A stretch of DNA of 64,000 nucleotides, taken from contig CALVMU010000002.1 of assembly GCA_944348085.1 (NCBI GenBank), positions 4,461 to 68,460 on the forward strand, read 5' to 3'. The notes beneath the pieces are model-generated. The model saw only the letters and a program-made list of their open reading frames with translations, did not search any database and was not told where the DNA came from. How positions within the stretch are numbered: position 1 is the stretch's first letter; every line of letters starts with the position of its first letter. The DNA is from an uncultured Clostridia bacterium. GTDB lineage: Bacteria; Bacillota; Clostridia; Christensenellales; UBA1242. The translations under genes and the position numbers were made by a program. Positions 1 to 64,000 of this stretch are shown piece by piece.

Positions 1-1
1 T

Positions 2-226
2 TATCATCACGATAAAGAGAAATACGAACTCCCTTCTTGTTACGATGGTTCTATCTTGCCCAACATTGAAACACTACATTACAAACAAAAGATAACCAAA
101 CGCAATGAATGGATTATTGACAACTGTGACATTTTAGTCTGTCACATAGAAGAAACTTACAAAAGTGGAGCTTACCACACCGTCAGATATGCCCAAAAGC
201 ATAATAAACCAATAATTTATATATAA
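2..226 (+). CDS. C-terminal fragment (gene runs off the left edge) of a SLOG-fold YpsA/DUF1273-like protein
   Basis: Frame 2 is open from the window edge to TAA at 224-226. It translates to ...ITKRNEWIIDNCDILVCHIEETYKSGAYHTVRYAQKHNKPIIYI. The pattern RN-W-hhD-s-D-hhh...(S/G)G...T..YA.K..KPI matches my memory of DUF1273/SLOG C-termini. Confidence 0.35.
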   Translation, partial: YHHDKEKYELPSCYDGSILPNIETLHYKQKITKRNEWIIDNCDILVCHIEETYKSGAYHTVRYAQKHNKPIIYI

Positions 227-268
227 AATATTTAATTCGCATTAACTTTAATAAATTATAAACTTTAT

Positions 269-439
269 TTATCTAATATACTCACTCATAAAATCTTCAT
301 AACTAATACATCTTATCCCAATATCATCACACACTGTAGGCGTCCTAGATGAATTTAGTTTTCGCTCTTCAATAGTTACAACTATTGCATTTTCACACTT
401 AGCCTTAGCTATCACAAAGGGATCTGCAGATGGAGCATA
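269..439 (-). pseudogene. Remnant (C-terminal ~56 codons only, no start codon) of a DUF4411 PIN-like protein
   Basis: The minus strand reads YAPSADPFVIAKAKCENAIVVTIEERKLNSSRTPTVCDDIGIRCISYEDFMSEYIR*. This resembles the ADPxxIA...VVTxE...IPxVC...I.C conserved C-terminus of DUF4411. An in-frame stop lies 7 codons upstream and there is no Met. Confidence 0.4.
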
Positions 440-590
440 GGAAATGATATTTTAAAAATGTATCATTTCTTGATATTTTTCATTTTTAAATAGTTCCTTT
501 ATAAAAATAAATTCGTTTATAAAACTTTTTCTTTAGACTATTATAACACATTGTTAAATTTATGTATTATAAAATTAAAATCAGAAAAAT

Positions 591-1493
591 TTACTTTTGC
601 ATTTCCAACTCATCAAGAATTTTAACTGCACGAATAATTTTATTTTTTATGTCTTTGCACTCATCTTGGGTATATTTATATTCTAAATCATTTATATCTT
701 GTATTATCATTTCTTTATTTTTAATAATAATTTTAGCATGTCCCAAATTATTTCTAATATTATTTAATGATTTCAACAAGTTTATATCCCGATCTGATAT
801 ATTAACTAACCTATATTTTTTAAAGAGTTTTAGCAAATTTATTTTTTTGCACATATCAAATAAATAATTTTTATTCAAAAACAAACTTCTAACATAATCT
901 TCACTAGATTTACACTCGTTGATCTTTTTAGTAAAATTATCATTACCCTCTTCAACCAGTTTATCTACTTCATTTGATATAACTTGTTTTAACTCTTGAG
1001 ATTGTCCCTCATATAATTCAAGTAGAAATTTCCTTAATCTAAATTCAATATCACTATAATTGTGCAATACTACACCTCGTAATGATAATGGGTTAAGTGT
1101 CCTTTTCTCTAATTTTTCTAATATCTTCTCGGTTTTTAAAATTAAATCATCTCGCTTGCATATATACACTCCATCAAGCTGAAATTTATCAATTTTTTGA
1201 AATAAATTTTCATTTGTCGTTGAATATAATATTATATCTGTCAAACTTCTATTGTTATCCCTGATTTCCCTGATAACCTCATGCCCACTAATATCATTAA
1301 CTAAGCTATAGTCTATCAGATATAAATCATAATCCTCAGATTTAACTACTTCCTTATAGTCTGAGCCATTAGACAATTTTATATCTGGAATCAAGCCCAT
1401 AGATTCAACCTTTTTCTTTATTTTTTGATATGTTGAATCTTCTTCATCAAGAATATTATCATCAACTATTAATAATTTAAATTTTATGTCCAT
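591..1493 (-). CDS. Response regulator: N-terminal CheY-like receiver fused to a C-terminal HEPN-like (predicted RNase) domain
   Basis: 300-aa ORF. Receiver hallmarks: LLIVDD (D11/D12), phospho-acceptor Asp in DLYLIDYSL (D61), ILYST (S91/T92) and ICKRD (K113). The C-terminal ~170 aa are helical and contain NIRNNLGHA, the RNxxxH (Rx4H) HEPN signature (R247/H252). The ATG overlaps the upstream gene by 17 nt. Confidence 0.75.
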   Translation of the reverse strand: MDIKFKLLIVDDNILDEEDSTYQKIKKKVESMGLIPDIKLSNGSDYKEVVKSEDYDLYLIDYSLVNDISGHEVIREIRDNNRSLTDIILYSTTNENLFQKIDKFQLDGVYICKRDDLILKTEKILEKLEKRTLNPLSLRGVVLHNYSDIEFRLRKFLLELYEGQSQELKQVISNEVDKLVEEGNDNFTKKINECKSSEDYVRSLFLNKNYLFDMCKKINLLKLFKKYRLVNISDRDINLLKSLNNIRNNLGHAKIIIKNKEMIIQDINDLEYKYTQDECKDIKNKIIRAVKILDELEMQK

Positions 1494-3732
1494 ATGCTAT
1501 TTTCATCCTTAGTCCAAAAGAAAAATTTGTATCTATTAATTCTATTGTTCCATTCATAGATTTTAATATTTTTGATATCGTATAAAGTCCAATTCCTGAT
1601 CCCTCTGTAGAAGTATAACCTAATTTAAATATCTCCTCTTTATTTCTTATAGATTTATTCAACCCGTCCCCATCATCTAAAGCATCTAAAATTAAATATT
1701 TTTCATCATTACTAAAATTTAAATATAAGTTTTTAGCATGAGCTTTATTAGAATTGCTAATTAAGTTTTCAATGACTGCAACTATTTCTGATGCTGAAAA
1801 CTTTAATTTAATTTCTTTGTCCAAATTGTTTGTTATTGTAACTTTCATTCCTAAATTTGGAGATCTATCATATATATTTCTTACATATTCATTGATAAAA
1901 GCTACTAAATCTGAATCTAATTGTATATCTGACTTTAATGAAAAATTTGCTTTTAAACCAAAATTACTTATCGAATATATTTTACTAGCCAAAAAGTCAA
2001 CCTGTGCAAGATTTTTTAAAATATTGTCTTCTTTTTTATTTTTTATATTGTCGAATATTATTTCAATATATTCTTTAATCTTATTTGCGAACAACATATT
2101 CAAATGTATTATTTCTTTAGCTTTTACAAAATCCTCATTTGTCGTATTTTCCAAAAAATAGTTTTGATTTGTTATTCTTTGTAGTTCCTGTTTTGTATCT
2201 TCATGTTGTTTTCTTTGCTCTTCATTTTTTGAAATAAGTTTTCGATTTACTTCTTGTAAATCTTCTACTCTCTTTCTTGTAGAATTAATTAATGATAATA
2301 GCTGTTCATTATTATTTTTTTCGGCTATCAAAGATATTTTATTAAGTGAATTTTGAATTGAAGAATCTGCTACCTTTTTTGAAACTTCTGCAATTATATT
2401 TTCATCATATCTAAGTTCTATCGGATTTGTTTTCTTTGTTATACCAGCAATTTGTTTTACTAGTTTTTCAAAATTTATATTTGCAACACTAAACATTTCA
2501 GAATCAGGATCTCCCCAATCTAAAACATCTACAACATATGTCTCAAGGATCTTCATTTTATCAACAAAAAATTTTTTTAACTCATCTACTTGTCTTGATT
2601 TTATAAATCCCTTGTCTCTACTAGATACTTCAACAAATCCTTTAGCTTCACCATTTATTTCTATTCTTCCTACTAAATCTCTTGTACCAAAATATCTTCT
2701 AGTTCCTTGTTGTTGTCTTAAATTAATGCCAAAGAAATCATCGTCGATTTCACCATATGGTAATATCCTAAATCCATTTTTAAACACGAATATATTCCCA
2801 TATGAAACTTGTGATATTCCCATTATTTTTGAAAACAACAACTTTGCCTTACGATTCATATAAAATAATTTTAAATGAATATCTTTAAGTGTTGTGTAAT
2901 CCTCATTCTTCTCTTTTATATAGAAAACTTCCTGTCCTTTATCATTTAAAGATGTAATTATTTCTTTCCCTATAGGGTCGATGTCCACAGTTAAAGCTAC
3001 TGTTTTAATATTTAATGATTCAAATAAAGTATTCTTTATAACACCATTAACAATATCTCTATCATTATTATACATTTTATCTCTTTCTAACTCTAATTCT
3101 GCATGTAATTCTATTGAAAATTCTGATGAGTTGTCTGTATTTGGAGAAATAAGTTTCATTAACATTCTTTTTAAAGACAATAATTCATTCCTATCCCATT
3201 TTTCCCTTAAATTAGAAATTTTAATTAAAGTTCCTTGCTTAGGAAATGTCTCAATAATAAGATCTTCATATTCAACAGGTATATCTAAAAAACTTTGTTC
3301 ATCAACATTTTCAAAGTTATCCCAATTAATTGAAACATGATGAACCACATCTTCATTATATTTTCGTGTATACAAATCAACAATAGAGCCAACTCTATCG
3401 CATGAAAACCTACCAACACCTTTTGCACCTAATTGTTCTCTTTCAAATTTTATGCCCTTTTTTCTGGCATTCTCAAGTTTTTTGTCAGAATATGCTACAT
3501 TTAACCAATTATTTATTATCTGATTAGAGTCCATCCCCTTCCCATAATCTTGTATTTCAATACTATCTATTTCATCTTTTTTATAATTAAAGGTTATATC
3601 CACCTTTTTTGAGTTCGCATCAAAAGAATTTTTAACTAATTCAAAAATAGCAACAAACTTATTTGTTATTAATTCTTTTCCAATAATATTTTTTAAACCA
3701 GCACTAACTTTAAAATTTAATTTTTTAATCAT
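1477..3732 (-). CDS. Cytoplasmic dual-GHKL protein: N-terminal MORC/Hsp90/MutL-type ATPase module + coiled coil + histidine-kinase core (DHp-like His + CA domain)
   Basis: The ORF-track start (3798) is trimmed to ATG 3732 (MIKKLNF...), which overlaps the methyltransferase stop within ATGATTAA. N-terminal Bergerat motifs: ELVKNSFDA (N-box), DYGKGMD (G1), GAKGVGRFS (G2). The middle is coiled-coil rich (EDLQEVNRKLISKNEEQRKQHEDTKQELQR). Candidate phospho-His lies in EIIHLNMLFANKI. A second, C-terminal GHKL module has NLISNSNKA, DDGDGL and GSGIGLY. I saw no TM segments. Confidence 0.75.
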   Translation of the reverse strand: MIKKLNFKVSAGLKNIIGKELITNKFVAIFELVKNSFDANSKKVDITFNYKKDEIDSIEIQDYGKGMDSNQIINNWLNVAYSDKKLENARKKGIKFEREQLGAKGVGRFSCDRVGSIVDLYTRKYNEDVVHHVSINWDNFENVDEQSFLDIPVEYEDLIIETFPKQGTLIKISNLREKWDRNELLSLKRMLMKLISPNTDNSSEFSIELHAELELERDKMYNNDRDIVNGVIKNTLFESLNIKTVALTVDIDPIGKEIITSLNDKGQEVFYIKEKNEDYTTLKDIHLKLFYMNRKAKLLFSKIMGISQVSYGNIFVFKNGFRILPYGEIDDDFFGINLRQQQGTRRYFGTRDLVGRIEINGEAKGFVEVSSRDKGFIKSRQVDELKKFFVDKMKILETYVVDVLDWGDPDSEMFSVANINFEKLVKQIAGITKKTNPIELRYDENIIAEVSKKVADSSIQNSLNKISLIAEKNNNEQLLSLINSTRKRVEDLQEVNRKLISKNEEQRKQHEDTKQELQRITNQNYFLENTTNEDFVKAKEIIHLNMLFANKIKEYIEIIFDNIKNKKEDNILKNLAQVDFLASKIYSISNFGLKANFSLKSDIQLDSDLVAFINEYVRNIYDRSPNLGMKVTITNNLDKEIKLKFSASEIVAVIENLISNSNKAHAKNLYLNFSNDEKYLILDALDDGDGLNKSIRNKEEIFKLGYTSTEGSGIGLYTISKILKSMNGTIELIDTNFSFGLRMKIAYGHKI

Positions 3733-4930
3733 TGTATAAAAACTCCTTAAATATTTCTGCCAATTGTTCTGCAAACAATGGCGGAACTGCATTACCAACT
3801 TGTGTAAATCTTGGTACGTCTTTTTTCCTTAATTCCCCACCTGTTGTATATTTCCCTTTAAACTGATACCAATCTGGAAAACTTTGAATTCTTGCCAATT
3901 CACGAACTGTTAAAATTCTAGGTTCACTATAATGTACAAAATCATCGGGATGAGTCGTAACTGTTGGAGCTGGGCTATTAGGATCCAACAAAACAACCCC
4001 TCTCCTTTTTAAATTTGGAACCAAATTGTCTGATGGTTTATATCTTTTTCCATGTTCTAAGTGTTCAATCATAAATTTCTGCATTTCTTGGATTTGTTTA
4101 CTATGATTCGCAAATCTATGGCTATCTGGATTTTCGTCACTTTTGATTTTTTTTCTCATAAACCTTTGATATGATGTATTAATATTACCATAATAACCAC
4201 TATAAAAAAACTGTTTACAATCTGGACATTTATAGATACCATTACTCTCTAACAAATCTGAAATAGCATCGCCTACTGTAGTTCTTATATTTAGCTGTTT
4301 TTTCTTGAGAAATTTTAACTTATACTTGTCAAGTTTTTCAAAAAAATCATCTATATTTTTTTTCAAACTTCCAACCAAAATAAATCTTTTTCTTCTTTGA
4401 GGAATACCGTACTCATCCATAAAAATCTCTTTAACTTTTATATTATATCCTAATTTTTTTAATCCTTCAATTACAACTTCCGAGTATTTTATTTTATCTC
4501 CATTATTTAATTTAAAATCTACAGAAATACCATGAACGTTTTCTAAAAGGATATATTTAGGCTTTACGCATTTCACAAACTCTATATAATTATTTACCAT
4601 AGTATTCCTAAAATCACTATGATCCCTTCTTCCAGCCATTGAAAATCCTTGGCAAGGTGGACCTCCTACAACAATATCAATTTCCCCCTTAAGTTTATAT
4701 AATTCTTTCTTATATGTTTTAAGGACTTCGACAATATCTAATTCAGTTCTTGGTAGCCATTGTGGCCAATTAAATTTATTTTTAGAAATTAAGTTAAAAT
4801 ATAAAGTACTAAAAGCATCCTTATTTTTTTCTATCGCAAAAATTCCAGTATATCCGGCATTGCAGAATCCTAAAGAAAGTCCTCCAGCACCTGCAAATAA
4901 ATCAATAAAAGTGTAATTATTGCTTTTCAT
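3725..4930 (-). CDS. DNA (cytosine-5)-methyltransferase
   Basis: All canonical C5-MTase motifs are present: DLFAGAGG (I), GGPPCQGFS (IV, catalytic Cys), LLENV (VI), QRRKR (VIII), RELARIQSFPD (IX), GNAVPP (X). The ORF-track start 4948 is a TTG. ATG 4930 (MKSNNYTFIDLF...) is more likely. Confidence 0.92.
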   Translation of the reverse strand: MKSNNYTFIDLFAGAGGLSLGFCNAGYTGIFAIEKNKDAFSTLYFNLISKNKFNWPQWLPRTELDIVEVLKTYKKELYKLKGEIDIVVGGPPCQGFSMAGRRDHSDFRNTMVNNYIEFVKCVKPKYILLENVHGISVDFKLNNGDKIKYSEVVIEGLKKLGYNIKVKEIFMDEYGIPQRRKRFILVGSLKKNIDDFFEKLDKYKLKFLKKKQLNIRTTVGDAISDLLESNGIYKCPDCKQFFYSGYYGNINTSYQRFMRKKIKSDENPDSHRFANHSKQIQEMQKFMIEHLEHGKRYKPSDNLVPNLKRRGVVLLDPNSPAPTVTTHPDDFVHYSEPRILTVRELARIQSFPDWYQFKGKYTTGGELRKKDVPRFTQVGNAVPPLFAEQLAEIFKEFLYND

Positions 4931-5078
4931 TTTTTCTCCCTTCTTCAACTTTTACAATTTTTTTTATAGCTTCCACAACATATTCATTAATACTTTTATC
5001 ATTTTTAACAGCAATAAGTTTTATTTGTTTATGAAGTTCAGGAGACATACGTATAATTAAAGATTTTGTATTTTTCAT
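4917..5078 (-). CDS. Small ribbon-helix-helix (CopG/Arc-like) protein, candidate controller of the methyltransferase operon
   Basis: 53-codon ORF absent from the track: MKNTKSLIIRMSPELHKQIKLIAVKNDKSINEYVVEAIKKIVKVEEGRKNEKQ*. The beta-strand (LIIRM), helix (PELHKQIKLIA) and helix (SINEYVVEAIKK) pattern is typical of RHH. AGGAG lies 7 nt upstream. The 3' end overlaps the MTase start by 14 nt. Confidence 0.6.
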   Translation of the reverse strand: MKNTKSLIIRMSPELHKQIKLIAVKNDKSINEYVVEAIKKIVKVEEGRKNEKQ

Positions 5079-5087
5079 ATAAACTCC

Positions 5088-5120
5088 TAATGATATCTAT
5101 ATATCTTGATATAATGATAT
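5088..5120 (-). promoter_or_regulatory. Two 9-bp direct repeats (plus strand TAATGATAT) in the operon leader; candidate RHH operator
   Basis: TAATGATAT occurs at 5088-5096 (overlapping the RBS of the RHH gene) and at 5112-5120, 24 bp start to start, in the only plausible promoter region of the operon. Confidence 0.25.
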
Positions 5121-5343
5121 TATATAAATAAGAAAAATGCAACTTATTATGTAATTTTAATTTTAAAATTTTATATTTTTCAACTATTTGTATTTATACA
5201 GAAAATAAAAAAGATATCTACAAAAGATTATAAATTTTATAAGATTAATATAAACACTATAATTTTTATATAGAGCCAGAATATATTTCCTATAATTAGT
5301 TTGTTATTTTTATTATTAAATTTCATATTTCATGTTATAATAT

Positions 5344-6333
5344 CTAAATCCTAAAATACTTTTGGTTCTTACTGGTTGGTTTATCTGGTTCGGTCATACC
5401 GATTAGTCCGGCATCTAGGGCTGGTTGCAAATAATTTTTTCTAAAACCAACGCGAGATTTTAGGTTTAGTTTTTGCATAAGTTCGGTTGCAGATTGCGGA
5501 TAACTTTCAATAACTTTCATAAGTTCTGTAATTTGGTTGTTTATATGGTTATAGTGATTTCTTGTGTCTGTTATTATATCTTTAATCGCCTTATTTATCA
5601 CATCCAACATAAACACAATAAAAATATTTGATTTCGCCTGACTTGTTGACAATGTTATTGCATTGTAATAATCTTTTTGGTTATCTTTAATAATACTTTC
5701 AATAGGTACCCAAGCAAAGATTGGCTTCCAACTTGCAAGAAACGCAGTTTGCCAAAGTCTTCCCATTCTTCCATTCCCATCACGAAATGGATGGATGAAC
5801 TCAAATTCATAATGAAAAACACTAGACTTAATAAGCATATTTGCCGGGCTAGTCTTTATCCAGTCAAAAAGTTGCCTTAGCTGCTCTGGAACAAACTCCG
5901 CTGGTGGAGCAAGATGAACAACTTTTCCATGCTCGTTATAAACTCCAACTTGTCCTGTCCTTATTTTCCCCGCTTCGTTTACAAGTCCATTCATCATTAT
6001 TCCGTGAATTCTCAATAAATCTTCAATGCTATAAGGATTTATATTTTCAAATTCCTTATAAGCCAAGTTTGCATTTTGAACAGCAACTATATCTTCCTTT
6101 GGTCCAAACACTCGCTTTCCATCAATAACATCTGTCACTTGTTCAATTGAAAGAGTGTTGTTTTCAATCGCAAGAGAAGAATGAATTGATTTAATCCTAT
6201 TTACCCTGCGAAGCCTTGGCAATTTCTCAAGTTTATTAACCCCAGAGAGTCTCCCCAAATTCTCCATAATCTCGGAAACCAACTCCAACATCTCATCAGT
6301 TATTTCATAAGGTGGAATATATTTTTCGTCCAT
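5344..6333 (-). CDS. Fic-family protein (AMPylase-type), class II with N-terminal inhibitory helix, C-terminal winged-helix-like tail
   Basis: Fic active-site motif HPFRDGNGRMGR (HxFx[D/E]GNGRxxR). Upstream SLAIEN fits the [S/T]xxxE[G/N] auto-inhibition motif. Confidence 0.9.
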   Translation of the reverse strand: MDEKYIPPYEITDEMLELVSEIMENLGRLSGVNKLEKLPRLRRVNRIKSIHSSLAIENNTLSIEQVTDVIDGKRVFGPKEDIVAVQNANLAYKEFENINPYSIEDLLRIHGIMMNGLVNEAGKIRTGQVGVYNEHGKVVHLAPPAEFVPEQLRQLFDWIKTSPANMLIKSSVFHYEFEFIHPFRDGNGRMGRLWQTAFLASWKPIFAWVPIESIIKDNQKDYYNAITLSTSQAKSNIFIVFMLDVINKAIKDIITDTRNHYNHINNQITELMKVIESYPQSATELMQKLNLKSRVGFRKNYLQPALDAGLIGMTEPDKPTSKNQKYFRI

Positions 6334-6381
6334 TATAACCCTCTTAACAAAAAATTTATTTTATACCGACAAAATTAAATT

Positions 6382-7197
6382 TTAATCTCTATAATATTTA
6401 TAATCTTTATTTACTAATGTGTAATCAGATATACCACAATTTGCTTTATTGCCATTATTTTTCATAAATGCTGCAAAACTCATTATCGTATGGTATTCAA
6501 TCTCCTTTATATATTGATGAAACTTAGGATGGATAATCGCATACATAAATTTATTCCACCCTGGTATTTCCTTTCTCCCAACCTTTACTCTATCTCCAAG
6601 TCTTGTTGCACTACCAATGTATAATTCCTTTTTAATTTCATCAATTAAATAATAAACAACATGATTTTGATCTTCATGCTTCTTTAACTCGGAGATATCC
6701 ATCCATCTTGTATATTTCGTAATCATCTGATCTTGTTTTTCTAAGCTTAACCAACCAAACACATTCGAATCAACAAGGTGCTTAAATAAATTATCATAAG
6801 GAGTTTCAACTTTTATAAATGTTGACAATTCAATTTCAGTTTCATTTAGTTTCTCAAAGACAATCACCTCTTGACTTCCGCCAATAAGTTCAGTATGAAA
6901 TTTCCTATTTTTGTTAAGCAATTTTTGGCTTTCTATTGCAATATAAGATTGAATAAATTCTTTTTTTAATACTTTAACAAGTTCAGTATCTAAAAATATT
7001 TGAAAAACTTTTCTTCCTGTTGATTGTAAAACAAAAGAAAATTTCCCGATATATTTTTTATTTTTAAATTTTATGCTAATTTTTCTATGTGTACCCCATG
7101 TCTCTTTATTAACATCTATAAAGTATATCCAATATTTTTTTGGAACAGTAATCCTGCCATCAAATGTGGATTTATCTATTTTTTTATAATATTCCAT
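6382..7197 (-). CDS. GIY-YIG nuclease-domain protein with an uncharacterised N-terminal domain
   Basis: The C-terminal third reads VVYYLIDEIKKELYIGSATRLGDRVKVGRKEIPGWNKFMYAIIH...IKEIEYHTI. This fits GIY...YIG...R...E spacing. The N-terminal ~170 aa (ITVPKKYW..., KISIKFKNKKYIGKFSF) are unassigned. Confidence 0.5.
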   Translation of the reverse strand: MEYYKKIDKSTFDGRITVPKKYWIYFIDVNKETWGTHRKISIKFKNKKYIGKFSFVLQSTGRKVFQIFLDTELVKVLKKEFIQSYIAIESQKLLNKNRKFHTELIGGSQEVIVFEKLNETEIELSTFIKVETPYDNLFKHLVDSNVFGWLSLEKQDQMITKYTRWMDISELKKHEDQNHVVYYLIDEIKKELYIGSATRLGDRVKVGRKEIPGWNKFMYAIIHPKFHQYIKEIEYHTIMSFAAFMKNNGNKANCGISDYTLVNKDYKYYRD

Positions 7198-7340
7198 AAA
7201 TCATTTCTCCTTTTACATTATAACCTATTCTCACATTAAAAGTCAATCATCTTATATATTTTCTTATACACTTTCTTATATATTATTTTTGATTAGGAAA
7301 AATCAAATATACAAAATTCAATTCGTAATATATTTAGTTT

Positions 7341-7411
7341 TAGATAGTCCTAGATAGTCTAAAATAGATAGCATTTTACTTGAAAAGTAGGCATAGGTGT
7401 CGGTAGGTGTC
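7341..7411 (+). repeat. Clusters of short tandem direct repeats next to the tRNA-fragment junction
   Basis: TAGATAGTC at 7341 and 7351, plus TAGATAGC at 7365. TAGGTGTC at 7394 and 7404. A small hairpin ACTAGC-GTTTTT-GCTAGT follows around 7446-7463. Confidence 0.5.
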
Positions 7412-7517
7412 AGCAAATTTTGGAATTGACAGCAAAAGAAAAAACACTAGCGTTTTTGCTAGTATTTATAAGGGTTTTATTAGCAAAGAGCAAAAGTTTT
7501 TGTTAAAATCTTTTTAA

Positions 7518-7562
7518 TTGGTAAGGCTGAGGTCATGGGTTCGAGTCCCATCATAAGCTCCA
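7518..7562 (+). other. 3' half of a tRNA-Thr(GGU)-like gene (anticodon loop to CCA) with no 5' half; att-type duplication
   Basis: The sequence TTGGTAA-GGCTG-AGGTC-ATGGG-TTCGAGT-CCCAT-CATAAGC-T-CCA parses as anticodon loop (U33, GGT, A37), 3' anticodon stem, 5-nt variable loop, T arm, 3' acceptor strand, discriminator and CCA. Neither the required 5' acceptor strand GCTTATG nor the 5' anticodon-stem strand CAGCC is present upstream. Confidence 0.7.
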
Positions 7563-7565
7563 TAA

Positions 7566-7595
7566 AAAAAGCACAAAAAGTTGTGCTTTTTTTTA
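7566..7595 (+). terminator. Rho-independent terminator immediately after the tRNA fragment
   Basis: AAAGCACAA-AAAG-TTGTGCTTT followed by a T-run. Confidence 0.7.
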
Positions 7596-7662
7596 ATTCT
7601 TATTTTTTGGATGGTGAAAATGCCTAGAAACCTTTTGCGTCTTTTAATTTTTATGATTAAAA

Positions 7663-8277
7663 TTATAACATTCTAGAATCATATTTTTTCATATCTTCAA
7701 TAGAGCAATATCCAATAAAACCAAATGTGCCTTCAAATTTGTCAGGTCTCATTGCATAAATTGTCGCTCTTGAATGTCCTTCAATGATTAAAAATTTTTT
7801 ATTATTGCAGGTAATTAGTATTATTGGAGGAAAAGAAATTGTATCGATTATTTTAGTTCCAGTTATAAAAGGCTCATTTGACACACCAAATATTTCCACT
7901 CCATCAGCGATAGTGCTTGCGGCAATTTTAGGTTTGGAAGTCCCTTTGGATAATTTATTCCAATAATCATAATCAATATAAAAAAGTTTCTCTAAGTCAT
8001 TGCGATTAAATTTGACAAATTCCCATTTATGAATATAAGGAAAATTACCAAATAATTCCTTATTGGGATACCCTCTGTATTCCTTGATAATTTTCTTTCT
8101 TAGATTGTTTTCTTCTTTGGAATCCAAATTACCATTAAAAATTATATTTGTATCTAATTTTAGTTGATACAAAATTTGACGCAATTTTTTATCAAATCTG
8201 ATTGAATTTAATTCGCCTTTCAAAAATGTCAATATCATCTCATCTTCACTTGAATCTCTTAATTTTTCCAAAATCAT
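7663..8277 (-). CDS. Hypothetical protein (204 aa), no recognisable motif
   Basis: Long ORF with coding-like composition. No family was recognised by eye. Confidence 0.5.
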   Translation of the reverse strand: MILEKLRDSSEDEMILTFLKGELNSIRFDKKLRQILYQLKLDTNIIFNGNLDSKEENNLRKKIIKEYRGYPNKELFGNFPYIHKWEFVKFNRNDLEKLFYIDYDYWNKLSKGTSKPKIAASTIADGVEIFGVSNEPFITGTKIIDTISFPPIILITCNNKKFLIIEGHSRATIYAMRPDKFEGTFGFIGYCSIEDMKKYDSRML

Positions 8278-8307
8278 CCCCCTTGACTGCTGTGATATAA
8301 CTTTTTT

Positions 8308-9495
8308 TCAACAAAGCAGCCATTTTGCTTCATTTTTACGCATTTTGATAAGATAAAGTGCCATCGCTATTTGCAAAGCTACAAATATCAGGCAAATGCC
8401 AAAAATGTATCTTAGTCCAAGTTCAAAAGTAAAACCGATTATAAGAGTTCCAAGTGCTTTCCCCATATAGCCAAAGATATAGCGCAAATTGCTGAAAGCA
8501 AACATATCAGCTTTATCACACCTATTGACATAAATGCCGTCCGTTTTGTTTTCGTAAGCCCGCGATATAAAAAGCGAGAAAAATACTCCAGCAAATAAAA
8601 CTTCTTTTATTGGGAAAATGACTATGGCAAGATAGAACAAAAACCTTAATGCAAACTTGGTTAAGATTGTCACATAATCATTTTTTGGAGTCAATTTTTT
8701 CAGAGCCAGCATTCCAAATATATCACCACAAATACATCCCACCACGATAAAGAGCGCCGCTGTGGAGGAAGTAAACTGACCATATCTGACAAGCATCAAA
8801 AGTTGCATGCCAAGTGCTGTGAAATAAGCAACTTGACCAATAAAGAAATAAACCAGGTAAAAACAAAGAATTTTGTCTTTGAATATTTTCTTTATGTTGT
8901 TCTTGCGCACAGCGAAGAAAACCTTTTCGTTTTTTATAAACATAACAGAAATGGTGGAACAAAGCGTGAAAAGCAATGCAAGCATTATCATAGTATTATA
9001 ATCTATAAGCCACGAACCAATCTGTCTTCCAATTAAAAAACTGGCAATTAAAAGCCCCAAGTCTGTTGCTGAATATTCAACAAGTTTGCGTTTGCTATAC
9101 ATTTTATCGCTTTTTAAGATATAAGAAATGATAGGATAAGTTACTGAGGCAACCAAGTTGTCAGTTATTGCATCAAAAATAAAGGTCAAAATGCAGAGCC
9201 ATTTAATAGAAAAATAAGCAGCTAAAATCATTAAGGTTAAAAACACCAGTTTAAGCGGAAAAATTAATTTCAAAATAAAAAGTTCATTGACTTTTTTTAT
9301 ATATTTCGTCAATAAAATAACAATTACGCCAGCCACAAAAGTTGCACATGCAATTATCATTCCTATATTGGAAATGGTTATTCCTTGTTCGTTTAGCCAA
9401 ACTTGTGCAAAATCTGACCATACACCATTTGATAGTCCATAAAAAGCAAGATACAAAAAAATAAGCCGAATATTTTTCTTTTGTCTTTGTCCCAT
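8308..9495 (-). CDS. Major-facilitator-type membrane transporter
   Basis: 395 aa with about 12 hydrophobic spans in a 6+6 arrangement and a basic central loop (AVRKNNIKKIFKDK). Confidence 0.6.
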   Translation of the reverse strand: MGQRQKKNIRLIFLYLAFYGLSNGVWSDFAQVWLNEQGITISNIGMIIACATFVAGVIVILLTKYIKKVNELFILKLIFPLKLVFLTLMILAAYFSIKWLCILTFIFDAITDNLVASVTYPIISYILKSDKMYSKRKLVEYSATDLGLLIASFLIGRQIGSWLIDYNTMIMLALLFTLCSTISVMFIKNEKVFFAVRKNNIKKIFKDKILCFYLVYFFIGQVAYFTALGMQLLMLVRYGQFTSSTAALFIVVGCICGDIFGMLALKKLTPKNDYVTILTKFALRFLFYLAIVIFPIKEVLFAGVFFSLFISRAYENKTDGIYVNRCDKADMFAFSNLRYIFGYMGKALGTLIIGFTFELGLRYIFGICLIFVALQIAMALYLIKMRKNEAKWLLC

Positions 9496-9622
9496 TGTTT
9501 TTATTATAACAAACTTTTTCGCAAAACAAAAACTTTTTTAAACCAAAAAAACGCTATCCTTTTCAAAAAATGCAATAACCTTGTTTGCCACTTTATATTT
9601 TTCCCATCCAAAATGATGCTGT

Positions 9623-11569
9623 TTAAGTCATAATTTCATCATAAGTAAAACCATCTTTGACAAGATAATAGTGCATTCCAAGTTTTTTCGCAGAACGAAG
9701 ATCGTGCTTGAAATTGTTGCCAACAACCAAGATTTGATTGGCTTTTAAATTGTTATCTTTCATGATTTTTTTGTATATTTTATACTTATCAAGATTTTCT
9801 TTTTTAGAAATATTGTTGCTGATAATGCCAGCAAACAAGTTGCGATCAAACTCGTTGTAATCTACCGCCCTTTGCAAGTCTTTTTCTTTCCAATTTGAAA
9901 CTATATAGATCTTGCCCAGTTTTTTGAATTTTTCAAGTTCTTTGTTGCTGATGTGTTTTCCGCGAATATAATTTTCGTTTGTTTCAGTAAATTCTCTAAA
10001 AATCAAATAAGAATTATTGTTCCCTTCTATATCAAAAAGAATTTCATTTATCTGACTAGACAATCCTTCTCCATTCGGTCCGCAACCATATTTTTTGAGC
10101 AATTTAGCTCTTTCTCTTTCTGACATATACGAAAAATGTTCATTAAACCATTGCAAATTCATCTCTCTATGGTTGTCTTTTTTCATATCCCAAACAAGCG
10201 TATCTCTAAAGTCAAAAATTGTCACTTTTACCTGATTTGAGATGAGGTTTGGATCTTCATTGATATTGCATAGCCACTTTTTTCTTTTAAAAATGATAAA
10301 ATATACAGGCAAGAACAGAAGCGTTGGTATTAAAATGATCAAATAAGCCAAAGGAACGCTGACTGGAAGAAATTGAACAATAAAGCACATAGATACAAGA
10401 ATTACGCTACAGAAAAATTCAATAATAACAAAAATGGTATTTTTGCCACCTAATCTGAGCATATAACTGCCCATATTCCATGCAATAAACCTGAAGAAAT
10501 GTATCGCTACATAACAAGGCATAACCATAAACATTAAACTAAAATATTCTCTGTTTACACCAAGAGCAATTGGATAAATCAAAGCCATGCTTGCTACGAA
10601 ATAGAAACACCAAATCAATATTGAAGCAACAATTGATTGTTTTGCATAAGTATAGGCCTTATCAAATTGATTTCTTCCAAGGCATCGAGTGATTCTGATT
10701 GCACTGACACTTGAAAAGGCAAATAGAAAGCCATTAAAAACATCTAAAACATTTTCAAGATAAGAATATGTGTTGAAAATTCCATCACTAAATCTAATCA
10801 AAATCATGCTTGTCGCATAATATCCAATTTGCCAAATAAATTCGACGGCAAGATTTGAAAGCAAAATCCACCACTGTCTTTTTGTCAAATTTATTGTTTG
10901 AAGTTTGAAAAAATTCACAGAAATTTCTTTGTTTTTCATAAGCAAAATTATTGAAAATGTCATTGAAAAAACCGTTCCCAAAATATACGCAATCGCAATA
11001 TAATTAAGATAATAAATTCCACAAAAATAAAGAATAAGAAACCCTAAAATCGTGATTATAAGTGGCGTTATTTCACAAACAAATTGTTGTTTGAAAAATT
11101 TTAAACACTTCATTGTTTCAACAAGATAAGAACTTGTGCAAGACAAAAAGAAATAGCCACACATGATGTAGTAAAAGGTATAGCTCTCAGGATTGTAGCC
11201 CATCAAAGTTTCCATAAAAAATCTAGGGAAAAGGACAAGCAGTGCTGTTACAATAAAACTAAAAATAATATTTATCTCGAAACCTATTTTAGCATATTTT
11301 CTTACTTTAAATTTTGAGGATATATTTTGATTCATAAAAACAGAAATTGCATTTCCAATACCAAAGGCAATAATGCTAGCAAAAGCATAAAGCGAAAGAA
11401 ATGCATTAAGATAGGTCAGCTCTTTAACATTCAAAAGATTTGCCAAAATCGATATAATGCTATATAAAAAAGCAACGGCAACATATTTTAAAAGTAAAAA
11501 TTTGCTTTCTTTAAAAGTTGACCAAAAATATTTGAAAAAGATTTTAGTTTTTGATTGTGTTTTGTTCAT
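9623..11569 (-). CDS. Fusion protein: polytopic MATE/MOP-flippase-like membrane domain + C-terminal HAD-like hydrolase domain
   Basis: About 430 aa with more than 12 TM spans are followed by a soluble ~210 aa domain. That domain has HAD-like motifs: TIFDFRDTLV (motif I-like), IYIVSN (II) and VVGNNFKHDL (IV-like). Motifs I and IV deviate from DxDxT and GDxxxD. Confidence 0.45.
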   Translation of the reverse strand: MNKTQSKTKIFFKYFWSTFKESKFLLLKYVAVAFLYSIISILANLLNVKELTYLNAFLSLYAFASIIAFGIGNAISVFMNQNISSKFKVRKYAKIGFEINIIFSFIVTALLVLFPRFFMETLMGYNPESYTFYYIMCGYFFLSCTSSYLVETMKCLKFFKQQFVCEITPLIITILGFLILYFCGIYYLNYIAIAYILGTVFSMTFSIILLMKNKEISVNFFKLQTINLTKRQWWILLSNLAVEFIWQIGYYATSMILIRFSDGIFNTYSYLENVLDVFNGFLFAFSSVSAIRITRCLGRNQFDKAYTYAKQSIVASILIWCFYFVASMALIYPIALGVNREYFSLMFMVMPCYVAIHFFRFIAWNMGSYMLRLGGKNTIFVIIEFFCSVILVSMCFIVQFLPVSVPLAYLIILIPTLLFLPVYFIIFKRKKWLCNINEDPNLISNQVKVTIFDFRDTLVWDMKKDNHREMNLQWFNEHFSYMSERERAKLLKKYGCGPNGEGLSSQINEILFDIEGNNNSYLIFREFTETNENYIRGKHISNKELEKFKKLGKIYIVSNWKEKDLQRAVDYNEFDRNLFAGIISNNISKKENLDKYKIYKKIMKDNNLKANQILVVGNNFKHDLRSAKKLGMHYYLVKDGFTYDEIMT

Positions 11570-11685
11570 TTTATTTATTATACAAAAAAAATCTTAAAAA
11601 TCAAATTGATTTATGAATAATAATGTTTTTTTATTATTGCGCATCAAGTTTTAATAACTTGTGGCAATTTTTTGTCTTTAAAATT

Positions 11686-12144
11686 TTATAACTCGCCCAA
11701 ATAATTAAATGCACATATGCAAATTGTAGCCATTGTTTTTGAAGTTATGTTTTTGTCGCTATAACACTCCTTTGCGCTCAGCCATTTATATTTGTCGTGT
11801 TCAGACAGCTTGATGTTATTGTTTGATTTGGTTTTAACCCAAAAATTGAATTGTCTAGATTTTTTACCGCTTCCAGAAATATAATCGAAAAAATCGATAT
11901 AGCCACAAATTTTATCTATGTCTAAATTTGTTTCTTCTTTTACCTCTCGAGCCAAGCCCTCAAAGATGCTTTCTCCAGCTTCCAATTTTCCACTAGGAAG
12001 CTCGTCAATTCCTCCTAAAAAATCATCGCTTTTTCGTCTAAGAATCAAAACCTTGTTGTTTTCGTCCGTTATAACTCCCCCGACCACGATCTTTTCAATT
12101 CCATCTTCCTTTGCTTTTGCTTCTAACAAATTTTCTATATTCAT
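11686..12144 (-). CDS. NUDIX hydrolase
   Basis: Nudix box GKLEAGESIFEGLAREVKEETNL (Gx5Ex7REUxEExGU). Confidence 0.9.
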   Translation of the reverse strand: MNIENLLEAKAKEDGIEKIVVGGVITDENNKVLILRRKSDDFLGGIDELPSGKLEAGESIFEGLAREVKEETNLDIDKICGYIDFFDYISGSGKKSRQFNFWVKTKSNNNIKLSEHDKYKWLSAKECYSDKNITSKTMATICICAFNYLGEL

Positions 12145-12318
12145 AATCCCCTCTTTTTCTCTATTTAACTTAAAATTTATCGAGTTTTCAGCATAAAGTT
12201 TAATTAATTATAACTTTTTACTTATTAAAAGTCAATAAAAAGAAAATGTTGTTCTTTTTGCAATAAAAAGTCATGAAAAGATTTTGGTTTATGATTTTTA
12301 TTTATTATAATATACCAT

Positions 12319-13992
12319 ATGGATAATAAAACACAACAAAGTAAAAGTGGCATTTTTCAGGCATTTAAACTTTTATGGAACTTTATGAATAAAAAAGAAA
12401 GATTCATATTTGTTTCGTTATCTTTTTTATCTATTGTGCCAGCTCTTATTTTAATCTATATCGCAATGATTCCTAGCATACTTATTGCAAAACTTGCTGG
12501 ACAGTCTTTTTTGATCTTTGGGTTTATTGACTTATCTCACCTTAACAACATCATCTTCTTTCTTGTGGCTATTGGTCTGCCTGCAATATTGTGGATCTTT
12601 GGAATGCTGATATACCGAGGAATAGATATGTTCGCTCGCAAATTGATGCGCACTCTCAACAAGCGCGTCGAAGAAATTTTGCTTCTCGAGCGGAAAAATT
12701 TGGACATCAATATGACTATAGGCGAAGCAAACTATATCGCCAAAAATGCTATAGACAATATTTATTATATTATTGAGCCTTTTTGTTGGACTCTTGTTAA
12801 GTCATTGTTTCTTATGATTTTTATATCAATTCAAATATTTTTGCTAAATGTCTATGTTGGCTTTGCTCTTTTTGGTTCTTTATGCATAATTGGTCTGATA
12901 ATATTTTTGCGAATATATTTTCAAAAAAACATTGTAAAAAATATAGAAAAATCAAATGCAAAAATCGGCAATCACTTTCTGATGACCTTGACAAACTTGC
13001 CAATGATAACAATGTTTAAGTCTAAAACAAAAGAGCTCAAAGAACTCGATAAATTGAATAGTAGTTATTTTAAGCACAATGTAAAACGCGACAATATCAG
13101 TTGCTGGTATTGGATTGTGATGCGCATAATCAAATTTATGAGTTTGGCGGGTATGCTATCGTTATATTATTTCGTCGGTTCACAAACAAATTTGGCAACT
13201 GACCTCGTGCTAATTTGCAGTTTGGTTATCGAAATTTATGCCTATATTGAAGATTGGGGTTTTCAAGTGAGTGATTTGCAGTCGGCAAGCATCAAACTAT
13301 GCAATCTAAAACTGCTCTACCCTGAACAACAAAATATTAAAAAACAATTGTCTATAGTCAATGAAAAAATCAAAAATTCAAAAGTCTGGTCTATCAAAGT
13401 GGACAAATATCATGTCCAACTTGGAGATTTTGAAAAAACTTACAACACTTCATTTCAAAGCGGAAAGGTCTATGTGTTAAGTGGACAAAGTGGCATTGGG
13501 AAAACAACTCTTATCAATGCCATCTGTGGCCTGCGCGAAATTGAAAGTGGTCAACTTATCATCAATAGAAAAGAGGTTGTGCCATCGCTATATGAATATC
13601 GAGACAAAATTTGCTATCTCTTTCAAGAGTCTATATTGTTTGACAGATCAATCGAAGACAACCTTGCCTATCCAGACGACCAAATTAATGACAAAGCAAA
13701 ACAACTTATTGATGAGTTTAACATCAAGAAACTGCTTCTTAGAGACAAAACAACAGCCTATTTTGCAAAATCTCTTTCTGGTGGAGAGAAAAAACGCATT
13801 GAACTGATAAGAACACTAAGCAAAGATAAAGATATATACTTTTTTGATGAACCTACAAATGAACTTGACCCAGCCAATGTTGAAAAAGTTTTGAAAGAGA
13901 TAAAACAACTTGCGCATGACAAAAAGATTGTGATTGTCATATCTCACGACAAACGAGTGCTAAACATTGCCGATAAAGTTATAACGCCTTAA
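12319..13992 (+). CDS. ABC exporter, fused permease + ATPase (half-transporter), paralog 1
   Basis: N-terminal 6-TM domain. Walker A GQSGIGKTT, signature LSGGEKKR, Walker B IYFFDEPT, H-loop SHD. Confidence 0.9.
   Translation: MDNKTQQSKSGIFQAFKLLWNFMNKKERFIFVSLSFLSIVPALILIYIAMIPSILIAKLAGQSFLIFGFIDLSHLNNIIFFLVAIGLPAILWIFGMLIYRGIDMFARKLMRTLNKRVEEILLLERKNLDINMTIGEANYIAKNAIDNIYYIIEPFCWTLVKSLFLMIFISIQIFLLNVYVGFALFGSLCIIGLIIFLRIYFQKNIVKNIEKSNAKIGNHFLMTLTNLPMITMFKSKTKELKELDKLNSSYFKHNVKRDNISCWYWIVMRIIKFMSLAGMLSLYYFVGSQTNLATDLVLICSLVIEIYAYIEDWGFQVSDLQSASIKLCNLKLLYPEQQNIKKQLSIVNEKIKNSKVWSIKVDKYHVQLGDFEKTYNTSFQSGKVYVLSGQSGIGKTTLINAICGLREIESGQLIINRKEVVPSLYEYRDKICYLFQESILFDRSIEDNLAYPDDQINDKAKQLIDEFNIKKLLLRDKTTAYFAKSLSGGEKKRIELIRTLSKDKDIYFFDEPTNELDPANVEKVLKEIKQLAHDKKIVIVISHDKRVLNIADKVITP
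13244..13990 (+). repeat. Near-identical ~750-bp direct repeat, copy 1 (3' part of ABC paralog 1)
   Basis: Aligns base for base with 14924-15670. Reading both copies, I saw only a handful of substitutions. Confidence 0.9.
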
Positions 13993-14001
13993 AAGGAAAA
14001 T

Positions 14002-15672
14002 ATGAAAACAAAGAAAGAGAAAAAAGCCGGTCTTTTCAGCGCGATAAAAATGCTATGGCAATTTATGACAACAAAAGAAAAAGTTGAATTTGTTGTTTTG
14101 ATTTTGTTGTCTTGTTTTCCTGCATTTATAAACATTTACATGTCGATGATCCCTTCTTTGTTGATCGCCAAATTTGCAAATCAAGAATTTTTGATTTTTG
14201 GATTTATTGATTTTTTAGGCTTAGGCTATGTTGAATTTTTCTTTACTATTTTTGGTGTGTTAATTGTTATGTATACAATCAGCATGATTGTTTTGCGCGC
14301 TGTTGATATTTTTACACATAGATTGATGTATAACACCAACAAGCGCATCGAAGAAATTTTGCTTCTCGAGCGGAAAAATTTGGACATTAATATGACTATA
14401 GGCGAAGCAAACTATATCGCCAAAAATGCAGTTGACAATATATATAATATCATTAAGCCTTTATGTTGGACATTTCTGCGTTCGTTTTATTTTTTAATTT
14501 TTGGTTTGATTCAAATATTTTTGTTAAATGTTTATATTGGACTTGTTGTAATTTTCGTGCTCTGCGTAATTGCTTCTATGATTTTTGTGCGAACAAAATT
14601 TCAAAAGATTGTGATCAAAGATATAGAAAAATCAAATGCAAAAATCGGTAACCATTTTCTGATGACCTTGACAAACTTGCCAATGATAACAATGTTTAAG
14701 TCTAAATCAAAAGAAATGGAAGAACTTGGCAAACTAAATAAAACTTTTTTTAAACACAACAAAAAACTTGTCAATATAACCTACTGGTATTGGATTTTGC
14801 TATGCGCAGTTGAATATTTGAGTATTGCTGGAATTATTGTGCTTTTCTATTTTATTGGCTCACAAGCAAATTTGGCTACAAATATTGTGCTTTTATTCAA
14901 CCTGATTTTAAAAGCATACAACAATATTGAAGATTGGGGTTTTCAAGTGAGTGATTTGCAGTCGGCAAGCATCAAACTATGCAATCTAAAACTGCTCTAC
15001 CCTGAACAACAAAATATTAAAAAACAATTGTCTATAGTCAATGAAAAAATCAAAAATTCAAAAGTCTGGTCTATCAAAGTGGACAAATATCATGTCCAAC
15101 TTGGAGATTTTGAAAAAACTTACAACACTTCATTTCAAAGCGGAAAGGTCTATGTGTTAAGTGGACAAAGTGGCATTGGGAAAACAACTCTTATCAATGC
15201 CATCTGTGGCCTGCGCGAAATTGAAAGTGGTCAACTTATCATCAATAGAAAAGAGGTTGTGCCATCGCTATATGAATATCGAGACAAAATTTGCTATCTC
15301 TTTCAAGAGTCTATATTGTTTGACAGATCAATCGAAGACAACCTTGCCTATCCAGACGACCAAATTAATGACAAAGCAAAACAGCTTATTGATGAGTTTA
15401 ACATCAAGAAACTGCTTCTTAGAGACAAAACAACCGCCTATTTTGCAAAATCTCTTTCTGGTGGAGAGAAAAAACGCATTGAACTGATAAGAACATTAAG
15501 CAAAGATAAAGATATATACTTTTTTGATGAACCCACAAATGAACTTGACCCAGCCAATGTTGAAAAAGTTTTGAAAGAGATAAAACAACTTGCAGATCAC
15601 AAAAAGATTGTGATTGTCATATCTCATGACAAACGAGTGTTAAACATTGCCGATAAAGTAGTGCGGTTATGA
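14002..15672 (+). CDS. ABC exporter, fused permease + ATPase (half-transporter), paralog 2
   Basis: Same architecture and motifs as paralog 1. It starts 9 nt after paralog 1 ends and is colinear with it at a constant 1680-nt offset. Confidence 0.9.
   Translation: MKTKKEKKAGLFSAIKMLWQFMTTKEKVEFVVLILLSCFPAFINIYMSMIPSLLIAKFANQEFLIFGFIDFLGLGYVEFFFTIFGVLIVMYTISMIVLRAVDIFTHRLMYNTNKRIEEILLLERKNLDINMTIGEANYIAKNAVDNIYNIIKPLCWTFLRSFYFLIFGLIQIFLLNVYIGLVVIFVLCVIASMIFVRTKFQKIVIKDIEKSNAKIGNHFLMTLTNLPMITMFKSKSKEMEELGKLNKTFFKHNKKLVNITYWYWILLCAVEYLSIAGIIVLFYFIGSQANLATNIVLLFNLILKAYNNIEDWGFQVSDLQSASIKLCNLKLLYPEQQNIKKQLSIVNEKIKNSKVWSIKVDKYHVQLGDFEKTYNTSFQSGKVYVLSGQSGIGKTTLINAICGLREIESGQLIINRKEVVPSLYEYRDKICYLFQESILFDRSIEDNLAYPDDQINDKAKQLIDEFNIKKLLLRDKTTAYFAKSLSGGEKKRIELIRTLSKDKDIYFFDEPTNELDPANVEKVLKEIKQLADHKKIVIVISHDKRVLNIADKVVRL
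14924..15670 (+). repeat. Near-identical ~750-bp direct repeat, copy 2 (3' part of ABC paralog 2)
   Basis: See copy 1. Shorter islands of near-identity also occur at 12655-12760 vs 14335-14440 and at 12941-13030 vs 14621-14710. Confidence 0.9.
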
Positions 15673-15789
15673 GACGATTTTTAAATTATAATTTTTAAAC
15701 AAAATGCAAAATTTGCAATCTTTTCAACCAAATAGCATACAAAAAACAAAAAACTCTACGGTTAATGGGAGTTTTTTTGTTTGGCTATG

Positions 15790-15798
15790 TGATATAAT
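15790..15798 (+). promoter_or_regulatory. Extended -10 element (TGATATAAT) upstream of the XRE regulator
   Basis: TGnTATAAT lies 22 nt upstream of the ATG at 15821. AAGGAGG at 15808-15814 serves as the RBS. Confidence 0.4.
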
Positions 15799-15820
15799 GA
15801 AAGTGTCAAAGGAGGCACTT

Positions 15821-16426
15821 ATGGATTTGCAAATTATTGGAAAATTTATCAAAGAGCAAAGAAAGGCAAAAGGTTTAACGCAAGTTCAGCTTGCAGAAAA
15901 GATACATGTAAGCGAAAAAACAATATCAAAATGGGAATGTGGCAATGGCTTTCCTGACACCACCCTGATGTTGCCACTTTGCAATGCGCTTGACATCAAT
16001 GCAAATGAACTTTTGTCTGGCAAAAGACTGACAAATGATGAATACAAAACACAAGCTGAAAGCAACTTGCTTGTTTTGAAGCGCGAGCAAGAACAGAGCA
16101 ATAAATTTTTGCTTATGCTTGAAAATGTGCTCGGATATATGTCTTCCATAACCTTTATCATCTTGATTTTTGTCGCTTCATTTGTAGAAATGCCTACATG
16201 GACGCGCATTCTTTTGATGGTGATCGGTTTTATCCATATCGTTATTGGCATTCATTTTTGTTTGGCAATTGAAAAAGATGCTGGATTTTATGAATGTCAA
16301 CACTGCCATCACAAATATGTTCCAACCTACAAGCAAGTGCTCTTTTCAATGCATTATGGCAGAACGCGATATATGAAATGCCCAAAATGCAACAAAAAAT
16401 CATGGCAAAAAAAGACGACAAAGTAA
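15821..16426 (+). CDS. XRE-family HTH regulator with two TM helices and a C-terminal zinc-ribbon
   Basis: Start trimmed to MDLQIIGKFIKEQRKAKGLTQVQLAEKIHVSEKTISKWECG (Cro/C1 HTH) with a strong RBS. Then two hydrophobic helices, then CQHC...(22 aa)...CPKC. Confidence 0.8.
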   Translation: MDLQIIGKFIKEQRKAKGLTQVQLAEKIHVSEKTISKWECGNGFPDTTLMLPLCNALDINANELLSGKRLTNDEYKTQAESNLLVLKREQEQSNKFLLMLENVLGYMSSITFIILIFVASFVEMPTWTRILLMVIGFIHIVIGIHFCLAIEKDAGFYECQHCHHKYVPTYKQVLFSMHYGRTRYMKCPKCNKKSWQKKTTK

Positions 16427-16460
16427 ATTGCCGCCTTTTTTATACAACTTTGACTATCAA

Positions 16461-17450
16461 TTATAACAACTCTATTTGCTGCTCTTCGCAACTCTTTAAA
16501 GTATCTTTGTCCCAATAACTTGCTTGAACTTCACCAATATGAGCTCTACCAAGAAGTAACATGCAAAGTCTGCTCTGTCCTATTCCTCCTCCAATTGTAA
16601 GAGGAAGCTTATCTTCCAAAATGGCTTTGTGGAATGGATAGCTAAGTCTCTCCTTTTTGTCAGCTTTTTCAATTTGACTGAGAAGGCTTGTTTTGTCAAC
16701 TCTGATTCCCATGCTGGAGATTTCAAGAGCCTTATCAAGAACATCATGATAGAAAAGCAGATCTCCATCCAGACTCCAATCATCATAGTCTGGTGCTCTG
16801 AGATCATGTGGCTTGCCATCGCTCAAATCATCACCAATTTGCATGATGAAAACAGTTCTGTATTTTTTAGTGATTTTGTCTTCTCTTTCTTTCGCTGTAA
16901 GAGTTGGATACATATCTAAAAGTTGCTGAGTTGTGATGAAGTAAACATCTTTTGAAATGTCAATCCCCTTGAAACCTTTTGATTTGATAAAATCACTTGT
17001 CTCTGCAATTGCTTTAACGATTTTTCTTACCGTCTTTTTTAAATAATCAAAAGTTCGATCTTCTTTTGATATAACCTTTTCCCAATCCCATTGGTCAACA
17101 TAAATAGAATGAGTTGCGTCAACTTTATCATCTCTTCTTATTGCAGTCATGTCTGTATACAGACCTTTATGAAGAGGAAATTCATACTTTTTCAGCGCCA
17201 TCCTTTTCCATTTTGCAAGAGACTGAACAATTTCAAGATCTTTTCCGTCTTTGGCAATATCAAATGTGACCGCGCGTTCAGTTCCGCTTAAGTCATCTTG
17301 AAGCCCGCTTTCTCGCGTAACAACAATTGGGGCTGAAACTCTGACAAGGTCAAGTTCTTTTGCCAAAGCTTTTTCAAATTTGTCTTTTATAAGTTTTATA
17401 TATTTTTGTTTTTCGAGCACGCTCATTTTTATATATTTTTCTTTTAACAT
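16461..17450 (-). CDS. asnA: Aspartate--ammonia ligase (asparagine synthetase A)
   Basis: 329 aa with class-II aaRS-like AsnA features along the whole length: VSAPIVV..GLQDDLSG.ERAV.F, YVDQWDWE, GGGIGQSRLCMLLL. RBS AAGGAG. Confidence 0.9.
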   Translation of the reverse strand: MLKEKYIKMSVLEKQKYIKLIKDKFEKALAKELDLVRVSAPIVVTRESGLQDDLSGTERAVTFDIAKDGKDLEIVQSLAKWKRMALKKYEFPLHKGLYTDMTAIRRDDKVDATHSIYVDQWDWEKVISKEDRTFDYLKKTVRKIVKAIAETSDFIKSKGFKGIDISKDVYFITTQQLLDMYPTLTAKEREDKITKKYRTVFIMQIGDDLSDGKPHDLRAPDYDDWSLDGDLLFYHDVLDKALEISSMGIRVDKTSLLSQIEKADKKERLSYPFHKAILEDKLPLTIGGGIGQSRLCMLLLGRAHIGEVQASYWDKDTLKSCEEQQIELL

Positions 17451-17529
17451 AATTTTTCTCCTTAAATTTATATTTTTTTTGCAATTTTTTTACAAAAAAC
17501 ATTTAAGGAATAAAAAATCTGCCAAAAAA

Positions 17530-17592
17530 TCACCTTAAATGCTTAAAATTATTACCATCCTTTTCGCCCGCTACGGCATTAGTCTTTTTCAT
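17530..17592 (-). CDS. Small ORF (20 codons) with a very strong RBS between the attenuator and asnA
   Basis: AAAGGAGGTAAAT-ATG, encoding MKKTNAVAGEKDGNNFKHLR*. Coding status is unproven. Confidence 0.3.
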   Translation of the reverse strand: MKKTNAVAGEKDGNNFKHLR

Positions 17593-17612
17593 ATTTACCT
17601 CCTTTTTTCATA

Positions 17613-17639
17613 GAAAAAGCACCCTATAGAGAGGGTGCC
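17613..17639 (-). terminator. Attenuator hairpin 2: intrinsic terminator in the asnA leader
   Basis: Minus-strand RNA GCACCCU-CUCUAU-AGGGUGC followed by UUUUU. Confidence 0.65.
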
Positions 17640-17659
17640 ACTTAACAACAATAAATAAA

Positions 17660-17688
17660 AACACCCTCTTGGATTTCAAGAGAGTGTT
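17660..17688 (-). promoter_or_regulatory. Attenuator hairpin 1 (11-bp stem followed by a U-run) in the asnA leader
   Basis: Minus-strand RNA ACACUCUCUUG-AAAUC-CAAGAGGGUGU followed by UUUUU. Its 3' arm (AGAGGGUG) is also complementary to the 5' arm of hairpin 2 (CACCCUCU). Confidence 0.6.
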
Positions 17689-17727
17689 AAAACAAATTTA
17701 TTTTTTCAACAACAAAATTGAAACCCA

Positions 17728-17781
17728 TTATTTTAATGCGTTTAAATTATTATTGTTGTTGTTATTCAAAATTTGTCTCAT
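17728..17781 (-). CDS. Asn-rich leader peptide of the asnA attenuator
   Basis: ATG AGA CAA ATT TTG AAT AAC AAC AAC AAT AAT AAT TTA AAC GCA TTA AAA TAA encodes MRQILNNNNNNNLNALK*. That is 7 consecutive Asn codons and 8 Asn among 17. A weak SD (AAGGAA) lies upstream. The ORF sits between a consensus promoter and the two hairpins. Confidence 0.7.
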   Translation of the reverse strand: MRQILNNNNNNNLNALK

Positions 17782-17811
17782 TTTTGTTTCCTTTTTCTAT
17801 GATATAGTTTT

Positions 17812-17839
17812 ATTATATCACAATTTATGCTATTGTCAA
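17812..17839 (-). promoter_or_regulatory. Sigma-A-type promoter of the asnA leader
   Basis: The minus strand has TTGACA, a 16-nt spacer and TGaTATAAT (consensus -35, extended consensus -10). Confidence 0.65.
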
Positions 17840-17928
17840 CTGTTTTGTTATAATTTTTTACAAATTATGTTAAAAATTTTTATGATTATTAAAATAGTTA
17901 TTTTTCCTGTTTTGCGCATACTAAAAAC

Positions 17929-18422
17929 ATGGAATATGTTAAAGGCAAGCCATACTTTTGTGACTGCAAAGAAAAAATCAAACAGTATAGATATTTGGAT
18001 AGAGATTTTCACTGCGATATTTTGATTGTTGGAGGCGGGATAGATGGTGCCATCGCAAACTTTTATCTTGCGCAAAATTTTGATGTGGCACTTGTTGATA
18101 AAGGTCACATAGGTTTTGCCTGCACCGCATGCGCAACTGCTCTTTTGGAATATCAACTCGATGACAATGCCGCCGATCTTAAAAAAAACGATGAGCATAA
18201 AAACTTGTTGTTGATTATAAATTTTGTGCCTGTTTTGGAACAACGCAAAACAATCTAGGTCTTATTGGCGCTAGCAAGATTGAGGAAGACATATTGCTGT
18301 TTATAAGCTGCGGCGCAAACGGAATCATCAATGCCATGAAAGGCATTGAAATCATCGAAGATTTGCTTCAAGGGAAAAATAACAAACTTTCGTCAATTTC
18401 TTCACCAAAAAGAGAAGTTTAA
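17929..18422 (+). pseudogene. FAD-dependent oxidoreductase remnant (N-terminal ~85 aa and C-terminal ~55 aa in different frames, middle missing)
   Basis: The N-terminal piece has the dinucleotide-binding motif DILIVGGGIDGAIANFYLAQNFDVALVDKG. It then degenerates and stops at 18258. A second frame reads GLIGASKIEEDILLFISCGANGIINAMKGIEIIEDLLQGKNNKL...* and ends at 18422. Intact family members are several hundred aa long. Confidence 0.55.
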
Positions 18423-18441
18423 ATTTTAACGGAGCAAATTT

Positions 18442-19017
18442 TCAATTTTTGTTGTCCTCTTCTCCCCCACCCGAATTGTCTGATATTTCTACTGTCGAGC
18501 GTTGTTTTTTGTTTGTAATGGCAAAACTTATGATTGCCACAACAATTGAGCAAGTTTCAAAAGCATCCAAGATTGCTGTTGTATAAACTTGATGAAGAAT
18601 GGCAAATAACACAAGCAAAATATTTGGCGGAATCATTAAAATTCTTACAAGTTGCATGTTTTTCATAAACATAGCTATAGTAAAAACAATAGGTGTAATC
18701 ATTGTGATAAAGTCATAAGCGTCTGTATAAAACACTGCCCCAATTGTCAAATATATGGCTGAAAAGACTACCAAAAGATATAATGGAGGCTGTTTTTCCA
18801 TTTTTTCATAGAAAAATAAAATTACAACACGAATGCAAGAGATAAAAGAATTGATGCCTGCTACCATTGCATCTGCAAAAACAAAGGAGAGAGCATAAAA
18901 AATATTTGCAATTGTTTGAAATAGAAAAAAATGTGTTTTGTTTTTCAAAAACACAGATATCACAACGAGAATTAAGGCTATACCGCCCATAACTTGAGAA
19001 ATAATAAATTCAGCCAT
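18442..19017 (-). CDS. Integral membrane protein (possibly YgjV family)
   Basis: 191 aa with about 6 hydrophobic helices. The YgjV resemblance comes from memory only. Confidence 0.5.
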   Translation of the reverse strand: MAEFIISQVMGGIALILVVISVFLKNKTHFFLFQTIANIFYALSFVFADAMVAGINSFISCIRVVILFFYEKMEKQPPLYLLVVFSAIYLTIGAVFYTDAYDFITMITPIVFTIAMFMKNMQLVRILMIPPNILLVLFAILHQVYTTAILDAFETCSIVVAIISFAITNKKQRSTVEISDNSGGGEEDNKN

Positions 19018-19024
19018 AAACTTT

Positions 19025-19501
19025 TTACACCTGCTGGTTTTCTTCTTGTTTTTCCAAGATTTTTCTTATTTCGTTCATACTTTTTTTACAATAGTCATAA
19101 ACACTTTTGTTGCAATGGTCTATCTTTCCGAAATCAGCGCCAAGCTGTTTCAAAACCCTTAGACTGTTTGGTGCTTTTGAAAACACCGCATACATGCTTG
19201 CCGTTCTTCCCAAACGATCAGTTTGGTCTAATTCAAGTTTGCCACTCTCCGCCAACAAATATATGATTTCAAAGGCATCATGCTCACACAAATACATCAA
19301 AATGCTTTCATCGTCAACATCATTTTCAATAGCGTTGACATTTGCACCATTTGCAATTGCCTTTACAATTCTTTTTGAAACAGCATCGTTGTTGTTTCCG
19401 TTTAATTTATTTTCAATATAATCATGAACAGCTTTAAGAAGCTCTTTATCAACCTTTTCTTGCCGAGCCTTTTCTATTTTATTTTTCAAATCGTCAAACA
19501 T
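19025..19501 (-). CDS. Ankyrin-repeat protein
   Basis: Ankyrin-like repeats are visible: AIANGANVNAIEND..., ESILMYLCEHDAFEIIYLLAESG, GRTASMYAVFSKAPNSLRVLKQLGADF. Confidence 0.6.
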   Translation of the reverse strand: MFDDLKNKIEKARQEKVDKELLKAVHDYIENKLNGNNNDAVSKRIVKAIANGANVNAIENDVDDESILMYLCEHDAFEIIYLLAESGKLELDQTDRLGRTASMYAVFSKAPNSLRVLKQLGADFGKIDHCNKSVYDYCKKSMNEIRKILEKQEENQQV

Positions 19502-19659
19502 TTTCCACCTCTTTAAATCATTATACTATATCTATAATAAAAGTCAATTTAAATTATAACAATAACAATTCCAATCAAAATAAAAGCAAGAAAAATCAGC
19601 TTAAATGACTCTTTTTATGACTATAAAAAACAAAAAATGTCACAATTTAGTTTTTTGTC

Positions 19660-19691
19660 AAAAAAAGCTTAACAAAATGTTAAGCTTTTTC
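19660..19691 (-). terminator. Rho-independent terminator downstream of the 250-aa gene
   Basis: AGCTTAACA-loop-TGTTAAGCT flanked by A- and T-runs, so it could work in both directions. Confidence 0.6.
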
Positions 19692-19692
19692 G

Positions 19693-20445
19693 TTATTTTT
19701 GAGATCCTTTAACAAAATCTAATGCCTCTTGAGGAATTTTTCCTTCCATTTGACCTGCAATTTCAAGTGCAAGTTTTTGGTCAGTTACAAGATTTTTCTC
19801 ATCATTGAAAGGTTTATAGAATTTTGAACCTTTCATAATTGCTTCTGCGATTTTGTCATTGTCTAAGCCGTTTTCATCTGCAAAACCATTTGCTTCAAGA
19901 AAATCAGCCACTCTTTCATAATATCTCTCTTGAAGTTTTGCTTTGTCAACCTTAACGCCTAAATAGTTTAAGATTGGTTCAACAAACATAAGGTCTGATG
20001 TTGCTTCTTCCCAGCCAATCATTTCGATAGGAAAATGTTGATATCTTCTTCCTTCTCTTCCTTCTTGATTAAATTTTTTTGCATTGTCAGCAACCCAGCC
20101 ATCATGAATGCTTGTGAGAATGTCAAAAATTGCATCTTCTTTATTCGCAATTTTGGCAAAATCATCCGCAACATTTACAAAAACTTCCAAATCTTCTTTT
20201 GTTGGTTCAACATTTTCTTTGCTAAATGTTGCATCCAAAAGAGCTTGAGTTTTTTTGTCAGAATAGTTGAGCATTTTTCCAATAGCTTTTACCGCTGTTG
20301 TCATAGAATCAGTGGCATAAACTTGACCTTCAAGCTTATCAAAACTGCTTTCTTTGACAGCTTTTAAAGCTTCTTCGTCTGCCAGTTCGTTCCATCTCAT
20401 CAATGCTGCTTTTGCGACTTTTCTGTAAGGTGTTAATTGTGTCAT
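19693..20445 (-). CDS. Hypothetical acidic cytoplasmic protein (250 aa)
   Basis: Long ORF with coding-like composition. No confident family assignment. Confidence 0.55.
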   Translation of the reverse strand: MTQLTPYRKVAKAALMRWNELADEEALKAVKESSFDKLEGQVYATDSMTTAVKAIGKMLNYSDKKTQALLDATFSKENVEPTKEDLEVFVNVADDFAKIANKEDAIFDILTSIHDGWVADNAKKFNQEGREGRRYQHFPIEMIGWEEATSDLMFVEPILNYLGVKVDKAKLQERYYERVADFLEANGFADENGLDNDKIAEAIMKGSKFYKPFNDEKNLVTDQKLALEIAGQMEGKIPQEALDFVKGSQK

Positions 20446-20554
20446 ATTTTTTCCTCCTTATTGCAGCCAATAACACTTCAACTGCTTTTACATAAATATT
20501 ATAACATAAATCACAAAAAAAATCAATATACACAAGAAAATTATTTAAATTTGC

Positions 20555-20585
20555 TTGACTTGGAGTTTACTCCAATTGATATAAT
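20555..20585 (+). promoter_or_regulatory. Promoter with MerR-type architecture: TTGACT, 19-bp spacer containing a perfect 7-2-7 palindrome, TATAAT
   Basis: TTGACT(20555-20560), then TTGGAGT-TT-ACTCCAA (20560-20575), then TGATATAAT (-10 at 20580-20585). A dyad centred in an over-long 19-bp spacer is the hallmark of MerR-family activated promoters. Confidence 0.45.
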
Positions 20586-20609
20586 AATTAAAAATTAAGG
20601 AGGTGTTTT

Positions 20610-20771
20610 ATGAGTAAACATATAACAGAACTTGACCAAAATGTAAAAAGAAAAAAGGTGAATTTTAAAAACAGATATGGCTTTAAAGTGGTTGGAGAGC
20701 TTTACCACTCAAAAGATTGCGATTTGACAACAACTCATCCTGCCCTTATTGTCAGAGCTCTCCTTTGGTGA
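20610..20771 (+). pseudogene. Truncated alpha/beta-hydrolase-like gene (N-terminal 53 codons only)
   Basis: A strong RBS (AAGGAGG) precedes MSKHITELDQNVKRKKVNFKNRYGFKVVGELYHSKDCDLTTTHPALIVRALLW*. This looks like the N-terminus of dienelactone-hydrolase/peptidase S9-like proteins, cut just before the core. Confidence 0.35.
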
Positions 20772-20833
20772 TTTTCTCACCAATGCATTTTATAGCAGAG
20801 AAAGAAAAAATGTTTCAAGTTTGCTTTAAAAAC

Positions 20834-20884
20834 GCAAAACAAAAGCAGATAACAGCAAAATATGTAAAATGAGGTTATCTGCTT
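20834..20884 (-). terminator. Possible terminator of the GLUG-protein gene (long loop)
   Basis: AGCAGATAAC ... GTTATCTGCT 10-bp stem with a 20-nt loop, followed on the minus strand by a T-rich run. Confidence 0.35.
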
Positions 20885-20921
20885 ATATTTTATTCAAAAT
20901 TTTTAAAAATTGTTAAATTTT

Positions 20922-23900
20922 TTATGCAACTGTCAGTTCGGTCCATCCATCGCTTGTAAGGTCATCAAGTGTAACCGTGCCTGTCCAATAGTCGCTCATA
21001 GTTGAAAGAGCTTTAGGAATCGGACAACTGCTTGAATTGATCCAAGCAAACTCACTGAAATCATCACCTTGATAATATTTTACATCGTTAAGTATATACA
21101 AGTTGTTTGTCATTGTTATGTCAGCAGAGCCAACCAAAGTCAAATCCGCAATCTGTGATATTGCATAGCTGTTTGTTAGAGTGACTGGGATTGTGCTTAA
21201 ACCGATAAGCACTCCATGATTTGTTCCACCATATGTGATAGCGCTTTCAATTCCACTGCCCTCAATTGTAAATGTCACAGGATATGATTCAGTCGAACCT
21301 GAAACATTCAAATGTCCAACAAATCCACCGACATAGTCACCAGAAGAAGTCACACTGCCAAGATTGATGCAACCTGATAATGTGATGCTTGGAAGAGTGC
21401 TTGAATTTGAAACAACAAATTGTCCAATAAGACCTCCTGCATAATTGCCTGTTGCAGAAACTGGTCCATAGTTTTTCAAAGTCAAGATTGTGGAAACTGA
21501 AGTTGAACTTGAAGAATAAGATTGATTCATATAGCCAGCAATTCCACCGACATATTGGGTGCCTGAAACTGCTCCGTAGTTTGCGCTGTTGTTAACTATA
21601 CCATCCCCTGCAATTCCACCAACATATTGGGTGCCTGAAATATCTCCATAGTTGACACAATTTTCAAAGTCACATCCCATAGAGATATATCCAGCAATTC
21701 CACCAGTATTGATTTGGTCACTTGTCACATTGCCATAATTTATACAATTTGTGATGCCTAGAGGAGAATCATAGCTATAAAACACATAATATCCAAAAAT
21801 TCCACCAACGCCAAACTGACTACCGCTTGCCATTAATATGTTTACATCTATGTCTCCGCTGTTATAAGAATTTGAAATACCTGAAGAGCCACCTAAATAT
21901 GCAACCACTCCGCCAACATAATGCGCTTTGCCAGAAATAGAGCCTGTGTTATAACAATTGTTCAAAGTGGTTTCATAGCTATCACCAATCAAACCTCCAA
22001 CATAACCATTTGAACTTATTCCAAAAATATTTCCTGTATTATGTGAATTTGTCAAAGTTGTGTCATCTGTATCACTTACAATTCCGCCAGCATAAGAACC
22101 AGTCACACTGCCCTCATTGTAAACATTGTCGATTGTCAATGGAGATGTTGAATGAGAAAATTGTCCAATAATTCCTCCAGCAAAAGAAAGCCCAAGAATG
22201 TTGCCAGTGTTGCTACAACCAACAATTGAACCACCAGCTGAATCTCCTCCAGCGATAATGCCTCCAGCTATTGAAGTGCCAATCACGACAGCCGAGTTAT
22301 GACAATTTTCGACATTGATTTGAACACTTGGACTTACCAACATCATCATGCCAACAACTCCAGCCGCCCCATCATTTTGTATATATGATTCAGCAATGTT
22401 TATATTTTTAAGAGTTATATTGTCATTTAGTCCAATAACAACACCAAAAAGTCCGCCTATATAGTCAGAACCGTCTGTAAACATTCCTGTGATCTCATAT
22501 CCACCGCCGTCATAGTTTCCAGAGAATATTAAATAAGTTTGATTGACCATGTCAATGTTGCCAATTGCATTCCAAACATGTGCCGAAAGGTCAATGTCTG
22601 CTGTTTGCTTGAAATAGACTCCTGAAAACTGCATTTTCATTATCATTCCGCCGCCCATATCCATCGAGTCACCTTCAGCAAGATTGTTGTTGACAAGATA
22701 GGAAAGATATGCAAGATGCTCAGGTGTTGAGATGATGTAAGGGTCTTCTTCTGTGCCAGTTCCTCCGCCAAAAGAGGTGCCACGATATTCTTCATCAATC
22801 CAATTGCCTTGAATGGTTGAAGTGAAAACAGGATAGCCATCATTTTCGCCTTCAACAAAGCCCCAAAGTGAATAGAAATTCCAGCCACCAGCCCAAGCAT
22901 CACTCAAGTACCATTCCTGTGTTTTTGCAAGCGTGGTGATGTTTGGTTCATACACACCACCCAAATCTTCACCACTGCTAATGTCTGGCAAATCTTGCGT
23001 TGCACCATCACCATAAATCACATTAACTATTGACAAAACACTTACACTGCTTGCTCCACCAATTATTGCACCAACCAAGTTTTCTGCGCCTGTGACAGAA
23101 CCAATATTGAAGCAATTTATTACTGTGAGAGATTTGTTTGAATAAGGAGTATAATAACCCACAAGTCCGCCAGCATAGCCAGTTGATAAAATGTTGCCGC
23201 GATTATAAACGAAAGCCACCACTATAGGGTCTGAACTACTTACATTATTTAGTCTTACAGCATTTCCGAAAACACCACCAACTGCAGAAGTGTTGCTGCC
23301 ATTGGTCAGCTCAACATTTCCTAGATTATAGCAATTTGTTATACTGATAGTGTAATCTATACCACCAGCAAGACCTCCTATATAGCCTTGACCTCCATTA
23401 ACGCTGACATTGCCAATGTTATATGAATTGCTTATTCCTCCTGTGTAACCAGCAAGACCGCCAATGTTTGAAGAATAGTTTGTGCCAACAACATTTGCCA
23501 CAATGTTGCCTTCATTTATGCAAGAAGATATGGTCCCATAACCATAGCCAGCAATGCCTCCCACAGCAAGACCAATATAGGAGATGCTTGAACCTACAGA
23601 TGTTTTTGAGGTTACCGTTATATCTCCATAATTGTTGGAGTTAGCGATATAAGTTGATGTCAATCCAGCAATTCCGCCAACATTTCCTCTAGCCGCATAA
23701 AAAGAACCATTATAAGCACCTTGTGAGTCAATAACGAAAGAAGCAGTGATCGAACCATAATTTTCACAGTTTATTATTTGTGACGAGTTTCTGTCATAAC
23801 CATATATTCCGCCAACTGCAGTTGCGTTAGAACCATAGATATTTCCATAATTCTTACAATTGCTGACTGTGGTTTGACTAACATATCCAGCAATGCCCCC

Positions 23901-26195
23901 TACATATCCACCAAAGCCATAAACATCTGCATAACTGATGCAATTGGTGATAGTGACTGGATACATAGTTGCACCCATGATATAGTCAACTTGCGCAACA
24001 ATGCCACCGACACAGTTTGAACCATAAATTGTCGAGTCTTTAAGAATTATGTTTTCAATTGTGACCGCATCAATAGATGTTGAAGCATATGAGGTGTCGA
24101 TAAGTCCAAATAAACCTTGATTTTGGCTATCACTATTTCCGCCCATCCAATCTTCTTCGTCAATGCTGCCTTCAACAAAAGCAGGAGTTGCAAGGTTTGT
24201 TATCTCAAAATTTTGACCGTCATAGTGCCCAAAGAAATTATCAATAGGATCCCACAGATGACCGCTAAGGTCAATGTTTTGTGTTTGGATGAAATAAGTG
24301 TTTTCATAATGCGTGCCACTGCCTGTCATATATGAAAGATAGGCAAGTTCTGCACCATTTGAAATTTGATATGGCTTGTCTTCTGTTCCGTCACCGCCAG
24401 CAAAAACTTTCGCCCGCACACCTTCATCAGTCCAATAGGTTGCCTCTTCTATGATAATTATAGGATAGCCACCATTTTGCTCAGGGTCAATTGTCCAAAC
24501 AGAAGTAAAATTCCAAGGCTCAGATGAATTCCAATTGCTTTCATTTGTGTACCAATCTTGTGTTTTTGCAAGGTCAGCAATTGTGTCAAGATGGCTTGCA
24601 TCAATGCTGGAAGAATCGGCATTGTCTGCCCCTACAGCTGCAAGTGAACTTGATGCATCACCACCCCAATAATTTTTTAAAATTTCAATATCGCCATAGC
24701 TTAAACTGCCAACAATTGCACCACTTGCACCACTTGTTCCAGAGTTTGTGACAGAGCCAAGGTTGAAATTGTTGATAAGTTTGAGAGGTGCTAAAGTTAA
24801 TGAATCTCCACTTGTGCTTCCACCATCGCCTTTCACAGCCCCCAAAATTCCACCTACATTTCCAGAATCAAAAAGGTTGGTGACTGTTGCCGCATTATAA
24901 TTATTTGTTATATTGATAACATCATCAGGGATTATTGTCTCTTCACTGCCAACACTAATCATTGTTGCACCTGCAGAAGTTGTAAAGCCTACAATTCCGC
25001 CTGCGACAGCATAAGAAAAAGCATCGGCACCCACAGTAACATTGCCTCTGTTATAACAATTTTTGACATCACCAGAAACATAATATATATAAATAGAAGA
25101 ATCTCCACCGGTAATATCAATATTTGCCATTAATATAACTACTGCACTATTTGTTCCAACAATTCCTCCTGCGACACAATCTCCAACTATTTCGCCATAA
25201 TTTGCACATTTTGAGATTGTTCCGCCAGTTCCGCTTATTCCGCCTACATAAATACCAGTAATTTGACCATTGTTGATGCAACCTGTAATTATTCCAACAG
25301 TAAAGCCTGAGATGCCACCTGTTCCTACTCCATTAGCGATATTTCCGCCACCAGAACCAATACAATCGGCAGTTAAAGGACTGTTATTTACTGAATTTTC
25401 AACTCTTCCACCATAAAGCGTTCCAATTATCCCTCCAAAATTTGAGCCTTTATTTTCCATATCAGTGATAGTGCTATTATTGACACAATTTTCTACAACA
25501 GTGGCATAACCAAGACCAACTATTCCGCCTGCGCTTCCACCAAACGCATAGATTTCTGCATAACTTATGCAATTTGAAATTGTCATATAAACTTGTGACC
25601 AGTCGAGGCCTGAATCATTCACGTCTAAAGTTCCACCTGCAATAATAGAACCAGTAACACCTTGTCCAAAGATAACTGAATCGCGTAAAACAATGTTTTT
25701 GATTATAATTCGATTTGTGCTGTAGCTTGCAATTTCCGCTTCATGCCCAAACAGTCCAGCAAACTCTACTGGTGAGCTTTCTGTGCCAACATAGATGCCT
25801 GAAATTTCAAATCCGCCACCATCGAAAGTTCCGTAAAATGAATCAGTATTTGATGTGCCTATTGGCGTCCAATAATAGGCAGACATGTCAAGATCAGTTG
25901 TGACAAGAAAGTTTCTCCCTATGTCACTACCACTATTTATTTGATAAGCAAAATAAGCAAATTGTTCAGGTGTTGAAATCAAATATGGATCATCTTCAGT
26001 TCCAGTTCCGCCAGCATAAGACGTGGCATAGTTTCCGCTGTCAGTCCAATTTCCGCTGTTTGTTGGTCCATCAACAGCGATTGTTTGTTTTTCTTCTTTT
26101 GGAAGCGACAAAAAGTATAATCCTACAGAGCAAAAAGCAACGAAGATTGAAAGCAAAACAATCAGCACGATTGATTTTTTGGAGACCTTTTCCAT
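20922..26195 (-). CDS. Giant surface protein (1757 aa): N-terminal signal-anchor plus three tandem GLUG-motif beta-helix super-repeats
   Basis: N-terminal TM helix (IVLIVLLSIFVAFCSVGLYFLSL). Dozens of GG[IL][IVA]G...N[CS]xN.G.[IV] units fit the GLUG motif. Each module opens with GG.GTE.DPY.IS....LAY(L/F)(S/A)Y and closes with LAKTQ[DE]WY...W...NGGYP. Confidence 0.85.
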   Translation of the reverse strand: MEKVSKKSIVLIVLLSIFVAFCSVGLYFLSLPKEEKQTIAVDGPTNSGNWTDSGNYATSYAGGTGTEDDPYLISTPEQFAYFAYQINSGSDIGRNFLVTTDLDMSAYYWTPIGTSNTDSFYGTFDGGGFEISGIYVGTESSPVEFAGLFGHEAEIASYSTNRIIIKNIVLRDSVIFGQGVTGSIIAGGTLDVNDSGLDWSQVYMTISNCISYAEIYAFGGSAGGIVGLGYATVVENCVNNSTITDMENKGSNFGGIIGTLYGGRVENSVNNSPLTADCIGSGGGNIANGVGTGGISGFTVGIITGCINNGQITGIYVGGISGTGGTISKCANYGEIVGDCVAGGIVGTNSAVVILMANIDITGGDSSIYIYYVSGDVKNCYNRGNVTVGADAFSYAVAGGIVGFTTSAGATMISVGSEETIIPDDVINITNNYNAATVTNLFDSGNVGGILGAVKGDGGSTSGDSLTLAPLKLINNFNLGSVTNSGTSGASGAIVGSLSYGDIEILKNYWGGDASSSLAAVGADNADSSSIDASHLDTIADLAKTQDWYTNESNWNSSEPWNFTSVWTIDPEQNGGYPIIIIEEATYWTDEGVRAKVFAGGDGTEDKPYQISNGAELAYLSYMTGSGTHYENTYFIQTQNIDLSGHLWDPIDNFFGHYDGQNFEITNLATPAFVEGSIDEEDWMGGNSDSQNQGLFGLIDTSYASTSIDAVTIENIILKDSTIYGSNCVGGIVAQVDYIMGATMYPVTITNCISYADVYGFGGYVGGIAGYVSQTTVSNCKNYGNIYGSNATAVGGIYGYDRNSSQIINCENYGSITASFVIDSQGAYNGSFYAARGNVGGIAGLTSTYIANSNNYGDITVTSKTSVGSSISYIGLAVGGIAGYGYGTISSCINEGNIVANVVGTNYSSNIGGLAGYTGGISNSYNIGNVSVNGGQGYIGGLAGGIDYTISITNCYNLGNVELTNGSNTSAVGGVFGNAVRLNNVSSSDPIVVAFVYNRGNILSTGYAGGLVGYYTPYSNKSLTVINCFNIGSVTGAENLVGAIIGGASSVSVLSIVNVIYGDGATQDLPDISSGEDLGGVYEPNITTLAKTQEWYLSDAWAGGWNFYSLWGFVEGENDGYPVFTSTIQGNWIDEEYRGTSFGGGTGTEEDPYIISTPEHLAYLSYLVNNNLAEGDSMDMGGGMIMKMQFSGVYFKQTADIDLSAHVWNAIGNIDMVNQTYLIFSGNYDGGGYEITGMFTDGSDYIGGLFGVVIGLNDNITLKNINIAESYIQNDGAAGVVGMMMLVSPSVQINVENCHNSAVVIGTSIAGGIIAGGDSAGGSIVGCSNTGNILGLSFAGGIIGQFSHSTSPLTIDNVYNEGSVTGSYAGGIVSDTDDTTLTNSHNTGNIFGISSNGYVGGLIGDSYETTLNNCYNTGSISGKAHYVGGVVAYLGGSSGISNSYNSGDIDVNILMASGSQFGVGGIFGYYVFYSYDSPLGITNCINYGNVTSDQINTGGIAGYISMGCDFENCVNYGDISGTQYVGGIAGDGIVNNSANYGAVSGTQYVGGIAGYMNQSYSSSSTSVSTILTLKNYGPVSATGNYAGGLIGQFVVSNSSTLPSITLSGCINLGSVTSSGDYVGGFVGHLNVSGSTESYPVTFTIEGSGIESAITYGGTNHGVLIGLSTIPVTLTNSYAISQIADLTLVGSADITMTNNLYILNDVKYYQGDDFSEFAWINSSSCPIPKALSTMSDYWTGTVTLDDLTSDGWTELTVA

Positions 26196-26241
26196 ACCCC
26201 CTCCTTAAAAAGAAAAATAAGAAAACTTATAATCTATTTTT

Positions 26242-26270
26242 AGTATACCAAATTTCGACAAATTCTACAA
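26242..26270 (-). promoter_or_regulatory. Candidate promoter of the GLUG-protein gene
   Basis: The minus strand has TTGTAG, a 17-nt spacer and TGgTATACT. The RBS AAGGAGG lies before the ATG at 26195. Confidence 0.45.
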
Positions 26271-26340
26271 ATATATTTAAAAATTTTTCAATATTTTTTA
26301 CAAATAAAAATCGCTTGAAAAATATAGACAAAAAAATGAA

Positions 26341-26373
26341 AAATAAAAAAATAAGCCAAAAAATTTGACTTAT
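26341..26373 (-). terminator. Candidate terminator after ndk
   Basis: Minus-strand AUAAGUC-loop-GGCUUAU (7 bp including one G-U pair) followed by a long U-run. Confidence 0.45.
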
Positions 26374-26384
26374 TTTCTTAAGTT

Positions 26385-26831
26385 TTAATCTTTATCAGCT
26401 TCAATCTCCAAAAGTTCTTTAAAAATTTTGATTTCTCTTTTCGCTGACTCAGTGCTGTCAGAAGCGTGAACAACATTTTCGCGAGTCTGAACTTCTCTGC
26501 CCATCATCTTTGGAATGTCAGCTCTGATTGTGCCTTTTGCTGGGTTTGAGGTTGAGCCCACCATTTGCCTTATTAAAGCAATCGCATTCCTTCCGCTCAC
26601 AATCATGCCATAAGCTTTGCCAGATGTGATATATTTTTCAAGTGGTGGATAGAAATCTTTGCCAACATGCTCAGCGTAATGCTCACGCGCATGTTTTTTG
26701 TCGTAGGAAATATAGCCTTCATCTTCAATTTTCAAACCAGCGTCTGTAAGTCTTCTTTTGATTTCGTCAATCACCCATTCTTCATTTGCGAAAATTGGTT
26801 TTATCATAACATAAGATTTTTCAATAAACAT
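26385..26831 (-). CDS. ndk: Nucleoside-diphosphate kinase
   Basis: EKSYVMIKP..., HYAEHVGKDFYPPL, GTIRADI, NVVHASDS (catalytic His). Start trimmed to the ATG preceded by GGAGGGG. Confidence 0.9.
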   Translation of the reverse strand: MFIEKSYVMIKPIFANEEWVIDEIKRRLTDAGLKIEDEGYISYDKKHAREHYAEHVGKDFYPPLEKYITSGKAYGMIVSGRNAIALIRQMVGSTSNPAKGTIRADIPKMMGREVQTRENVVHASDSTESAKREIKIFKELLEIEADKD

Positions 26832-26894
26832 TTTCCCCTCCATATTTTCATTTTAGCATAAATTTACAGAATTTTGACATTTTTTTTGCATTTT

Positions 26895-29800
26895 TTATTG
26901 TTTTTTTGATGTTTTTGCCAAAATTTTCTTCTGTTTTTCAATTTCTTTGACAATTTCGCTTGTCACACCTTTATAGTTATGCCACCAATCTCTGCTCCAC
27001 ACTCTGAGCACTCTCCAGCCTCGCGATTTCAAAAATTCGTTGCGATAGACATCGCGCTCCAAAATCGATGGTGAGCTGTTGATGGCTGTTTGATCGGTTT
27101 CTATGCCAAGCAAATATCTGTCAGATGCCTTGTCATAAACAGCAACCGAAATCTTGCTGTCAGAGTTGCCAAGGTTGACCTCTGCGCTGTAGCCAAGTTT
27201 GCCAAGTTTTTTCTGAATTTGCTCTTCGAGTGGCAACAGACCAATTGTTTTGTTAACTTTTAAAATGCGCTGGTTGAAGCTGTCAAGAATCGCTTTGACC
27301 TCTTCAGTTTTGCCTTTTGAAACTGCTCTAGCATAGGCAAGATAGCTTCTGAGAAGTTTTGGGCCTGCAAATTTTGCGCCGTCAACTTTAAGCTCTTCAG
27401 GCTCAATGCTTGTGACAACATAAATCTTTTGTTTTGCTCTTGTCACGGCAACATTAAGTCTGTTTTCACCACCCTCGTTTGAAAGAGAGCCAAATGATGC
27501 GTTGACTTTTCCAAATTCATTTCGCGCATAGCCGATTGAGAAGATGATGATGTCTCGCTCGTCACCTTGCACATTTTCAAGGTTTTTGACAAACAAACTT
27601 ACATCTTCGTCATTTTCAATTCGACTGCTCTCGCGAATAAATCTGCTTCTGAAATCTTCATCTTTAAAGCATTCTTTGTCAAACAAATCTTCAATGCATG
27701 CCTCTTGCTCTGAGTTGAAAGTGATAATGCCAATCGTCTCGCCATGTTTTCTGGTCTTTAAAATCTGTTTTGTCAGCTCTACAACCTTTTTTGCCTCTGC
27801 AAGATTTTTGCGGTCAGACCATTTTCCGTCAACCAAAATTCGTTCAATAGGTTTTTGTTTTAAATTTTTTGAAACATTTGGTGCAATTTGAAGATTGCCT
27901 GAATAAAACGCCTTGTTTGAAAAATCAATAAGCTCTTGGTTTTTGCTTCGATAATGATATGTGATGTTTGCGCTGTTGAAACGAGAAACTGCAAGATCCA
28001 AAAGACTTTCAACTTCAAGCGCCGCCTGTGTTGAAAGGTCAACCTCGTCATCAAGGTTTGCACCCATATATCTTTTCATGAAAGTTGTGGTTGGTCTAAG
28101 CTGTTTTGCGTCACCTGCAACAACGATGCATTTGCCTCTGAAAATTGAAGGAATTGTGTTTTCAATAAACACTTGAGATGCCTCATCAAAAAGCACAATG
28201 TCAAACATGTCTTTTTCAAGTGGAAGGATTGATGAAACATTTTCTGGCGACAAAAGCCAGCAAGGGAACAACTTGAAAAGATAGTCGCCATACACTTCCA
28301 TCATCTTTCTGACGCTCCAGTAATTTTGCTTTTTAGAAATTTGATAGAGATAGTCGTTGCTTTCTATGCTTCCATCAATCATGTTTTGATAGTCGCTTGC
28401 AAAGCTTTGAATGGCAATTTGTTTTGACAAATTGTTTTGTTCTTTTTTAAGGTCAACAATTTTTGCTCTGATGTTTTCAAAATCAGCAGTCATTGCAAGC
28501 TTGTCTTTCATCTTCTCTTCATAAATCAAAATTTCATGATAGATGCGAAGAGGCATGATTTTATTTAAAATTTCCAGATATTTTGAATAGGAATTTGCAT
28601 GTTTATATGCAAAATTAAGCACAAATTTTTGATTTTCGGTCAAATTTTCAAGAATTTTGCTTATATCTTGGTTTGCAATAAAGTTTTCAACTGCATTTAA
28701 AATAAGTTTCAAAATGCCACTGTTGCCATTAAGAAGGCCATCAACTGCCATCAAATAGCCCTCTTCTGTCAAGATGTCTTTCAAAAACTCATATTCTTCA
28801 AGGTATTCTTGAAGAGCTGAAATTGTTTTTTCAAACTCGGCAGAAACAAGCCTTTCTTTTTTGTTCATTTGATGTTTTGCGAATGGATAAAGTGGGAAAA
28901 GAACGGTCGATGTCTTCAAAAATTTTGCAGTCTTTGGATATTCCAGTTTTGCAACCATTTTTTGCAAAGTTTTTTGGTCACCTTTATCTTGAAGGCGAGA
29001 AAAGTATGTCAAAATCTGTCTGCTGTATTTGTATTCGGCTCCATCAAACAAAGCTTGCCGTTTTTGACAAAGCGCGCTGAGCTTTGATTGTGACTGCGCA
29101 ATCACATGAAGCCCTGCATCAAGCTTTAAGTGGTCAATAAATGGATTTTTCTTTTTGTTTTCAATAAAGTTATAGTAAAGCTGAGTTTTGTTTGGTTCAT
29201 TCAAAACAGAAAGCGCATCTCGAAGCTCTTCATAACTTAAAGCTAGCAATTTTTTTGAGCTTAAAATTTGTTGATAAATTGAATATTCAACAGAATGCTT
29301 TCCGATTTTGAAAGAGTTGTAATACATTGCCTGCAAACTCAATCCAAAAGGTGTTGGCTCGTTAAGGCACTTGTTGATTTCTGCAAGTTTTTCTTCCTCT
29401 TCTTTGATTTGCGCTGAAATGCCATCAAATTTTTTGAAGACCTCGTCATCCGTCTTTAATTTAAGAAGGCTGTTATGTGCACTTAAGCATCTTTCATAAA
29501 ATCCGCGCTTTTCCTTTTCAGACTCCACCACAAACATTGCCCTGTTATTGAGCGCGCCAAGTCTGTTGTAAACCACATCAAGTGCAGCTTTCTTTTGCGA
29601 AACAACCAAAACTTTTTTGCCTTTTGCAATGGCGTCTGAAATAACATTGACAATGGTCTGGCTTTTGCCTGTGCCTGGAGGGCCATAAATCACCATGTTT
29701 CCACTGTCATTGACTTTGCGCACAACCTGCTCTTGTGCATAGTCGACATTGTTTATTAAATAAAGATTTTGCTCTTTGCCTTGTTTATGTTTTTTGACCT

Positions 29801-30668
29801 TTCTGTTTAAAAGCTGGTTGATTGACTCGTTTGTAAGATGCTTTTTCTCAAGTTTTGCATAGTCGTTGTATATTGAATTTGCAAGCGAGCAACGAGCAAG
29901 AAGGCAAAGGTTTTTGATTTCTGGAGCTTGCGAGTGCTTTGGCTCAGAATATCTGTCAAAAGGAAAGATGTTTTTTCTTGGAGCTGGAGCAATCCTTATG
30001 CCAAACGAAGCAAGATAGTCGAGCAATTTTTGAAGGTTTGCAAACCTTGCCTTCATGCAGTCAAATTCAGTTTCAAGTTCCTCCAAATTCAGTCTTTTTG
30101 CATCAGCAAAGGCATACATAAGCGCTTTGTTGAGCTGAACAGGCTCACCGCTTTTCAGGCTTATGCTGGCTGACGAATCGTTTTCAATTTCAATCTCAAC
30201 CGGAAACATGAGAAGTGGCGCGCGGAAAGTATAGTTTTTCACATTTCCGTAAACAAATGGATAGCACAAATACAGCTCGCTTCTGCCAGTTTCTCTTTCA
30301 ATTTCTTCAATCTCACGCTTTAAAGTGATAAGGCTTTTCACTTCGCCTTCAAGCGTTTTCTTTAAAGCCTCTTTCTTTTGCTTTTCAAGTTTTTTCTTGG
30401 CCTCTGCATCATTTGGATCAATCAAGCTTTCATCAATCTTGATGTTTTTCTCAAAAACCTGTTTGCGCTCTTTGCTGATAAGCTCAAAAGAAGAAGACCT
30501 TCCATTCCAAAGGTTGTCGACAAGCTCATTTGCAAGGTCTTGGTTTTGATACAAAAGCTTTCCAACATCATAACCATTTTTCTTGCTGAAATTTTTTAGA
30601 TATAAGCTTCGATTTTTTCCGCTGATTTCAATCAAGCGCTCTTTATAATATGTATAAATGCTTTTCAT
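26895..30668 (-). CDS. Superfamily-1 (Upf1/DNA2-like, AAA_11/AAA_12) helicase with N-terminal DUF4011-like region and C-terminal DUF559/Vsr-like endonuclease-fold domain
   Basis: Walker A GPPGTGKSQT, Walker B VLFDEASQ, then GDAKQLRPT, YHYRS and NVAVTRAK. The C-terminus LLGIETDQ...ERDVYRNEFLKSRGWRVLRVWSRDWW matches the DUF559-type motif. Confidence 0.85.
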   Translation of the reverse strand: MKSIYTYYKERLIEISGKNRSLYLKNFSKKNGYDVGKLLYQNQDLANELVDNLWNGRSSSFELISKERKQVFEKNIKIDESLIDPNDAEAKKKLEKQKKEALKKTLEGEVKSLITLKREIEEIERETGRSELYLCYPFVYGNVKNYTFRAPLLMFPVEIEIENDSSASISLKSGEPVQLNKALMYAFADAKRLNLEELETEFDCMKARFANLQKLLDYLASFGIRIAPAPRKNIFPFDRYSEPKHSQAPEIKNLCLLARCSLANSIYNDYAKLEKKHLTNESINQLLNRKVKKHKQGKEQNLYLINNVDYAQEQVVRKVNDSGNMVIYGPPGTGKSQTIVNVISDAIAKGKKVLVVSQKKAALDVVYNRLGALNNRAMFVVESEKEKRGFYERCLSAHNSLLKLKTDDEVFKKFDGISAQIKEEEEKLAEINKCLNEPTPFGLSLQAMYYNSFKIGKHSVEYSIYQQILSSKKLLALSYEELRDALSVLNEPNKTQLYYNFIENKKKNPFIDHLKLDAGLHVIAQSQSKLSALCQKRQALFDGAEYKYSRQILTYFSRLQDKGDQKTLQKMVAKLEYPKTAKFLKTSTVLFPLYPFAKHQMNKKERLVSAEFEKTISALQEYLEEYEFLKDILTEEGYLMAVDGLLNGNSGILKLILNAVENFIANQDISKILENLTENQKFVLNFAYKHANSYSKYLEILNKIMPLRIYHEILIYEEKMKDKLAMTADFENIRAKIVDLKKEQNNLSKQIAIQSFASDYQNMIDGSIESNDYLYQISKKQNYWSVRKMMEVYGDYLFKLFPCWLLSPENVSSILPLEKDMFDIVLFDEASQVFIENTIPSIFRGKCIVVAGDAKQLRPTTTFMKRYMGANLDDEVDLSTQAALEVESLLDLAVSRFNSANITYHYRSKNQELIDFSNKAFYSGNLQIAPNVSKNLKQKPIERILVDGKWSDRKNLAEAKKVVELTKQILKTRKHGETIGIITFNSEQEACIEDLFDKECFKDEDFRSRFIRESSRIENDEDVSLFVKNLENVQGDERDIIIFSIGYARNEFGKVNASFGSLSNEGGENRLNVAVTRAKQKIYVVTSIEPEELKVDGAKFAGPKLLRSYLAYARAVSKGKTEEVKAILDSFNQRILKVNKTIGLLPLEEQIQKKLGKLGYSAEVNLGNSDSKISVAVYDKASDRYLLGIETDQTAINSSPSILERDVYRNEFLKSRGWRVLRVWSRDWWHNYKGVTSEIVKEIEKQKKILAKTSKKQ

Positions 30669-30718
30669 AAGTTTGCCCTTTTATATTATTATTCTACACC
30701 AAAACCCTTCAAAAAACA

Positions 30719-30750
30719 ACAAAAAACTCTCAAAAACTGAGAGTTTTTTT
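30719..30750 (-). terminator. Rho-independent terminator after eno
   Basis: AACTCTC-loop-GAGAGTT flanked by A- and T-runs. Confidence 0.65.
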
Positions 30751-30752
30751 AT

Positions 30753-32051
30753 TTATCTTTTCAAAGCGTCAAAACCTTTGTAAATTGCTTTTTTGCCAAG
30801 CTCTTCTTCAATGCGCAAAAGTTGATTGTATTTTGCAACTCGCTCGCTTCGACATGGCGCACCAGTCTTTATCTGTCCGCAGTCAAGAGCAACCACAAGG
30901 TCTGCAATAAAGCTGTCTTCAGTTTCACCACTTCGGTGTGACACAACAGCGGTCATGCCATTTTTGTGAGCAAGCTTGATTGCTTCGATTGCTTCAGAAA
31001 GTGAGCCAATTTGGTTTACTTTGACAAGAATTGAGTTTGCGCATTTAAGATCAATGCCTTTCTGAAGTCTTGCTGGATTTGTAACAAAAAGGTCGTCGCC
31101 AACAAGTTGAATTTTGCCGCCAAGCGCCTTTGTAAGTTTTTGCCAACCTTCCCAGTCCTCTTCAGCAAGTCCGTCTTCAATTGAAACGATAGGATATTTT
31201 TTAATCCAGCTTTGATAAAGTTTTATCATTTGCTCTGCTGAGTAAATTTCGCCAGTTTTCCAGAAATAATATTTGCCTTTTTGTCCAATTTTTTCAGCCT
31301 CGTCATACATTTCAGTTGAAGCAACATCCATTGCTATTGCAATGTCTTTGCCTTTCTTAAAGCCTGACTTTTCAATCGCCATAACCAAAAGTTTTAAAGC
31401 CTCTTCATCATTTGAAAGGTTTGGAGCAAAACCGCCCTCATCACCAACGCCAGTTGAAAGTTTTTGTTCTTTCAAGATTTTTTTAAGGTTTTGATAAACT
31501 CTCGCTGACCACTCAAGCGCCTCTGAAAAGCTTTTTGCGCCAAGTGGCATAATCATAAATTCTTGACAATTCAAATTGTTGTCCGCGTGTTTTCCACCAT
31601 TTAAAATGTTCAGCATTGGAACAGGAAGAGTTGTGCCCTTGCCAAGACTTTTAAACAAACTTTTTCCCTCTGCTTTGGCAGCAGCTGAGGCCACTGCAAG
31701 CGAAACGCCTAAAATTGCGTTTGCGCCAAGTTTTGACTTGTTGGCTGTTCCATCAAGTTCAATCATCTTTTTATCGATTGCTTTTTGGTCAAAAACATTC
31801 ATGCCCACAACTGCTTTTGCAATTGTTTTGTTGACATTTTCAACCGCCTTCAAAACTGACTTGCCACTATAATAATTTTTGTCGCCGTCACGAAGTTCAC
31901 ACGCTTCAAACGCACCTGTTGACGCACCAGAAGGAACTGCTGCCCTGCCCATGATGCCATTTTCTAAGAGGACATCGACTTCAACCGTTGGATTTGAGCG
32001 TGAGTCCAAAATTTGTCTTGCATGAATTTTTTTGATTTTAATTTCTTTCAT
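30753..32051 (-). CDS. eno: Enolase (phosphopyruvate hydratase)
   Basis: [27 protein letters not shown]..., SHRSGETED, and a C-terminal [12 protein letters not shown]. The ORF-track N-terminal extension (to 32249) is rejected because ATG 32051 has the RBS GAGGAG. Confidence 0.95.
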
Positions 32052-32220
32052 ATTTTTTCTCCTCTGCAATATTTTAGCAATTTTATTAAAAAAATAAAAA
32101 CATTTTGATATAATTGCAGAAAAAACAGCAAAAAAATCTTTTATTTTTAAAAAATCACTTGATTTGTTTTTAATTTTTTTTGTAAATATGTTATATTTAA
32201 AGTAATTAATGGAGGTTGAT

Positions 32221-34275
32221 ATGGATAAAAAACTTGAGCCACTTTTCACGCCATGGAAAATTGGTAATGTGGAAATTAAAAACAGAATTGTGCTTTGTCC
32301 TATGGGTGGAACTTCGCTCTTTGGTTGGATGGAACCACATCATCTTGACAAAGATGCTTGCGATTTTTTTATGGATGTTGCAAAAAACAATGTCGGACTT
32401 ATCATTCCAGGCATTGCACCACTTAAAAATATAATCGGTGGACAATGGCTGTATAAGTCAAAGCGAACTTTCAAAAAACTTAAAAAATATATGGAAGAAA
32501 TCCACAAAACAGGAGCTAAACTTTTTGTTCAGCTTACTGCTGGTTTTGGAAGAAGTTTTTCAATTCCAAACTCTATGAAATCAATCATCAAATCCAAATT
32601 TTTGTCTAAACTTGTAAAGCCAATTATTGACCTGCCATATCTTTGCGCAAGTCCTTCAAAGCTTCCTTCACGCTGGCTGGAAGGCTACACTTGCCGACCC
32701 CTTACAAAAAAAGAAATTGAAAAGATGATATATGCTTTTGCAAAAACCGCAGCCCTTTGCAAAGAGGCTGGAGTTGATGGCGTTGAAGTGCATGCTGTGC
32801 ATGAAGGCTATTTGCTTGACCAATTCACGCTTGACTACACCAATAAACGAACTGACGAGTATGGCGGAAGCTGGGAAAACAAATATCGCTTCCCAGTTGA
32901 AGTTGTAAAGGCAATCAAAAAAGAGTGCGGAGAAGACTACCCTGTCAGTGTGCGTTTCTCAGCCGTGTCAAAAACAAAAGATTTTTGCGAGGGAATTTTG
33001 CCTGGCGAAAACTTTAAAGACATTGGAAGAGACATCGAAGAAGGCAAAAAAGCTGCCAAATATCTGCAAGATGCTGGTTATGACATGCTTAACACAGACA
33101 ATGGCACTTATGACGCTTGGTATTGGTCTCACCCACCTCTTTATATGCCAAAAAATTGCAACCTTGAAGATGTAAGCAAAATAGCAAAAGAAGTTTCCAT
33201 CCCTGTTGTTTGCGCTGGAAAAATGGAAGCTGTTGATGGCGCAAAAGCTATAAAAGATGGCAAAATTGATGCAATGGGAATTGCAAGACAATTTTTGACC
33301 GATCCTCATTGGATTACAAAACTCATTGAAGACCGTCCACAAGACATTTTGCCTTGCATCTATTGTCACAATGGTTGCTTCAACTTCGCTCATTACAAAG
33401 GTGTTGCAAACGATCAGTCAATGGAAGACTCAAAACACATGTCAAGATGCGCACTTAATCCTATGACTATGGATGGTGGAAAATATGACTATCGCCCTGC
33501 CAAGAAACAAAAAACAATTGCTGTTATCGGCGGTGGTGTTGGCGGAATGGAAGTTGCACGCATTGCAACAAAACGCGGACACAAAGTGACAATCTATGAA
33601 AAATCAGACAAACTTGGTGGAGTGTTTATTCCAGCTGGAAAGATGTCGTTTAAAGAGCGTGACAGAATGTTTCTTGACTGGGAGCGCAGACAAATTGAAA
33701 AGCTTGGAATTGAAGTCAAACTTAACAGCGAAATCACCGACCTTAAACAAATCAAAGCTGATGAAATTGTTATTGCAACAGGTTCAACACCAAAACAACT
33801 TAAACTTAAGGGCATTGAAAAGGCAATTGAAGCCATTGACTATTTGAATAGTCCAGAACAAGTCAAAGAAAATGTGGTAATAATTGGCGGAGGTCTCACT
33901 GGTTGCGAAATTGCTTATCAACTTGCTCTTGATGGCAAAAAGCCTGTGATTGTGGAGGCAAAAAATGACCTTATGGCTGTCAAAGGACTTTGCCTTGCAA
34001 ATTCATCATACTTAAGAGACTATTTCAAACACAACGACATTCCTGTTTATCTTGAAAGCTTTGTGAGCGAAATTGGCAAAAACTATTGTCTTATAATGGA
34101 CAAAAATGGCAAACAAACAAAAGTCAAAGCTGACAATGTGATTGTTTCTGTTGGCTATAGTCCTGCCCCACTTGCAAAACAATCACGCCATGTTCATGTT
34201 GTCGGTGACGCACTCAAGGTTGGCAATCTTAGAACAGTTATTTGGCGCGCTTGGGATGTTGCAACAAAAATTTAA
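32221..34275 (+). CDS. Old-yellow-enzyme-family Fe-S flavoprotein (2,4-dienoyl-CoA reductase / NADH:flavin oxidoreductase-like) with C-terminal FAD/NAD(P) domain
   Basis: OYE TIM-barrel motifs: [12 protein letters not shown] and [16 protein letters not shown]. Cys cluster CIYCHNGC...C. Rossmann motifs [11 protein letters not shown] and [19 protein letters not shown]. Confidence 0.85.
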
Positions 34276-34311
34276 ATAAAAAATATTTCTCACAAAAATT
34301 TCAATAAAACA

Positions 34312-34338
34312 AAAGCCTAAATTTTAGGCTTTTTTTTA
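34312..34338 (+). terminator. Rho-independent terminator
   Basis: AAAGCCTAAAA-TTTTAGGCTTT followed by a T-run. Confidence 0.7.
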
Positions 34339-34390
34339 TTGTATTTTCGCATTTTAATCTTGATTTTAACATGGTTATATGCTATAATTT

Positions 34391-35554
34391 TTGCGTATGA
34401 GTATGAAAGAAAAATTTGGAGAATTTGGCAAAAATGTCAAAAGTGACATCAAAAATATAGAGAAGATTATTTATATGCCTCTATATAGACCTTTTTCGTC
34501 TTTCGAACTGAAAAAATTGAAAAAACTAGAAAAGAAAAATAAAAAACCCAAAGAAATTAAACCAAAAGAATACAAACCACCAAAGAAAAAAGTAAAAGGA
34601 ATGGGCGTTTTAAAGTCATTTACAAAAGTGTTGTTAGTTTTCGCTGTTTACACAGCATGTGTTGAGTTTTATATCAATCAAGCAAACAAAGAGCAAACTG
34701 TAACTAACGATTTTGACACGGAAAACAGCATTAAAGATGAAAATGGAAACAACATTGAAACAGATGAAAATGGACAAATCAATCCCTTCCCAGTGACCGA
34801 TGAAGAAAAGCAAGCTGTTATTGAAAAAATCACAAATTCAATAGCTCAAGATGCACAAAATTATGGTGTCAAAGACAAAATTGTAAGCATTGATGCTGTC
34901 AGCGTTGTTCAAATAAACCAAGTTGCAACTTCTGGAACTTTTTCAAACTATCTCTACTCAATCAGATTTAGCACAACCTCAAATACCTATGATATGCAAT
35001 TTTGGGCAGACAACCTTTTTGCAATGTCTGAAGAAGAAAAGTCTGACATTGACAAGCTTAATGAATTTTATAACTTCATCCTTTCCCCTGACAACTGCGC
35101 CTTGTTTAACATTGCACCAATGAGTGAAAGTTCAATTCAAATCAAGAATGTTTTAAATGAGCGAGGAAATAATGTCGCTTTTGTTGGTGAAACCATTTGG
35201 GCAACGGCAAACTCTGGCGATATAATTTATAAAATCCCTGTTTACAATCAAGACGGCACAACTGTTGTATGGGCAAGCACAATTCAAAGCACTCCACAAA
35301 TTGATGCGCTTGGATTGACAGCTGAAGAAGCTCTTTTGAAACAATTTTCTGATGGAACGGAATATTTTTCACCCATAAACCAATCTCAGCAAAATGTTGC
35401 AGAAATTCAAGAAATTTTGACTGAATTTCAAACTGATCTTTCTAATGCAAAAATAATAAACAATAAAACAAATCAACAGGCTTCAGCCTTAACTCTTACA
35501 ACAGGCGATGGCAAAAATTATGTCGATATAAATGCGCATTTTTTGGAGGAATAA
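34391..35554 (+). CDS. Hypothetical single-pass membrane protein with Lys-rich cytoplasmic N-terminus
   Basis: KKLKKLEKKNKKPKEIKPKEYKPPKKKVKG is followed by a TM helix (VLLVFAVYTACVEFYI) and a ~290-aa extracytoplasmic domain. The true start may be ATG 34397 or 34403. Confidence 0.55.
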   Translation: MRMSMKEKFGEFGKNVKSDIKNIEKIIYMPLYRPFSSFELKKLKKLEKKNKKPKEIKPKEYKPPKKKVKGMGVLKSFTKVLLVFAVYTACVEFYINQANKEQTVTNDFDTENSIKDENGNNIETDENGQINPFPVTDEEKQAVIEKITNSIAQDAQNYGVKDKIVSIDAVSVVQINQVATSGTFSNYLYSIRFSTTSNTYDMQFWADNLFAMSEEEKSDIDKLNEFYNFILSPDNCALFNIAPMSESSIQIKNVLNERGNNVAFVGETIWATANSGDIIYKIPVYNQDGTTVVWASTIQSTPQIDALGLTAEEALLKQFSDGTEYFSPINQSQQNVAEIQEILTEFQTDLSNAKIINNKTNQQASALTLTTGDGKNYVDINAHFLEE

Positions 35555-35587
35555 AAAACTTCTCGTTAACTTAAGAGAAGTTTTTTT
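35553..35587. terminator. Bidirectional terminator between convergent genes
   Basis: A-run, CTTCTC-loop-GAGAAG, T-run. Confidence 0.6.
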
Positions 35588-35597
35588 GATATATTTT

Positions 35598-38500
35598 TTA
35601 GCTATCTTCATATTTTTTCGTCTTCTTTTTGTTTCTTACAAGATAAATTGAATAGCCAATCACGAACAAACCAAGCACGCCAAGACAAACATAAGAAACA
35701 ATATCAATCCAAGCATCATTGTCAGTCAAAAGCACAAACTCGCCAAGCTCGTCAATGCTTATTGTGATGACGCCGTTATTGTTTTGACTGTTGACAAGCA
35801 CATAATCTCCGTTTGCAGTTTTGTGATAAACATAAATATTGTTTCTGTCTGCAAAATCTGGGTCAACCTTAATTGTTAAGGTTATTGTGCTTTGAAGCGA
35901 AACCTCTTCACCATCGTTTTCAAGCCAAATTTCAAATCCTGAAATAACTTGATATTTGTTAAGTCCCATTTCTTCGCGCGCAATTGAGAAATTGTTGAAA
36001 TTGAGGCTTGTGCCTTGATAGAAAACTGCAGTGTCAAGCGCTTCAACAATCACAATTTCTTCTTCATCGCTGACTGAACGATAAGTTATTGAGCCTGTCA
36101 CATCTTCTGGCAAAATCAAATTGTAATTGTTTGCCTTATCACCCACTAAAATGATATCGTGGAAGGTTACTTTCCAGTTGTTTCCAACTTCAGTGCTTTC
36201 AAACCTAGCACAATTGTTTCGATCATAAGAAAGAGTTACATTTTTATCGACAAGACCTGAAACAACTGGCGTTTTGATGACTGCGGTGTCTGTTCCGTCA
36301 TAAATTTTGTCATAAACAGAAGCGAGCATATACACATCTTTTCGTTCAATCAGAAGATATGCCTCTTCAATTGTGATTGAATAGTTGATGTTTGAAAGGT
36401 TTGACAGAATTTTATAAACTCCAGCGTCTTCACCACTTTCACGAGTGATTGAGCCATAAAGAATGTCATTGTTGATAAGTTCTCCTTCAACAATTTTATA
36501 GCTAAACACTGGATCCATTTGTCCGTAAGTTTTTGTGTAATTTTCAGTTTCAATAACAAGCTCTATAGGTTTGATTGTAAAAGTGCCACGCGTGAAGACG
36601 ATTGTATAGTTTCTGCCAAGCGTCAAACTGCTTCTGATGTCATAGTTGCCAGCATTTTCGCCTGAAACTCGATAGATTTCTCCAGTCAAAGAGTCACCTT
36701 CCAAAATTTCTCCGCTGACAATAGAATAAGAAAGTTCAGGGTCTTCTTCGCCATAAGTTTTGCTTGCATCCTCCGCCCTTATTTCGATCACCCTTGGCAT
36801 AACTTCAAAATAATAAGTGGCAAAAATGATTTGATAGTTTTCATTGCTCAGCGTGCTATAAATGCGATAAGAGCCAACATCTTCATAAAGATAAGGATCG
36901 TTGTCTGTGGTTGGCTTTTCGCGATATATCTCACCATCAAGTTTATCACCTTCAACGAGAGAGCCCACAACAAGATAACTCAGCTCTGGCTCTTCTTCAC
37001 CATAATATTTTGACAAAACTTGTGGAACAATTTCAATCACGCGTTTTTCGATTGTAAAGGTGTTTGAAACAAAAGTAAGCCTATAGTTGTCGTTTATTGC
37101 AAGAGTGCCTTGCAAAATTTGATATTGCCCAAGCTCCTCGCCTTCTTCACGAGTGAGCGAGCCGACAAAGGAATCGTTGAATTTAAGCTCGCCTGAAGTG
37201 ATTGTAAATGCAAATGCAGGGTCAGCATTTCCATATTGTTTTGAAGAAGTGTTGGCTGTCACTTCAATATCTTGAATGGCGATCTCTAAAGTGCCTGGAA
37301 TAAATGTGACGATATAGTTTGAGCCAAGGCTATAAGAGCCTTGTGTGATTTGATAACTTCCAACATTTTCGCCACTTTCACGAGTCATCTCCCCTTCGAT
37401 AATGTTTGATAAAACATCGTTGTTTTTGAGAAGCCCTTCAGTTATAACAGCGTCAAAATATGGGTCTTCATCACCGTAAATTTTAACTTTTGACTCTGCT
37501 CTGAGTGTTATTTTGCTTGGCGTGATGTTAAGCACACCTGGAACGAAAGTGATTTCATATCTTGGGTCGTTTGAAGATTCAAGCACCATTTCATATTCGC
37601 CAACATTTTCACCATATTGTCTTCTGATCGAAATGTTGACTGGCTCGCCTTCCACCGTGTTGGTTGCCGAATAGGTAAAGTTTGGATCTTCATCGCCATA
37701 CACTTTTGTGGCATCATCTGCAATGACTGTGACAGGTCTTTTTGAGATGATAAAGTTTGGATTTGCAAAAGTGATGGCATAGTTTTCATTTCCGCCTTCA
37801 ACCGAGAAGGAATAAATCCCCACATTTTCACCGCTTTGCCTTACAATTTGGTCTAGCAAATCTTCCTTTGTATCTTCAAATTGAAGAGCTGAGTTGTCAG
37901 TCAAAGTGAATGTAAAGAGAGGATCCTCATCACCATAAATTTTTGAAACTGCGTCAACTGAAATTTCTATTGTTCGTGGCAATATTGTGAAAAGTGTTCC
38001 ACTTGCCAAAGTGATGTTATAGTTTGGATTGTTTTCGTTGTTTAAATCGTCAAGATAATATGTATATGTTCCTGCAATTTCTCCTACATTTCGTTTTGGA
38101 GAGCCAATCAGCACTTCGCCGTCAACAAGCCCATTTGTTATGTATGTTATAGCTGGGTCTTCGTCACCATACGCTTTGCTTAATGGGTCAACTGTGACCG
38201 TTAAAGGTCTTCTTGAAATGGTGATTGACATGTTGTTGTAGGAATAACTAAAATTGTAATTGTCAAGCCCTTCGCCATCGACTGAAAAATTTGACACTTC
38301 AATGTCAGTCTGACCTGCAGAGCTTGATTTTGCATGCGCTTCAATATTCAGCAAAAATTGACCTTCAAACAGTGCATTTGAAAAGACCACATTGTGAGAA
38401 ACCGCGTTTGTGCCGTCATAAACTTTGTCAGCAAAGGAAATTTGCACTGAAATATTTCTCTTAACAATTGAAAAAGTGCCTTGCTGGAAAATAATGTTGT

Positions 38501-40799
38501 AATTTATATTGTTAAGTGTTCCTTGCAAAATTTGATATGAACCAATTTCTTCACCTGTCTCACGCGACAAACTTCCGTTTAAAGAGTCGCCTTCAACCAA
38601 GCCCTCTGTTTGATAAGTGAGAGAAGGGTCTCGGTCGCCATATTCCTTTTCTTGCTCGTCTGCAAACACAAACAACTCTTTTGGAGTGATTTCACATCTA
38701 CCGCTTACAAAAGTGATTGAATAGTTTGGATTGTTTAGTGAGCCAAGCGAGATAGTATAAGTTCCTACATCTTTTCCATCAATTTCAAGAGAACCACTTA
38801 ATTTGTCGCCTGGCAAAAGTGGCTCGCTTAAAGAATAGGTAAGGTTTAGCTGGCTTCCATAAACAATGCTGACATTGTTTGCTGTCACTGTGATAGGTCT
38901 TGGCGTAATTCTGCCCTGCAAAGTTTTTTCATATTCTGGCAAAACATAGTTGTCTTTGTCATTTCCTTGCAAAGTGATTGACTCAATTGTGACTGTTTTT
39001 GCCGAACCTGCATTTGCATCATCATAACTTGCCTGAATCGCTACCGAAACATCTTCGTTGTTATATATGTTTGTCAGCAAGGCAACAATTGTTGCATCTG
39101 CGGTTTGGTCATAAACCTTGTCTTCCACATAAAATTGCGAAAAGGCAAGCTGACGAGCTGTGATTGTAAAATTAAAGTCGCCGTCTGCTAATGTGATTGT
39201 ATAGTTTGAGTTTGCAAGAGTGCCAAGATTGATTGCATAAAGCCCAACCTCTTCACCCTGTTCTCTTGCAAGAGAACCTGTCAAACTGTCACCTGCAATA
39301 AGTCCACTTGCCGAGTAAGTCAGTCTTGGGTCGCTGTCACCATACTGCTTTGAAAGCTGGTTTGGAGTGATGACAACATCTCTTGGCAATATGTCAGCAT
39401 AGCTTTGAGGAACAAGCTGGCTTGTAAGCCTGTAGAACTCGACATCTCTTCCAGCAAGCACAATTTGTTCCATATTGTCAACGGCAATTGCTCTGTTTGT
39501 TCCAGCAGAAGCCACTGAAAAATAGATGTCGGCACCTGTAAAGTAAACTTCATGCCCTTCTTCCACGCCGTCAAAATTGTAGATTATGTCTTCTTGATTT
39601 ATATCGGTCGTTCCATCATATACTTTATTGTTTACACCAATTGAAAGAATGCTGATTTCTTTTATAAACTTGGCATAAATGTCGTCGCCTGCAGTGACAA
39701 CATAACTGAAATTTGCGCTTTGCGATTTAAGCTCGCCATTGACAAACCAACCTTCAAAGACAAAGTTTTCTTGTGCGATATATCTCAAGAAAATTCGTCG
39801 CCCTTCAGTGAAAACGCCTTCACCAATAATAGTTGGCGGATTTTCAAAGTCAGTGCGAACTTTGACTTCAACTTGGCTGTCACTTACAGTAAAGGTCACA
39901 CTTTGACTTTCAATATAGTTGTTGCTGAATGAATTTGCTCTCGTTTTTGCTTTTATCACAATTTGAGTGCCGTCTGGAGCATCAGAATTTATATAAAGAT
40001 AGTTGCCGATAACCTCTGCATAGGAAGCGCCAGAAGTGATTTCATAAACAATTGCGTGATTGACCTTTGAATAATTTAGGAAATTTCCACTGACATTGTT
40101 GGTTTGCAAAATTGCGTTTGTTGCATTGAGTTTTACAGAATTTCCAGCAGAAACCAAACTGTCTGTGTTTGAGAACTCAATCTCGCTGATTTGAGTGTAA
40201 AGTTTTATAGTCGGCTCGTATAAAACAAAGTCACTATAAGAACCAATTGAAGTGGCTGAAAGGGTTGCAAAATCAAACCTGATTTCATTTGAAGTTGAAT
40301 TAAGCTTTATAAGTTCAGTTTTGTATTCTGTAAGTTCATCATCACTGTTTGTTGTCACCGACACAGAACTACCGCCTTGCGAAAGTGTCACTTTCAAGTT
40401 TGAAGAAGAGTTATCGTTGCCTGCTTTAAAGCTGAAAGTTGCGCGTGCATAAACCACACCTTTTTCGATAAGAGCATTGATATCGTTTGTTGTTCTCACA
40501 ACAGCATAGCCAGAGCTTGTCTTGTTTGCTGAAAGTCCAGTATTTGAAACAATAGAATAATATGACCCGCCCTCATCTGAAATTTTGCTTCCAACAAGTG
40601 TGGAATTGTTGCCGTTATCTTTGAAATAATGTCCAAGCGAATTGCCAATGCTTGCTGTCAAAACATAGGTGTTTCCTGAAACCGCTTCAATTGTTGCATC
40701 TGATGCTGGAGTCAATGCAAAAATGCCGGCGAAAAAGAATATGCTGACAAGCATAAGCAAAATTGTCAAAGATTTAAGTGAAAAATGCTTAATTTTCAT
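35598..40799 (-). CDS. Giant surface protein (1733 aa) with ~15 MBG (YGX-type) repeats, N-terminal signal peptide and C-terminal TM anchor
   Basis: Recurrent ~80-aa unit K.YG[DE].DP.[LF][TS]Y...GL..GD.L.G.L.R..GE.VG.Y.I..G.L....NY.I.F..G.F.I. The C-terminus is a TM helix plus a basic tail (VCLGVLGLFVIGYSIYLVRNKKKTKK). RBS AAGGAG. Confidence 0.85.
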   Translation of the reverse strand: MKIKHFSLKSLTILLMLVSIFFFAGIFALTPASDATIEAVSGNTYVLTASIGNSLGHYFKDNGNNSTLVGSKISDEGGSYYSIVSNTGLSANKTSSGYAVVRTTNDINALIEKGVVYARATFSFKAGNDNSSSNLKVTLSQGGSSVSVTTNSDDELTEYKTELIKLNSTSNEIRFDFATLSATSIGSYSDFVLYEPTIKLYTQISEIEFSNTDSLVSAGNSVKLNATNAILQTNNVSGNFLNYSKVNHAIVYEITSGASYAEVIGNYLYINSDAPDGTQIVIKAKTRANSFSNNYIESQSVTFTVSDSQVEVKVRTDFENPPTIIGEGVFTEGRRIFLRYIAQENFVFEGWFVNGELKSQSANFSYVVTAGDDIYAKFIKEISILSIGVNNKVYDGTTDINQEDIIYNFDGVEEGHEVYFTGADIYFSVASAGTNRAIAVDNMEQIVLAGRDVEFYRLTSQLVPQSYADILPRDVVITPNQLSKQYGDSDPRLTYSASGLIAGDSLTGSLAREQGEEVGLYAINLGTLANSNYTITLADGDFNFTITARQLAFSQFYVEDKVYDQTADATIVALLTNIYNNEDVSVAIQASYDDANAGSAKTVTIESITLQGNDKDNYVLPEYEKTLQGRITPRPITVTANNVSIVYGSQLNLTYSLSEPLLPGDKLSGSLEIDGKDVGTYTISLGSLNNPNYSITFVSGRCEITPKELFVFADEQEKEYGDRDPSLTYQTEGLVEGDSLNGSLSRETGEEIGSYQILQGTLNNINYNIIFQQGTFSIVKRNISVQISFADKVYDGTNAVSHNVVFSNALFEGQFLLNIEAHAKSSSAGQTDIEVSNFSVDGEGLDNYNFSYSYNNMSITISRRPLTVTVDPLSKAYGDEDPAITYITNGLVDGEVLIGSPKRNVGEIAGTYTYYLDDLNNENNPNYNITLASGTLFTILPRTIEISVDAVSKIYGDEDPLFTFTLTDNSALQFEDTKEDLLDQIVRQSGENVGIYSFSVEGGNENYAITFANPNFIISKRPVTVIADDATKVYGDEDPNFTYSATNTVEGEPVNISIRRQYGENVGEYEMVLESSNDPRYEITFVPGVLNITPSKITLRAESKVKIYGDEDPYFDAVITEGLLKNNDVLSNIIEGEMTRESGENVGSYQITQGSYSLGSNYIVTFIPGTLEIAIQDIEVTANTSSKQYGNADPAFAFTITSGELKFNDSFVGSLTREEGEELGQYQILQGTLAINDNYRLTFVSNTFTIEKRVIEIVPQVLSKYYGEEEPELSYLVVGSLVEGDKLDGEIYREKPTTDNDPYLYEDVGSYRIYSTLSNENYQIIFATYYFEVMPRVIEIRAEDASKTYGEEDPELSYSIVSGEILEGDSLTGEIYRVSGENAGNYDIRSSLTLGRNYTIVFTRGTFTIKPIELVIETENYTKTYGQMDPVFSYKIVEGELINNDILYGSITRESGEDAGVYKILSNLSNINYSITIEEAYLLIERKDVYMLASVYDKIYDGTDTAVIKTPVVSGLVDKNVTLSYDRNNCARFESTEVGNNWKVTFHDIILVGDKANNYNLILPEDVTGSITYRSVSDEEEIVIVEALDTAVFYQGTSLNFNNFSIAREEMGLNKYQVISGFEIWLENDGEEVSLQSTITLTIKVDPDFADRNNIYVYHKTANGDYVLVNSQNNNGVITISIDELGEFVLLTDNDAWIDIVSYVCLGVLGLFVIGYSIYLVRNKKKTKKYEDS

Positions 40800-40822
40800 A
40801 TTCTTTTTCTCCTTTTATAAAT

Positions 40823-43800
40823 TTAAAACCCAAAAAAGTCATCTCTTCGAGGTTGTATGATTTCAGCCATGATAACTTGGTCTCCTTCATAAGTAGTGCC
40901 TGGTTTGATATATGGATTGCTGCCATAGAAGGTAAGAATTGAAAAATCATAATCCGCTGTTATTGTCAATTCAGATAAACGTCCTGTGATATTTGCATTA
41001 ACATAGCCGAATTTTGTGTTCATTTGACTGCTATCAATAATGCCATTGCTTTGGAAAGTAAACAAACCTGAAACATTGGCATAAATATCCAGAATTCCAA
41101 ACATGTAATAATCTTTGCCGTTGTATGTATACTTGTAATCTGGATATCCTTCAATAATCCTCTGTTTGATTTTGTTGATAATACTTTGTCCGACTTGAGC
41201 AAGCCCATAGTCAGCAAAGAAATCAAGAATTGTTCCACCTTGAAACTCATCCAGCGTCAACCAGTTGTAGATGTAAAGATTGCCTTTTATTATCAGCCTG
41301 CTTTCATAGCCAACAAGTGTTGATGAGGTGTCAGGTGCAAACTGAATGCAAGCAAAAAGTGAGCGAGCAAAGATGCAATCTTCAACCGTCACAACTGACG
41401 CAGTAGAATCATCTTCTATTCTTGATATAACAAGACCACCAGAATAAGAATTTCTGATCGTGCAACCTTTGAAAGTCGCCTCAGCACTTTTGACTTCAGC
41501 CAAAATAAAGGCATTTTCAATAGTTGTGTTGTAAATCAAAACATTTTTTGCATGATTTGTTATGTAAAGAATTTTTCCTGTTCCTTCAAGCTCTGAAAGA
41601 GCTGCTTCTCCACTGAAAGATGTGCCACGAAGAGTCACATTGTCAATCACAATATTGCTCTTTTCAATCCACATTTTATTGTAGCCGCTATAGTTTGAAA
41701 AATCAATCATATAGCCATTTCCATAAATGTTGAAGCCAATAAGATTTGAATCATGAGTGCTTGGAACGGTGATGTTGCTTTGAAGAACAAGCGCGGTATA
41801 ATTATCCGTTCTGTCTTTATTTATCGATGACAACAAGTTTACAACCGAAGTATAGTCGCTTGAATTATAAACATTGATTCCGTCTACAACATAGAAAGTG
41901 TAAGAATCAGAAACTACATTTGCACCAACAAATGGAGCAATTTGCCTTGCTGTGATTGTCACAACACCTGTTCCTTTAAAAGTCACGACTCCATTTTGAT
42001 TGACTGTTGCCACGCTGTCATTGCTTGAAGTCCATTCAATAAGATCTGCATAGTCTCCGCTTGGAGTTGTAGTGTAAACCATGTTGATATATTGAGTATA
42101 ATTTCCATTTATATAGAATTTGTTTCCAAAAACTCTATAATCTGCAAAACCATTGGCATCATTTTCATTATCAAGTTCAAAGCTGATGTCTCCCAATTTC
42201 GTATAGAAAGAAAGTGTTATACTGTCTGAAAAATCAGTTCCGTCAACAGAAATTGTGACTGTCACCTGACCTGCCGCTATTCCTATAATCTTATAATAAT
42301 CTTTTTCTTTTATGCAAGTCGCAACTGAATCATTGTCCAATTTAACGCTTAAAGTATAGCCTTCTGCGTCAAGTGGCAAAATGTTGAGATAGAGATTGAT
42401 GCTATATCCAACATATTGTTCCGTTCTTGATGGAGTTTTAATCGAAAATTCTTTTATTTCTTTTGTATATTCAATTGTGATTTCTTTGTAAATCGAAGGA
42501 TTTGACTTGAGTGAAACTGTGATGACAACTGTGCCAAATCCAGAAAATTCGACTGCGCCATATTGATCAACTGTGGCAAGAGAAGGATTGTTTGATTTGT
42601 ATTCAAGTTCTTTGTCGGTAGCATCTGTTGGAAGAACAGTTGCTGAAATTTGATAGCCTGGGCTGGAAACATAAACTGTTTCTCTTTCAACTGAAACCTC
42701 TTCTGCATCTCTTGTCACATTGACAGTAAATGAGCCAAGGCTTATGTTGTTTGCCATCAATGTGAAGGTTGCTGAGCCACCATTTAACGCCTTAAGAATG
42801 CCATTTTCAAAAGAAATGACCGCTTTTGAAGTGTCAACTCGCTCTTCAACGATGTTTGAAATGGTGATTTTTACATTTTGGTTGTCTTTTGGCACTTGAT
42901 TTGAAAGCACAAGCTCTTTTTCACTGCCTGCCAAGAAGTTTAAAACCCTGTTTTCAAATCCGTCAAGGTTAAGTGATGCCTCCAGCAGAGTGTCGCCAGC
43001 ATAATAGAATATGTATGAAACCGATTTCTCACCATTTGTTCTGTCTGCGCTTGTGAATGTGATAGTCACAATGCCAATTTGATGGAATGTGATCACACCA
43101 TCTTCAACGGTTGCACGATTTGGGTCTGAAATGGTGTAAGTAAAATCTCTGATTGTTGCATCAAGCGGATAGACAATCTCGTTAAACGAGAGTTGATTTT
43201 TGCTTGTTACATAATAATTTTGATAAAATTCAAGTTCGTCAGTAAATTCAATATCAATGCTTTCAACTGGGCTGTTTACAGTTATTGTGCAGTCTTGATA
43301 TACAAGCTCGCCAGCCGAATTTTGGCTGTAGGCCCTGACAACTGCTGTCCCGCCATAAAGCCCTTCAATAAGATAGCTGTTTCCGCTCTGAATGAGAGAA
43401 ATAACATTTTGCCCGCTTCCATCTGAGGCTGTTTGAGAAAGAATGGTAAAGGTCACATCTTTGTGCGTTGCATCAAGTGGAAGATAGCCTGTCATATAAA
43501 GTGAGAAGGCTGCACCTTTGTTTATGCTTCGCTCGGTTGAGCTTAAACTGATGCTGTAAAGATAGCCCATGGTGCTTGTCACCGAAACTTCCTCGCTTAT
43601 GTTGCTGCCATCAGTTGTCGAAACCACAACTGTCACTGTTCCAGCGCAAGTAAACACAATTTCGTTGCCACTGAGCTTTGCCCAGTCAACATCTTCTTTT
43701 AAGCTGTAAGCAAGCGTTTTGTTTGTCGCTGTGCTTGGAAGAACTGTAGCATTTATGCTTGCTCTGTCTGAAGCTGTGATAATATTGTCATTTGCAATTG

Positions 43801-46800
43801 AAATTGAAGAAGCTTTTTTGATAACATTTATCAATATATTTTTTGTGATTCCATTTGAAAGCTCAACAACAATTTGGCTATAGCCACCATTTAAAGCAGT
43901 GATCGTATAACTTGAATTGTCAATGCTTACAACATTTACGCCTGAGGTATGGCTAAGCTCGCCTATAAGAATAAGTTTGTTTACTGTATCGCTTGGAATC
44001 CAAGAGGTAACCTCAATCTTTATGCTTTCACCAACATTGAGAGAAATTTCTTCGTCAACATTGATGTTTGCGCTTAGTGCATCGCCACCAGTATAGCGCA
44101 AGTTGAAAGTTCTGCTGCTGTTGCCGTCTGCAGACGAAACTTTAAGAGAAAGTGTGCCTGATTTTGTCCAATAGAGCGTGCCGCTGTTTATATAGGCAAT
44201 GCTCTCTGCCTCACCATTTGAGTTGTAGGATCTTACAATTTCATAGACAAGTGAGGTGTTTGTTGCAGTCTCTGGAAGTGCCAAAAAGTCAAGCAAGATT
44301 GTGTCTTTTGCTGTGGTGAGATAGCCGTTGTATTCTTCAATCGAGCCGTTGTAGACAATGTTTTCAACAAGCTCTTTAACTGTGATGTCAATTTCATAAC
44401 TTGCCACAACCATAGAATCCTCACCATACAAATTGAGAACAACCTTTGTTTGTCCACTTGCAAGAGCTGTTATCGTTCCATTTAAAATGTCAAGAATACC
44501 GTCCGAAGCCTCTTCAGAAAGCACAATGTCGTAAGAGCTGTAAGCAATGCCAAGGCTATTTAGGTCAAAACGAACTTTATCACCAACCATCATTTCGAAG
44601 CTTTTTTCTGTTGGGTCAACAACGCTCACTCCTCTTTCAATCTTTTCAATGGTAAATGAGAAAGTTATGTCACTGTTTTCTTCACTTCGAGCAATTATCT
44701 CTGCGACTCCGTCAGTGATGAAGTAGAGAACTCCGTCTTGAATGTATGCAATCTCTGGCGTTAAAACTTCAAATATAACATTTTTGTTTGTCGCATCGAT
44801 TGGAAGAACTGTTGTTTCAAGCTGCACTGAAGAATTTGTTGTTTGAATAAATGCAGGGCTGACTGAAATGCTTTCAACATCTTGTGTCACCGTGATTTGA
44901 TATGTCAAAACAACTGTTGTTGAAACATAAATGGTCAGTGTTGCCTCACCACCTGCAACCGCTGTCACTGTTGTGCCAGAAACATCTAACACTCTGCCTA
45001 GATGGCTTGCAGTTGATTGGTTTGAAACTGACAAGGTTATATTTTTGTTAAGCGTGTTGGTTGGGAAGATGCTTTTTAATGCAACGGTGAAACTTTCGCC
45101 AACTGCAATCTGCTCTGGAATGTCTTTGATTGACTCGCCGTCAAGAGCGCCGATTTCAGCTGAAATTGGATAAGAACCTGTATATCTTATCTGCACTTGC
45201 TGACTGTGGCCTGAGGTTGTTGTGCCTATAAGTGTGACCGTTCCAGTTTGGTTAAACCTCAGCGATTGACCCAAAATAACAGCCATGCTTTTGTCGTCAA
45301 CCGACCAAGAAACACTCTTGTTTGTTGCGTCAAGTGGCAAAACTTGATAGTCAAATGAAACAGTGTTTTCTGCAGTCACATAAGCTCCATCTTGCATGTC
45401 AAGGTCAACTGAAATTGTGATTTCTTCTGCCTCTCTTAAAACTTCAACATCAATTGTGTGAACTTGTCTTTCTCCGCCAAGAAGAGTGAGCGCAACTTCA
45501 ATTTGCGCTTTTCCGCCACCAATTCCGCGAATTGTTCCGTCAGAGAGAATTTCAATCACATCTCCACTGCCAGAGTTGTTTGTCTGCGACAATACGCTTA
45601 CTTGAATTTCTCTTGTGCTTGCATTGGTTGGGAAAATTTCATATTCAATCGAAGCAGTTTCGCCATAGTCAATTGTGATGCTGTCTTGAACAGGCGCAAA
45701 ACTCTTCGCTTTTCCTGCCGTGTATTCAATTGAAATTGTTGTTGAAATGTCGCTGTAGTCGCTGTTTGCAAAGATTGTGATTTCAACGGTTGTTGGGTTG
45801 TCTGTAAGGAACGTTACAAGTCCACTTTGGTCAACTGAAGCCAAAGATGAATTTGAATGATAGAAAAATCTGTTGTTGGTTGAGTTGCTTGGGAAAGAAG
45901 TTGGAGAAAGTTGAACTGATTTTTCTGCAGTCACAATGTCATTTATCAAAATTCCAGTTGCTGGGCTTTCAACATAAACGACAATGGTCTGTGTGATAAA
46001 GTCATTTTCTGCTCTCTCAACTTTTGCAGTGATTGTTGCATTTCCGCCACCAACAAAATAGAGATATCCGTTGCTGACATAAGCCACTTCGCTGTTGGAA
46101 GAAGAGAACGTCACTTCGGTTTTAGTCAAATAGCTTGGTGTTGTAGTGTATTCAATCACCTGTGCAGCGTCGCCAATTTTTGCATTGATTGAATAGCGCT
46201 CAAGACTCAAACTTTGAGCATAACCTGCAGTATAGACGATGGTCATCGTTTTGCTATAGCCGCCGTCAACTGTGGTTAAGGTCACATTGACCTGCCCAGC
46301 TTTTAAGAAAGTCACCTGTCCCAAACTGTTGACTGAAGCAACGGTTGGGTCATCCACTGTGAAAGTGACATTTGTGTTGGTTGCATTTGATGGATAGATT
46401 TGATAGCCTATTGAATAGGTCTCTTCTGCCGTAATTGCATAGTCAGTGCTTAAGATAATATCGCTGACTGGGTTTATAACTGCCAAGTTGACAAAATCTG
46501 TATAACCCCCGTCATCTGAAATTGCAGTAATTGTCACATAGCCCACTTTCAAGCCTGTCACAAGACCATTTTGGTCAACTTTGGCGATTTTGTCATCAGA
46601 AGAAACAAAGGTCACATTTTTGTTTTCAGCCTCGTTTGGCAAAACTTGAACTGAAAGCTGAACCTCAGTGCCTACATGAATTTCAGACTTCGGTGTGGAT
46701 AGCACCACTTGGTGAACAACAGTGTCTGTAACATAGAAATAGCAACTTGCCATTTTGTTTCCGTCAGCAGTTGTAGCTGTGATATAGCCATTGCCAAAAC

Positions 46801-47071
46801 CAACAAAGCTTACATTTCCGTCAAGGTCAACACGAGCAACCTCTTCATTTGTGCTTGCCCACATCACCTCTTGATTGGTTGCATTGCTTGGATAAATGGT
46901 TGCGTTTAGCGAAATTTTTTCATCAATATTTGCTGTGATAGAAGATTTGTCAAGCTCAATCCTGTCAACAGCAATAGAAACATTGCCGATGACAACATCG
47001 ACTGTGAAGTTGACCAAAATAATGATTACAAGTGGGATTGCCACCATTAAAAATATCATCAGTTTCTTCAT
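40823..47071 (-). CDS. Giant surface protein (2082 aa): N-terminal signal-anchor, ~20 Big_2 (bacterial Ig-like group 2) domains, C-terminal right-handed beta-helix-like domain
   Basis: Repeated P.(N/D)ATN(K/Q).V.(W/F).S.....A.V...G.V....G...I.A...DG signature. The C-terminal ~450 aa have pectin-lyase-fold-like repeats (NVTLRGTSF..., IYNTTIENAF..., FKGCTIRNSY..., VEDCIFARS). The ATG overlaps the permease stop (ATGA). Confidence 0.85.
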   Translation of the reverse strand: MKKLMIFLMVAIPLVIIILVNFTVDVVIGNVSIAVDRIELDKSSITANIDEKISLNATIYPSNATNQEVMWASTNEEVARVDLDGNVSFVGFGNGYITATTADGNKMASCYFYVTDTVVHQVVLSTPKSEIHVGTEVQLSVQVLPNEAENKNVTFVSSDDKIAKVDQNGLVTGLKVGYVTITAISDDGGYTDFVNLAVINPVSDIILSTDYAITAEETYSIGYQIYPSNATNTNVTFTVDDPTVASVNSLGQVTFLKAGQVNVTLTTVDGGYSKTMTIVYTAGYAQSLSLERYSINAKIGDAAQVIEYTTTPSYLTKTEVTFSSSNSEVAYVSNGYLYFVGGGNATITAKVERAENDFITQTIVVYVESPATGILINDIVTAEKSVQLSPTSFPSNSTNNRFFYHSNSSLASVDQSGLVTFLTDNPTTVEITIFANSDYSDISTTISIEYTAGKAKSFAPVQDSITIDYGETASIEYEIFPTNASTREIQVSVLSQTNNSGSGDVIEILSDGTIRGIGGGKAQIEVALTLLGGERQVHTIDVEVLREAEEITISVDLDMQDGAYVTAENTVSFDYQVLPLDATNKSVSWSVDDKSMAVILGQSLRFNQTGTVTLIGTTTSGHSQQVQIRYTGSYPISAEIGALDGESIKDIPEQIAVGESFTVALKSIFPTNTLNKNITLSVSNQSTASHLGRVLDVSGTTVTAVAGGEATLTIYVSTTVVLTYQITVTQDVESISVSPAFIQTTNSSVQLETTVLPIDATNKNVIFEVLTPEIAYIQDGVLYFITDGVAEIIARSEENSDITFSFTIEKIERGVSVVDPTEKSFEMMVGDKVRFDLNSLGIAYSSYDIVLSEEASDGILDILNGTITALASGQTKVVLNLYGEDSMVVASYEIDITVKELVENIVYNGSIEEYNGYLTTAKDTILLDFLALPETATNTSLVYEIVRSYNSNGEAESIAYINSGTLYWTKSGTLSLKVSSADGNSSRTFNLRYTGGDALSANINVDEEISLNVGESIKIEVTSWIPSDTVNKLILIGELSHTSGVNVVSIDNSSYTITALNGGYSQIVVELSNGITKNILINVIKKASSISIANDNIITASDRASINATVLPSTATNKTLAYSLKEDVDWAKLSGNEIVFTCAGTVTVVVSTTDGSNISEEVSVTSTMGYLYSISLSSTERSINKGAAFSLYMTGYLPLDATHKDVTFTILSQTASDGSGQNVISLIQSGNSYLIEGLYGGTAVVRAYSQNSAGELVYQDCTITVNSPVESIDIEFTDELEFYQNYYVTSKNQLSFNEIVYPLDATIRDFTYTISDPNRATVEDGVITFHQIGIVTITFTSADRTNGEKSVSYIFYYAGDTLLEASLNLDGFENRVLNFLAGSEKELVLSNQVPKDNQNVKITISNIVEERVDTSKAVISFENGILKALNGGSATFTLMANNISLGSFTVNVTRDAEEVSVERETVYVSSPGYQISATVLPTDATDKELEYKSNNPSLATVDQYGAVEFSGFGTVVITVSLKSNPSIYKEITIEYTKEIKEFSIKTPSRTEQYVGYSINLYLNILPLDAEGYTLSVKLDNDSVATCIKEKDYYKIIGIAAGQVTVTISVDGTDFSDSITLSFYTKLGDISFELDNENDANGFADYRVFGNKFYINGNYTQYINMVYTTTPSGDYADLIEWTSSNDSVATVNQNGVVTFKGTGVVTITARQIAPFVGANVVSDSYTFYVVDGINVYNSSDYTSVVNLLSSINKDRTDNYTALVLQSNITVPSTHDSNLIGFNIYGNGYMIDFSNYSGYNKMWIEKSNIVIDNVTLRGTSFSGEAALSELEGTGKILYITNHAKNVLIYNTTIENAFILAEVKSAEATFKGCTIRNSYSGGLVISRIEDDSTASVVTVEDCIFARSLFACIQFAPDTSSTLVGYESRLIIKGNLYIYNWLTLDEFQGGTILDFFADYGLAQVGQSIINKIKQRIIEGYPDYKYTYNGKDYYMFGILDIYANVSGLFTFQSNGIIDSSQMNTKFGYVNANITGRLSELTITADYDFSILTFYGSNPYIKPGTTYEGDQVIMAEIIQPRRDDFFGF

Positions 47072-48681
47072 GCTTCTATACTCCTATATCTTTTTTCAAG
47101 TCTAAAGAACAGCCTGAAAACTTCAACCGCCATATATGGCAGACCAAAGCCAAACAGCACAATATAAATGGCTGGAACTGACACAAACATAGACACAACA
47201 ATCGAGCCAATGCCCATAAGCACAGCGATGATAAAGCCAAGAGTTATGCTTGCATTGACATTTGAGTTTGTTGTGGTTATCTCTTTGCCATCTAAAAACA
47301 TAAACTGCGGTTTTTTGATATCAAGCAAAATTGAACTTGCAATTGAGCCAGTAACAATCATGCATACAGCAAGAGCAATCATCATCGCGTTGAAATAAGA
47401 CAAAAATCCTGCAAAAGCAAGCACGAGCGCCGAGATGATGACAGATGGAATTGACACAATCAAATACATCAAAAACTTGACCGTCACCTGTTTGCGATAT
47501 GTGACTGGAATGATTTTTGTATGGAAGAAGTTGCCACCCTCTCTTGTGATTGAAGTTGCAGCAAAACTTGTCCCCATGCTTAAAAACATCAAAAGCACAA
47601 GCACAACAATGCCTGGCAAAATGCCCTCACCCACTTGATCTACACCTATGCTTGAAGCGATTTGGCTTGAGAAGAAAACCATAAGCGGTGTTGTGATGAC
47701 AATTGTCAAATATTGAAAAGCATAGTTGGTTGAGCGGAAAATTGAAAGAAATTCGCGGAAGAAAAGGGCTTTATTTACGCTTCTTTCTTTGATTTGAGCT
47801 TTATTGTGGAAAACTTTTCCGCCATTTTCTGCGTTTGAAAGCAAAATTTTGAGATATGATTTGTTTGCAAAGAAAACCACAATCAAAAACAGAGCTATTG
47901 CAATTGTCAAATTGACAATGGCGCTCGGCCAAAAACGATATAGCAGAAGACTGTTTTTAAACAGCAGCGGCGTATATAAAATGTTTGCCACAAACTTGAT
48001 GTCAAGCACAACCTGCGTTTGCAAAATTGACGAAATGTCGGAGGTGCTGAGAATTTCCATAATAAATCTCAGACCATAGGTGTAGATTGTAAAGCCAAGA
48101 GCTACACAAAGCGTGTAGAGAACAAGCATAACGATAAACTTGTTTTTCAAATAGCCCACAACATACATGGCAGGAATTGAAAGCAAAACGCCAAGCAAGA
48201 AAGGAATCACTGGAAAGAAAATTATGTTTGGCAACAGCATAACATAGAAAATTGCGCTTTGCATTGTTTGAATGCCATACAAAATAAACACTGGCAAAGT
48301 GAGAAAGGTTGTAAAAATAAATTCATAGATGAAAAGATATGTAAGTTTTGCAAGAAAAATCATCTTTCCATTGACTGGAAGTTTGAGAAGGTCTGAGTCT
48401 GAGTTGTAAAAAAGGGTTTTGGTTGTAAGGCTAAGTCCAAAAAATAGTTGGACAAGTTGAACAAGTGCGGTGTAGTAGACAATAAACTCTTGTTCAAGCT
48501 CTGCTTGAAGGCAGATTGAAATAAGGCTGTTGAAAACATACAAAAGTCCGCCACCAACGGCAACAATTGCAAGGATGATTATGAGATATTTGATGATTTT
48601 GGAAAAATAATGCCCCTTCACCCTGTTTTTAGGCGCACGATTCATAAATTCCAGTTTAAGCAGTGTAAGAAATTGTCTCAT
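47068..48681 (-). CDS. Polytopic ABC-2-type exporter permease
   Basis: 537 aa with at least 12 hydrophobic spans. It lies directly downstream of the ABC ATPase. Confidence 0.7.
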   Translation of the reverse strand: MRQFLTLLKLEFMNRAPKNRVKGHYFSKIIKYLIIILAIVAVGGGLLYVFNSLISICLQAELEQEFIVYYTALVQLVQLFFGLSLTTKTLFYNSDSDLLKLPVNGKMIFLAKLTYLFIYEFIFTTFLTLPVFILYGIQTMQSAIFYVMLLPNIIFFPVIPFLLGVLLSIPAMYVVGYLKNKFIVMLVLYTLCVALGFTIYTYGLRFIMEILSTSDISSILQTQVVLDIKFVANILYTPLLFKNSLLLYRFWPSAIVNLTIAIALFLIVVFFANKSYLKILLSNAENGGKVFHNKAQIKERSVNKALFFREFLSIFRSTNYAFQYLTIVITTPLMVFFSSQIASSIGVDQVGEGILPGIVVLVLLMFLSMGTSFAATSITREGGNFFHTKIIPVTYRKQVTVKFLMYLIVSIPSVIISALVLAFAGFLSYFNAMMIALAVCMIVTGSIASSILLDIKKPQFMFLDGKEITTTNSNVNASITLGFIIAVLMGIGSIVVSMFVSVPAIYIVLFGFGLPYMAVEVFRLFFRLEKRYRSIEA

Positions 48682-48711
48682 CTTTCCCCTTTTTCGACTT
48701 TTGTGATTTTT

Positions 48712-49800
48712 TTAATTACTATCGTCTTCACTTTCTTTTGCTTTTTGAGCGCTGTCATTTTCGACAAGCGTTGAATTCATTTTGCTTTTTAAAATGTTGA
48801 GTTGCTCTTGCACTCTTTTTGAGTATTCTTCGTCAAGCGCTTGAGATTTGCTTTTGCTTGCAGTTTTCAAAGTTTTTATCTCTGCAAGTGTTTGTTTTTT
48901 GATTTGATTTTTTTGTTCTTTTATCTTTCGCTCTTCTTCTTTTTTAATTTTGTTTGCAATCTCTTTCTGAGTTTTCTCTTCTTTCGCCTTTTCAGCCTTT
49001 TGCTGTTTCACTTTTGCTTTTTCAGCTTTAAGGCGCTCTCTCTTCTCTTTTTTATCTTCAAATTTGATGACCTTTGCTTTGCTTTCTTTGGTCATGTTCA
49101 AGAAATATGTTTCAAGTGGCACATCGCTTTCTTTCATAAACTTTTTGACATCAATGATTTCCATAAGCTGTCCGCGGTTCATGATTGCAACGCGGTCGCA
49201 AAGTTTTTCAACCATATCAATGTTGTGTGATGAGAAGAAAACACAATTGCCCTGTTTTTTATGCTCTTTCATATATTCTCTGATTTCAAAAGTGCTTTGA
49301 GGGTCAAGTCCCATCAGAGGTTCGTCAAGCACCCAAAATTTTGGATTATGTATCAGCGCTGCAATAATGCAGATTTTTTGTTTCATTCCGTGAGAATAAG
49401 AGCGGATTTGATTGTCGATTGCATGGCTCATACTGAAAAGGTTTGCAAATTTTTCAATTCTCTCTTCAATAAGTTCTTTTGGCACGCGATAGATGTTGCC
49501 CATATAATTTACATATTCTCGTCCGGTCAAGTTTTCGTAAACTGCGTGGTTGTCAGGAACATAGCCAATGTTGAGCTTTGCCTCTATAGGATTTTTTTGT
49601 ATGTCATAACCACAAACCTTTATCGTGCCTTCGTCGAAAGGCAAAATCCCTGTAAGACATTTTATGGTTGTGCTTTTGCCTGCGCCATTTTTGCCCAAAA
49701 AGCCAAAAATCTCACCCTCTTTGAGAGTAAGATTTAAATCTTTGACAGAATAAAAGTTTGAATTTTTGTATCTTTTGGTAAGCCCAACAATCTCTAACAT
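48712..49800 (-). CDS. ABC transporter ATP-binding protein (ABC-2/DrrA-like) with ~125-aa Lys/Glu-rich C-terminal tail
   Basis: Walker A GKNGAGKSTT, signature SHGMKQK, Walker B WVLDEPLMGLD, H-loop SSHN. Start trimmed to MLEIVGL (ATG 49800) because the predicted promoter overlaps the longer ORF. Confidence 0.88.
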   Translation of the reverse strand: MLEIVGLTKRYKNSNFYSVKDLNLTLKEGEIFGFLGKNGAGKSTTIKCLTGILPFDEGTIKVCGYDIQKNPIEAKLNIGYVPDNHAVYENLTGREYVNYMGNIYRVPKELIEERIEKFANLFSMSHAIDNQIRSYSHGMKQKICIIAALIHNPKFWVLDEPLMGLDPQSTFEIREYMKEHKKQGNCVFFSSHNIDMVEKLCDRVAIMNRGQLMEIIDVKKFMKESDVPLETYFLNMTKESKAKVIKFEDKKEKRERLKAEKAKVKQQKAEKAKEEKTQKEIANKIKKEEERKIKEQKNQIKKQTLAEIKTLKTASKSKSQALDEEYSKRVQEQLNILKSKMNSTLVENDSAQKAKESEDDSN

Positions 49801-49825
49801 TTCGCCCTCGCATTTTTCCAAACAA

Positions 49826-49854
49826 ATTTTAGCATAGAAGCGCAAAAATGTCAA
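49826..49854 (-). promoter_or_regulatory. Promoter of the ABC / giant-adhesin operon
   Basis: The minus strand has TTGACA, a 17-nt spacer and TGcTAAAAT. Confidence 0.55.
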
Positions 49855-49944
49855 TAGATAATATTTTTTATTAACATATTATATATTTTTTAAGTTACTT
49901 TTAAGTCTCATGAAAATTTAATTACAAATTATTAAAATACCCTA

Positions 49945-49972
49945 TTGACTATATCAAAAAAGTGGTTATAAT
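49945..49972 (+). promoter_or_regulatory. Candidate promoter of the 591-aa gene
   Basis: TTGACT, a 16-nt spacer and TATAAT, 22 nt upstream of the ATG at 49995. Confidence 0.5.
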
Positions 49973-49994
49973 AAAATTAAAAGAGGGAATACAA

Positions 49995-51770
49995 ATGAAA
50001 AAACCAAAGCACACACAATTTAAAGATTTCAATAATTTTAACTATGGACTGAAAAATTTTACTTATTACAGAAATTTGTCACAAGAAGAAAAAAGAGCTT
50101 TTGTAAATGATTGGCATAATATAGCACTGCACCCTATTTTAGATTGCGATAACTCATGGCTTATATTTTTTGAGAACATGACAGAGCGTGAGTTTTTTGA
50201 CAACATTTCAAACCAACCAATTCTTTGCGCAATTCAATTTCAAAATGATGAAATTAAAAAGAAAATAAAAAGGGTTGAAAATAGAATATTGAAATATCGA
50301 CCTGTTACCGAAAATAACGCAAAAAAAGTTGAAAAACTTGAAAAAAAGCTTAAAAAACTTCAAAATGACCTGAAAATATCAGAAATTAACTATCAAAAAG
50401 TGGAAAATAACAAAAGGCTTTGTATCGCTATTGATGCAAACAGCATGAGCGAGAAATATGTTGATAAGGTTATAAAACTTTTCAACAAACTTTATCAAAG
50501 CGGAGTAAAAGAGTTAAAAATTTTAGTGGCTTCTTCTGATAAATCAAAAGACTCCAAGATAGAATATTACTATAATAACGAACAACTTAGCGCTCTAGAA
50601 AGGCTTAATGATCAACTTGATTTTTACAACAAAACAAGCAAAATAAAAAATGGTTGCCAACTTAAATTTTCAGAGCTTTTCAACAATCCTTGTGATATTT
50701 TGGAGTATCAAGAACTTTGGAATTTTGAGCATGTGAAAAATGTAAATAATTTTATTGAAGAGATGCGCATCACAATCAAAAACAAAAAACTCTCACCGCT
50801 TGAAGCTGTTCTTTTTATTTATCAATCAATTTCTAATTCTTTTTACTATAATGATCTTGACAACTTAACAGATGCTGATCATACCATTATCGGAGCTCTA
50901 TCTGAAAAGCAACTTATCACTTGTGGCGGCTTTGCATCATTTTTTAAAATTGCAGTAGATGTGCTTGAAGAGCCAAATTTGAAAGCAAAATTTATTTCCA
51001 CACTTGATTGCATCAGTCAAGATGAACATTCATTCAACACTTTATCAATCCATGATAAAAAATATTTGAATAAGGGCGGCACTTATATTATTGATCTTAC
51101 TTGTGACACAGGCGGACTAGATGATGAAGTATTTGGATTTTCAGGTTTTCTGGCAAAGATGAAAGATCTGATTAATGAGCCCAATAGATTGTCATTGATA
51201 ACAAACAACAAATCAAGAATTGATGAAATATTCTATGATTTTGACGTAAATATGCGTGAAATGCATGGGCAGATGCGAAACAAAGATTCTGAAAAACTTT
51301 TAATTGATATATACAAAAAATTTGAAAAGCAAACCAAACAAATTGAAAAAATCGATAGCGAAAGCGAAAACATAGGTTATTTTACAATCATAAAAGCATA
51401 TTTAAATATGCTTGAAAAACTAGGCATTCCTTACACTGCAAGCGAACTTGAATGCATTATTCAACAAACTTGCCTTAATATTCTTTTCACTTATCCAAAA
51501 GGCACAACAACATCATGGCTAAACCTTTTAAATCTTGAAAAATTTAAAAGCAAATTCGGTGAAGGCTGTTTTATTGAGACAAACAGCTCGCTGAAAAATT
51601 TTGCTAAAGACAAAATTTCAAGAACAATATTAAATCAAAGAAATTGTGATGAAATTGCAGATTATGCAATTATAGGACACGGCAAAGAGTGTTTCACAAA
51701 AGAGTATTTTGACCTTTTAAAATATGTTTCAGAAAGAGCGAAAAATCAATATAAACATTCTGAAAAATAA
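49995..51770 (+). CDS. Hypothetical protein with a possible transglutaminase-like (papain-fold) core
   Basis: Start trimmed to MKKPKHTQF. The central segment is LITCGGFASFF...(about 40 aa)...DEHSFNTLSI...GGTYIIDLTCD. Its Cys/His/Asp spacing and context resemble the transglutaminase-like superfamily (GxCxxFA ... H ... D.T). Confidence 0.4.
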   Translation: MKKPKHTQFKDFNNFNYGLKNFTYYRNLSQEEKRAFVNDWHNIALHPILDCDNSWLIFFENMTEREFFDNISNQPILCAIQFQNDEIKKKIKRVENRILKYRPVTENNAKKVEKLEKKLKKLQNDLKISEINYQKVENNKRLCIAIDANSMSEKYVDKVIKLFNKLYQSGVKELKILVASSDKSKDSKIEYYYNNEQLSALERLNDQLDFYNKTSKIKNGCQLKFSELFNNPCDILEYQELWNFEHVKNVNNFIEEMRITIKNKKLSPLEAVLFIYQSISNSFYYNDLDNLTDADHTIIGALSEKQLITCGGFASFFKIAVDVLEEPNLKAKFISTLDCISQDEHSFNTLSIHDKKYLNKGGTYIIDLTCDTGGLDDEVFGFSGFLAKMKDLINEPNRLSLITNNKSRIDEIFYDFDVNMREMHGQMRNKDSEKLLIDIYKKFEKQTKQIEKIDSESENIGYFTIIKAYLNMLEKLGIPYTASELECIIQQTCLNILFTYPKGTTTSWLNLLNLEKFKSKFGEGCFIETNSSLKNFAKDKISRTILNQRNCDEIADYAIIGHGKECFTKEYFDLLKYVSERAKNQYKHSEK

Positions 51771-51810
51771 CAAAATAAAAAAATTGATAAAATTATGACG
51801 CGAATATAAC

Positions 51811-51842
51811 AAAAAAACGATGATTATTCATCGTTTTTTTTA
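51811..51842. terminator. Bidirectional terminator shared by convergent genes; overlaps the murC stop codon
   Basis: A-run, AACGATGA-TTAT-TCATCGTT, T-run. Confidence 0.6.
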
Positions 51843-53185
51843 AATCTATAAGCAAGAGAGACAATATCTCCTGCCCCCATGATCAGAAAAACCTTATCTT
51901 TGTCAGCAGTCTTATTGATAAAAGAATAGCATTTATCAAAATTTGAGAAATAACGCACGACACCGTTGTATTTTGCAATCCCTTTTGCCAAAAACTTTGA
52001 GGTTATCTTTGGAATTGGTTTTTCTCGCGCTGGATAAACTGGAAGAAGCCAAACTTCGTCGCTTTCAATAAAGGCGCGACAAAACTCATAATACAAATCT
52101 CGCGTTCGAGTGAAGGTGTGAGGTTGAAAGATTGAAATGATGTGCTTGTTTTCGCTTTCTTTGACCGCTTTGATTGTCGCGATTATTTCATCTGGATGAT
52201 GAGCGTAATCATGAATAATCTCCGCCCCTTTAACCTTTCCAACAAGCTCAAGCCTGCGCTCAACGCCTTCAAAACTTTCAAGTGCGTCTTTGATTATTTG
52301 CAAAGAAATTCCAGAGGCAATGCCAACTGCAATGGTTGCAAGCGCGTTATAGACATTGTGCGCGCCAAGAGCTCTTAATCTGACCTTACCAAAATTGAGC
52401 CCTAAAAACAAAAGCTCAAAAGTCTCAAATCCATCTTCCCGTTTGATATTTATTGCTTGAAGGTCAGCCCTGCTTTTGATAGCATAAGAAAAGCGGTTGA
52501 TAAATTTGAGTCTTCGCGCAAACAAATCATCATAATTTACAATCAAAACACCGTCTTTTTTGATGTTTTTTGCAAATTTTTCAAAAGATTTATAATAATT
52601 TTCATTGTTTTTAAAATAATCGAGATGGTCTGGGTCTTCATTTAAAACAACAGCAATGTCGCTCGAAAGGTGCAAAAAGCTGTCTTTATACTCACATGCC
52701 TCGGTGATGAAATATTTGCTTTTGCCAAGCCTTACATTGCCGTCAAGCTCTTTCATAATGCCACCAACATGAATTGTTGGGTCTTTGCCAGAGACTACAA
52801 AAAGATGCCCTATCATTGACGAGACCGTCGTCTTGCCATGACTGCCAGCAACTGAAATTGTGTAATACTGTCTTGAAAAATAGCCCAAAAGTTCGGCACG
52901 CGAGCACACCCTTTTCTTCAGCGTGCGTGCATAAAGCATTTCTGTGTCATCCTTTGCAATTGCACTTGTGTAAACAACAAGATCTGCCTTTTCAATCAGC
53001 GTTTTGTCCATCTCTTGCACAACCCGAACGCCCTTCTCTTCCAGTTTTTGTGTCAACGATGAGGGCACTTTGTCCGAACCTGTGACAAGCTTGCCCTTTG
53101 CCTGCAAAATAACAGCAAGAGCGGAAAGTGAAATTCCGCCAATGCCGATGATATGTATGCGTTTTACTTCTTCCAAAAAGTCCAT
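51824..53185 (-). CDS. murC: UDP-N-acetylmuramate--L-alanine ligase
   Basis: IHIIGIGGISLSALA..., the Mur ligase P-loop VAGSHGKTT, and overall MurC length and order. Confidence 0.92.
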   Translation of the reverse strand: MDFLEEVKRIHIIGIGGISLSALAVILQAKGKLVTGSDKVPSSLTQKLEEKGVRVVQEMDKTLIEKADLVVYTSAIAKDDTEMLYARTLKKRVCSRAELLGYFSRQYYTISVAGSHGKTTVSSMIGHLFVVSGKDPTIHVGGIMKELDGNVRLGKSKYFITEACEYKDSFLHLSSDIAVVLNEDPDHLDYFKNNENYYKSFEKFAKNIKKDGVLIVNYDDLFARRLKFINRFSYAIKSRADLQAINIKREDGFETFELLFLGLNFGKVRLRALGAHNVYNALATIAVGIASGISLQIIKDALESFEGVERRLELVGKVKGAEIIHDYAHHPDEIIATIKAVKESENKHIISIFQPHTFTRTRDLYYEFCRAFIESDEVWLLPVYPAREKPIPKITSKFLAKGIAKYNGVVRYFSNFDKCYSFINKTADKDKVFLIMGAGDIVSLAYRFKKNDE

Positions 53186-53261
53186 ATAACACTATATGTC
53201 GAGCAAACGACAAAAGTTTCAATTAAGTGTCATCAAAAAAAAATTTTTCATATATTTGACT

Positions 53262-54125
53262 ATGATTATTTTAGATGAGCCTCTTGCAAGCATAACAAGT
53301 GTTGGTATAGGCGGAAAATGCAACAAAATTTATATGCCTGAGAGTGAGGAAGAACTTGTCAGTCTTTTAAGCTCACTCGAGGCAAATGGCGAAGAGTTTA
53401 AGGTTATAGGCAATGGCACAAATTTGCTGTTTAGCGATAACTTTCATCCGTTTTCTGTGATTTCAACACGAAAAATTGCAAAAAAAATGTCAAAAAGAGG
53501 CAATTTTGTCACCTTTTCAGCATCGGCAAGCCTGTTTGAATGTTACAATTTTGCTCTCAAACATTCTTTAAGCGGTTTTGAAAAACTTGCTCATATTCCT
53601 GGAAATATTGGCGGCGCTATTGCCACAGGTGCCAGCTGTTATGGCGCCAGCATTTTTGATAAACTTGAAAAAGTCACCGTCTATCACAATGGAAAAGTGA
53701 AATCGCTAAGCAAAAACAATATCGAAAAAGGTTATCACTCTTCCTTCTTTTTGCAAAATGACTTGAAACATCCTTATGTGATTTTATCTGCAAAATTTTT
53801 GCTTGACAACTGTTTTCAATGCAAAATCAGCCAAGCCTATTTCGACATTGCAAGCAAGCGAAGTTTAAGTCAAGGCCAAGGCAAAAGTTATGGTTGCACT
53901 TTTAAAAACGCCAACGGTCAAAGCGCTGGCATGTTGATTGACAAATGCGGACTTAAAGGTTTAAAACACGGCAATGCACAGATTTCAGAAAAACATGGCA
54001 ATTTTATTATCAACAACGGCAATGCCACTTTTGATGATTTTGAATTTTTGATAGAGAAAATCCAAAAAAGCGTCAAAGACAACTTCAACCTTGACCTTGT
54101 TTTTGATGTCGAAATTGTAAAATAA
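53262..54125 (+). CDS. murB: UDP-N-acetylenolpyruvoylglucosamine reductase
   Basis: EPLASITSVGIGGK..., GNGTNLL, SAGMLIDKCGLKGLKHGNAQISEKHGNFIINNGNAT. The start is uncertain: the ORF is open from ATG 53196, and neither start has a good RBS. Confidence 0.85.
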   Translation: MIILDEPLASITSVGIGGKCNKIYMPESEEELVSLLSSLEANGEEFKVIGNGTNLLFSDNFHPFSVISTRKIAKKMSKRGNFVTFSASASLFECYNFALKHSLSGFEKLAHIPGNIGGAIATGASCYGASIFDKLEKVTVYHNGKVKSLSKNNIEKGYHSSFFLQNDLKHPYVILSAKFLLDNCFQCKISQAYFDIASKRSLSQGQGKSYGCTFKNANGQSAGMLIDKCGLKGLKHGNAQISEKHGNFIINNGNATFDDFEFLIEKIQKSVKDNFNLDLVFDVEIVK

Positions 54126-54139
54126 CTGGAAAATGTCAG

Positions 54140-54268
54140 CAAAAATTTGAAAAAAATTATAAAAAACAAAAAACAAAAAACTCAAACAAAAAAACAAAAA
54201 ATTAATAAAAAAATAAATAGAAATAAAAAATAAAAACAAAAATAAAAATAAAAAATAAAAACAAAAAA
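54140..54268. repeat. About 130 bp of extreme A-rich low-complexity sequence (AAAAAC / AAAAAT-type units) between the convergent murB and era genes
   Basis: Read directly. It consists almost entirely of A-runs interrupted by single C, T or G. Confidence 0.8.
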
Positions 54269-54286
54269 GCAAGCAAACAAGCCTGC
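54262..54286 (-). terminator. Candidate era terminator
   Basis: Minus-strand GCAGGC-UUGUUU-GCUUGC (6 bp including one G-U pair) followed by a long U-rich tract. Confidence 0.4.
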
Positions 54287-54290
54287 ATTT

Positions 54291-55133
54291 TTAATAGCCA
54301 AATTTCTTTAAGCTGTTGTCGCTGTTTCGCCAATCTTTGTCAACCTTGACAAAAATTTTTAAAAGCACCTTGTTGCCAAGCAACTCTTCGGCAAACTCAC
54401 GAGCCTTCTGTCCAATGATTTTAAGAGTCTTGCCTCCCTTGCCAATCACAATGCCTTTGTGGCGCTCCTCTTCCACCACAAGCACAGCCTCAATGATTGT
54501 GAGGTTTTCTTTTTCTTCAAACCTTTCAATTTCAACCGCAATGCCGTGAGGAATTTCATCTTCCAAAATATTCAGTGCATTTTGCCTTATCTCTTCAGCA
54601 ACAATAAACCTCAAGCTTTTATCAGTATAGTCATCCTCTTCAAAAGGAAAGTTTTTTGTTTCGCTCTTTGGCATTTTGTCAATTATGTAGTTTTTCAAGT
54701 CTTCAAGTCCAGTCCCATTTAGCGAAGAAATTTCAAAATCGGCATCAAAATTTTTCAAGCCCTTTTTGTCGATTTTGGTTTTTACAAGAACTTTTGGCTG
54801 TGGAAGATGAGCATAATATTCTTCCTCTTCTTCGTCAAGAGGTTTTGTGCCGTCCGCCAAATACAAGATAAGGTCAACGCCAGAAATTGCACTGCGAACA
54901 TTTTTCATCATTTTTTTGTCAAGTTTGTTTTTGCTTCTGTGAACGCCTGGCGTGTCCACTAGCACAACTTGATAATTTTCGCCATTTAGAACTCCCAAAA
55001 TGTTATCGCGCGTGGTCTGCGGTCTGTTTGTCACAATTGCAACCTTTTGCCCAACAAGAGCATTGACGAGACTGCTTTTTCCCGCATTTGTCTTTCCGAT
55101 AATACCAACATAACCAAAGCTATACATTTTCAC
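54291..55133 (-). CDS. era: GTPase Era
   Basis: G1 GKTNAGKSS, G2 TT, G3 DTPG, G4 KTKID. C-terminal KH domain (GKGGKTLKIIG). Confidence 0.92.
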   Translation of the reverse strand: MKMYSFGYVGIIGKTNAGKSSLVNALVGQKVAIVTNRPQTTRDNILGVLNGENYQVVLVDTPGVHRSKNKLDKKMMKNVRSAISGVDLILYLADGTKPLDEEEEEYYAHLPQPKVLVKTKIDKKGLKNFDADFEISSLNGTGLEDLKNYIIDKMPKSETKNFPFEEDDYTDKSLRFIVAEEIRQNALNILEDEIPHGIAVEIERFEEKENLTIIEAVLVVEEERHKGIVIGKGGKTLKIIGQKAREFAEELLGNKVLLKIFVKVDKDWRNSDNSLKKFGY

Positions 55134-55602
55134 CTCGCTTGATATTCAGGCTTGCCAAAATTTTTTCAGAAACTTCATTCATCACCTTTTCATCTTCCTT
55201 TTCGATATGGTCAAACCCAAGAAGATGCAAAAGCCCATGAAGAGACAAAAAAGCAATTTCGCGTTTTATGCTGTGGCCAAATTGTTTGGCTTGTTCTTTC
55301 GCTCGTTCTTTGCAAATGACGATATCTCCAAGTCTCAACACGCCGTCTGGAGAGACTTCTTCTTCAAATTCGCTGAGTTTTTGCGGATACTTTATGTCAA
55401 GCAAAGGAAAAGAAAGCACGTCGGTCACCTTGTCAACACCTCTAAACTGCTTGTTTAATTCTCTTATTTTTTCGCCTTTTACAAAAGACACATTGACCTC
55501 ACACTCAACGCTAAAATTATCGGTTGAAAAAAGGGCAACTGAAAAAATCTTTTTTATCAATCGTCTTGTAAAAAAATCAATTTTGTGAAACTGTATAACC
55601 AT
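55120..55602 (-). CDS. ybeY: rRNA maturation endoribonuclease YbeY
   Basis: Zinc motif HGLLHLLGFDH. Overlaps era by 14 nt. Confidence 0.92.
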   Translation of the reverse strand: MVIQFHKIDFFTRRLIKKIFSVALFSTDNFSVECEVNVSFVKGEKIRELNKQFRGVDKVTDVLSFPLLDIKYPQKLSEFEEEVSPDGVLRLGDIVICKERAKEQAKQFGHSIKREIAFLSLHGLLHLLGFDHIEKEDEKVMNEVSEKILASLNIKRGENV

Positions 55603-56728
55603 AGCCTTCCCCTATATCGAGCGAGGTTGTGATGATATAGCTTAGATAGAAAACCCCCGCCATTTCTTTTACTGAGCTTTTTTCATCTTTTATTATGGCA
55701 TTTTCTGGCAAATAAATCAAGGTTTTTTGACGAAGATTTTCAAACAAATCATCTTTTTCTTGCTCAAAATTTCTGATTATTTCTGTTGTTTTGGTCTCAT
55801 AAAATGTGTATTTGGTGTAAATCAATGGCAAAATATTGTTTTCAGCAATGTAAGAGCTTGTTTTTTCGCTTTCAAAACTTTCAAAAGTGTTTTCGTTTGT
55901 GTTTGAATAAATTACAAGCCCAAAAAGAGTGACTTCAGAACATTCAATTTTTTGGCCTGTGCGCTCTTCAACAATTTGATATTCATAAAAAACATCTTCT
56001 TTTTCAACCCAAACATCGGCAAAAATTTCAGCTTTTGGTTGCACTGGGCGCTGTTCTCCGTCACCGTCAATGATGTATGGATAAACCAAAATGTCGCCTT
56101 TTTGCACAATATCGCCTTGTTTGACATTCAGCGTGCCTTGAACAAGATTGATTTCGGTCACAAGCCCATCATACTGACTGACAATAGGCTCAAACTCGCC
56201 ATTTAACTCCTCTGGCAAGATCGCCTCGTTTATGTTGACAATCAAGCTTTGTCCAACAATGGCAACACTGACCGAGCTGACAAGTTCAAAATTGTCGCGA
56301 ATTGAAATTTCAAGCCTCTGCGTGTCAATGTTGCCCTTAAAGCGAGAGGTCATGTTTTCTTTCACAAAATTTGCAACTTCGCTTTCGTTAAGTTCATCAC
56401 AACCCCAAACCTCAATTTTGAAAACAAAAAAATATTGAAGGCTGTAAAGCGCAATGCCAATAGCAAGTCCTGCCACCACACCCCACATTTTTAAGATGTT
56501 TAAAATCTTTCGCCTTAAACCTTTGTGAACGGCCGAATAAATCTTGACATTTTGCTGATTTAAAAATTTTTCGACATCTTCTCCATCACTCTCGTCGACT
56601 TCAAATTCAATAAAGCCATCACGCTGTTTAACATCATAGATAACAAACTGCTGGGAAATTTTGTTGAAGATTTTTTCTCTGTTTAACGATTTGATTTTAA
56701 AATGGGAGCGCGCTTTTTTTCTTATCAA
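55577..56728 (-). CDS. yqfD: YqfD-like (stage IV sporulation) membrane protein
   Basis: Its size, single central TM helix (VVAGLAIGIALYSLQYFFVF) and position between yqfC and ybeY match the Bacillus/Clostridia yqfC-yqfD...ybeY...era cluster. The TTG start overlaps the yqfC stop (TTGA). Confidence 0.65.
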   Translation of the reverse strand: MIRKKARSHFKIKSLNREKIFNKISQQFVIYDVKQRDGFIEFEVDESDGEDVEKFLNQQNVKIYSAVHKGLRRKILNILKMWGVVAGLAIGIALYSLQYFFVFKIEVWGCDELNESEVANFVKENMTSRFKGNIDTQRLEISIRDNFELVSSVSVAIVGQSLIVNINEAILPEELNGEFEPIVSQYDGLVTEINLVQGTLNVKQGDIVQKGDILVYPYIIDGDGEQRPVQPKAEIFADVWVEKEDVFYEYQIVEERTGQKIECSEVTLFGLVIYSNTNENTFESFESEKTSSYIAENNILPLIYTKYTFYETKTTEIIRNFEQEKDDLFENLRQKTLIYLPENAIIKDEKSSVKEMAGVFYLSYIITTSLDIGEGYGYTVSQN

Positions 56729-56988
56729 AACTCTTCCACCTTTTTGATGTTGCCTTCAATCTTCATAGTGTTTTGGCTAAGCTCGCTTAAAACGAGGTCG
56801 CTTCCGCTAACTTCAACTCTGCCCTTTTTGACTTTAAAGGCAATAAGGCTGTCCGTCAAAATAGTAAGACCCAAATGCCCTTCAACATACAAAATCTTGC
56901 CAGAAAGATTGATAAGGTTATAGCTGTTTAAGATGTTTTGGTCTATTTTTTTTAAATTGCCCTTTATCTCGTCAAAAAAGTTAAACAT
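56725..56988 (-). CDS. yqfC: YqfC-like sporulation protein
   Basis: 87 aa. LSGKILYVEGHLGLTILTDSLIAFKVKKGRVEVSGSDLVLSELSQNTMKIEGNIKKVEF fits the YqfC pattern (...IENH.G.L......I.....G.L.I.G..L.I.......I.G.I). Confidence 0.65.
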   Translation of the reverse strand: MFNFFDEIKGNLKKIDQNILNSYNLINLSGKILYVEGHLGLTILTDSLIAFKVKKGRVEVSGSDLVLSELSQNTMKIEGNIKKVEEF

Positions 56989-57089
56989 ATCGCTCCCATT
57001 TTATACAAAGTAAATATATGTTGAAAAATGGTCAATCATGCTTTGTCAAATCAATCTTTTACACAAAAAAAGGCGCTTTTTCTTTGCGC

Positions 57090-57665
57090 CTAATCTTCAA
57101 ATTTATTGAAAACATTTCCAAGCAGAAGAGCCTTGACTTTGTTTGGAAGTTTGCTCATCTGTTTGACTAAATTTTTGTTTGCAACCACTCTAGAATAAGA
57201 ATGCTCATTCATAAAATCATCAAATTCTTTGTCGCGGTCATGTTGATTTGCTGTCTCTTGCGAAAATTTTCGTGTAAACCTTTCGTTTTCTGCAATATAT
57301 GGAGAGGAATGTTCTTCAACCAAATCTTGAAAAGTTGTTTCAGTTTTAGTTTCTTGATTTTCCTCTGAATTTTCACTTAGTTTTTCAATTTCCACCGTTT
57401 TATTCAGCTTTTTTTGCAGTTTTTCTGTTTTTATGGTGGCTTTTTGCTGATTTTTTTGTTTCTTAAGTTGTTTTTTGGTTGTTTTGTCAGTTGTGGTGTT
57501 TGCAGAAACTGCCTCACCTGCTCCCATTTTTCGATATTTTTCAATCTGGTCGTCAAGGTTGTGCTTAGAATTTCGACTTCCAATCACTTTAAAAGCAATA
57601 AGAAGCGCAATGATAAGCACGCCACAAATCGAACAAACAACAATGATTGCTGTCATATTTCCCAT
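57090..57665 (-). CDS. Hypothetical N-terminally anchored, Lys/Gln-rich protein (at the position of B. subtilis yqfB)
   Basis: TM helix AIIVVCSICGVLIIALLIAF followed by a low-complexity charged region. The start abuts the floA stop. Confidence 0.5.
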   Translation of the reverse strand: MGNMTAIIVVCSICGVLIIALLIAFKVIGSRNSKHNLDDQIEKYRKMGAGEAVSANTTTDKTTKKQLKKQKNQQKATIKTEKLQKKLNKTVEIEKLSENSEENQETKTETTFQDLVEEHSSPYIAENERFTRKFSQETANQHDRDKEFDDFMNEHSYSRVVANKNLVKQMSKLPNKVKALLLGNVFNKFED

Positions 57666-58711
57666 TATTCATCATCTCCAAAAATGTCGTCATCGTCAGA
57701 GTCAGAATCATCAGTGTCATCATCACTGTTTGAAATAATGCTTCGGCGAAGCGCTGTGTCAGCCTGCAAATTCATAAGTTTGTAATAGTCCATAACTGAG
57801 AAGCGTCCCTCTTTTATGGCCTGAGAAATTGCATTTGGAATTTGAGCCTCAGCTTCCAGCAAGCTGGCCTTTGTTTCCTCAGTTTGAGTTCGAGCGCGAA
57901 GTTCTTTCATCTCTTCTGCGTTTTTCATGCGGTCTGCCTGCATTTGAGCATAAACGCGCTCTTTCTCTGCTTTCTTAACTTCCATTTCAAGATTGATGTC
58001 GCGCACAATAGAAACATTTGCAACTCTTGCATCTTGAATTATATAAGCGCTGTCGTGGCTTGCTTCGGCAAAATTTATATCTCTGACTAAAATTTGAGGA
58101 TCATTGAAAATTTGATTTTTTTCAAATTGAGGAATTTTTTTGATAACATTTTCAATGACAAACGACTTGATTTTATCAGTTGAAAGACCAAAAAGATATT
58201 TGTGAATTTGAAGCTTCAAAATCAAATTGACTTCAACTGTAAGTTCATAATTGTCCTTTGTGATTCCTTTGATGTTTTCAACATTTTGACTTGCAAGCTC
58301 GACTGCAGATTTAACGATTTCAAGCGAATCTTTTGTGCGAATTTCAAGCGCAGAAGCAAGCGAGAAAGGCAAAGTGATTTGAGCTTCTTTTGCAAGTTTC
58401 ATGGCAGAGACAACATTTTTTGCGTTTCCACCAGCCAAAATAACCGACTCAATTTCGTCAACTTTGATTGCAACACCAGATTTTTTTGCTAAAATATACG
58501 CTTCAACAAGTGTCATTGGGTCAATTTTACAATTTTTCAGTGATGTAAGTTTTGCCATCGAAATGTGTGCTTTTGAAATTAAAGAAGTAAAATATGCTTT
58601 GACAGGAACGATAACTAAAAGCAAAATGATAGCAATCAAAAGGATTGCGCCAATAACTGTAAATGTGATCTCAACTGCACCAAAAGCGCCAAGCATTGAA
58701 AAAGCGTTCAT
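57665..58711 (-). CDS. floA: Flotillin-like protein FloA (YqfA/UPF0365) with an acidic C-terminal tail
   Basis: N-terminal TM hairpin, then ...LVEAYILAKKSGV...ILAGGNAKNVVSAMKLAKEAQI.L.F..A.A..., colinear with B. subtilis FloA. RBS AGGAGG. The tail is SNSDDDTDDSDSDDDDIFGDDE. Confidence 0.8.
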   Translation of the reverse strand: MNAFSMLGAFGAVEITFTVIGAILLIAIILLLVIVPVKAYFTSLISKAHISMAKLTSLKNCKIDPMTLVEAYILAKKSGVAIKVDEIESVILAGGNAKNVVSAMKLAKEAQITLPFSLASALEIRTKDSLEIVKSAVELASQNVENIKGITKDNYELTVEVNLILKLQIHKYLFGLSTDKIKSFVIENVIKKIPQFEKNQIFNDPQILVRDINFAEASHDSAYIIQDARVANVSIVRDINLEMEVKKAEKERVYAQMQADRMKNAEEMKELRARTQTEETKASLLEAEAQIPNAISQAIKEGRFSVMDYYKLMNLQADTALRRSIISNSDDDTDDSDSDDDDIFGDDE

Positions 58712-58791
58712 AATTCCTCCTATGTTTTACATACACATTATATCACAACATTTTCAACTTGTAAATAGGCAATTTGGACAAAAATGAGATT

Positions 58792-59619
58792 TTATTTTTT
58801 AATAAACGAACGCTGATAATAAAATAAATATTGCTGTGCATAGCCTGAAAGAACGCCAAACTGATTGATCAAATTGTTTCTTATCTGCTCACGGTTTTCA
58901 AGAGGCTGATAAAACTGGTTATACATTTGTTTAATCCAAGTGTCGACAGGAAAAACATCGCCTCGACCAAAGCCAAAAAGCAAAACACAGTCGGCAACTT
59001 TTGGGCCAACACCGGCAAGCTCGATAAGTTTTTCACGCAACGATTTTGTGTCAAGACTCTGATAATTTTCAAGAGTTTGCTCGTCGATTTGTCTTAAAAC
59101 CTTGTAAAGATAGCTCGCTCGATAGCCACAACCTGCCTGTTTGAAAAATTCTTCATCTTTGCTTAAAAGTTGAGCGCGCGTCGGAAAACTTTTTCTCTTG
59201 TTTTCATTTTCAAAAGCCTTGCGCAAATTGTTTAAAATAAGTTTGATGCGCTTTATGTTGTTGTTTGCCGAGATGATAAAAGAAATAAGAGTTTCAAACA
59301 AATTTTGTTTCAAAATTCTGATGCCATAGCCAAATTCTAGCGGTTTTTTCAAAATTTCAATCGAAGAAAGAGAGTTTTTGATTTTGCTGTAATCGGTCTT
59401 TAAGTCAAAATAATTTTCAAAATAATCTGGCGTTTCAGTCAAAATTTGATAGCAATTTTCTTTTTCAACAATCTTTGCAAACTTGTCTTCTGGAAACACG
59501 ACATAGTTCTCTTCCTGTTTGTCAAAGCAAAAAACTTGTCCGCACTCCAAAATATGCTCTGGATTGAACTGACTTTTATCGTAAACCTCTATTTTGTCAT
59601 CAAACTTTTTGTATAACAT
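58792..59619 (-). CDS. ogg: 8-oxoguanine DNA glycosylase/AP lyase (Ogg, HhH-GPD family)
   Basis: HhH-GPD motif LIELAGVGPKVADCVLLFGFGRGDVFPVDTWI with the catalytic Lys and Asp. Confidence 0.85.
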   Translation of the reverse strand: MLYKKFDDKIEVYDKSQFNPEHILECGQVFCFDKQEENYVVFPEDKFAKIVEKENCYQILTETPDYFENYFDLKTDYSKIKNSLSSIEILKKPLEFGYGIRILKQNLFETLISFIISANNNIKRIKLILNNLRKAFENENKRKSFPTRAQLLSKDEEFFKQAGCGYRASYLYKVLRQIDEQTLENYQSLDTKSLREKLIELAGVGPKVADCVLLFGFGRGDVFPVDTWIKQMYNQFYQPLENREQIRNNLINQFGVLSGYAQQYLFYYQRSFIKK

Positions 59620-59682
59620 ATCTTCTCCTTTTGATAGTTACAAATCAAATCGCATTATAATAGCGTATTTGAAAAACATATT

Positions 59683-59710
59683 AAAAAAGCAGGCTTTTAT
59701 AGCCCGCCTT
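59683..59710 (-). terminator. Terminator of the rplU-prp-rpmA operon
   Basis: Minus-strand GCGGGC-UAUAAAA-GCCUGC followed by UUUUUU. Confidence 0.55.
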
Positions 59711-59713
59711 GAA

Positions 59714-59989
59714 TTATTCTGCTACGACAGCAACAACTTTTTTTCCGTTGCTTACGCCAAATTTAACAACGCCATCGCAAAGGGCAAACAAAGTGTAATC
59801 TTTTCCAAGACCAACATTGGCACCTGGATAAACCTTTGTTCCTTTTTGTCTAACTATGATACTGCCTGCAGTAACTTTTTGTCCACCATAAGCTTTAACA
59901 CCAAGGCGTTTGCTTTGAGAGTCACGACCGTTTTTAGTGCTTCCACCACCCTTTTTGTGAGCAAAAAGTTGAGCGTTAAACTTAAACAT
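59714..59989 (-). CDS. rpmA: 50S ribosomal protein L27 (with Prp-cleavable N-terminal extension)
   Basis: [32 protein letters not shown]... Confidence 0.97.
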
Positions 59990-60305
59990 TTTTTACCTCC
60001 AATTTTGCAAATTTTTCTTCACCTTCGATGATTGATTTAAAGCTATAGAAGCAGGTTTTGAAAAGATATTGAATTTTCTCTTCTTTTGCCTTTTGCTCTG
60101 AGACCATGATTTTTAAAAAACCGTCAGAAATCTCTCTAAAAGATGCGTTTTTTTCAATTTCGTCAATGCCAACAACTGCAAGTTGCGCAACTGTTGAAAT
60201 TTGAGCGCACAAGAGATCTTTGCCATAGTCATCTTTGCCAGTATGCCCTGAAACTTCAAATCCAAGATAAAGGTTGTTTTGTTTAAAAAAAGTAATTCTT
60301 GTCAT
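59982..60305 (-). CDS. prp: Ribosomal-processing cysteine protease Prp
   Basis: SGHTG...[12 protein letters not shown] (His/Cys dyad). It sits between rplU and rpmA. Confidence 0.9.
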
Positions 60306-60313
60306 ATTATGCC

Positions 60314-60622
60314 TTACTTTTTGATTGATACAATTTTAATTTGAGTGAATGGTTGTCTGTGACCTTGTTTCTTTCTTTCGTTCTTCTTAGGCTTATATTT
60401 GAAAACTACGATTTTATCGCCTTTGCCATGAGAGACAATTTCAGCTTCACAAACAGCATCTTTCACAGATGGATTGCCAGCAACAACTTTGCCGTTGTCA
60501 GAAATCAAAAGAACATCAAGTTGAACTTTATCGCCAACAGGTCTGTCAAGTTTTTCAACAGAGATGATGTCGCCTTCGCTGACTTTGTATTGCTTTCCAC
60601 CAGTTTGAACAATAGCAAACAT
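60314..60622 (-). CDS. rplU: 50S ribosomal protein L21
   Basis: MFAIVQTGGKQYKVSEGD... RBS GAGGAGG. The ORF-track extension to 60667 is rejected. Confidence 0.95.
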   Translation of the reverse strand: MFAIVQTGGKQYKVSEGDIISVEKLDRPVGDKVQLDVLLISDNGKVVAGNPSVKDAVCEAEIVSHGKGDKIVVFKYKPKKNERKKQGHRQPFTQIKIVSIKK

Positions 60623-60716
60623 ATTTTTTACCTCCTCTAACCAAACTCGCTGTTTAACAGGTGTCAAATTGTTTTGATTTGAACTTCAAAAACCCTACAC
60701 ATGCGGATACTGTTTG

Positions 60717-60745
60717 AGTATACCATAGCAAAAACTTTTTGTCAA
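60717..60745 (-). promoter_or_regulatory. Promoter of the rplU operon
   Basis: The minus strand has TTGACA, a 17-nt spacer and TGgTATACT, leaving a ~90-nt leader before rplU. Confidence 0.6.
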
Positions 60746-60892
60746 GAAAAATATGGTTTTTCTTTAAAATAAAAGCAAAATTTTAAATTGCAACAAGTTT
60801 TATTTTTATCTTTTTTAAAATATCTTATTTAAAACAAATTCAATTTTCACCTTTCAAACTTTGACCTAAAACAATTTTTCTGCCTTTGCAAA

Positions 60893-60924
60893 ACAAAAAA
60901 ACTCACTTAAAGTGAGCTTTTTTG
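60893..60924 (-). terminator. Terminator after the Ig-like surface protein gene
   Basis: A-run, CTCACT-TAA-AGTGAG, T-run. It could work in both directions. Confidence 0.55.
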
Positions 60925-60925
60925 A

Positions 60926-63900
60926 TTATTTTTTCTTAGATTTGTTTTCTCTTACTTTAGAAACAACGAAGTAGATTACAACACCAGCCAAGATTGCAAC
61001 TGAAACTCCAATCAAAACTTGTCCAACAATTTCTTGAACATTTACTGGAGTTGAAGTTCCGTCATCACCAACTGTGAATGAGAACTCTCTTGTTGTGCTT
61101 GTGTTTCCAGCTGCATCTCGAACATAGATTGAAACGGTATAGCTTCCTTCCTCTTTAATCTCGTAAGAGTATGCATAATCTCCAGGAACATCAGAAGTGT
61201 TTGAAAGAGTTGTGGTTGTGTTTGTGCTTGTGTTTCTCACCTGAATGACAAGTCTGTCAAGAAGAGTGTTTCTGTCAGTTGTTGTTTCGTCTTCAACTGT
61301 GATTTTGTCAACTTGAATGTCAATAACATCACCTACATTGTAAGTTGATTTAATGAATGCATTGTTTGTGTTGTCAATTTCAATAGTTGGAGCAATAACA
61401 TCACCTACAGAAAGCTCGTAAGAAATTGTCTTGGTTGAGCCAACAGGTTGCCCCATGCTGTTTTTAGCGGCAACGGTGTAAGTGAGAGTATATCTTCCAT
61501 TTGTGTTGAGAAGAAGAACAAGGTTGCCATTGTCATCATAAGTAAGGTCACTGTTTGTCATATTGTTCCAGTTGTTTAAACTTACTGTTGCAATAGTTCT
61601 TGTAGTGCTTCCTGTTGCAACTGAAATTGAAACATTTGTTCTATCCTCGTCGGTCTCTCCACTTCCTGAAACTTCAAAGTCTGGTCTCTTGATAATGATA
61701 GATTGGTTTGTGTCTGCAAATTTTGTTGTTTCATAGTCAGATTCATCCATATTAAGATTTACAGCAACTTCGCCAGCAGTGTATGTTATGATTGGGCTTG
61801 TCATGTGGTGAAGAGTCACAATGCGAGACTCGCCGTCATCACCATAAGTTGGAAGCTTGTCGATTGCCATTTCCTTGCCAATTCCAAGTAGGCTTGTGTT
61901 TATTCTAAGTTCATATCCTGTCTCAGTTTTTTCAGCATAGATATAGTAAACATCACCTGCAGTGGCAGTTCCGCCTGTAACAGTCTCAGTTCCTTCAGCT
62001 TTGTAAGCAAGCACCTGTGCACCAGTTACTGAGTTTGTAGACATGAAAAGTTTGCCATTTGCTGCGCCTGTGCTGTCAAAATACTCCTCATCAGTTGAAT
62101 AGCTGATAACAAACACATCATAACGAAGTTGATATGTTCCTCTTGAGTTTGCTGTGAAGCTTGTTTGAGAAAGCTCATAATCATTGTTGTCTGCAGAGAT
62201 TACTGAAACTGTGTAGTAACTTGATGTGTTTTCACTGTCAAGGTCAGAAATTCCGATATAGCCAATTCCTTCGCTGTCAGAAACTGAAAGTCTAGGAGCT
62301 GGAAGGTTTTGTGCTTCTCCAATCACGATTTCTCTGTTTGTAGAGCTGATATTTGTGATTTCTGGCGCTTCAACAACAGGAACTTCTGTCACATGATATG
62401 AGAAATAGGTTGTGATTGAATGTCTGCCTGCATCACTTACAGTTACCGCAACGATATAGTCTCCACCTGTTGCAGCGTTGAATGAACCTGCTTCAAGCAC
62501 GAAACTTCCGGTAATAGAATCATAGTAAGTTGACATGTTTGAGCTGTGAACAATTGTTTGAGATGTAGGGTCGTCTGCATCAACTTTATAAACTACAACG
62601 CCAGCGTTCATATATTGTGGCAAGTTGTCTTGATAGTAAAGTGTTGGAAGAACGATTGTTTCGTTGTTTACATAACCTGTTTCGTCAGATTTAACAACTT
62701 GATAAAGTGAAGGAGCAACAGTGTCTTCAATGTTTGAAACATAGCATTGTTTGTCATAGAAGCCCACATTGCCTTGGTCATCAATTGCGTATGAGAAAAA
62801 TTCAATATACGCAGCATCTTTAGGCTTGTTTGCAAGTCTGATTTCATATTCGTCTTCGCCTTCAAGAATTGTCCAGCCAGAAGAGGTCACAACATTGTTT
62901 CCATCCGCTTGAATATACCATTTATTTGATGCGATGCCAACTTTTGAAGCTTCATTGATAACATATTTAATTTCGCTTCCAACAGTTGTGATTGGATTTC
63001 TACTTGAGTCAAGATATCTGTAAGCTGTGTGAATTTCAACTCTGCTGTCACCACCCTTGTCTGAAGCGGTTGGCGCAGTCAGAGTTATGGTGTCATCATC
63101 AAGATAAGATGATTGAAGGTCTGTTGAATAAAGAATAGATGGAACAGCTGAATCGTCAGCATTTTCAACAACTTCCACTTCAAAGAGGATTTCTTTTGCA
63201 CTGTTTGTTGAAACATTGTCGCTTGCAACATAATAGAATCTGTATGTCTGCTCTGAGAAATCTGCATTTGTTGTGTTTGGAGTGATATATGCATATCCTC
63301 TTTCAAGAAGCTGCTCGTCAGTTTGCTCTGAGCCATATTCTGATCCAGTCACGGGGTCAACAGTTCTGCTTCTTGTCACGATACGATAGTTGTTGGTCAT
63401 CAACCACTCTTTGATTGTTGTTTCGTTTGCTTCAGTGTCGCCAGTAAGAGTGATGCCTTCCAAAGTCATTTGGCGTCTGATTTGATAGTTATCGTCATAG
63501 ATTGACCTATAAACACCTTTTGAGCCATCTTTTTCGGCTTTAAAGATAAGGTTATAGTTGTTGTAAGATGTGATTTCATAGAGAAGTGAACCTGTTGCAG
63601 TTCTAATTCTTCTAGTTAAAGTTAACTCTCCCTCGTCAACATAGTTGTCGCTTCCACCAATTGCATACATAATGATGTTGCGGTTGACAGTTTGAGATTT
63701 CAAAAGGTTTTCTGCGCTCTTGTATGAGCCGTCTTCATTTTTAGCGTTTTCGTCGCCTGCATCATAAACATAAGGTGTGGCTTCAAGTGTGTCAGCAACA
63801 TCAACGATTGTAAATTCTGTTGTCGCAGTGTGTCCATAGAAATCGGTTGCAGTATAGACAAATCTATAGTCACCAGGTTCAGGCGCTTTGAAGTTGTTAT

Positions 63901-64000
63901 CTTCGTCAAATGCGTTTTCAACATCAGTCCAAACGCCATTTACTCTTCTTTGAACTTTTATTGAATAAGAAATTGAAACAGCTTCGCTTGAAGGAGTGTC
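60926..64000 (-). CDS. Large surface protein with repeated Ig-like (DUF5011/HYR-like) domains and C-terminal TM anchor; 5' end lies beyond the right edge of the window
   Basis: I translated 63704-64000 by hand. The reading frame stays open with no stop (...PEPGDYRFVYTATDFYGHTATTEFTIVDV...), so the TTG at 63703 in the ORF track is not the start. Recurrent G.Y.(L/V).Y.V.D..GN......F.(F/V) units are present. The C-terminus is VLIGVSVAILAGVVIYFVVSKVRENKSKKK. Confidence 0.8.
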   Translation of the reverse strand, partial: DTPSSEAVSISYSIKVQRRVNGVWTDVENAFDEDNNFKAPEPGDYRFVYTATDFYGHTATTEFTIVDVADTLEATPYVYDAGDENAKNEDGSYKSAENLLKSQTVNRNIIMYAIGGSDNYVDEGELTLTRRIRTATGSLLYEITSYNNYNLIFKAEKDGSKGVYRSIYDDNYQIRRQMTLEGITLTGDTEANETTIKEWLMTNNYRIVTRSRTVDPVTGSEYGSEQTDEQLLERGYAYITPNTTNADFSEQTYRFYYVASDNVSTNSAKEILFEVEVVENADDSAVPSILYSTDLQSSYLDDDTITLTAPTASDKGGDSRVEIHTAYRYLDSSRNPITTVGSEIKYVINEASKVGIASNKWYIQADGNNVVTSSGWTILEGEDEYEIRLANKPKDAAYIEFFSYAIDDQGNVGFYDKQCYVSNIEDTVAPSLYQVVKSDETGYVNNETIVLPTLYYQDNLPQYMNAGVVVYKVDADDPTSQTIVHSSNMSTYYDSITGSFVLEAGSFNAATGGDYIVAVTVSDAGRHSITTYFSYHVTEVPVVEAPEITNISSTNREIVIGEAQNLPAPRLSVSDSEGIGYIGISDLDSENTSSYYTVSVISADNNDYELSQTSFTANSRGTYQLRYDVFVISYSTDEEYFDSTGAANGKLFMSTNSVTGAQVLAYKAEGTETVTGGTATAGDVYYIYAEKTETGYELRINTSLLGIGKEMAIDKLPTYGDDGESRIVTLHHMTSPIITYTAGEVAVNLNMDESDYETTKFADTNQSIIIKRPDFEVSGSGETDEDRTNVSISVATGSTTRTIATVSLNNWNNMTNSDLTYDDNGNLVLLLNTNGRYTLTYTVAAKNSMGQPVGSTKTISYELSVGDVIAPTIEIDNTNNAFIKSTYNVGDVIDIQVDKITVEDETTTDRNTLLDRLVIQVRNTSTNTTTTLSNTSDVPGDYAYSYEIKEEGSYTVSIYVRDAAGNTSTTREFSFTVGDDGTSTPVNVQEIVGQVLIGVSVAILAGVVIYFVVSKVRENKSKKK

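Follow-up and report, generated by a model that had tools for sequence, protein, structure and literature searches.

A predicted asparagine-codon leader-peptide attenuator, followed by a putative translational checkpoint, upstream of asnA in uncultured Clostridia

What controls asnA in a group of uncultured gut Clostridia in which the gene is preceded by a small open reading frame containing a run of asparagine codons? The question is raised by a stretch of 64,000 nucleotides (contig CALVMU010000002.1; hereafter the window), for which an earlier note, made from the sequence alone, had listed eight elements on the minus strand, ranging from a promoter to asnA, and had read them as a ribosome-mediated attenuator. 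We recovered all eight between 17839 and 17451 (Table 1), and the attenuator reading is supported by the conservation of the mini-ORF, a topology that is shared by 14 of 14 leaders, folding with masked ribosome positions and the presence of the same leader before gatCAB. The sequences compared are all metagenomic or MAG-derived and belong to Clostridia that have not been cultured, and the evidence is computational throughout. On this basis we consider it probable that a transcription attenuator operated by the translating ribosome senses Asn-tRNA(Asn) and controls asnA, and that a second, translational checkpoint comes after it; asnA would most likely be switched on when asparagine-charged tRNA runs short.

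Table 1. Coordinates of the features of the asnA locus within the window (pairings and regulatory roles are predicted).
Feature	Coordinates	Strand	Details
Sigma-70-type promoter	17812..17839	-	TTGACA 17839-17834, 16 nt, TG-extended TATAAT 17817-12
Leader ORF MRQILNNNNNNNLNALK*	17728..17781	-	17 codons plus stop; weak SD AAGGA 17793-17789
Region 1, seven consecutive Asn codons	17746..17766	-	AAT AAC AAC AAC AAT AAT AAT
Region 2 AUGGGUUUCAAUUUUGUUGUUGAA	17705..17728	-	partner of region 1 (anti-antiterminator) or region 3 (antiterminator)
Region 3 UUAACACUCUCUUGAAAUCCA	17670..17690	-	T1 5' arm, loop and first nt of 3' arm; pairs with region 2
Terminator 1 (T1)	17651..17688	-	12-bp stem 17688-17660 and U-tract; -16.4 kcal/mol
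AUUGUUGUU, second occurrence, in the T1-T2 interval	17644..17652	-	sequence
Terminator 2 (T2)	17613..17639	-	8-bp stem 17639-17618 and U-tract; 5' arm CACCCUCU
ORF2 MKKTNAVAGEKDGNNFKHLR*	17530..17602	-	strong SD GGAGG 17602-17598; ATG at 17592; ORF 17592-17530
GC-rich block GCCGUAGCGGGC, ORF2 codons 6-9	17566..17577	-	invariant; small hairpin predicted in all lineages
Element a CAUUUAAGG, 3' end of ORF2	17533..17541	-	mimic of the asnA SD region; pairs with element b
Element L GGCAGAUUUUUU	17512..17523	-	loop of a:b; pairs with L' or the SD-AUG spacer
Element b UUCCUUAAAUG, anti-SD	17500..17510	-	pairs with a or c
Element L' AAAAAAAUUGC	17481..17491	-	partner of L
Element c AUUUAAGGAG, spacer and asnA AUG	17448..17467	-	asnA SD GGAG 17461-17458; AUG 17450-17448
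asnA, aspartate--ammonia ligase, regulated gene	16461..17450	-	TIGR00669 equivalog, 331 bits versus cut-off 293
Intrinsic terminator 3' of asnA	16408..16441	-	perfect hairpin and U-run; partial 'CsrC' terminator-like Rfam match

The identity of the regulated gene, proposed earlier as asnA, was confirmed by the equivalog model. The promoter that had been described upstream of it is present with 12/12 consensus positions plus the TG extension, it was the top site in a 3-kb scan, and relatives have a comparable promoter at an equal distance 5' of the leader ATG; transcription would accordingly be expected to start around 17805. A promoter-like site with at least 9/12 matches was not found between T2 and asnA on the asnA strand of the window. 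Given the intrinsic terminator that follows asnA, the transcription unit appears to be monocistronic. The leader as a whole folds much better than shuffled sequences (z = -5.6).

The run of seven Asn codons occurs once in the window, with zero occurrences expected (100 shuffles), and both the mini-ORF around it and its SD, already described as weak, lie where the earlier note had read them. The leader SD of the window is also badly spaced. Homologs of the leader peptide were sought with a 62-aa gene call as protein query, the element being sometimes recorded by gene callers as an unnamed hypothetical protein. The mini-ORF and Asn run proved to be kept in 14 distinct asnA leaders, which answers the earlier suggestion to look for Asn-rich mini-ORFs before orthologous asnA genes, and 7 other gene calls, all unnamed, have them too. 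The peptide homologous to that of the window, M[FI]R[LF]xN7[LS]N[AT]..MGFIFVV[ED].., occurs in all 14 of these leaders as well as in P0121-P0128. In the window and L177 it is short, and the stop codon (UAA 17730-17728 in the window) overlaps the AUG of MGF.. (UAAUG). An SD and an AUG, the latter in the reading frame of the run, are conserved in 15/15 leaders and indels preserve the frame, like the 6-nt insertion in L172, which argues that the leader ORF is translated.

Close relatives were collected via the protein database and contig look-ups. Among them, the 14 distinct asnA leaders share the design. Between these lineages the AsnA proteins show 74-87% identity and the synonymous positions of the gene have reached saturation (of 39 four-fold columns none is conserved, and third-position identity is 0.35), yet the RNA blocks are 89-98% identical. 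Across lineages the mean pairwise nucleotide identity is 97.5% for region 2, versus 74% for the asnA coding sequence and 56% for the spacer, and 89% for T1. Since the sequence of region 2 is kept both where it is translated (11 lineages) and where it lies beyond the stop (the window, L177 and L175), it seems to act as RNA. The element is restricted to this clade among the 179 sequences (855 kb) searched: within 160 asnA loci from genome and metagenome scans it was present in L002 and L081 only, and the relatives of 53-62% identity, which made up most of what the pattern scans recovered, did not have it. The same leader followed by T1, in this case without ORF2, was found on another contig (L179) upstream of gatC-gatA-gatB, encoding the Asn-tRNA amidotransferase. 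This second Asn-related operon may be taken as independent support for the function proposed here.

The sequence following the Asn codons can engage in two alternative pairings. The UUGUUGUUG segment noticed earlier behind the leader ORF lies within region 2, of which the consensus AUGGGUUUCAwUUUUGUUGUUGAA has two possible partners, the Asn codons on the one hand and the T1 5' arm plus loop on the other, the latter pairing being the candidate antiterminator. With this structure we propose an answer to what the earlier note had left unresolved, namely which pairing is favoured when the ribosome stalls. Region 1 would serve as the sensor and, with the UUAAAC that follows, would make up the 5' side of hairpin 1:2, an imperfect helix of 19 bp. 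Its pairing with region 2 is predicted in 14/14 leaders, and RNAalifold independently recovers the 1:2 hairpin and T1. The presence of AAC positions within the run can be ascribed to pairing with G residues of region 2.

In 14/14 leaders the same topology is predicted for the 1:2 hairpin, the 2:3 antiterminator and T1. T1 itself is present in 15/15; in the window it is the first hairpin and U-run of the earlier description, with a stem of 12 instead of 11 bp. The antiterminator consists of two helices in all 14 leaders (-13.2 to -16.7 kcal/mol), and the energies across leaders range from -9 to -17 kcal/mol for 1:2, from -13 to -17 for 2:3 and from -16 to -19 for T1. For the pairs of 1:2 and T1, 98.2% of the alignment cells are paired versus 42-55% when the strands are slid, and for the antiterminator 93.7% versus 35-51%. 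The dinucleotide in the T1 loop is UC, CU or CC and always pairs with the GG of region 2. Compensatory covariation is sparse in this stage, being limited to a single pair each in T1 and the antiterminator, T1 showing a U:A to A:U change in L163/L081, and column-wise statistics were not significant against shuffle controls; these statistics are uninformative here because the blocks are almost invariant.

The effect of ribosome position was evaluated by folding nascent transcripts, which replaced an equilibrium treatment of the complete, ribosome-masked leader. With a ribosome on the second, fourth or last Asn codon, 17 nt of region 3 were paired to region 2, versus 0 nt without a ribosome and 0 nt (window) or 9 nt (L169) with the ribosome at the stop codon. 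On nascent RNA, the folding with masked Asn codons that had been suggested earlier thus yields the antiterminator. Where the leader ORF is long, a ribosome at the stop would leave the 5' half of region 2 uncovered and mask its 3' half only. When T1 is complete, T1 is the equilibrium structure at every ribosome position, and therefore the model needs the usual kinetic argument. Modelled in this way, the position of the ribosome would decide the fold, a stall favouring the antiterminator and completion or absence of translation the terminator, with the case of the ribosome at the stop only partly reproduced for the long-leader form.

T2 is an optional part of the design, being present in 11/14 lineages and absent from 3/14. 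It corresponds to the second hairpin and U-run of the earlier note, though its stem counts 8 rather than 7 bp. The second AUUGUUGUU segment that had been seen before it is there as well; a UUGUUG-like copy occurs in 5 of 10 T2-bearing lineages and is probably the remnant of a duplicated [region 2b..T1]. The complementarity that had been pointed out between the T1 3' arm and the T2 5' arm is real: the duplex AGAGGGUG:CACCCUCU has an energy of -16.3 kcal/mol, versus -7.2 for shuffles, and duplexes of -8.5 to -16.3 kcal/mol were found in 10 of 10 T2-bearing leaders tested. These are lineage-specific, they are matched by at most 2 of 500 shuffles in 9 of the 10 leaders, and they show coordinated changes in three separate clades. 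As the primary antiterminator this helix was rejected, considering that T2 is missing from 3 lineages and from the gatCAB leader. It would instead be a secondary relay, which can pass antitermination on to T2.

Taken together, stage 1 may work as follows. Transcription would start near 17805 and the 17-codon leader would be translated. When Asn is scarce, the ribosome would stall at the seven Asn codons, by which region 2 is freed to pair with the emerging 5' arm and loop of T1 (UGGGUUUCAA:UUGAAAUCCA and GU-GUUGAA:UU(U)AAC-AC), so that T1 is blocked. The T1 3' arm thus released would then pair with the T2 5' arm, T2 would be blocked as well and the polymerase would read on. When Asn is plentiful, the ribosome would reach the stop codon and cover region 2, allowing T1 to form; without translation, region 2 would stay paired with the Asn codons as the 1:2 hairpin and T1 would form too. 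In both of the latter situations T2 would catch the read-through of T1. The model predicts that loss of the leader start codon leads to constitutive termination, that replacement of the Asn codons shifts the amino-acid specificity, and that a change of GGGUUUCA into CCCUUUCA abolishes induction, which compensatory changes in the loop and arm of T1 should restore.

Downstream of T2 lies a second set of elements. The earlier note had counted about 160 nt here before asnA; the antiterminator, ORF2 and the SD-sequestering switch (17541-17448) were missed in it. ORF2 was matched only within this clade (nhmmer), and its SD, AUG and the sequence M[KR]K.NAVAG[ED].[DE].NN are conserved in 14/14 leaders, 3-nt indels being in frame. 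Its Asn5 codon (17580-17578) is invariant in all 14 lineages; the window furthermore has Asn codons 14-15 (17553-17548), L170 and L173 have Asn runs of 4-6, and an Asp/Asn cluster always lies 0-3 codons 5' of element a. In the GCCGUAGCGGGC block, rare codons ending in G or C are kept in 12-13 of 14 lineages, versus 0 of 39 comparable columns for asnA third positions. This retention of rare synonymous choices points to selection at the RNA level. L161 carries the compensatory form GCUUUGGCAAGC of the block. The GC-rich hairpin lies outside the proposed model and has no assigned role in it.

Element a largely repeats the SD region of asnA, and would compete with c for one anti-SD strand at nearly equal energy. 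The stage-2 pairs were judged by per-lineage duplex energies, shuffles and cross-lineage matrices, and column-wise pair counting was dropped for this stage, as MAFFT shifts L and L'. The a:b duplex amounts to -11.5 kcal/mol in the window and -8.3 to -13.9 in 10 lineages (reached by at most 1 of 300 shuffles), b:c to -10.3 in the window and -7.6 to -13.6 in 10 lineages, and L:L' to -7.0 to -10.1 in 10 lineages, where divergent lineages best match their own partner. All three pairings beat shuffles in 10/10 lineages, and L167 has a compensatory G-C to A-U change in a:b. The minimum free energy structure switches between a:b and b:c; in the nascent RNA the decoy pairing is the first to form in 10/10 lineages, and an extended OFF helix is predicted. 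We rejected a:b with its U-run (17541-17494) as a third terminator, considering that other lineages lack the U-run. The asnA SD thus lies in a predicted structure whose alternative pairing overlaps ORF2, which is the layout of translational attenuation.

In stage 2, the read-through RNA would carry ORF2 and the overlapping bistable structure. With the anti-SD strand (L-b) held on its decoys, a upstream and L' downstream, the asnA SD would be free; with this strand on the asnA SD, spacer and AUG, translation would be blocked. Our best guess is that ribosomes traversing ORF2 melt a:b and thereby cause the blocked state, and that ribosomes held at the Asn codons prolong the open one. We infer this direction of effect with low confidence. 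Pseudoknot-free equilibrium folding predicted the asnA SD of the window to be paired (probability 0.95) whatever the scenario. With the ribosome placed on the final Asn codon of the cluster in ORF2, the blocked state was favoured, which is opposite to what starvation would require, and exposure of the SD under masked ribosomes depended on the lineage. A more elaborate reading is that of a so far undescribed two-stage Asn sensor with two leader peptides in series, comprising a relay through tandem terminators (2:3, then 4:5), a portable module that defines an asnA/gatCAB regulon in a lineage where it has replaced the usual Asn T-box, a pseudoknotted kinetic timer of decoy SD, anti-SD and SD that acts on asnA translation, and the GCCGUAGCGGGC hairpin after Asn5 as part of the sensing. 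We regard this as conceivable, though on the whole rather doubtful.

Three other explanations were considered. TRAP- and HutP-type proteins bind triplet repeats, and the (AAY)7 sequence could in that manner be the target of an Asn-responsive RNA-binding protein, the ORF being incidental; the conservation of the Asn repeat at the nucleotide level, AAC positions included, and the weak SD of the window leader would fit such protein-mediated attenuation. The AAC positions are, however, accounted for by the pairing with G residues in region 2, and the triplets follow each other without spacers. Moreover, an SD and an AUG in frame with the run in every leader, the frame-preserving indels and a stop codon that is sited such that a terminating ribosome covers region 2 all speak for translation, and a candidate regulator gene linked to the locus was not found across the differing genomic contexts. 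We consider a protein of this kind very improbable. Equally little credence is given to the possibility that the small ORFs encode functional peptides, be it a hydrophobic or secreted MFRLINNNNNNNLNALNMGFIFVVEKI or a regulatory nascent peptide, with the hairpins being ordinary terminators and asnA being transcribed independently. Both peptides are indeed conserved at the amino-acid level, with MGFIFVV invariant wherever it is translated and NAVAG invariant in ORF2. Yet the window, L177 and L175 stop before MGFIFVV and still keep the nucleotide sequence, which implies a constraint on the RNA, and FIFVV is what the reverse complement of Asn-type codons encodes. The rare synonymous codons of ORF2 likewise indicate RNA-level selection, the stretch between T2 and asnA in the window offers no promoter-like site of at least 9/12 matches on the asnA strand, and in every case T1 comes after the leader and the structural genes, asnA or gatCAB, after T1.

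The third explanation accepts stage 1 and holds that it alone is regulatory, ORF2 and the elements a, b, c and L serving mRNA stabilisation, processing or constitutive translational coupling. It agrees with the fact that the polarity of stage 2 is not derivable from folding, and with the absence of a and b from L002 and L174 and of ORF2 from the gatCAB leader, which make stage 2 dispensable for the module; the Asn/Asp codons of ORF2 could, in addition, stem from AT-rich composition. Against it stand the invariance of Asn5 in all 14 lineages, the Asn runs of L170 and L173 and the constant position of the Asp/Asn cluster just before a; a near-copy of the asnA SD that competes with the original for one anti-SD is hard to explain without a switch. 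We therefore consider this explanation unlikely as well, and prefer the ribosome-mediated attenuator followed by a translational checkpoint.

The Rfam leader families (His_leader, Trp_leader, Leu_leader, Thr_leader and others) gave no match at E<=10 in positions 16000-19000, nor did any of them reach its gathering score over the full 64,000 nucleotides. The element belongs to none of the curated leader families. The T-box model (RF00230) had no match in the window, in the leaders of the clade or in L001-L019, and one in L020, elsewhere in the locus. A hit to the PyrR binding site (RF00515; 27 bits, E = 0.69) was discarded as it stayed below the gathering score of 54 and covered the terminator hairpin only, and the snR4 and CsrC matches were discarded as terminator-driven noise. 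An earlier description of a leader-peptide attenuator with Asn codons was not found in the searchable literature. These searches agree with the earlier impression that such an attenuator has not been described, and we take the element to be a genuine, apparently undescribed representative of a familiar type of system that carries some unusual additions. If the model is true, asparagine joins the short list of amino acids sensed by leader-peptide attenuation, and the locus provides a clear case of a leader peptide that replaces the Asn T-box role of other Clostridia, in the synthesis of Asn by asnA as well as in the tRNA-dependent formation of Asn-tRNA by gatCAB. As the element is missing from Rfam, a model built from the 15 leaders would improve the annotation of gut Clostridia MAGs, and both the relay across tandem terminators and the switch with its decoy SD are compact motifs that may interest those working on co-transcriptional folding or synthetic attenuators.

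The proposed stage 1 resembles the E. coli/Salmonella leaders trpL, hisL, leuL, thrL, pheL and ilvL in having an SD-led short ORF with a run of cognate codons, four overlapping segments (1:2, 2:3 and 3:4, the last being the intrinsic terminator) and a stop codon placed such that a terminating ribosome covers segment 2. The energy hierarchy is close to that of trp, and the run counts seven codons as in hisL, whose leader likewise employs an extended series of alternating pairings. It differs from these classical attenuators in that Asn would be sensed, in its targets asnA and gatCAB, in its hosts, a group of low-GC Clostridia that are uncultured, in lacking similarity at the level of sequence or Rfam models, in the tandem terminators with relay helix of 11/14 lineages, and in the second SD-led ORF and SD-sequestering switch downstream.

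Within the Firmicutes, His leaders have been described upstream of hisS/hisZ in bacilli (PMC2965389) and for the his operons of the B. cereus group, Peptostreptococcaceae and Erysipelotrichales (PMC9413887), and a Leu-rich attenuator peptide for ilv-leu of S. aureus (PMC5794164). Leader peptides do therefore replace T-boxes in some Firmicutes lineages. These cases share phylum and mechanism with the present one; they concern other amino acids (Asn is mentioned in none of the three papers) and other target genes, and our system would add the tandem-terminator relay and the second stage, neither of which they describe. In Clostridium acetobutylicum an Asn-specific T-box controls gatCAB and Asn synthesis, according to the account of Saad et al. 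(2012, J Biol Chem 287:20382) given in PMC4206432. As far as that account goes, the two systems have in common the tRNA(Asn) charging signal, the regulon of Asn synthesis and gatCAB, the bacterial class and the antitermination output; there the T-box RNA binds the tRNA directly, whereas here a translating ribosome would read the Asn codons. The layout with two short ORFs in series within one leader recalls Salmonella mgtCBR, which responds to proline and ATP at the level of transcription (PMC3641672). Finally, stage 2 would resemble the translational attenuation of erm/cat-type genes, where occupancy of a leader ORF by the ribosome hides or exposes a downstream SD, with the difference that no antibiotic is involved and that three strands and an extra helix (decoy SD, anti-SD, SD and L:L') would make up the switch.

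Reading positions 16200-18200 on the minus strand recovered all elements that the earlier note had listed for the asnA leader (see the table). Both terminator hairpins and their U-runs are present, although the stems count 12 and 8 bp and not the 11 and 7 bp originally given, and the equivalog match establishes that the downstream gene is asnA. The run of seven Asn codons occurs only once in the 64-kb window, against 0 expected from 100 dinucleotide-preserving shuffles, and runs of five are likewise confined to this site. The leader as a whole folds far more strongly than its shuffles (z = -5.6).

Features of the asnA leader and its surroundings in the window
Feature	Position	Strand	Remarks
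Promoter TTGACA, 16 nt, TG-extended TATAAT	17839-17834 and 17817-17812	-	sole 12/12 match in a 3-kb scan
Leader ORF MRQILNNNNNNNLNALK*, 17 codons	17781 to 17728	-	weak AAGGA upstream
Seven Asn codons (region 1)	17766-17746	-	inside leader ORF
Region 2	17705-17728	-	
Region 3	17670-17690	-	T1 5' arm, loop, first 3'-arm nucleotides
Terminator 1 (T1)	17688-17660	-	12-bp stem, U-run
Terminator 2 (T2)	17639-17618	-	8-bp stem, U-run
ORF2	17530-17592	-	AUG at 17592; strong SD (GGAGG)
Invariant GC-rich block GCCGUAGCGGGC	17566-17577	-	inside ORF2, immediately 3' of Asn5 codon
asnA	17450-16461	-	NCBIfam equivalog TIGR00669, 331 bits (cut-off 293)
Intrinsic terminator	16408-16441	-	directly 3' of asnA; hairpin, U-run
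109-aa ORF	17929-18258	+	divergent from asnA promoter; FAD/NAD-binding GxGxxG motif (DILIVGGGIDGAIANFYL)
1757-aa protein	20922-26195	-	Gly-rich, highly repetitive; GGIVG/GGIAG-type repeats; N-terminal membrane or signal segment

A partial 'CsrC' match to the terminator behind asnA (Rfam permissive mode, E = 0.00028) was rejected, being merely a hairpin with a U-run. The divergent 109-aa ORF is far shorter than typical oxidoreductases and may therefore be a truncated gene. The GC content of positions 1-8000 of the window is 27.6%, versus 35-39% across most of the remainder.

Scanning the AsnA protein against 185,579 species genomes and the JGI/ENA metagenomes yielded 160 loci, mostly 53-62% identical to the query, and an upstream Asn-codon run was found in just two of them, L002 (75%) and L081 (80%). 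A large protein database contained many AsnA proteins of 76-83% identity, and all 11 contigs of diverse representatives picked from these relatives carried the element. The comparison set comprised 14 distinct asnA leaders, window included, all of them from uncultured Clostridia of human and animal guts, represented by MAGs or metagenome contigs. In a profile search of the window and 178 loci (855 kb), the element was detected in this clade alone, and apart from the asnA leader no further copies were recovered in the window. A class-II aminoacyl-tRNA synthetase gene with an anticodon-binding domain (PF01336 and PF00152, AsnRS- or AspRS-like) adjoins asnA in two relatives (L169, 1-975; L170, 3304-3996); in L170 it lies downstream on the same strand and may thus share an operon with asnA.

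The search of orthologous leaders, proposed beforehand as a check, found the Asn-rich mini-ORF conserved in this set. In most lineages the peptide reads M[FI]R[LF]x-N7-[LS]N[AT]xx-MGFIFVV[ED]..; a shorter version, in which the stop codon overlaps the AUG of MGF (UAAUG), is found in the window and L177, and in L175 the run is degenerate (NNDNNND) and the ORF stops early. Judging by their coding sequences the lineages are deeply diverged, with an AsnA identity of 74-87%, none of 39 invariant four-fold-degenerate columns of asnA kept at the third position and a mean third-position identity of 0.35. Region 2 (AUGGGUUUCAwUUUUGUUGUUGAA) is 97.5% identical, T1 89%, the asnA coding sequence 74% and the spacer between region 2 and T1 56%. 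As the nucleotides of region 2 are kept both where they are translated (MGFIFVV) and where they lie 3' of the stop codon, the constraint acts at the RNA level, and FIFVV is a mere encoding of the reverse complement of the Asn codons. One unnamed gene call, P0128 (57 aa), is a leader-peptide variant without a stop after MGFIFVVEKI whose reading frame stays open across T1 (..QHSLGTQESVF..), which may be genuine or reflect misassembly.

RNAalifold applied to the 14 leaders gave a 19-bp imperfect hairpin, in which the Asn codons plus UUAAAC pair with region 2 (1:2), followed by T1, with 98.2% of cells paired versus 42-55% when the partners were slid. When the stretch that begins with region 2 and extends to the loop of T1 was folded, the same two-helix structure appeared in 14 of 14 leaders (93.7% of cells paired versus 35-51% when slid). 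In the first helix the partner of UGGGUUUCA(w) is (w)UGAAAyyCA, spanning the last part of the 5' arm of T1, its loop and the beginning of the 3' arm; in the second GU-GUUGAA pairs with UUCAAC-AC, where the 5' arm begins. T1 has UC, CU or, in L179, CC as its loop dinucleotide, which in every case pairs with the GG of region 2. This pairing of regions 2 and 3 would constitute the antiterminator that the earlier note could not find. The predicted energies are -9.4 to -17.0 kcal/mol for 1:2, -13.2 to -16.7 for 2:3 and -16.4 to -18.9 for T1, in proportions similar to those of the E. coli trp attenuator. Covariation is sparse, comprising a U:A to A:U change in T1 of L163 and L081 and a corresponding one in the neighbouring pair of the antiterminator, and was not significant against shuffle controls; structural support is conserved pairing potential and not covariation.

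Once complete, T1 is always the equilibrium fold, a feature common to this leader and classical attenuators. Because T1 always wins in the full-length fold, nascent RNA was folded only up to the T1 loop. With the ribosome masking the second, fourth or last Asn codon the antiterminator formed, pairing 17 of the 21-22 nucleotides of region 3 to region 2; this number fell to 0 with no ribosome and, with the ribosome at the stop codon, to 0 in the window and 9 in L169. In these models, stage 1 follows classical attenuation logic: a stall on the Asn codons would give read-through, and completed translation or no translation would give termination.

A search with the 62-aa gene call containing the leader returned 7 additional unnamed ORFs with the same leader peptide. 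In one of these, L179 (2486-5135), the leader lies behind a TTGACT-17-TATAAT promoter, with an identical region 2 and T1 downstream of it and then a D-Tyr-tRNA deacylase gene fragment (53-aa N-terminal part, 2717-2878) and gatC, gatA and gatB; stage 2 is missing (no ORF2), as is T2. GatCAB makes Asn-tRNA(Asn) by transamidation, so that the presence of the module on a second Asn-related operon independently supports Asn sensing. The finding is real: conservation in 14 leaders, masked folding and the gatCAB target bear out the initial reading as a ribosome-mediated asnA attenuator, and stage 1 is most likely an Asn-responsive leader-peptide attenuator, as far as sequence and folding models can tell.

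T2 occurs in 11 of the 14 lineages (missing in L161, L165 and L175), and its 5' arm always includes a stretch complementary to the 3' arm of T1. The complementarity noticed earlier between these arms is real: the duplex (-8.5 to -16.3 kcal/mol) equals T2 itself in strength, its energy is reached by no more than 2 of 500 shuffles in 9 of 10 lineages, and arm matching is lineage-specific, CACCCUC-type T2 going with GAGGGUG-type T1 (window, L173, L174) and CACUCUC with GAGAGUG. Since the window, L173 and L174 fall in three different clades of the AsnA tree, this coordinated change has arisen repeatedly. A second UUGUUG copy persists in 5 of 10 lineages, and the simplest reading is that T2 derived from T1 by duplication. 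By holding the T1 5' arm, the antiterminator would release the T1 3' arm, which would block T2; one decision would thus be relayed through two terminators, and T2 would cut leakage in the terminating state. Our confidence in this relay is moderate.

The 160 nt before asnA, left blank in the earlier note, are occupied by a second conserved ORF and a switch. In all 14 lineages ORF2 codes for M[KR]K.NAVAG[ED].[DE].NN.., with indels that keep the frame, an invariant Asn5 and an Asp/Asn cluster of up to N6 (L170). Rare G/C-ending codons at positions 6-9 (GCC GUA GCG GGC) are retained in 12-13 of the 14 and L161 has a compensatory hairpin form (GCUUUGGCAAGC), which argues for RNA-level selection on a small hairpin. 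Behind the Asn cluster the switch elements are arranged in this order: a, which nearly copies the SD region of asnA and lies at or close to the stop codon of ORF2; L; b, the anti-SD; L'; and c, the SD of asnA. In each of 10 lineages the a:b, b:c and L:L' pairings are stronger than in shuffles, and compensatory changes occur; the minimum free energy structure alternates between a:b and b:c across lineages. In the blocked helix, b:c is usually prolonged by pairing of L with the SD-AUG spacer. Nascent RNA without c folds into a:b in 8 of 10 and L:L' in 2 of 10, from which the open state would form first. According to these predictions, stage 2 is a bistable switch, conserved and coupled to the translation of ORF2. 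A ribosome masking the last Asn codon hides a and favours the blocked state, a stall at Asn5 or the first cluster codons leaves a free, and the asnA SD of the window is predicted to be paired in all ribosome scenarios. Tentatively, ribosomes moving along ORF2 might switch the RNA into its blocked conformation, with Asn-dependent stalling delaying this, in which case both stages would act in the same direction; we have little confidence in this polarity. L167 (730-986) has two copies of the ribosome-binding block AAATTTAAGGAGAAAATTAT of asnA, separated by an additional hairpin; ATA follows the upstream copy, and the asnA ATG follows the other, some 80 nt further on.

Rfam gave no family match around the locus at E<=10, nor at gathering score across the window, and this included the T-box and the curated His, Trp, Leu and Thr leader models. 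In L020, an Acutalibacteraceae MAG, a T-box leader (124 bits, 803-1036) lies ~1.5 kb 5' of asnA. A full-text literature search of incomplete coverage, which leaves room for a description in a subscription journal, returned no Asn-codon leader for asnA or gatCAB, in agreement with the earlier statement that no such attenuator for asnA was described. The system is most likely ribosome-mediated attenuation, a known mechanism, here for asparagine; the tandem-terminator relay and the second, ORF-coupled SD switch are unusual additions worth experiments. Leader-peptide attenuators have been described in Firmicutes for His (PMC2965389, PMC9413887) and Leu (PMC5794164). Stage 1 agrees with such attenuators point by point in mechanism; the element's sequence falls into none of the families described. 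In function, the closest counterpart appears to be found in C. acetobutylicum, where an Asn T-box is reported to control gatCAB and asparagine synthesis (Saad et al. 2012, cited in PMC4206432).
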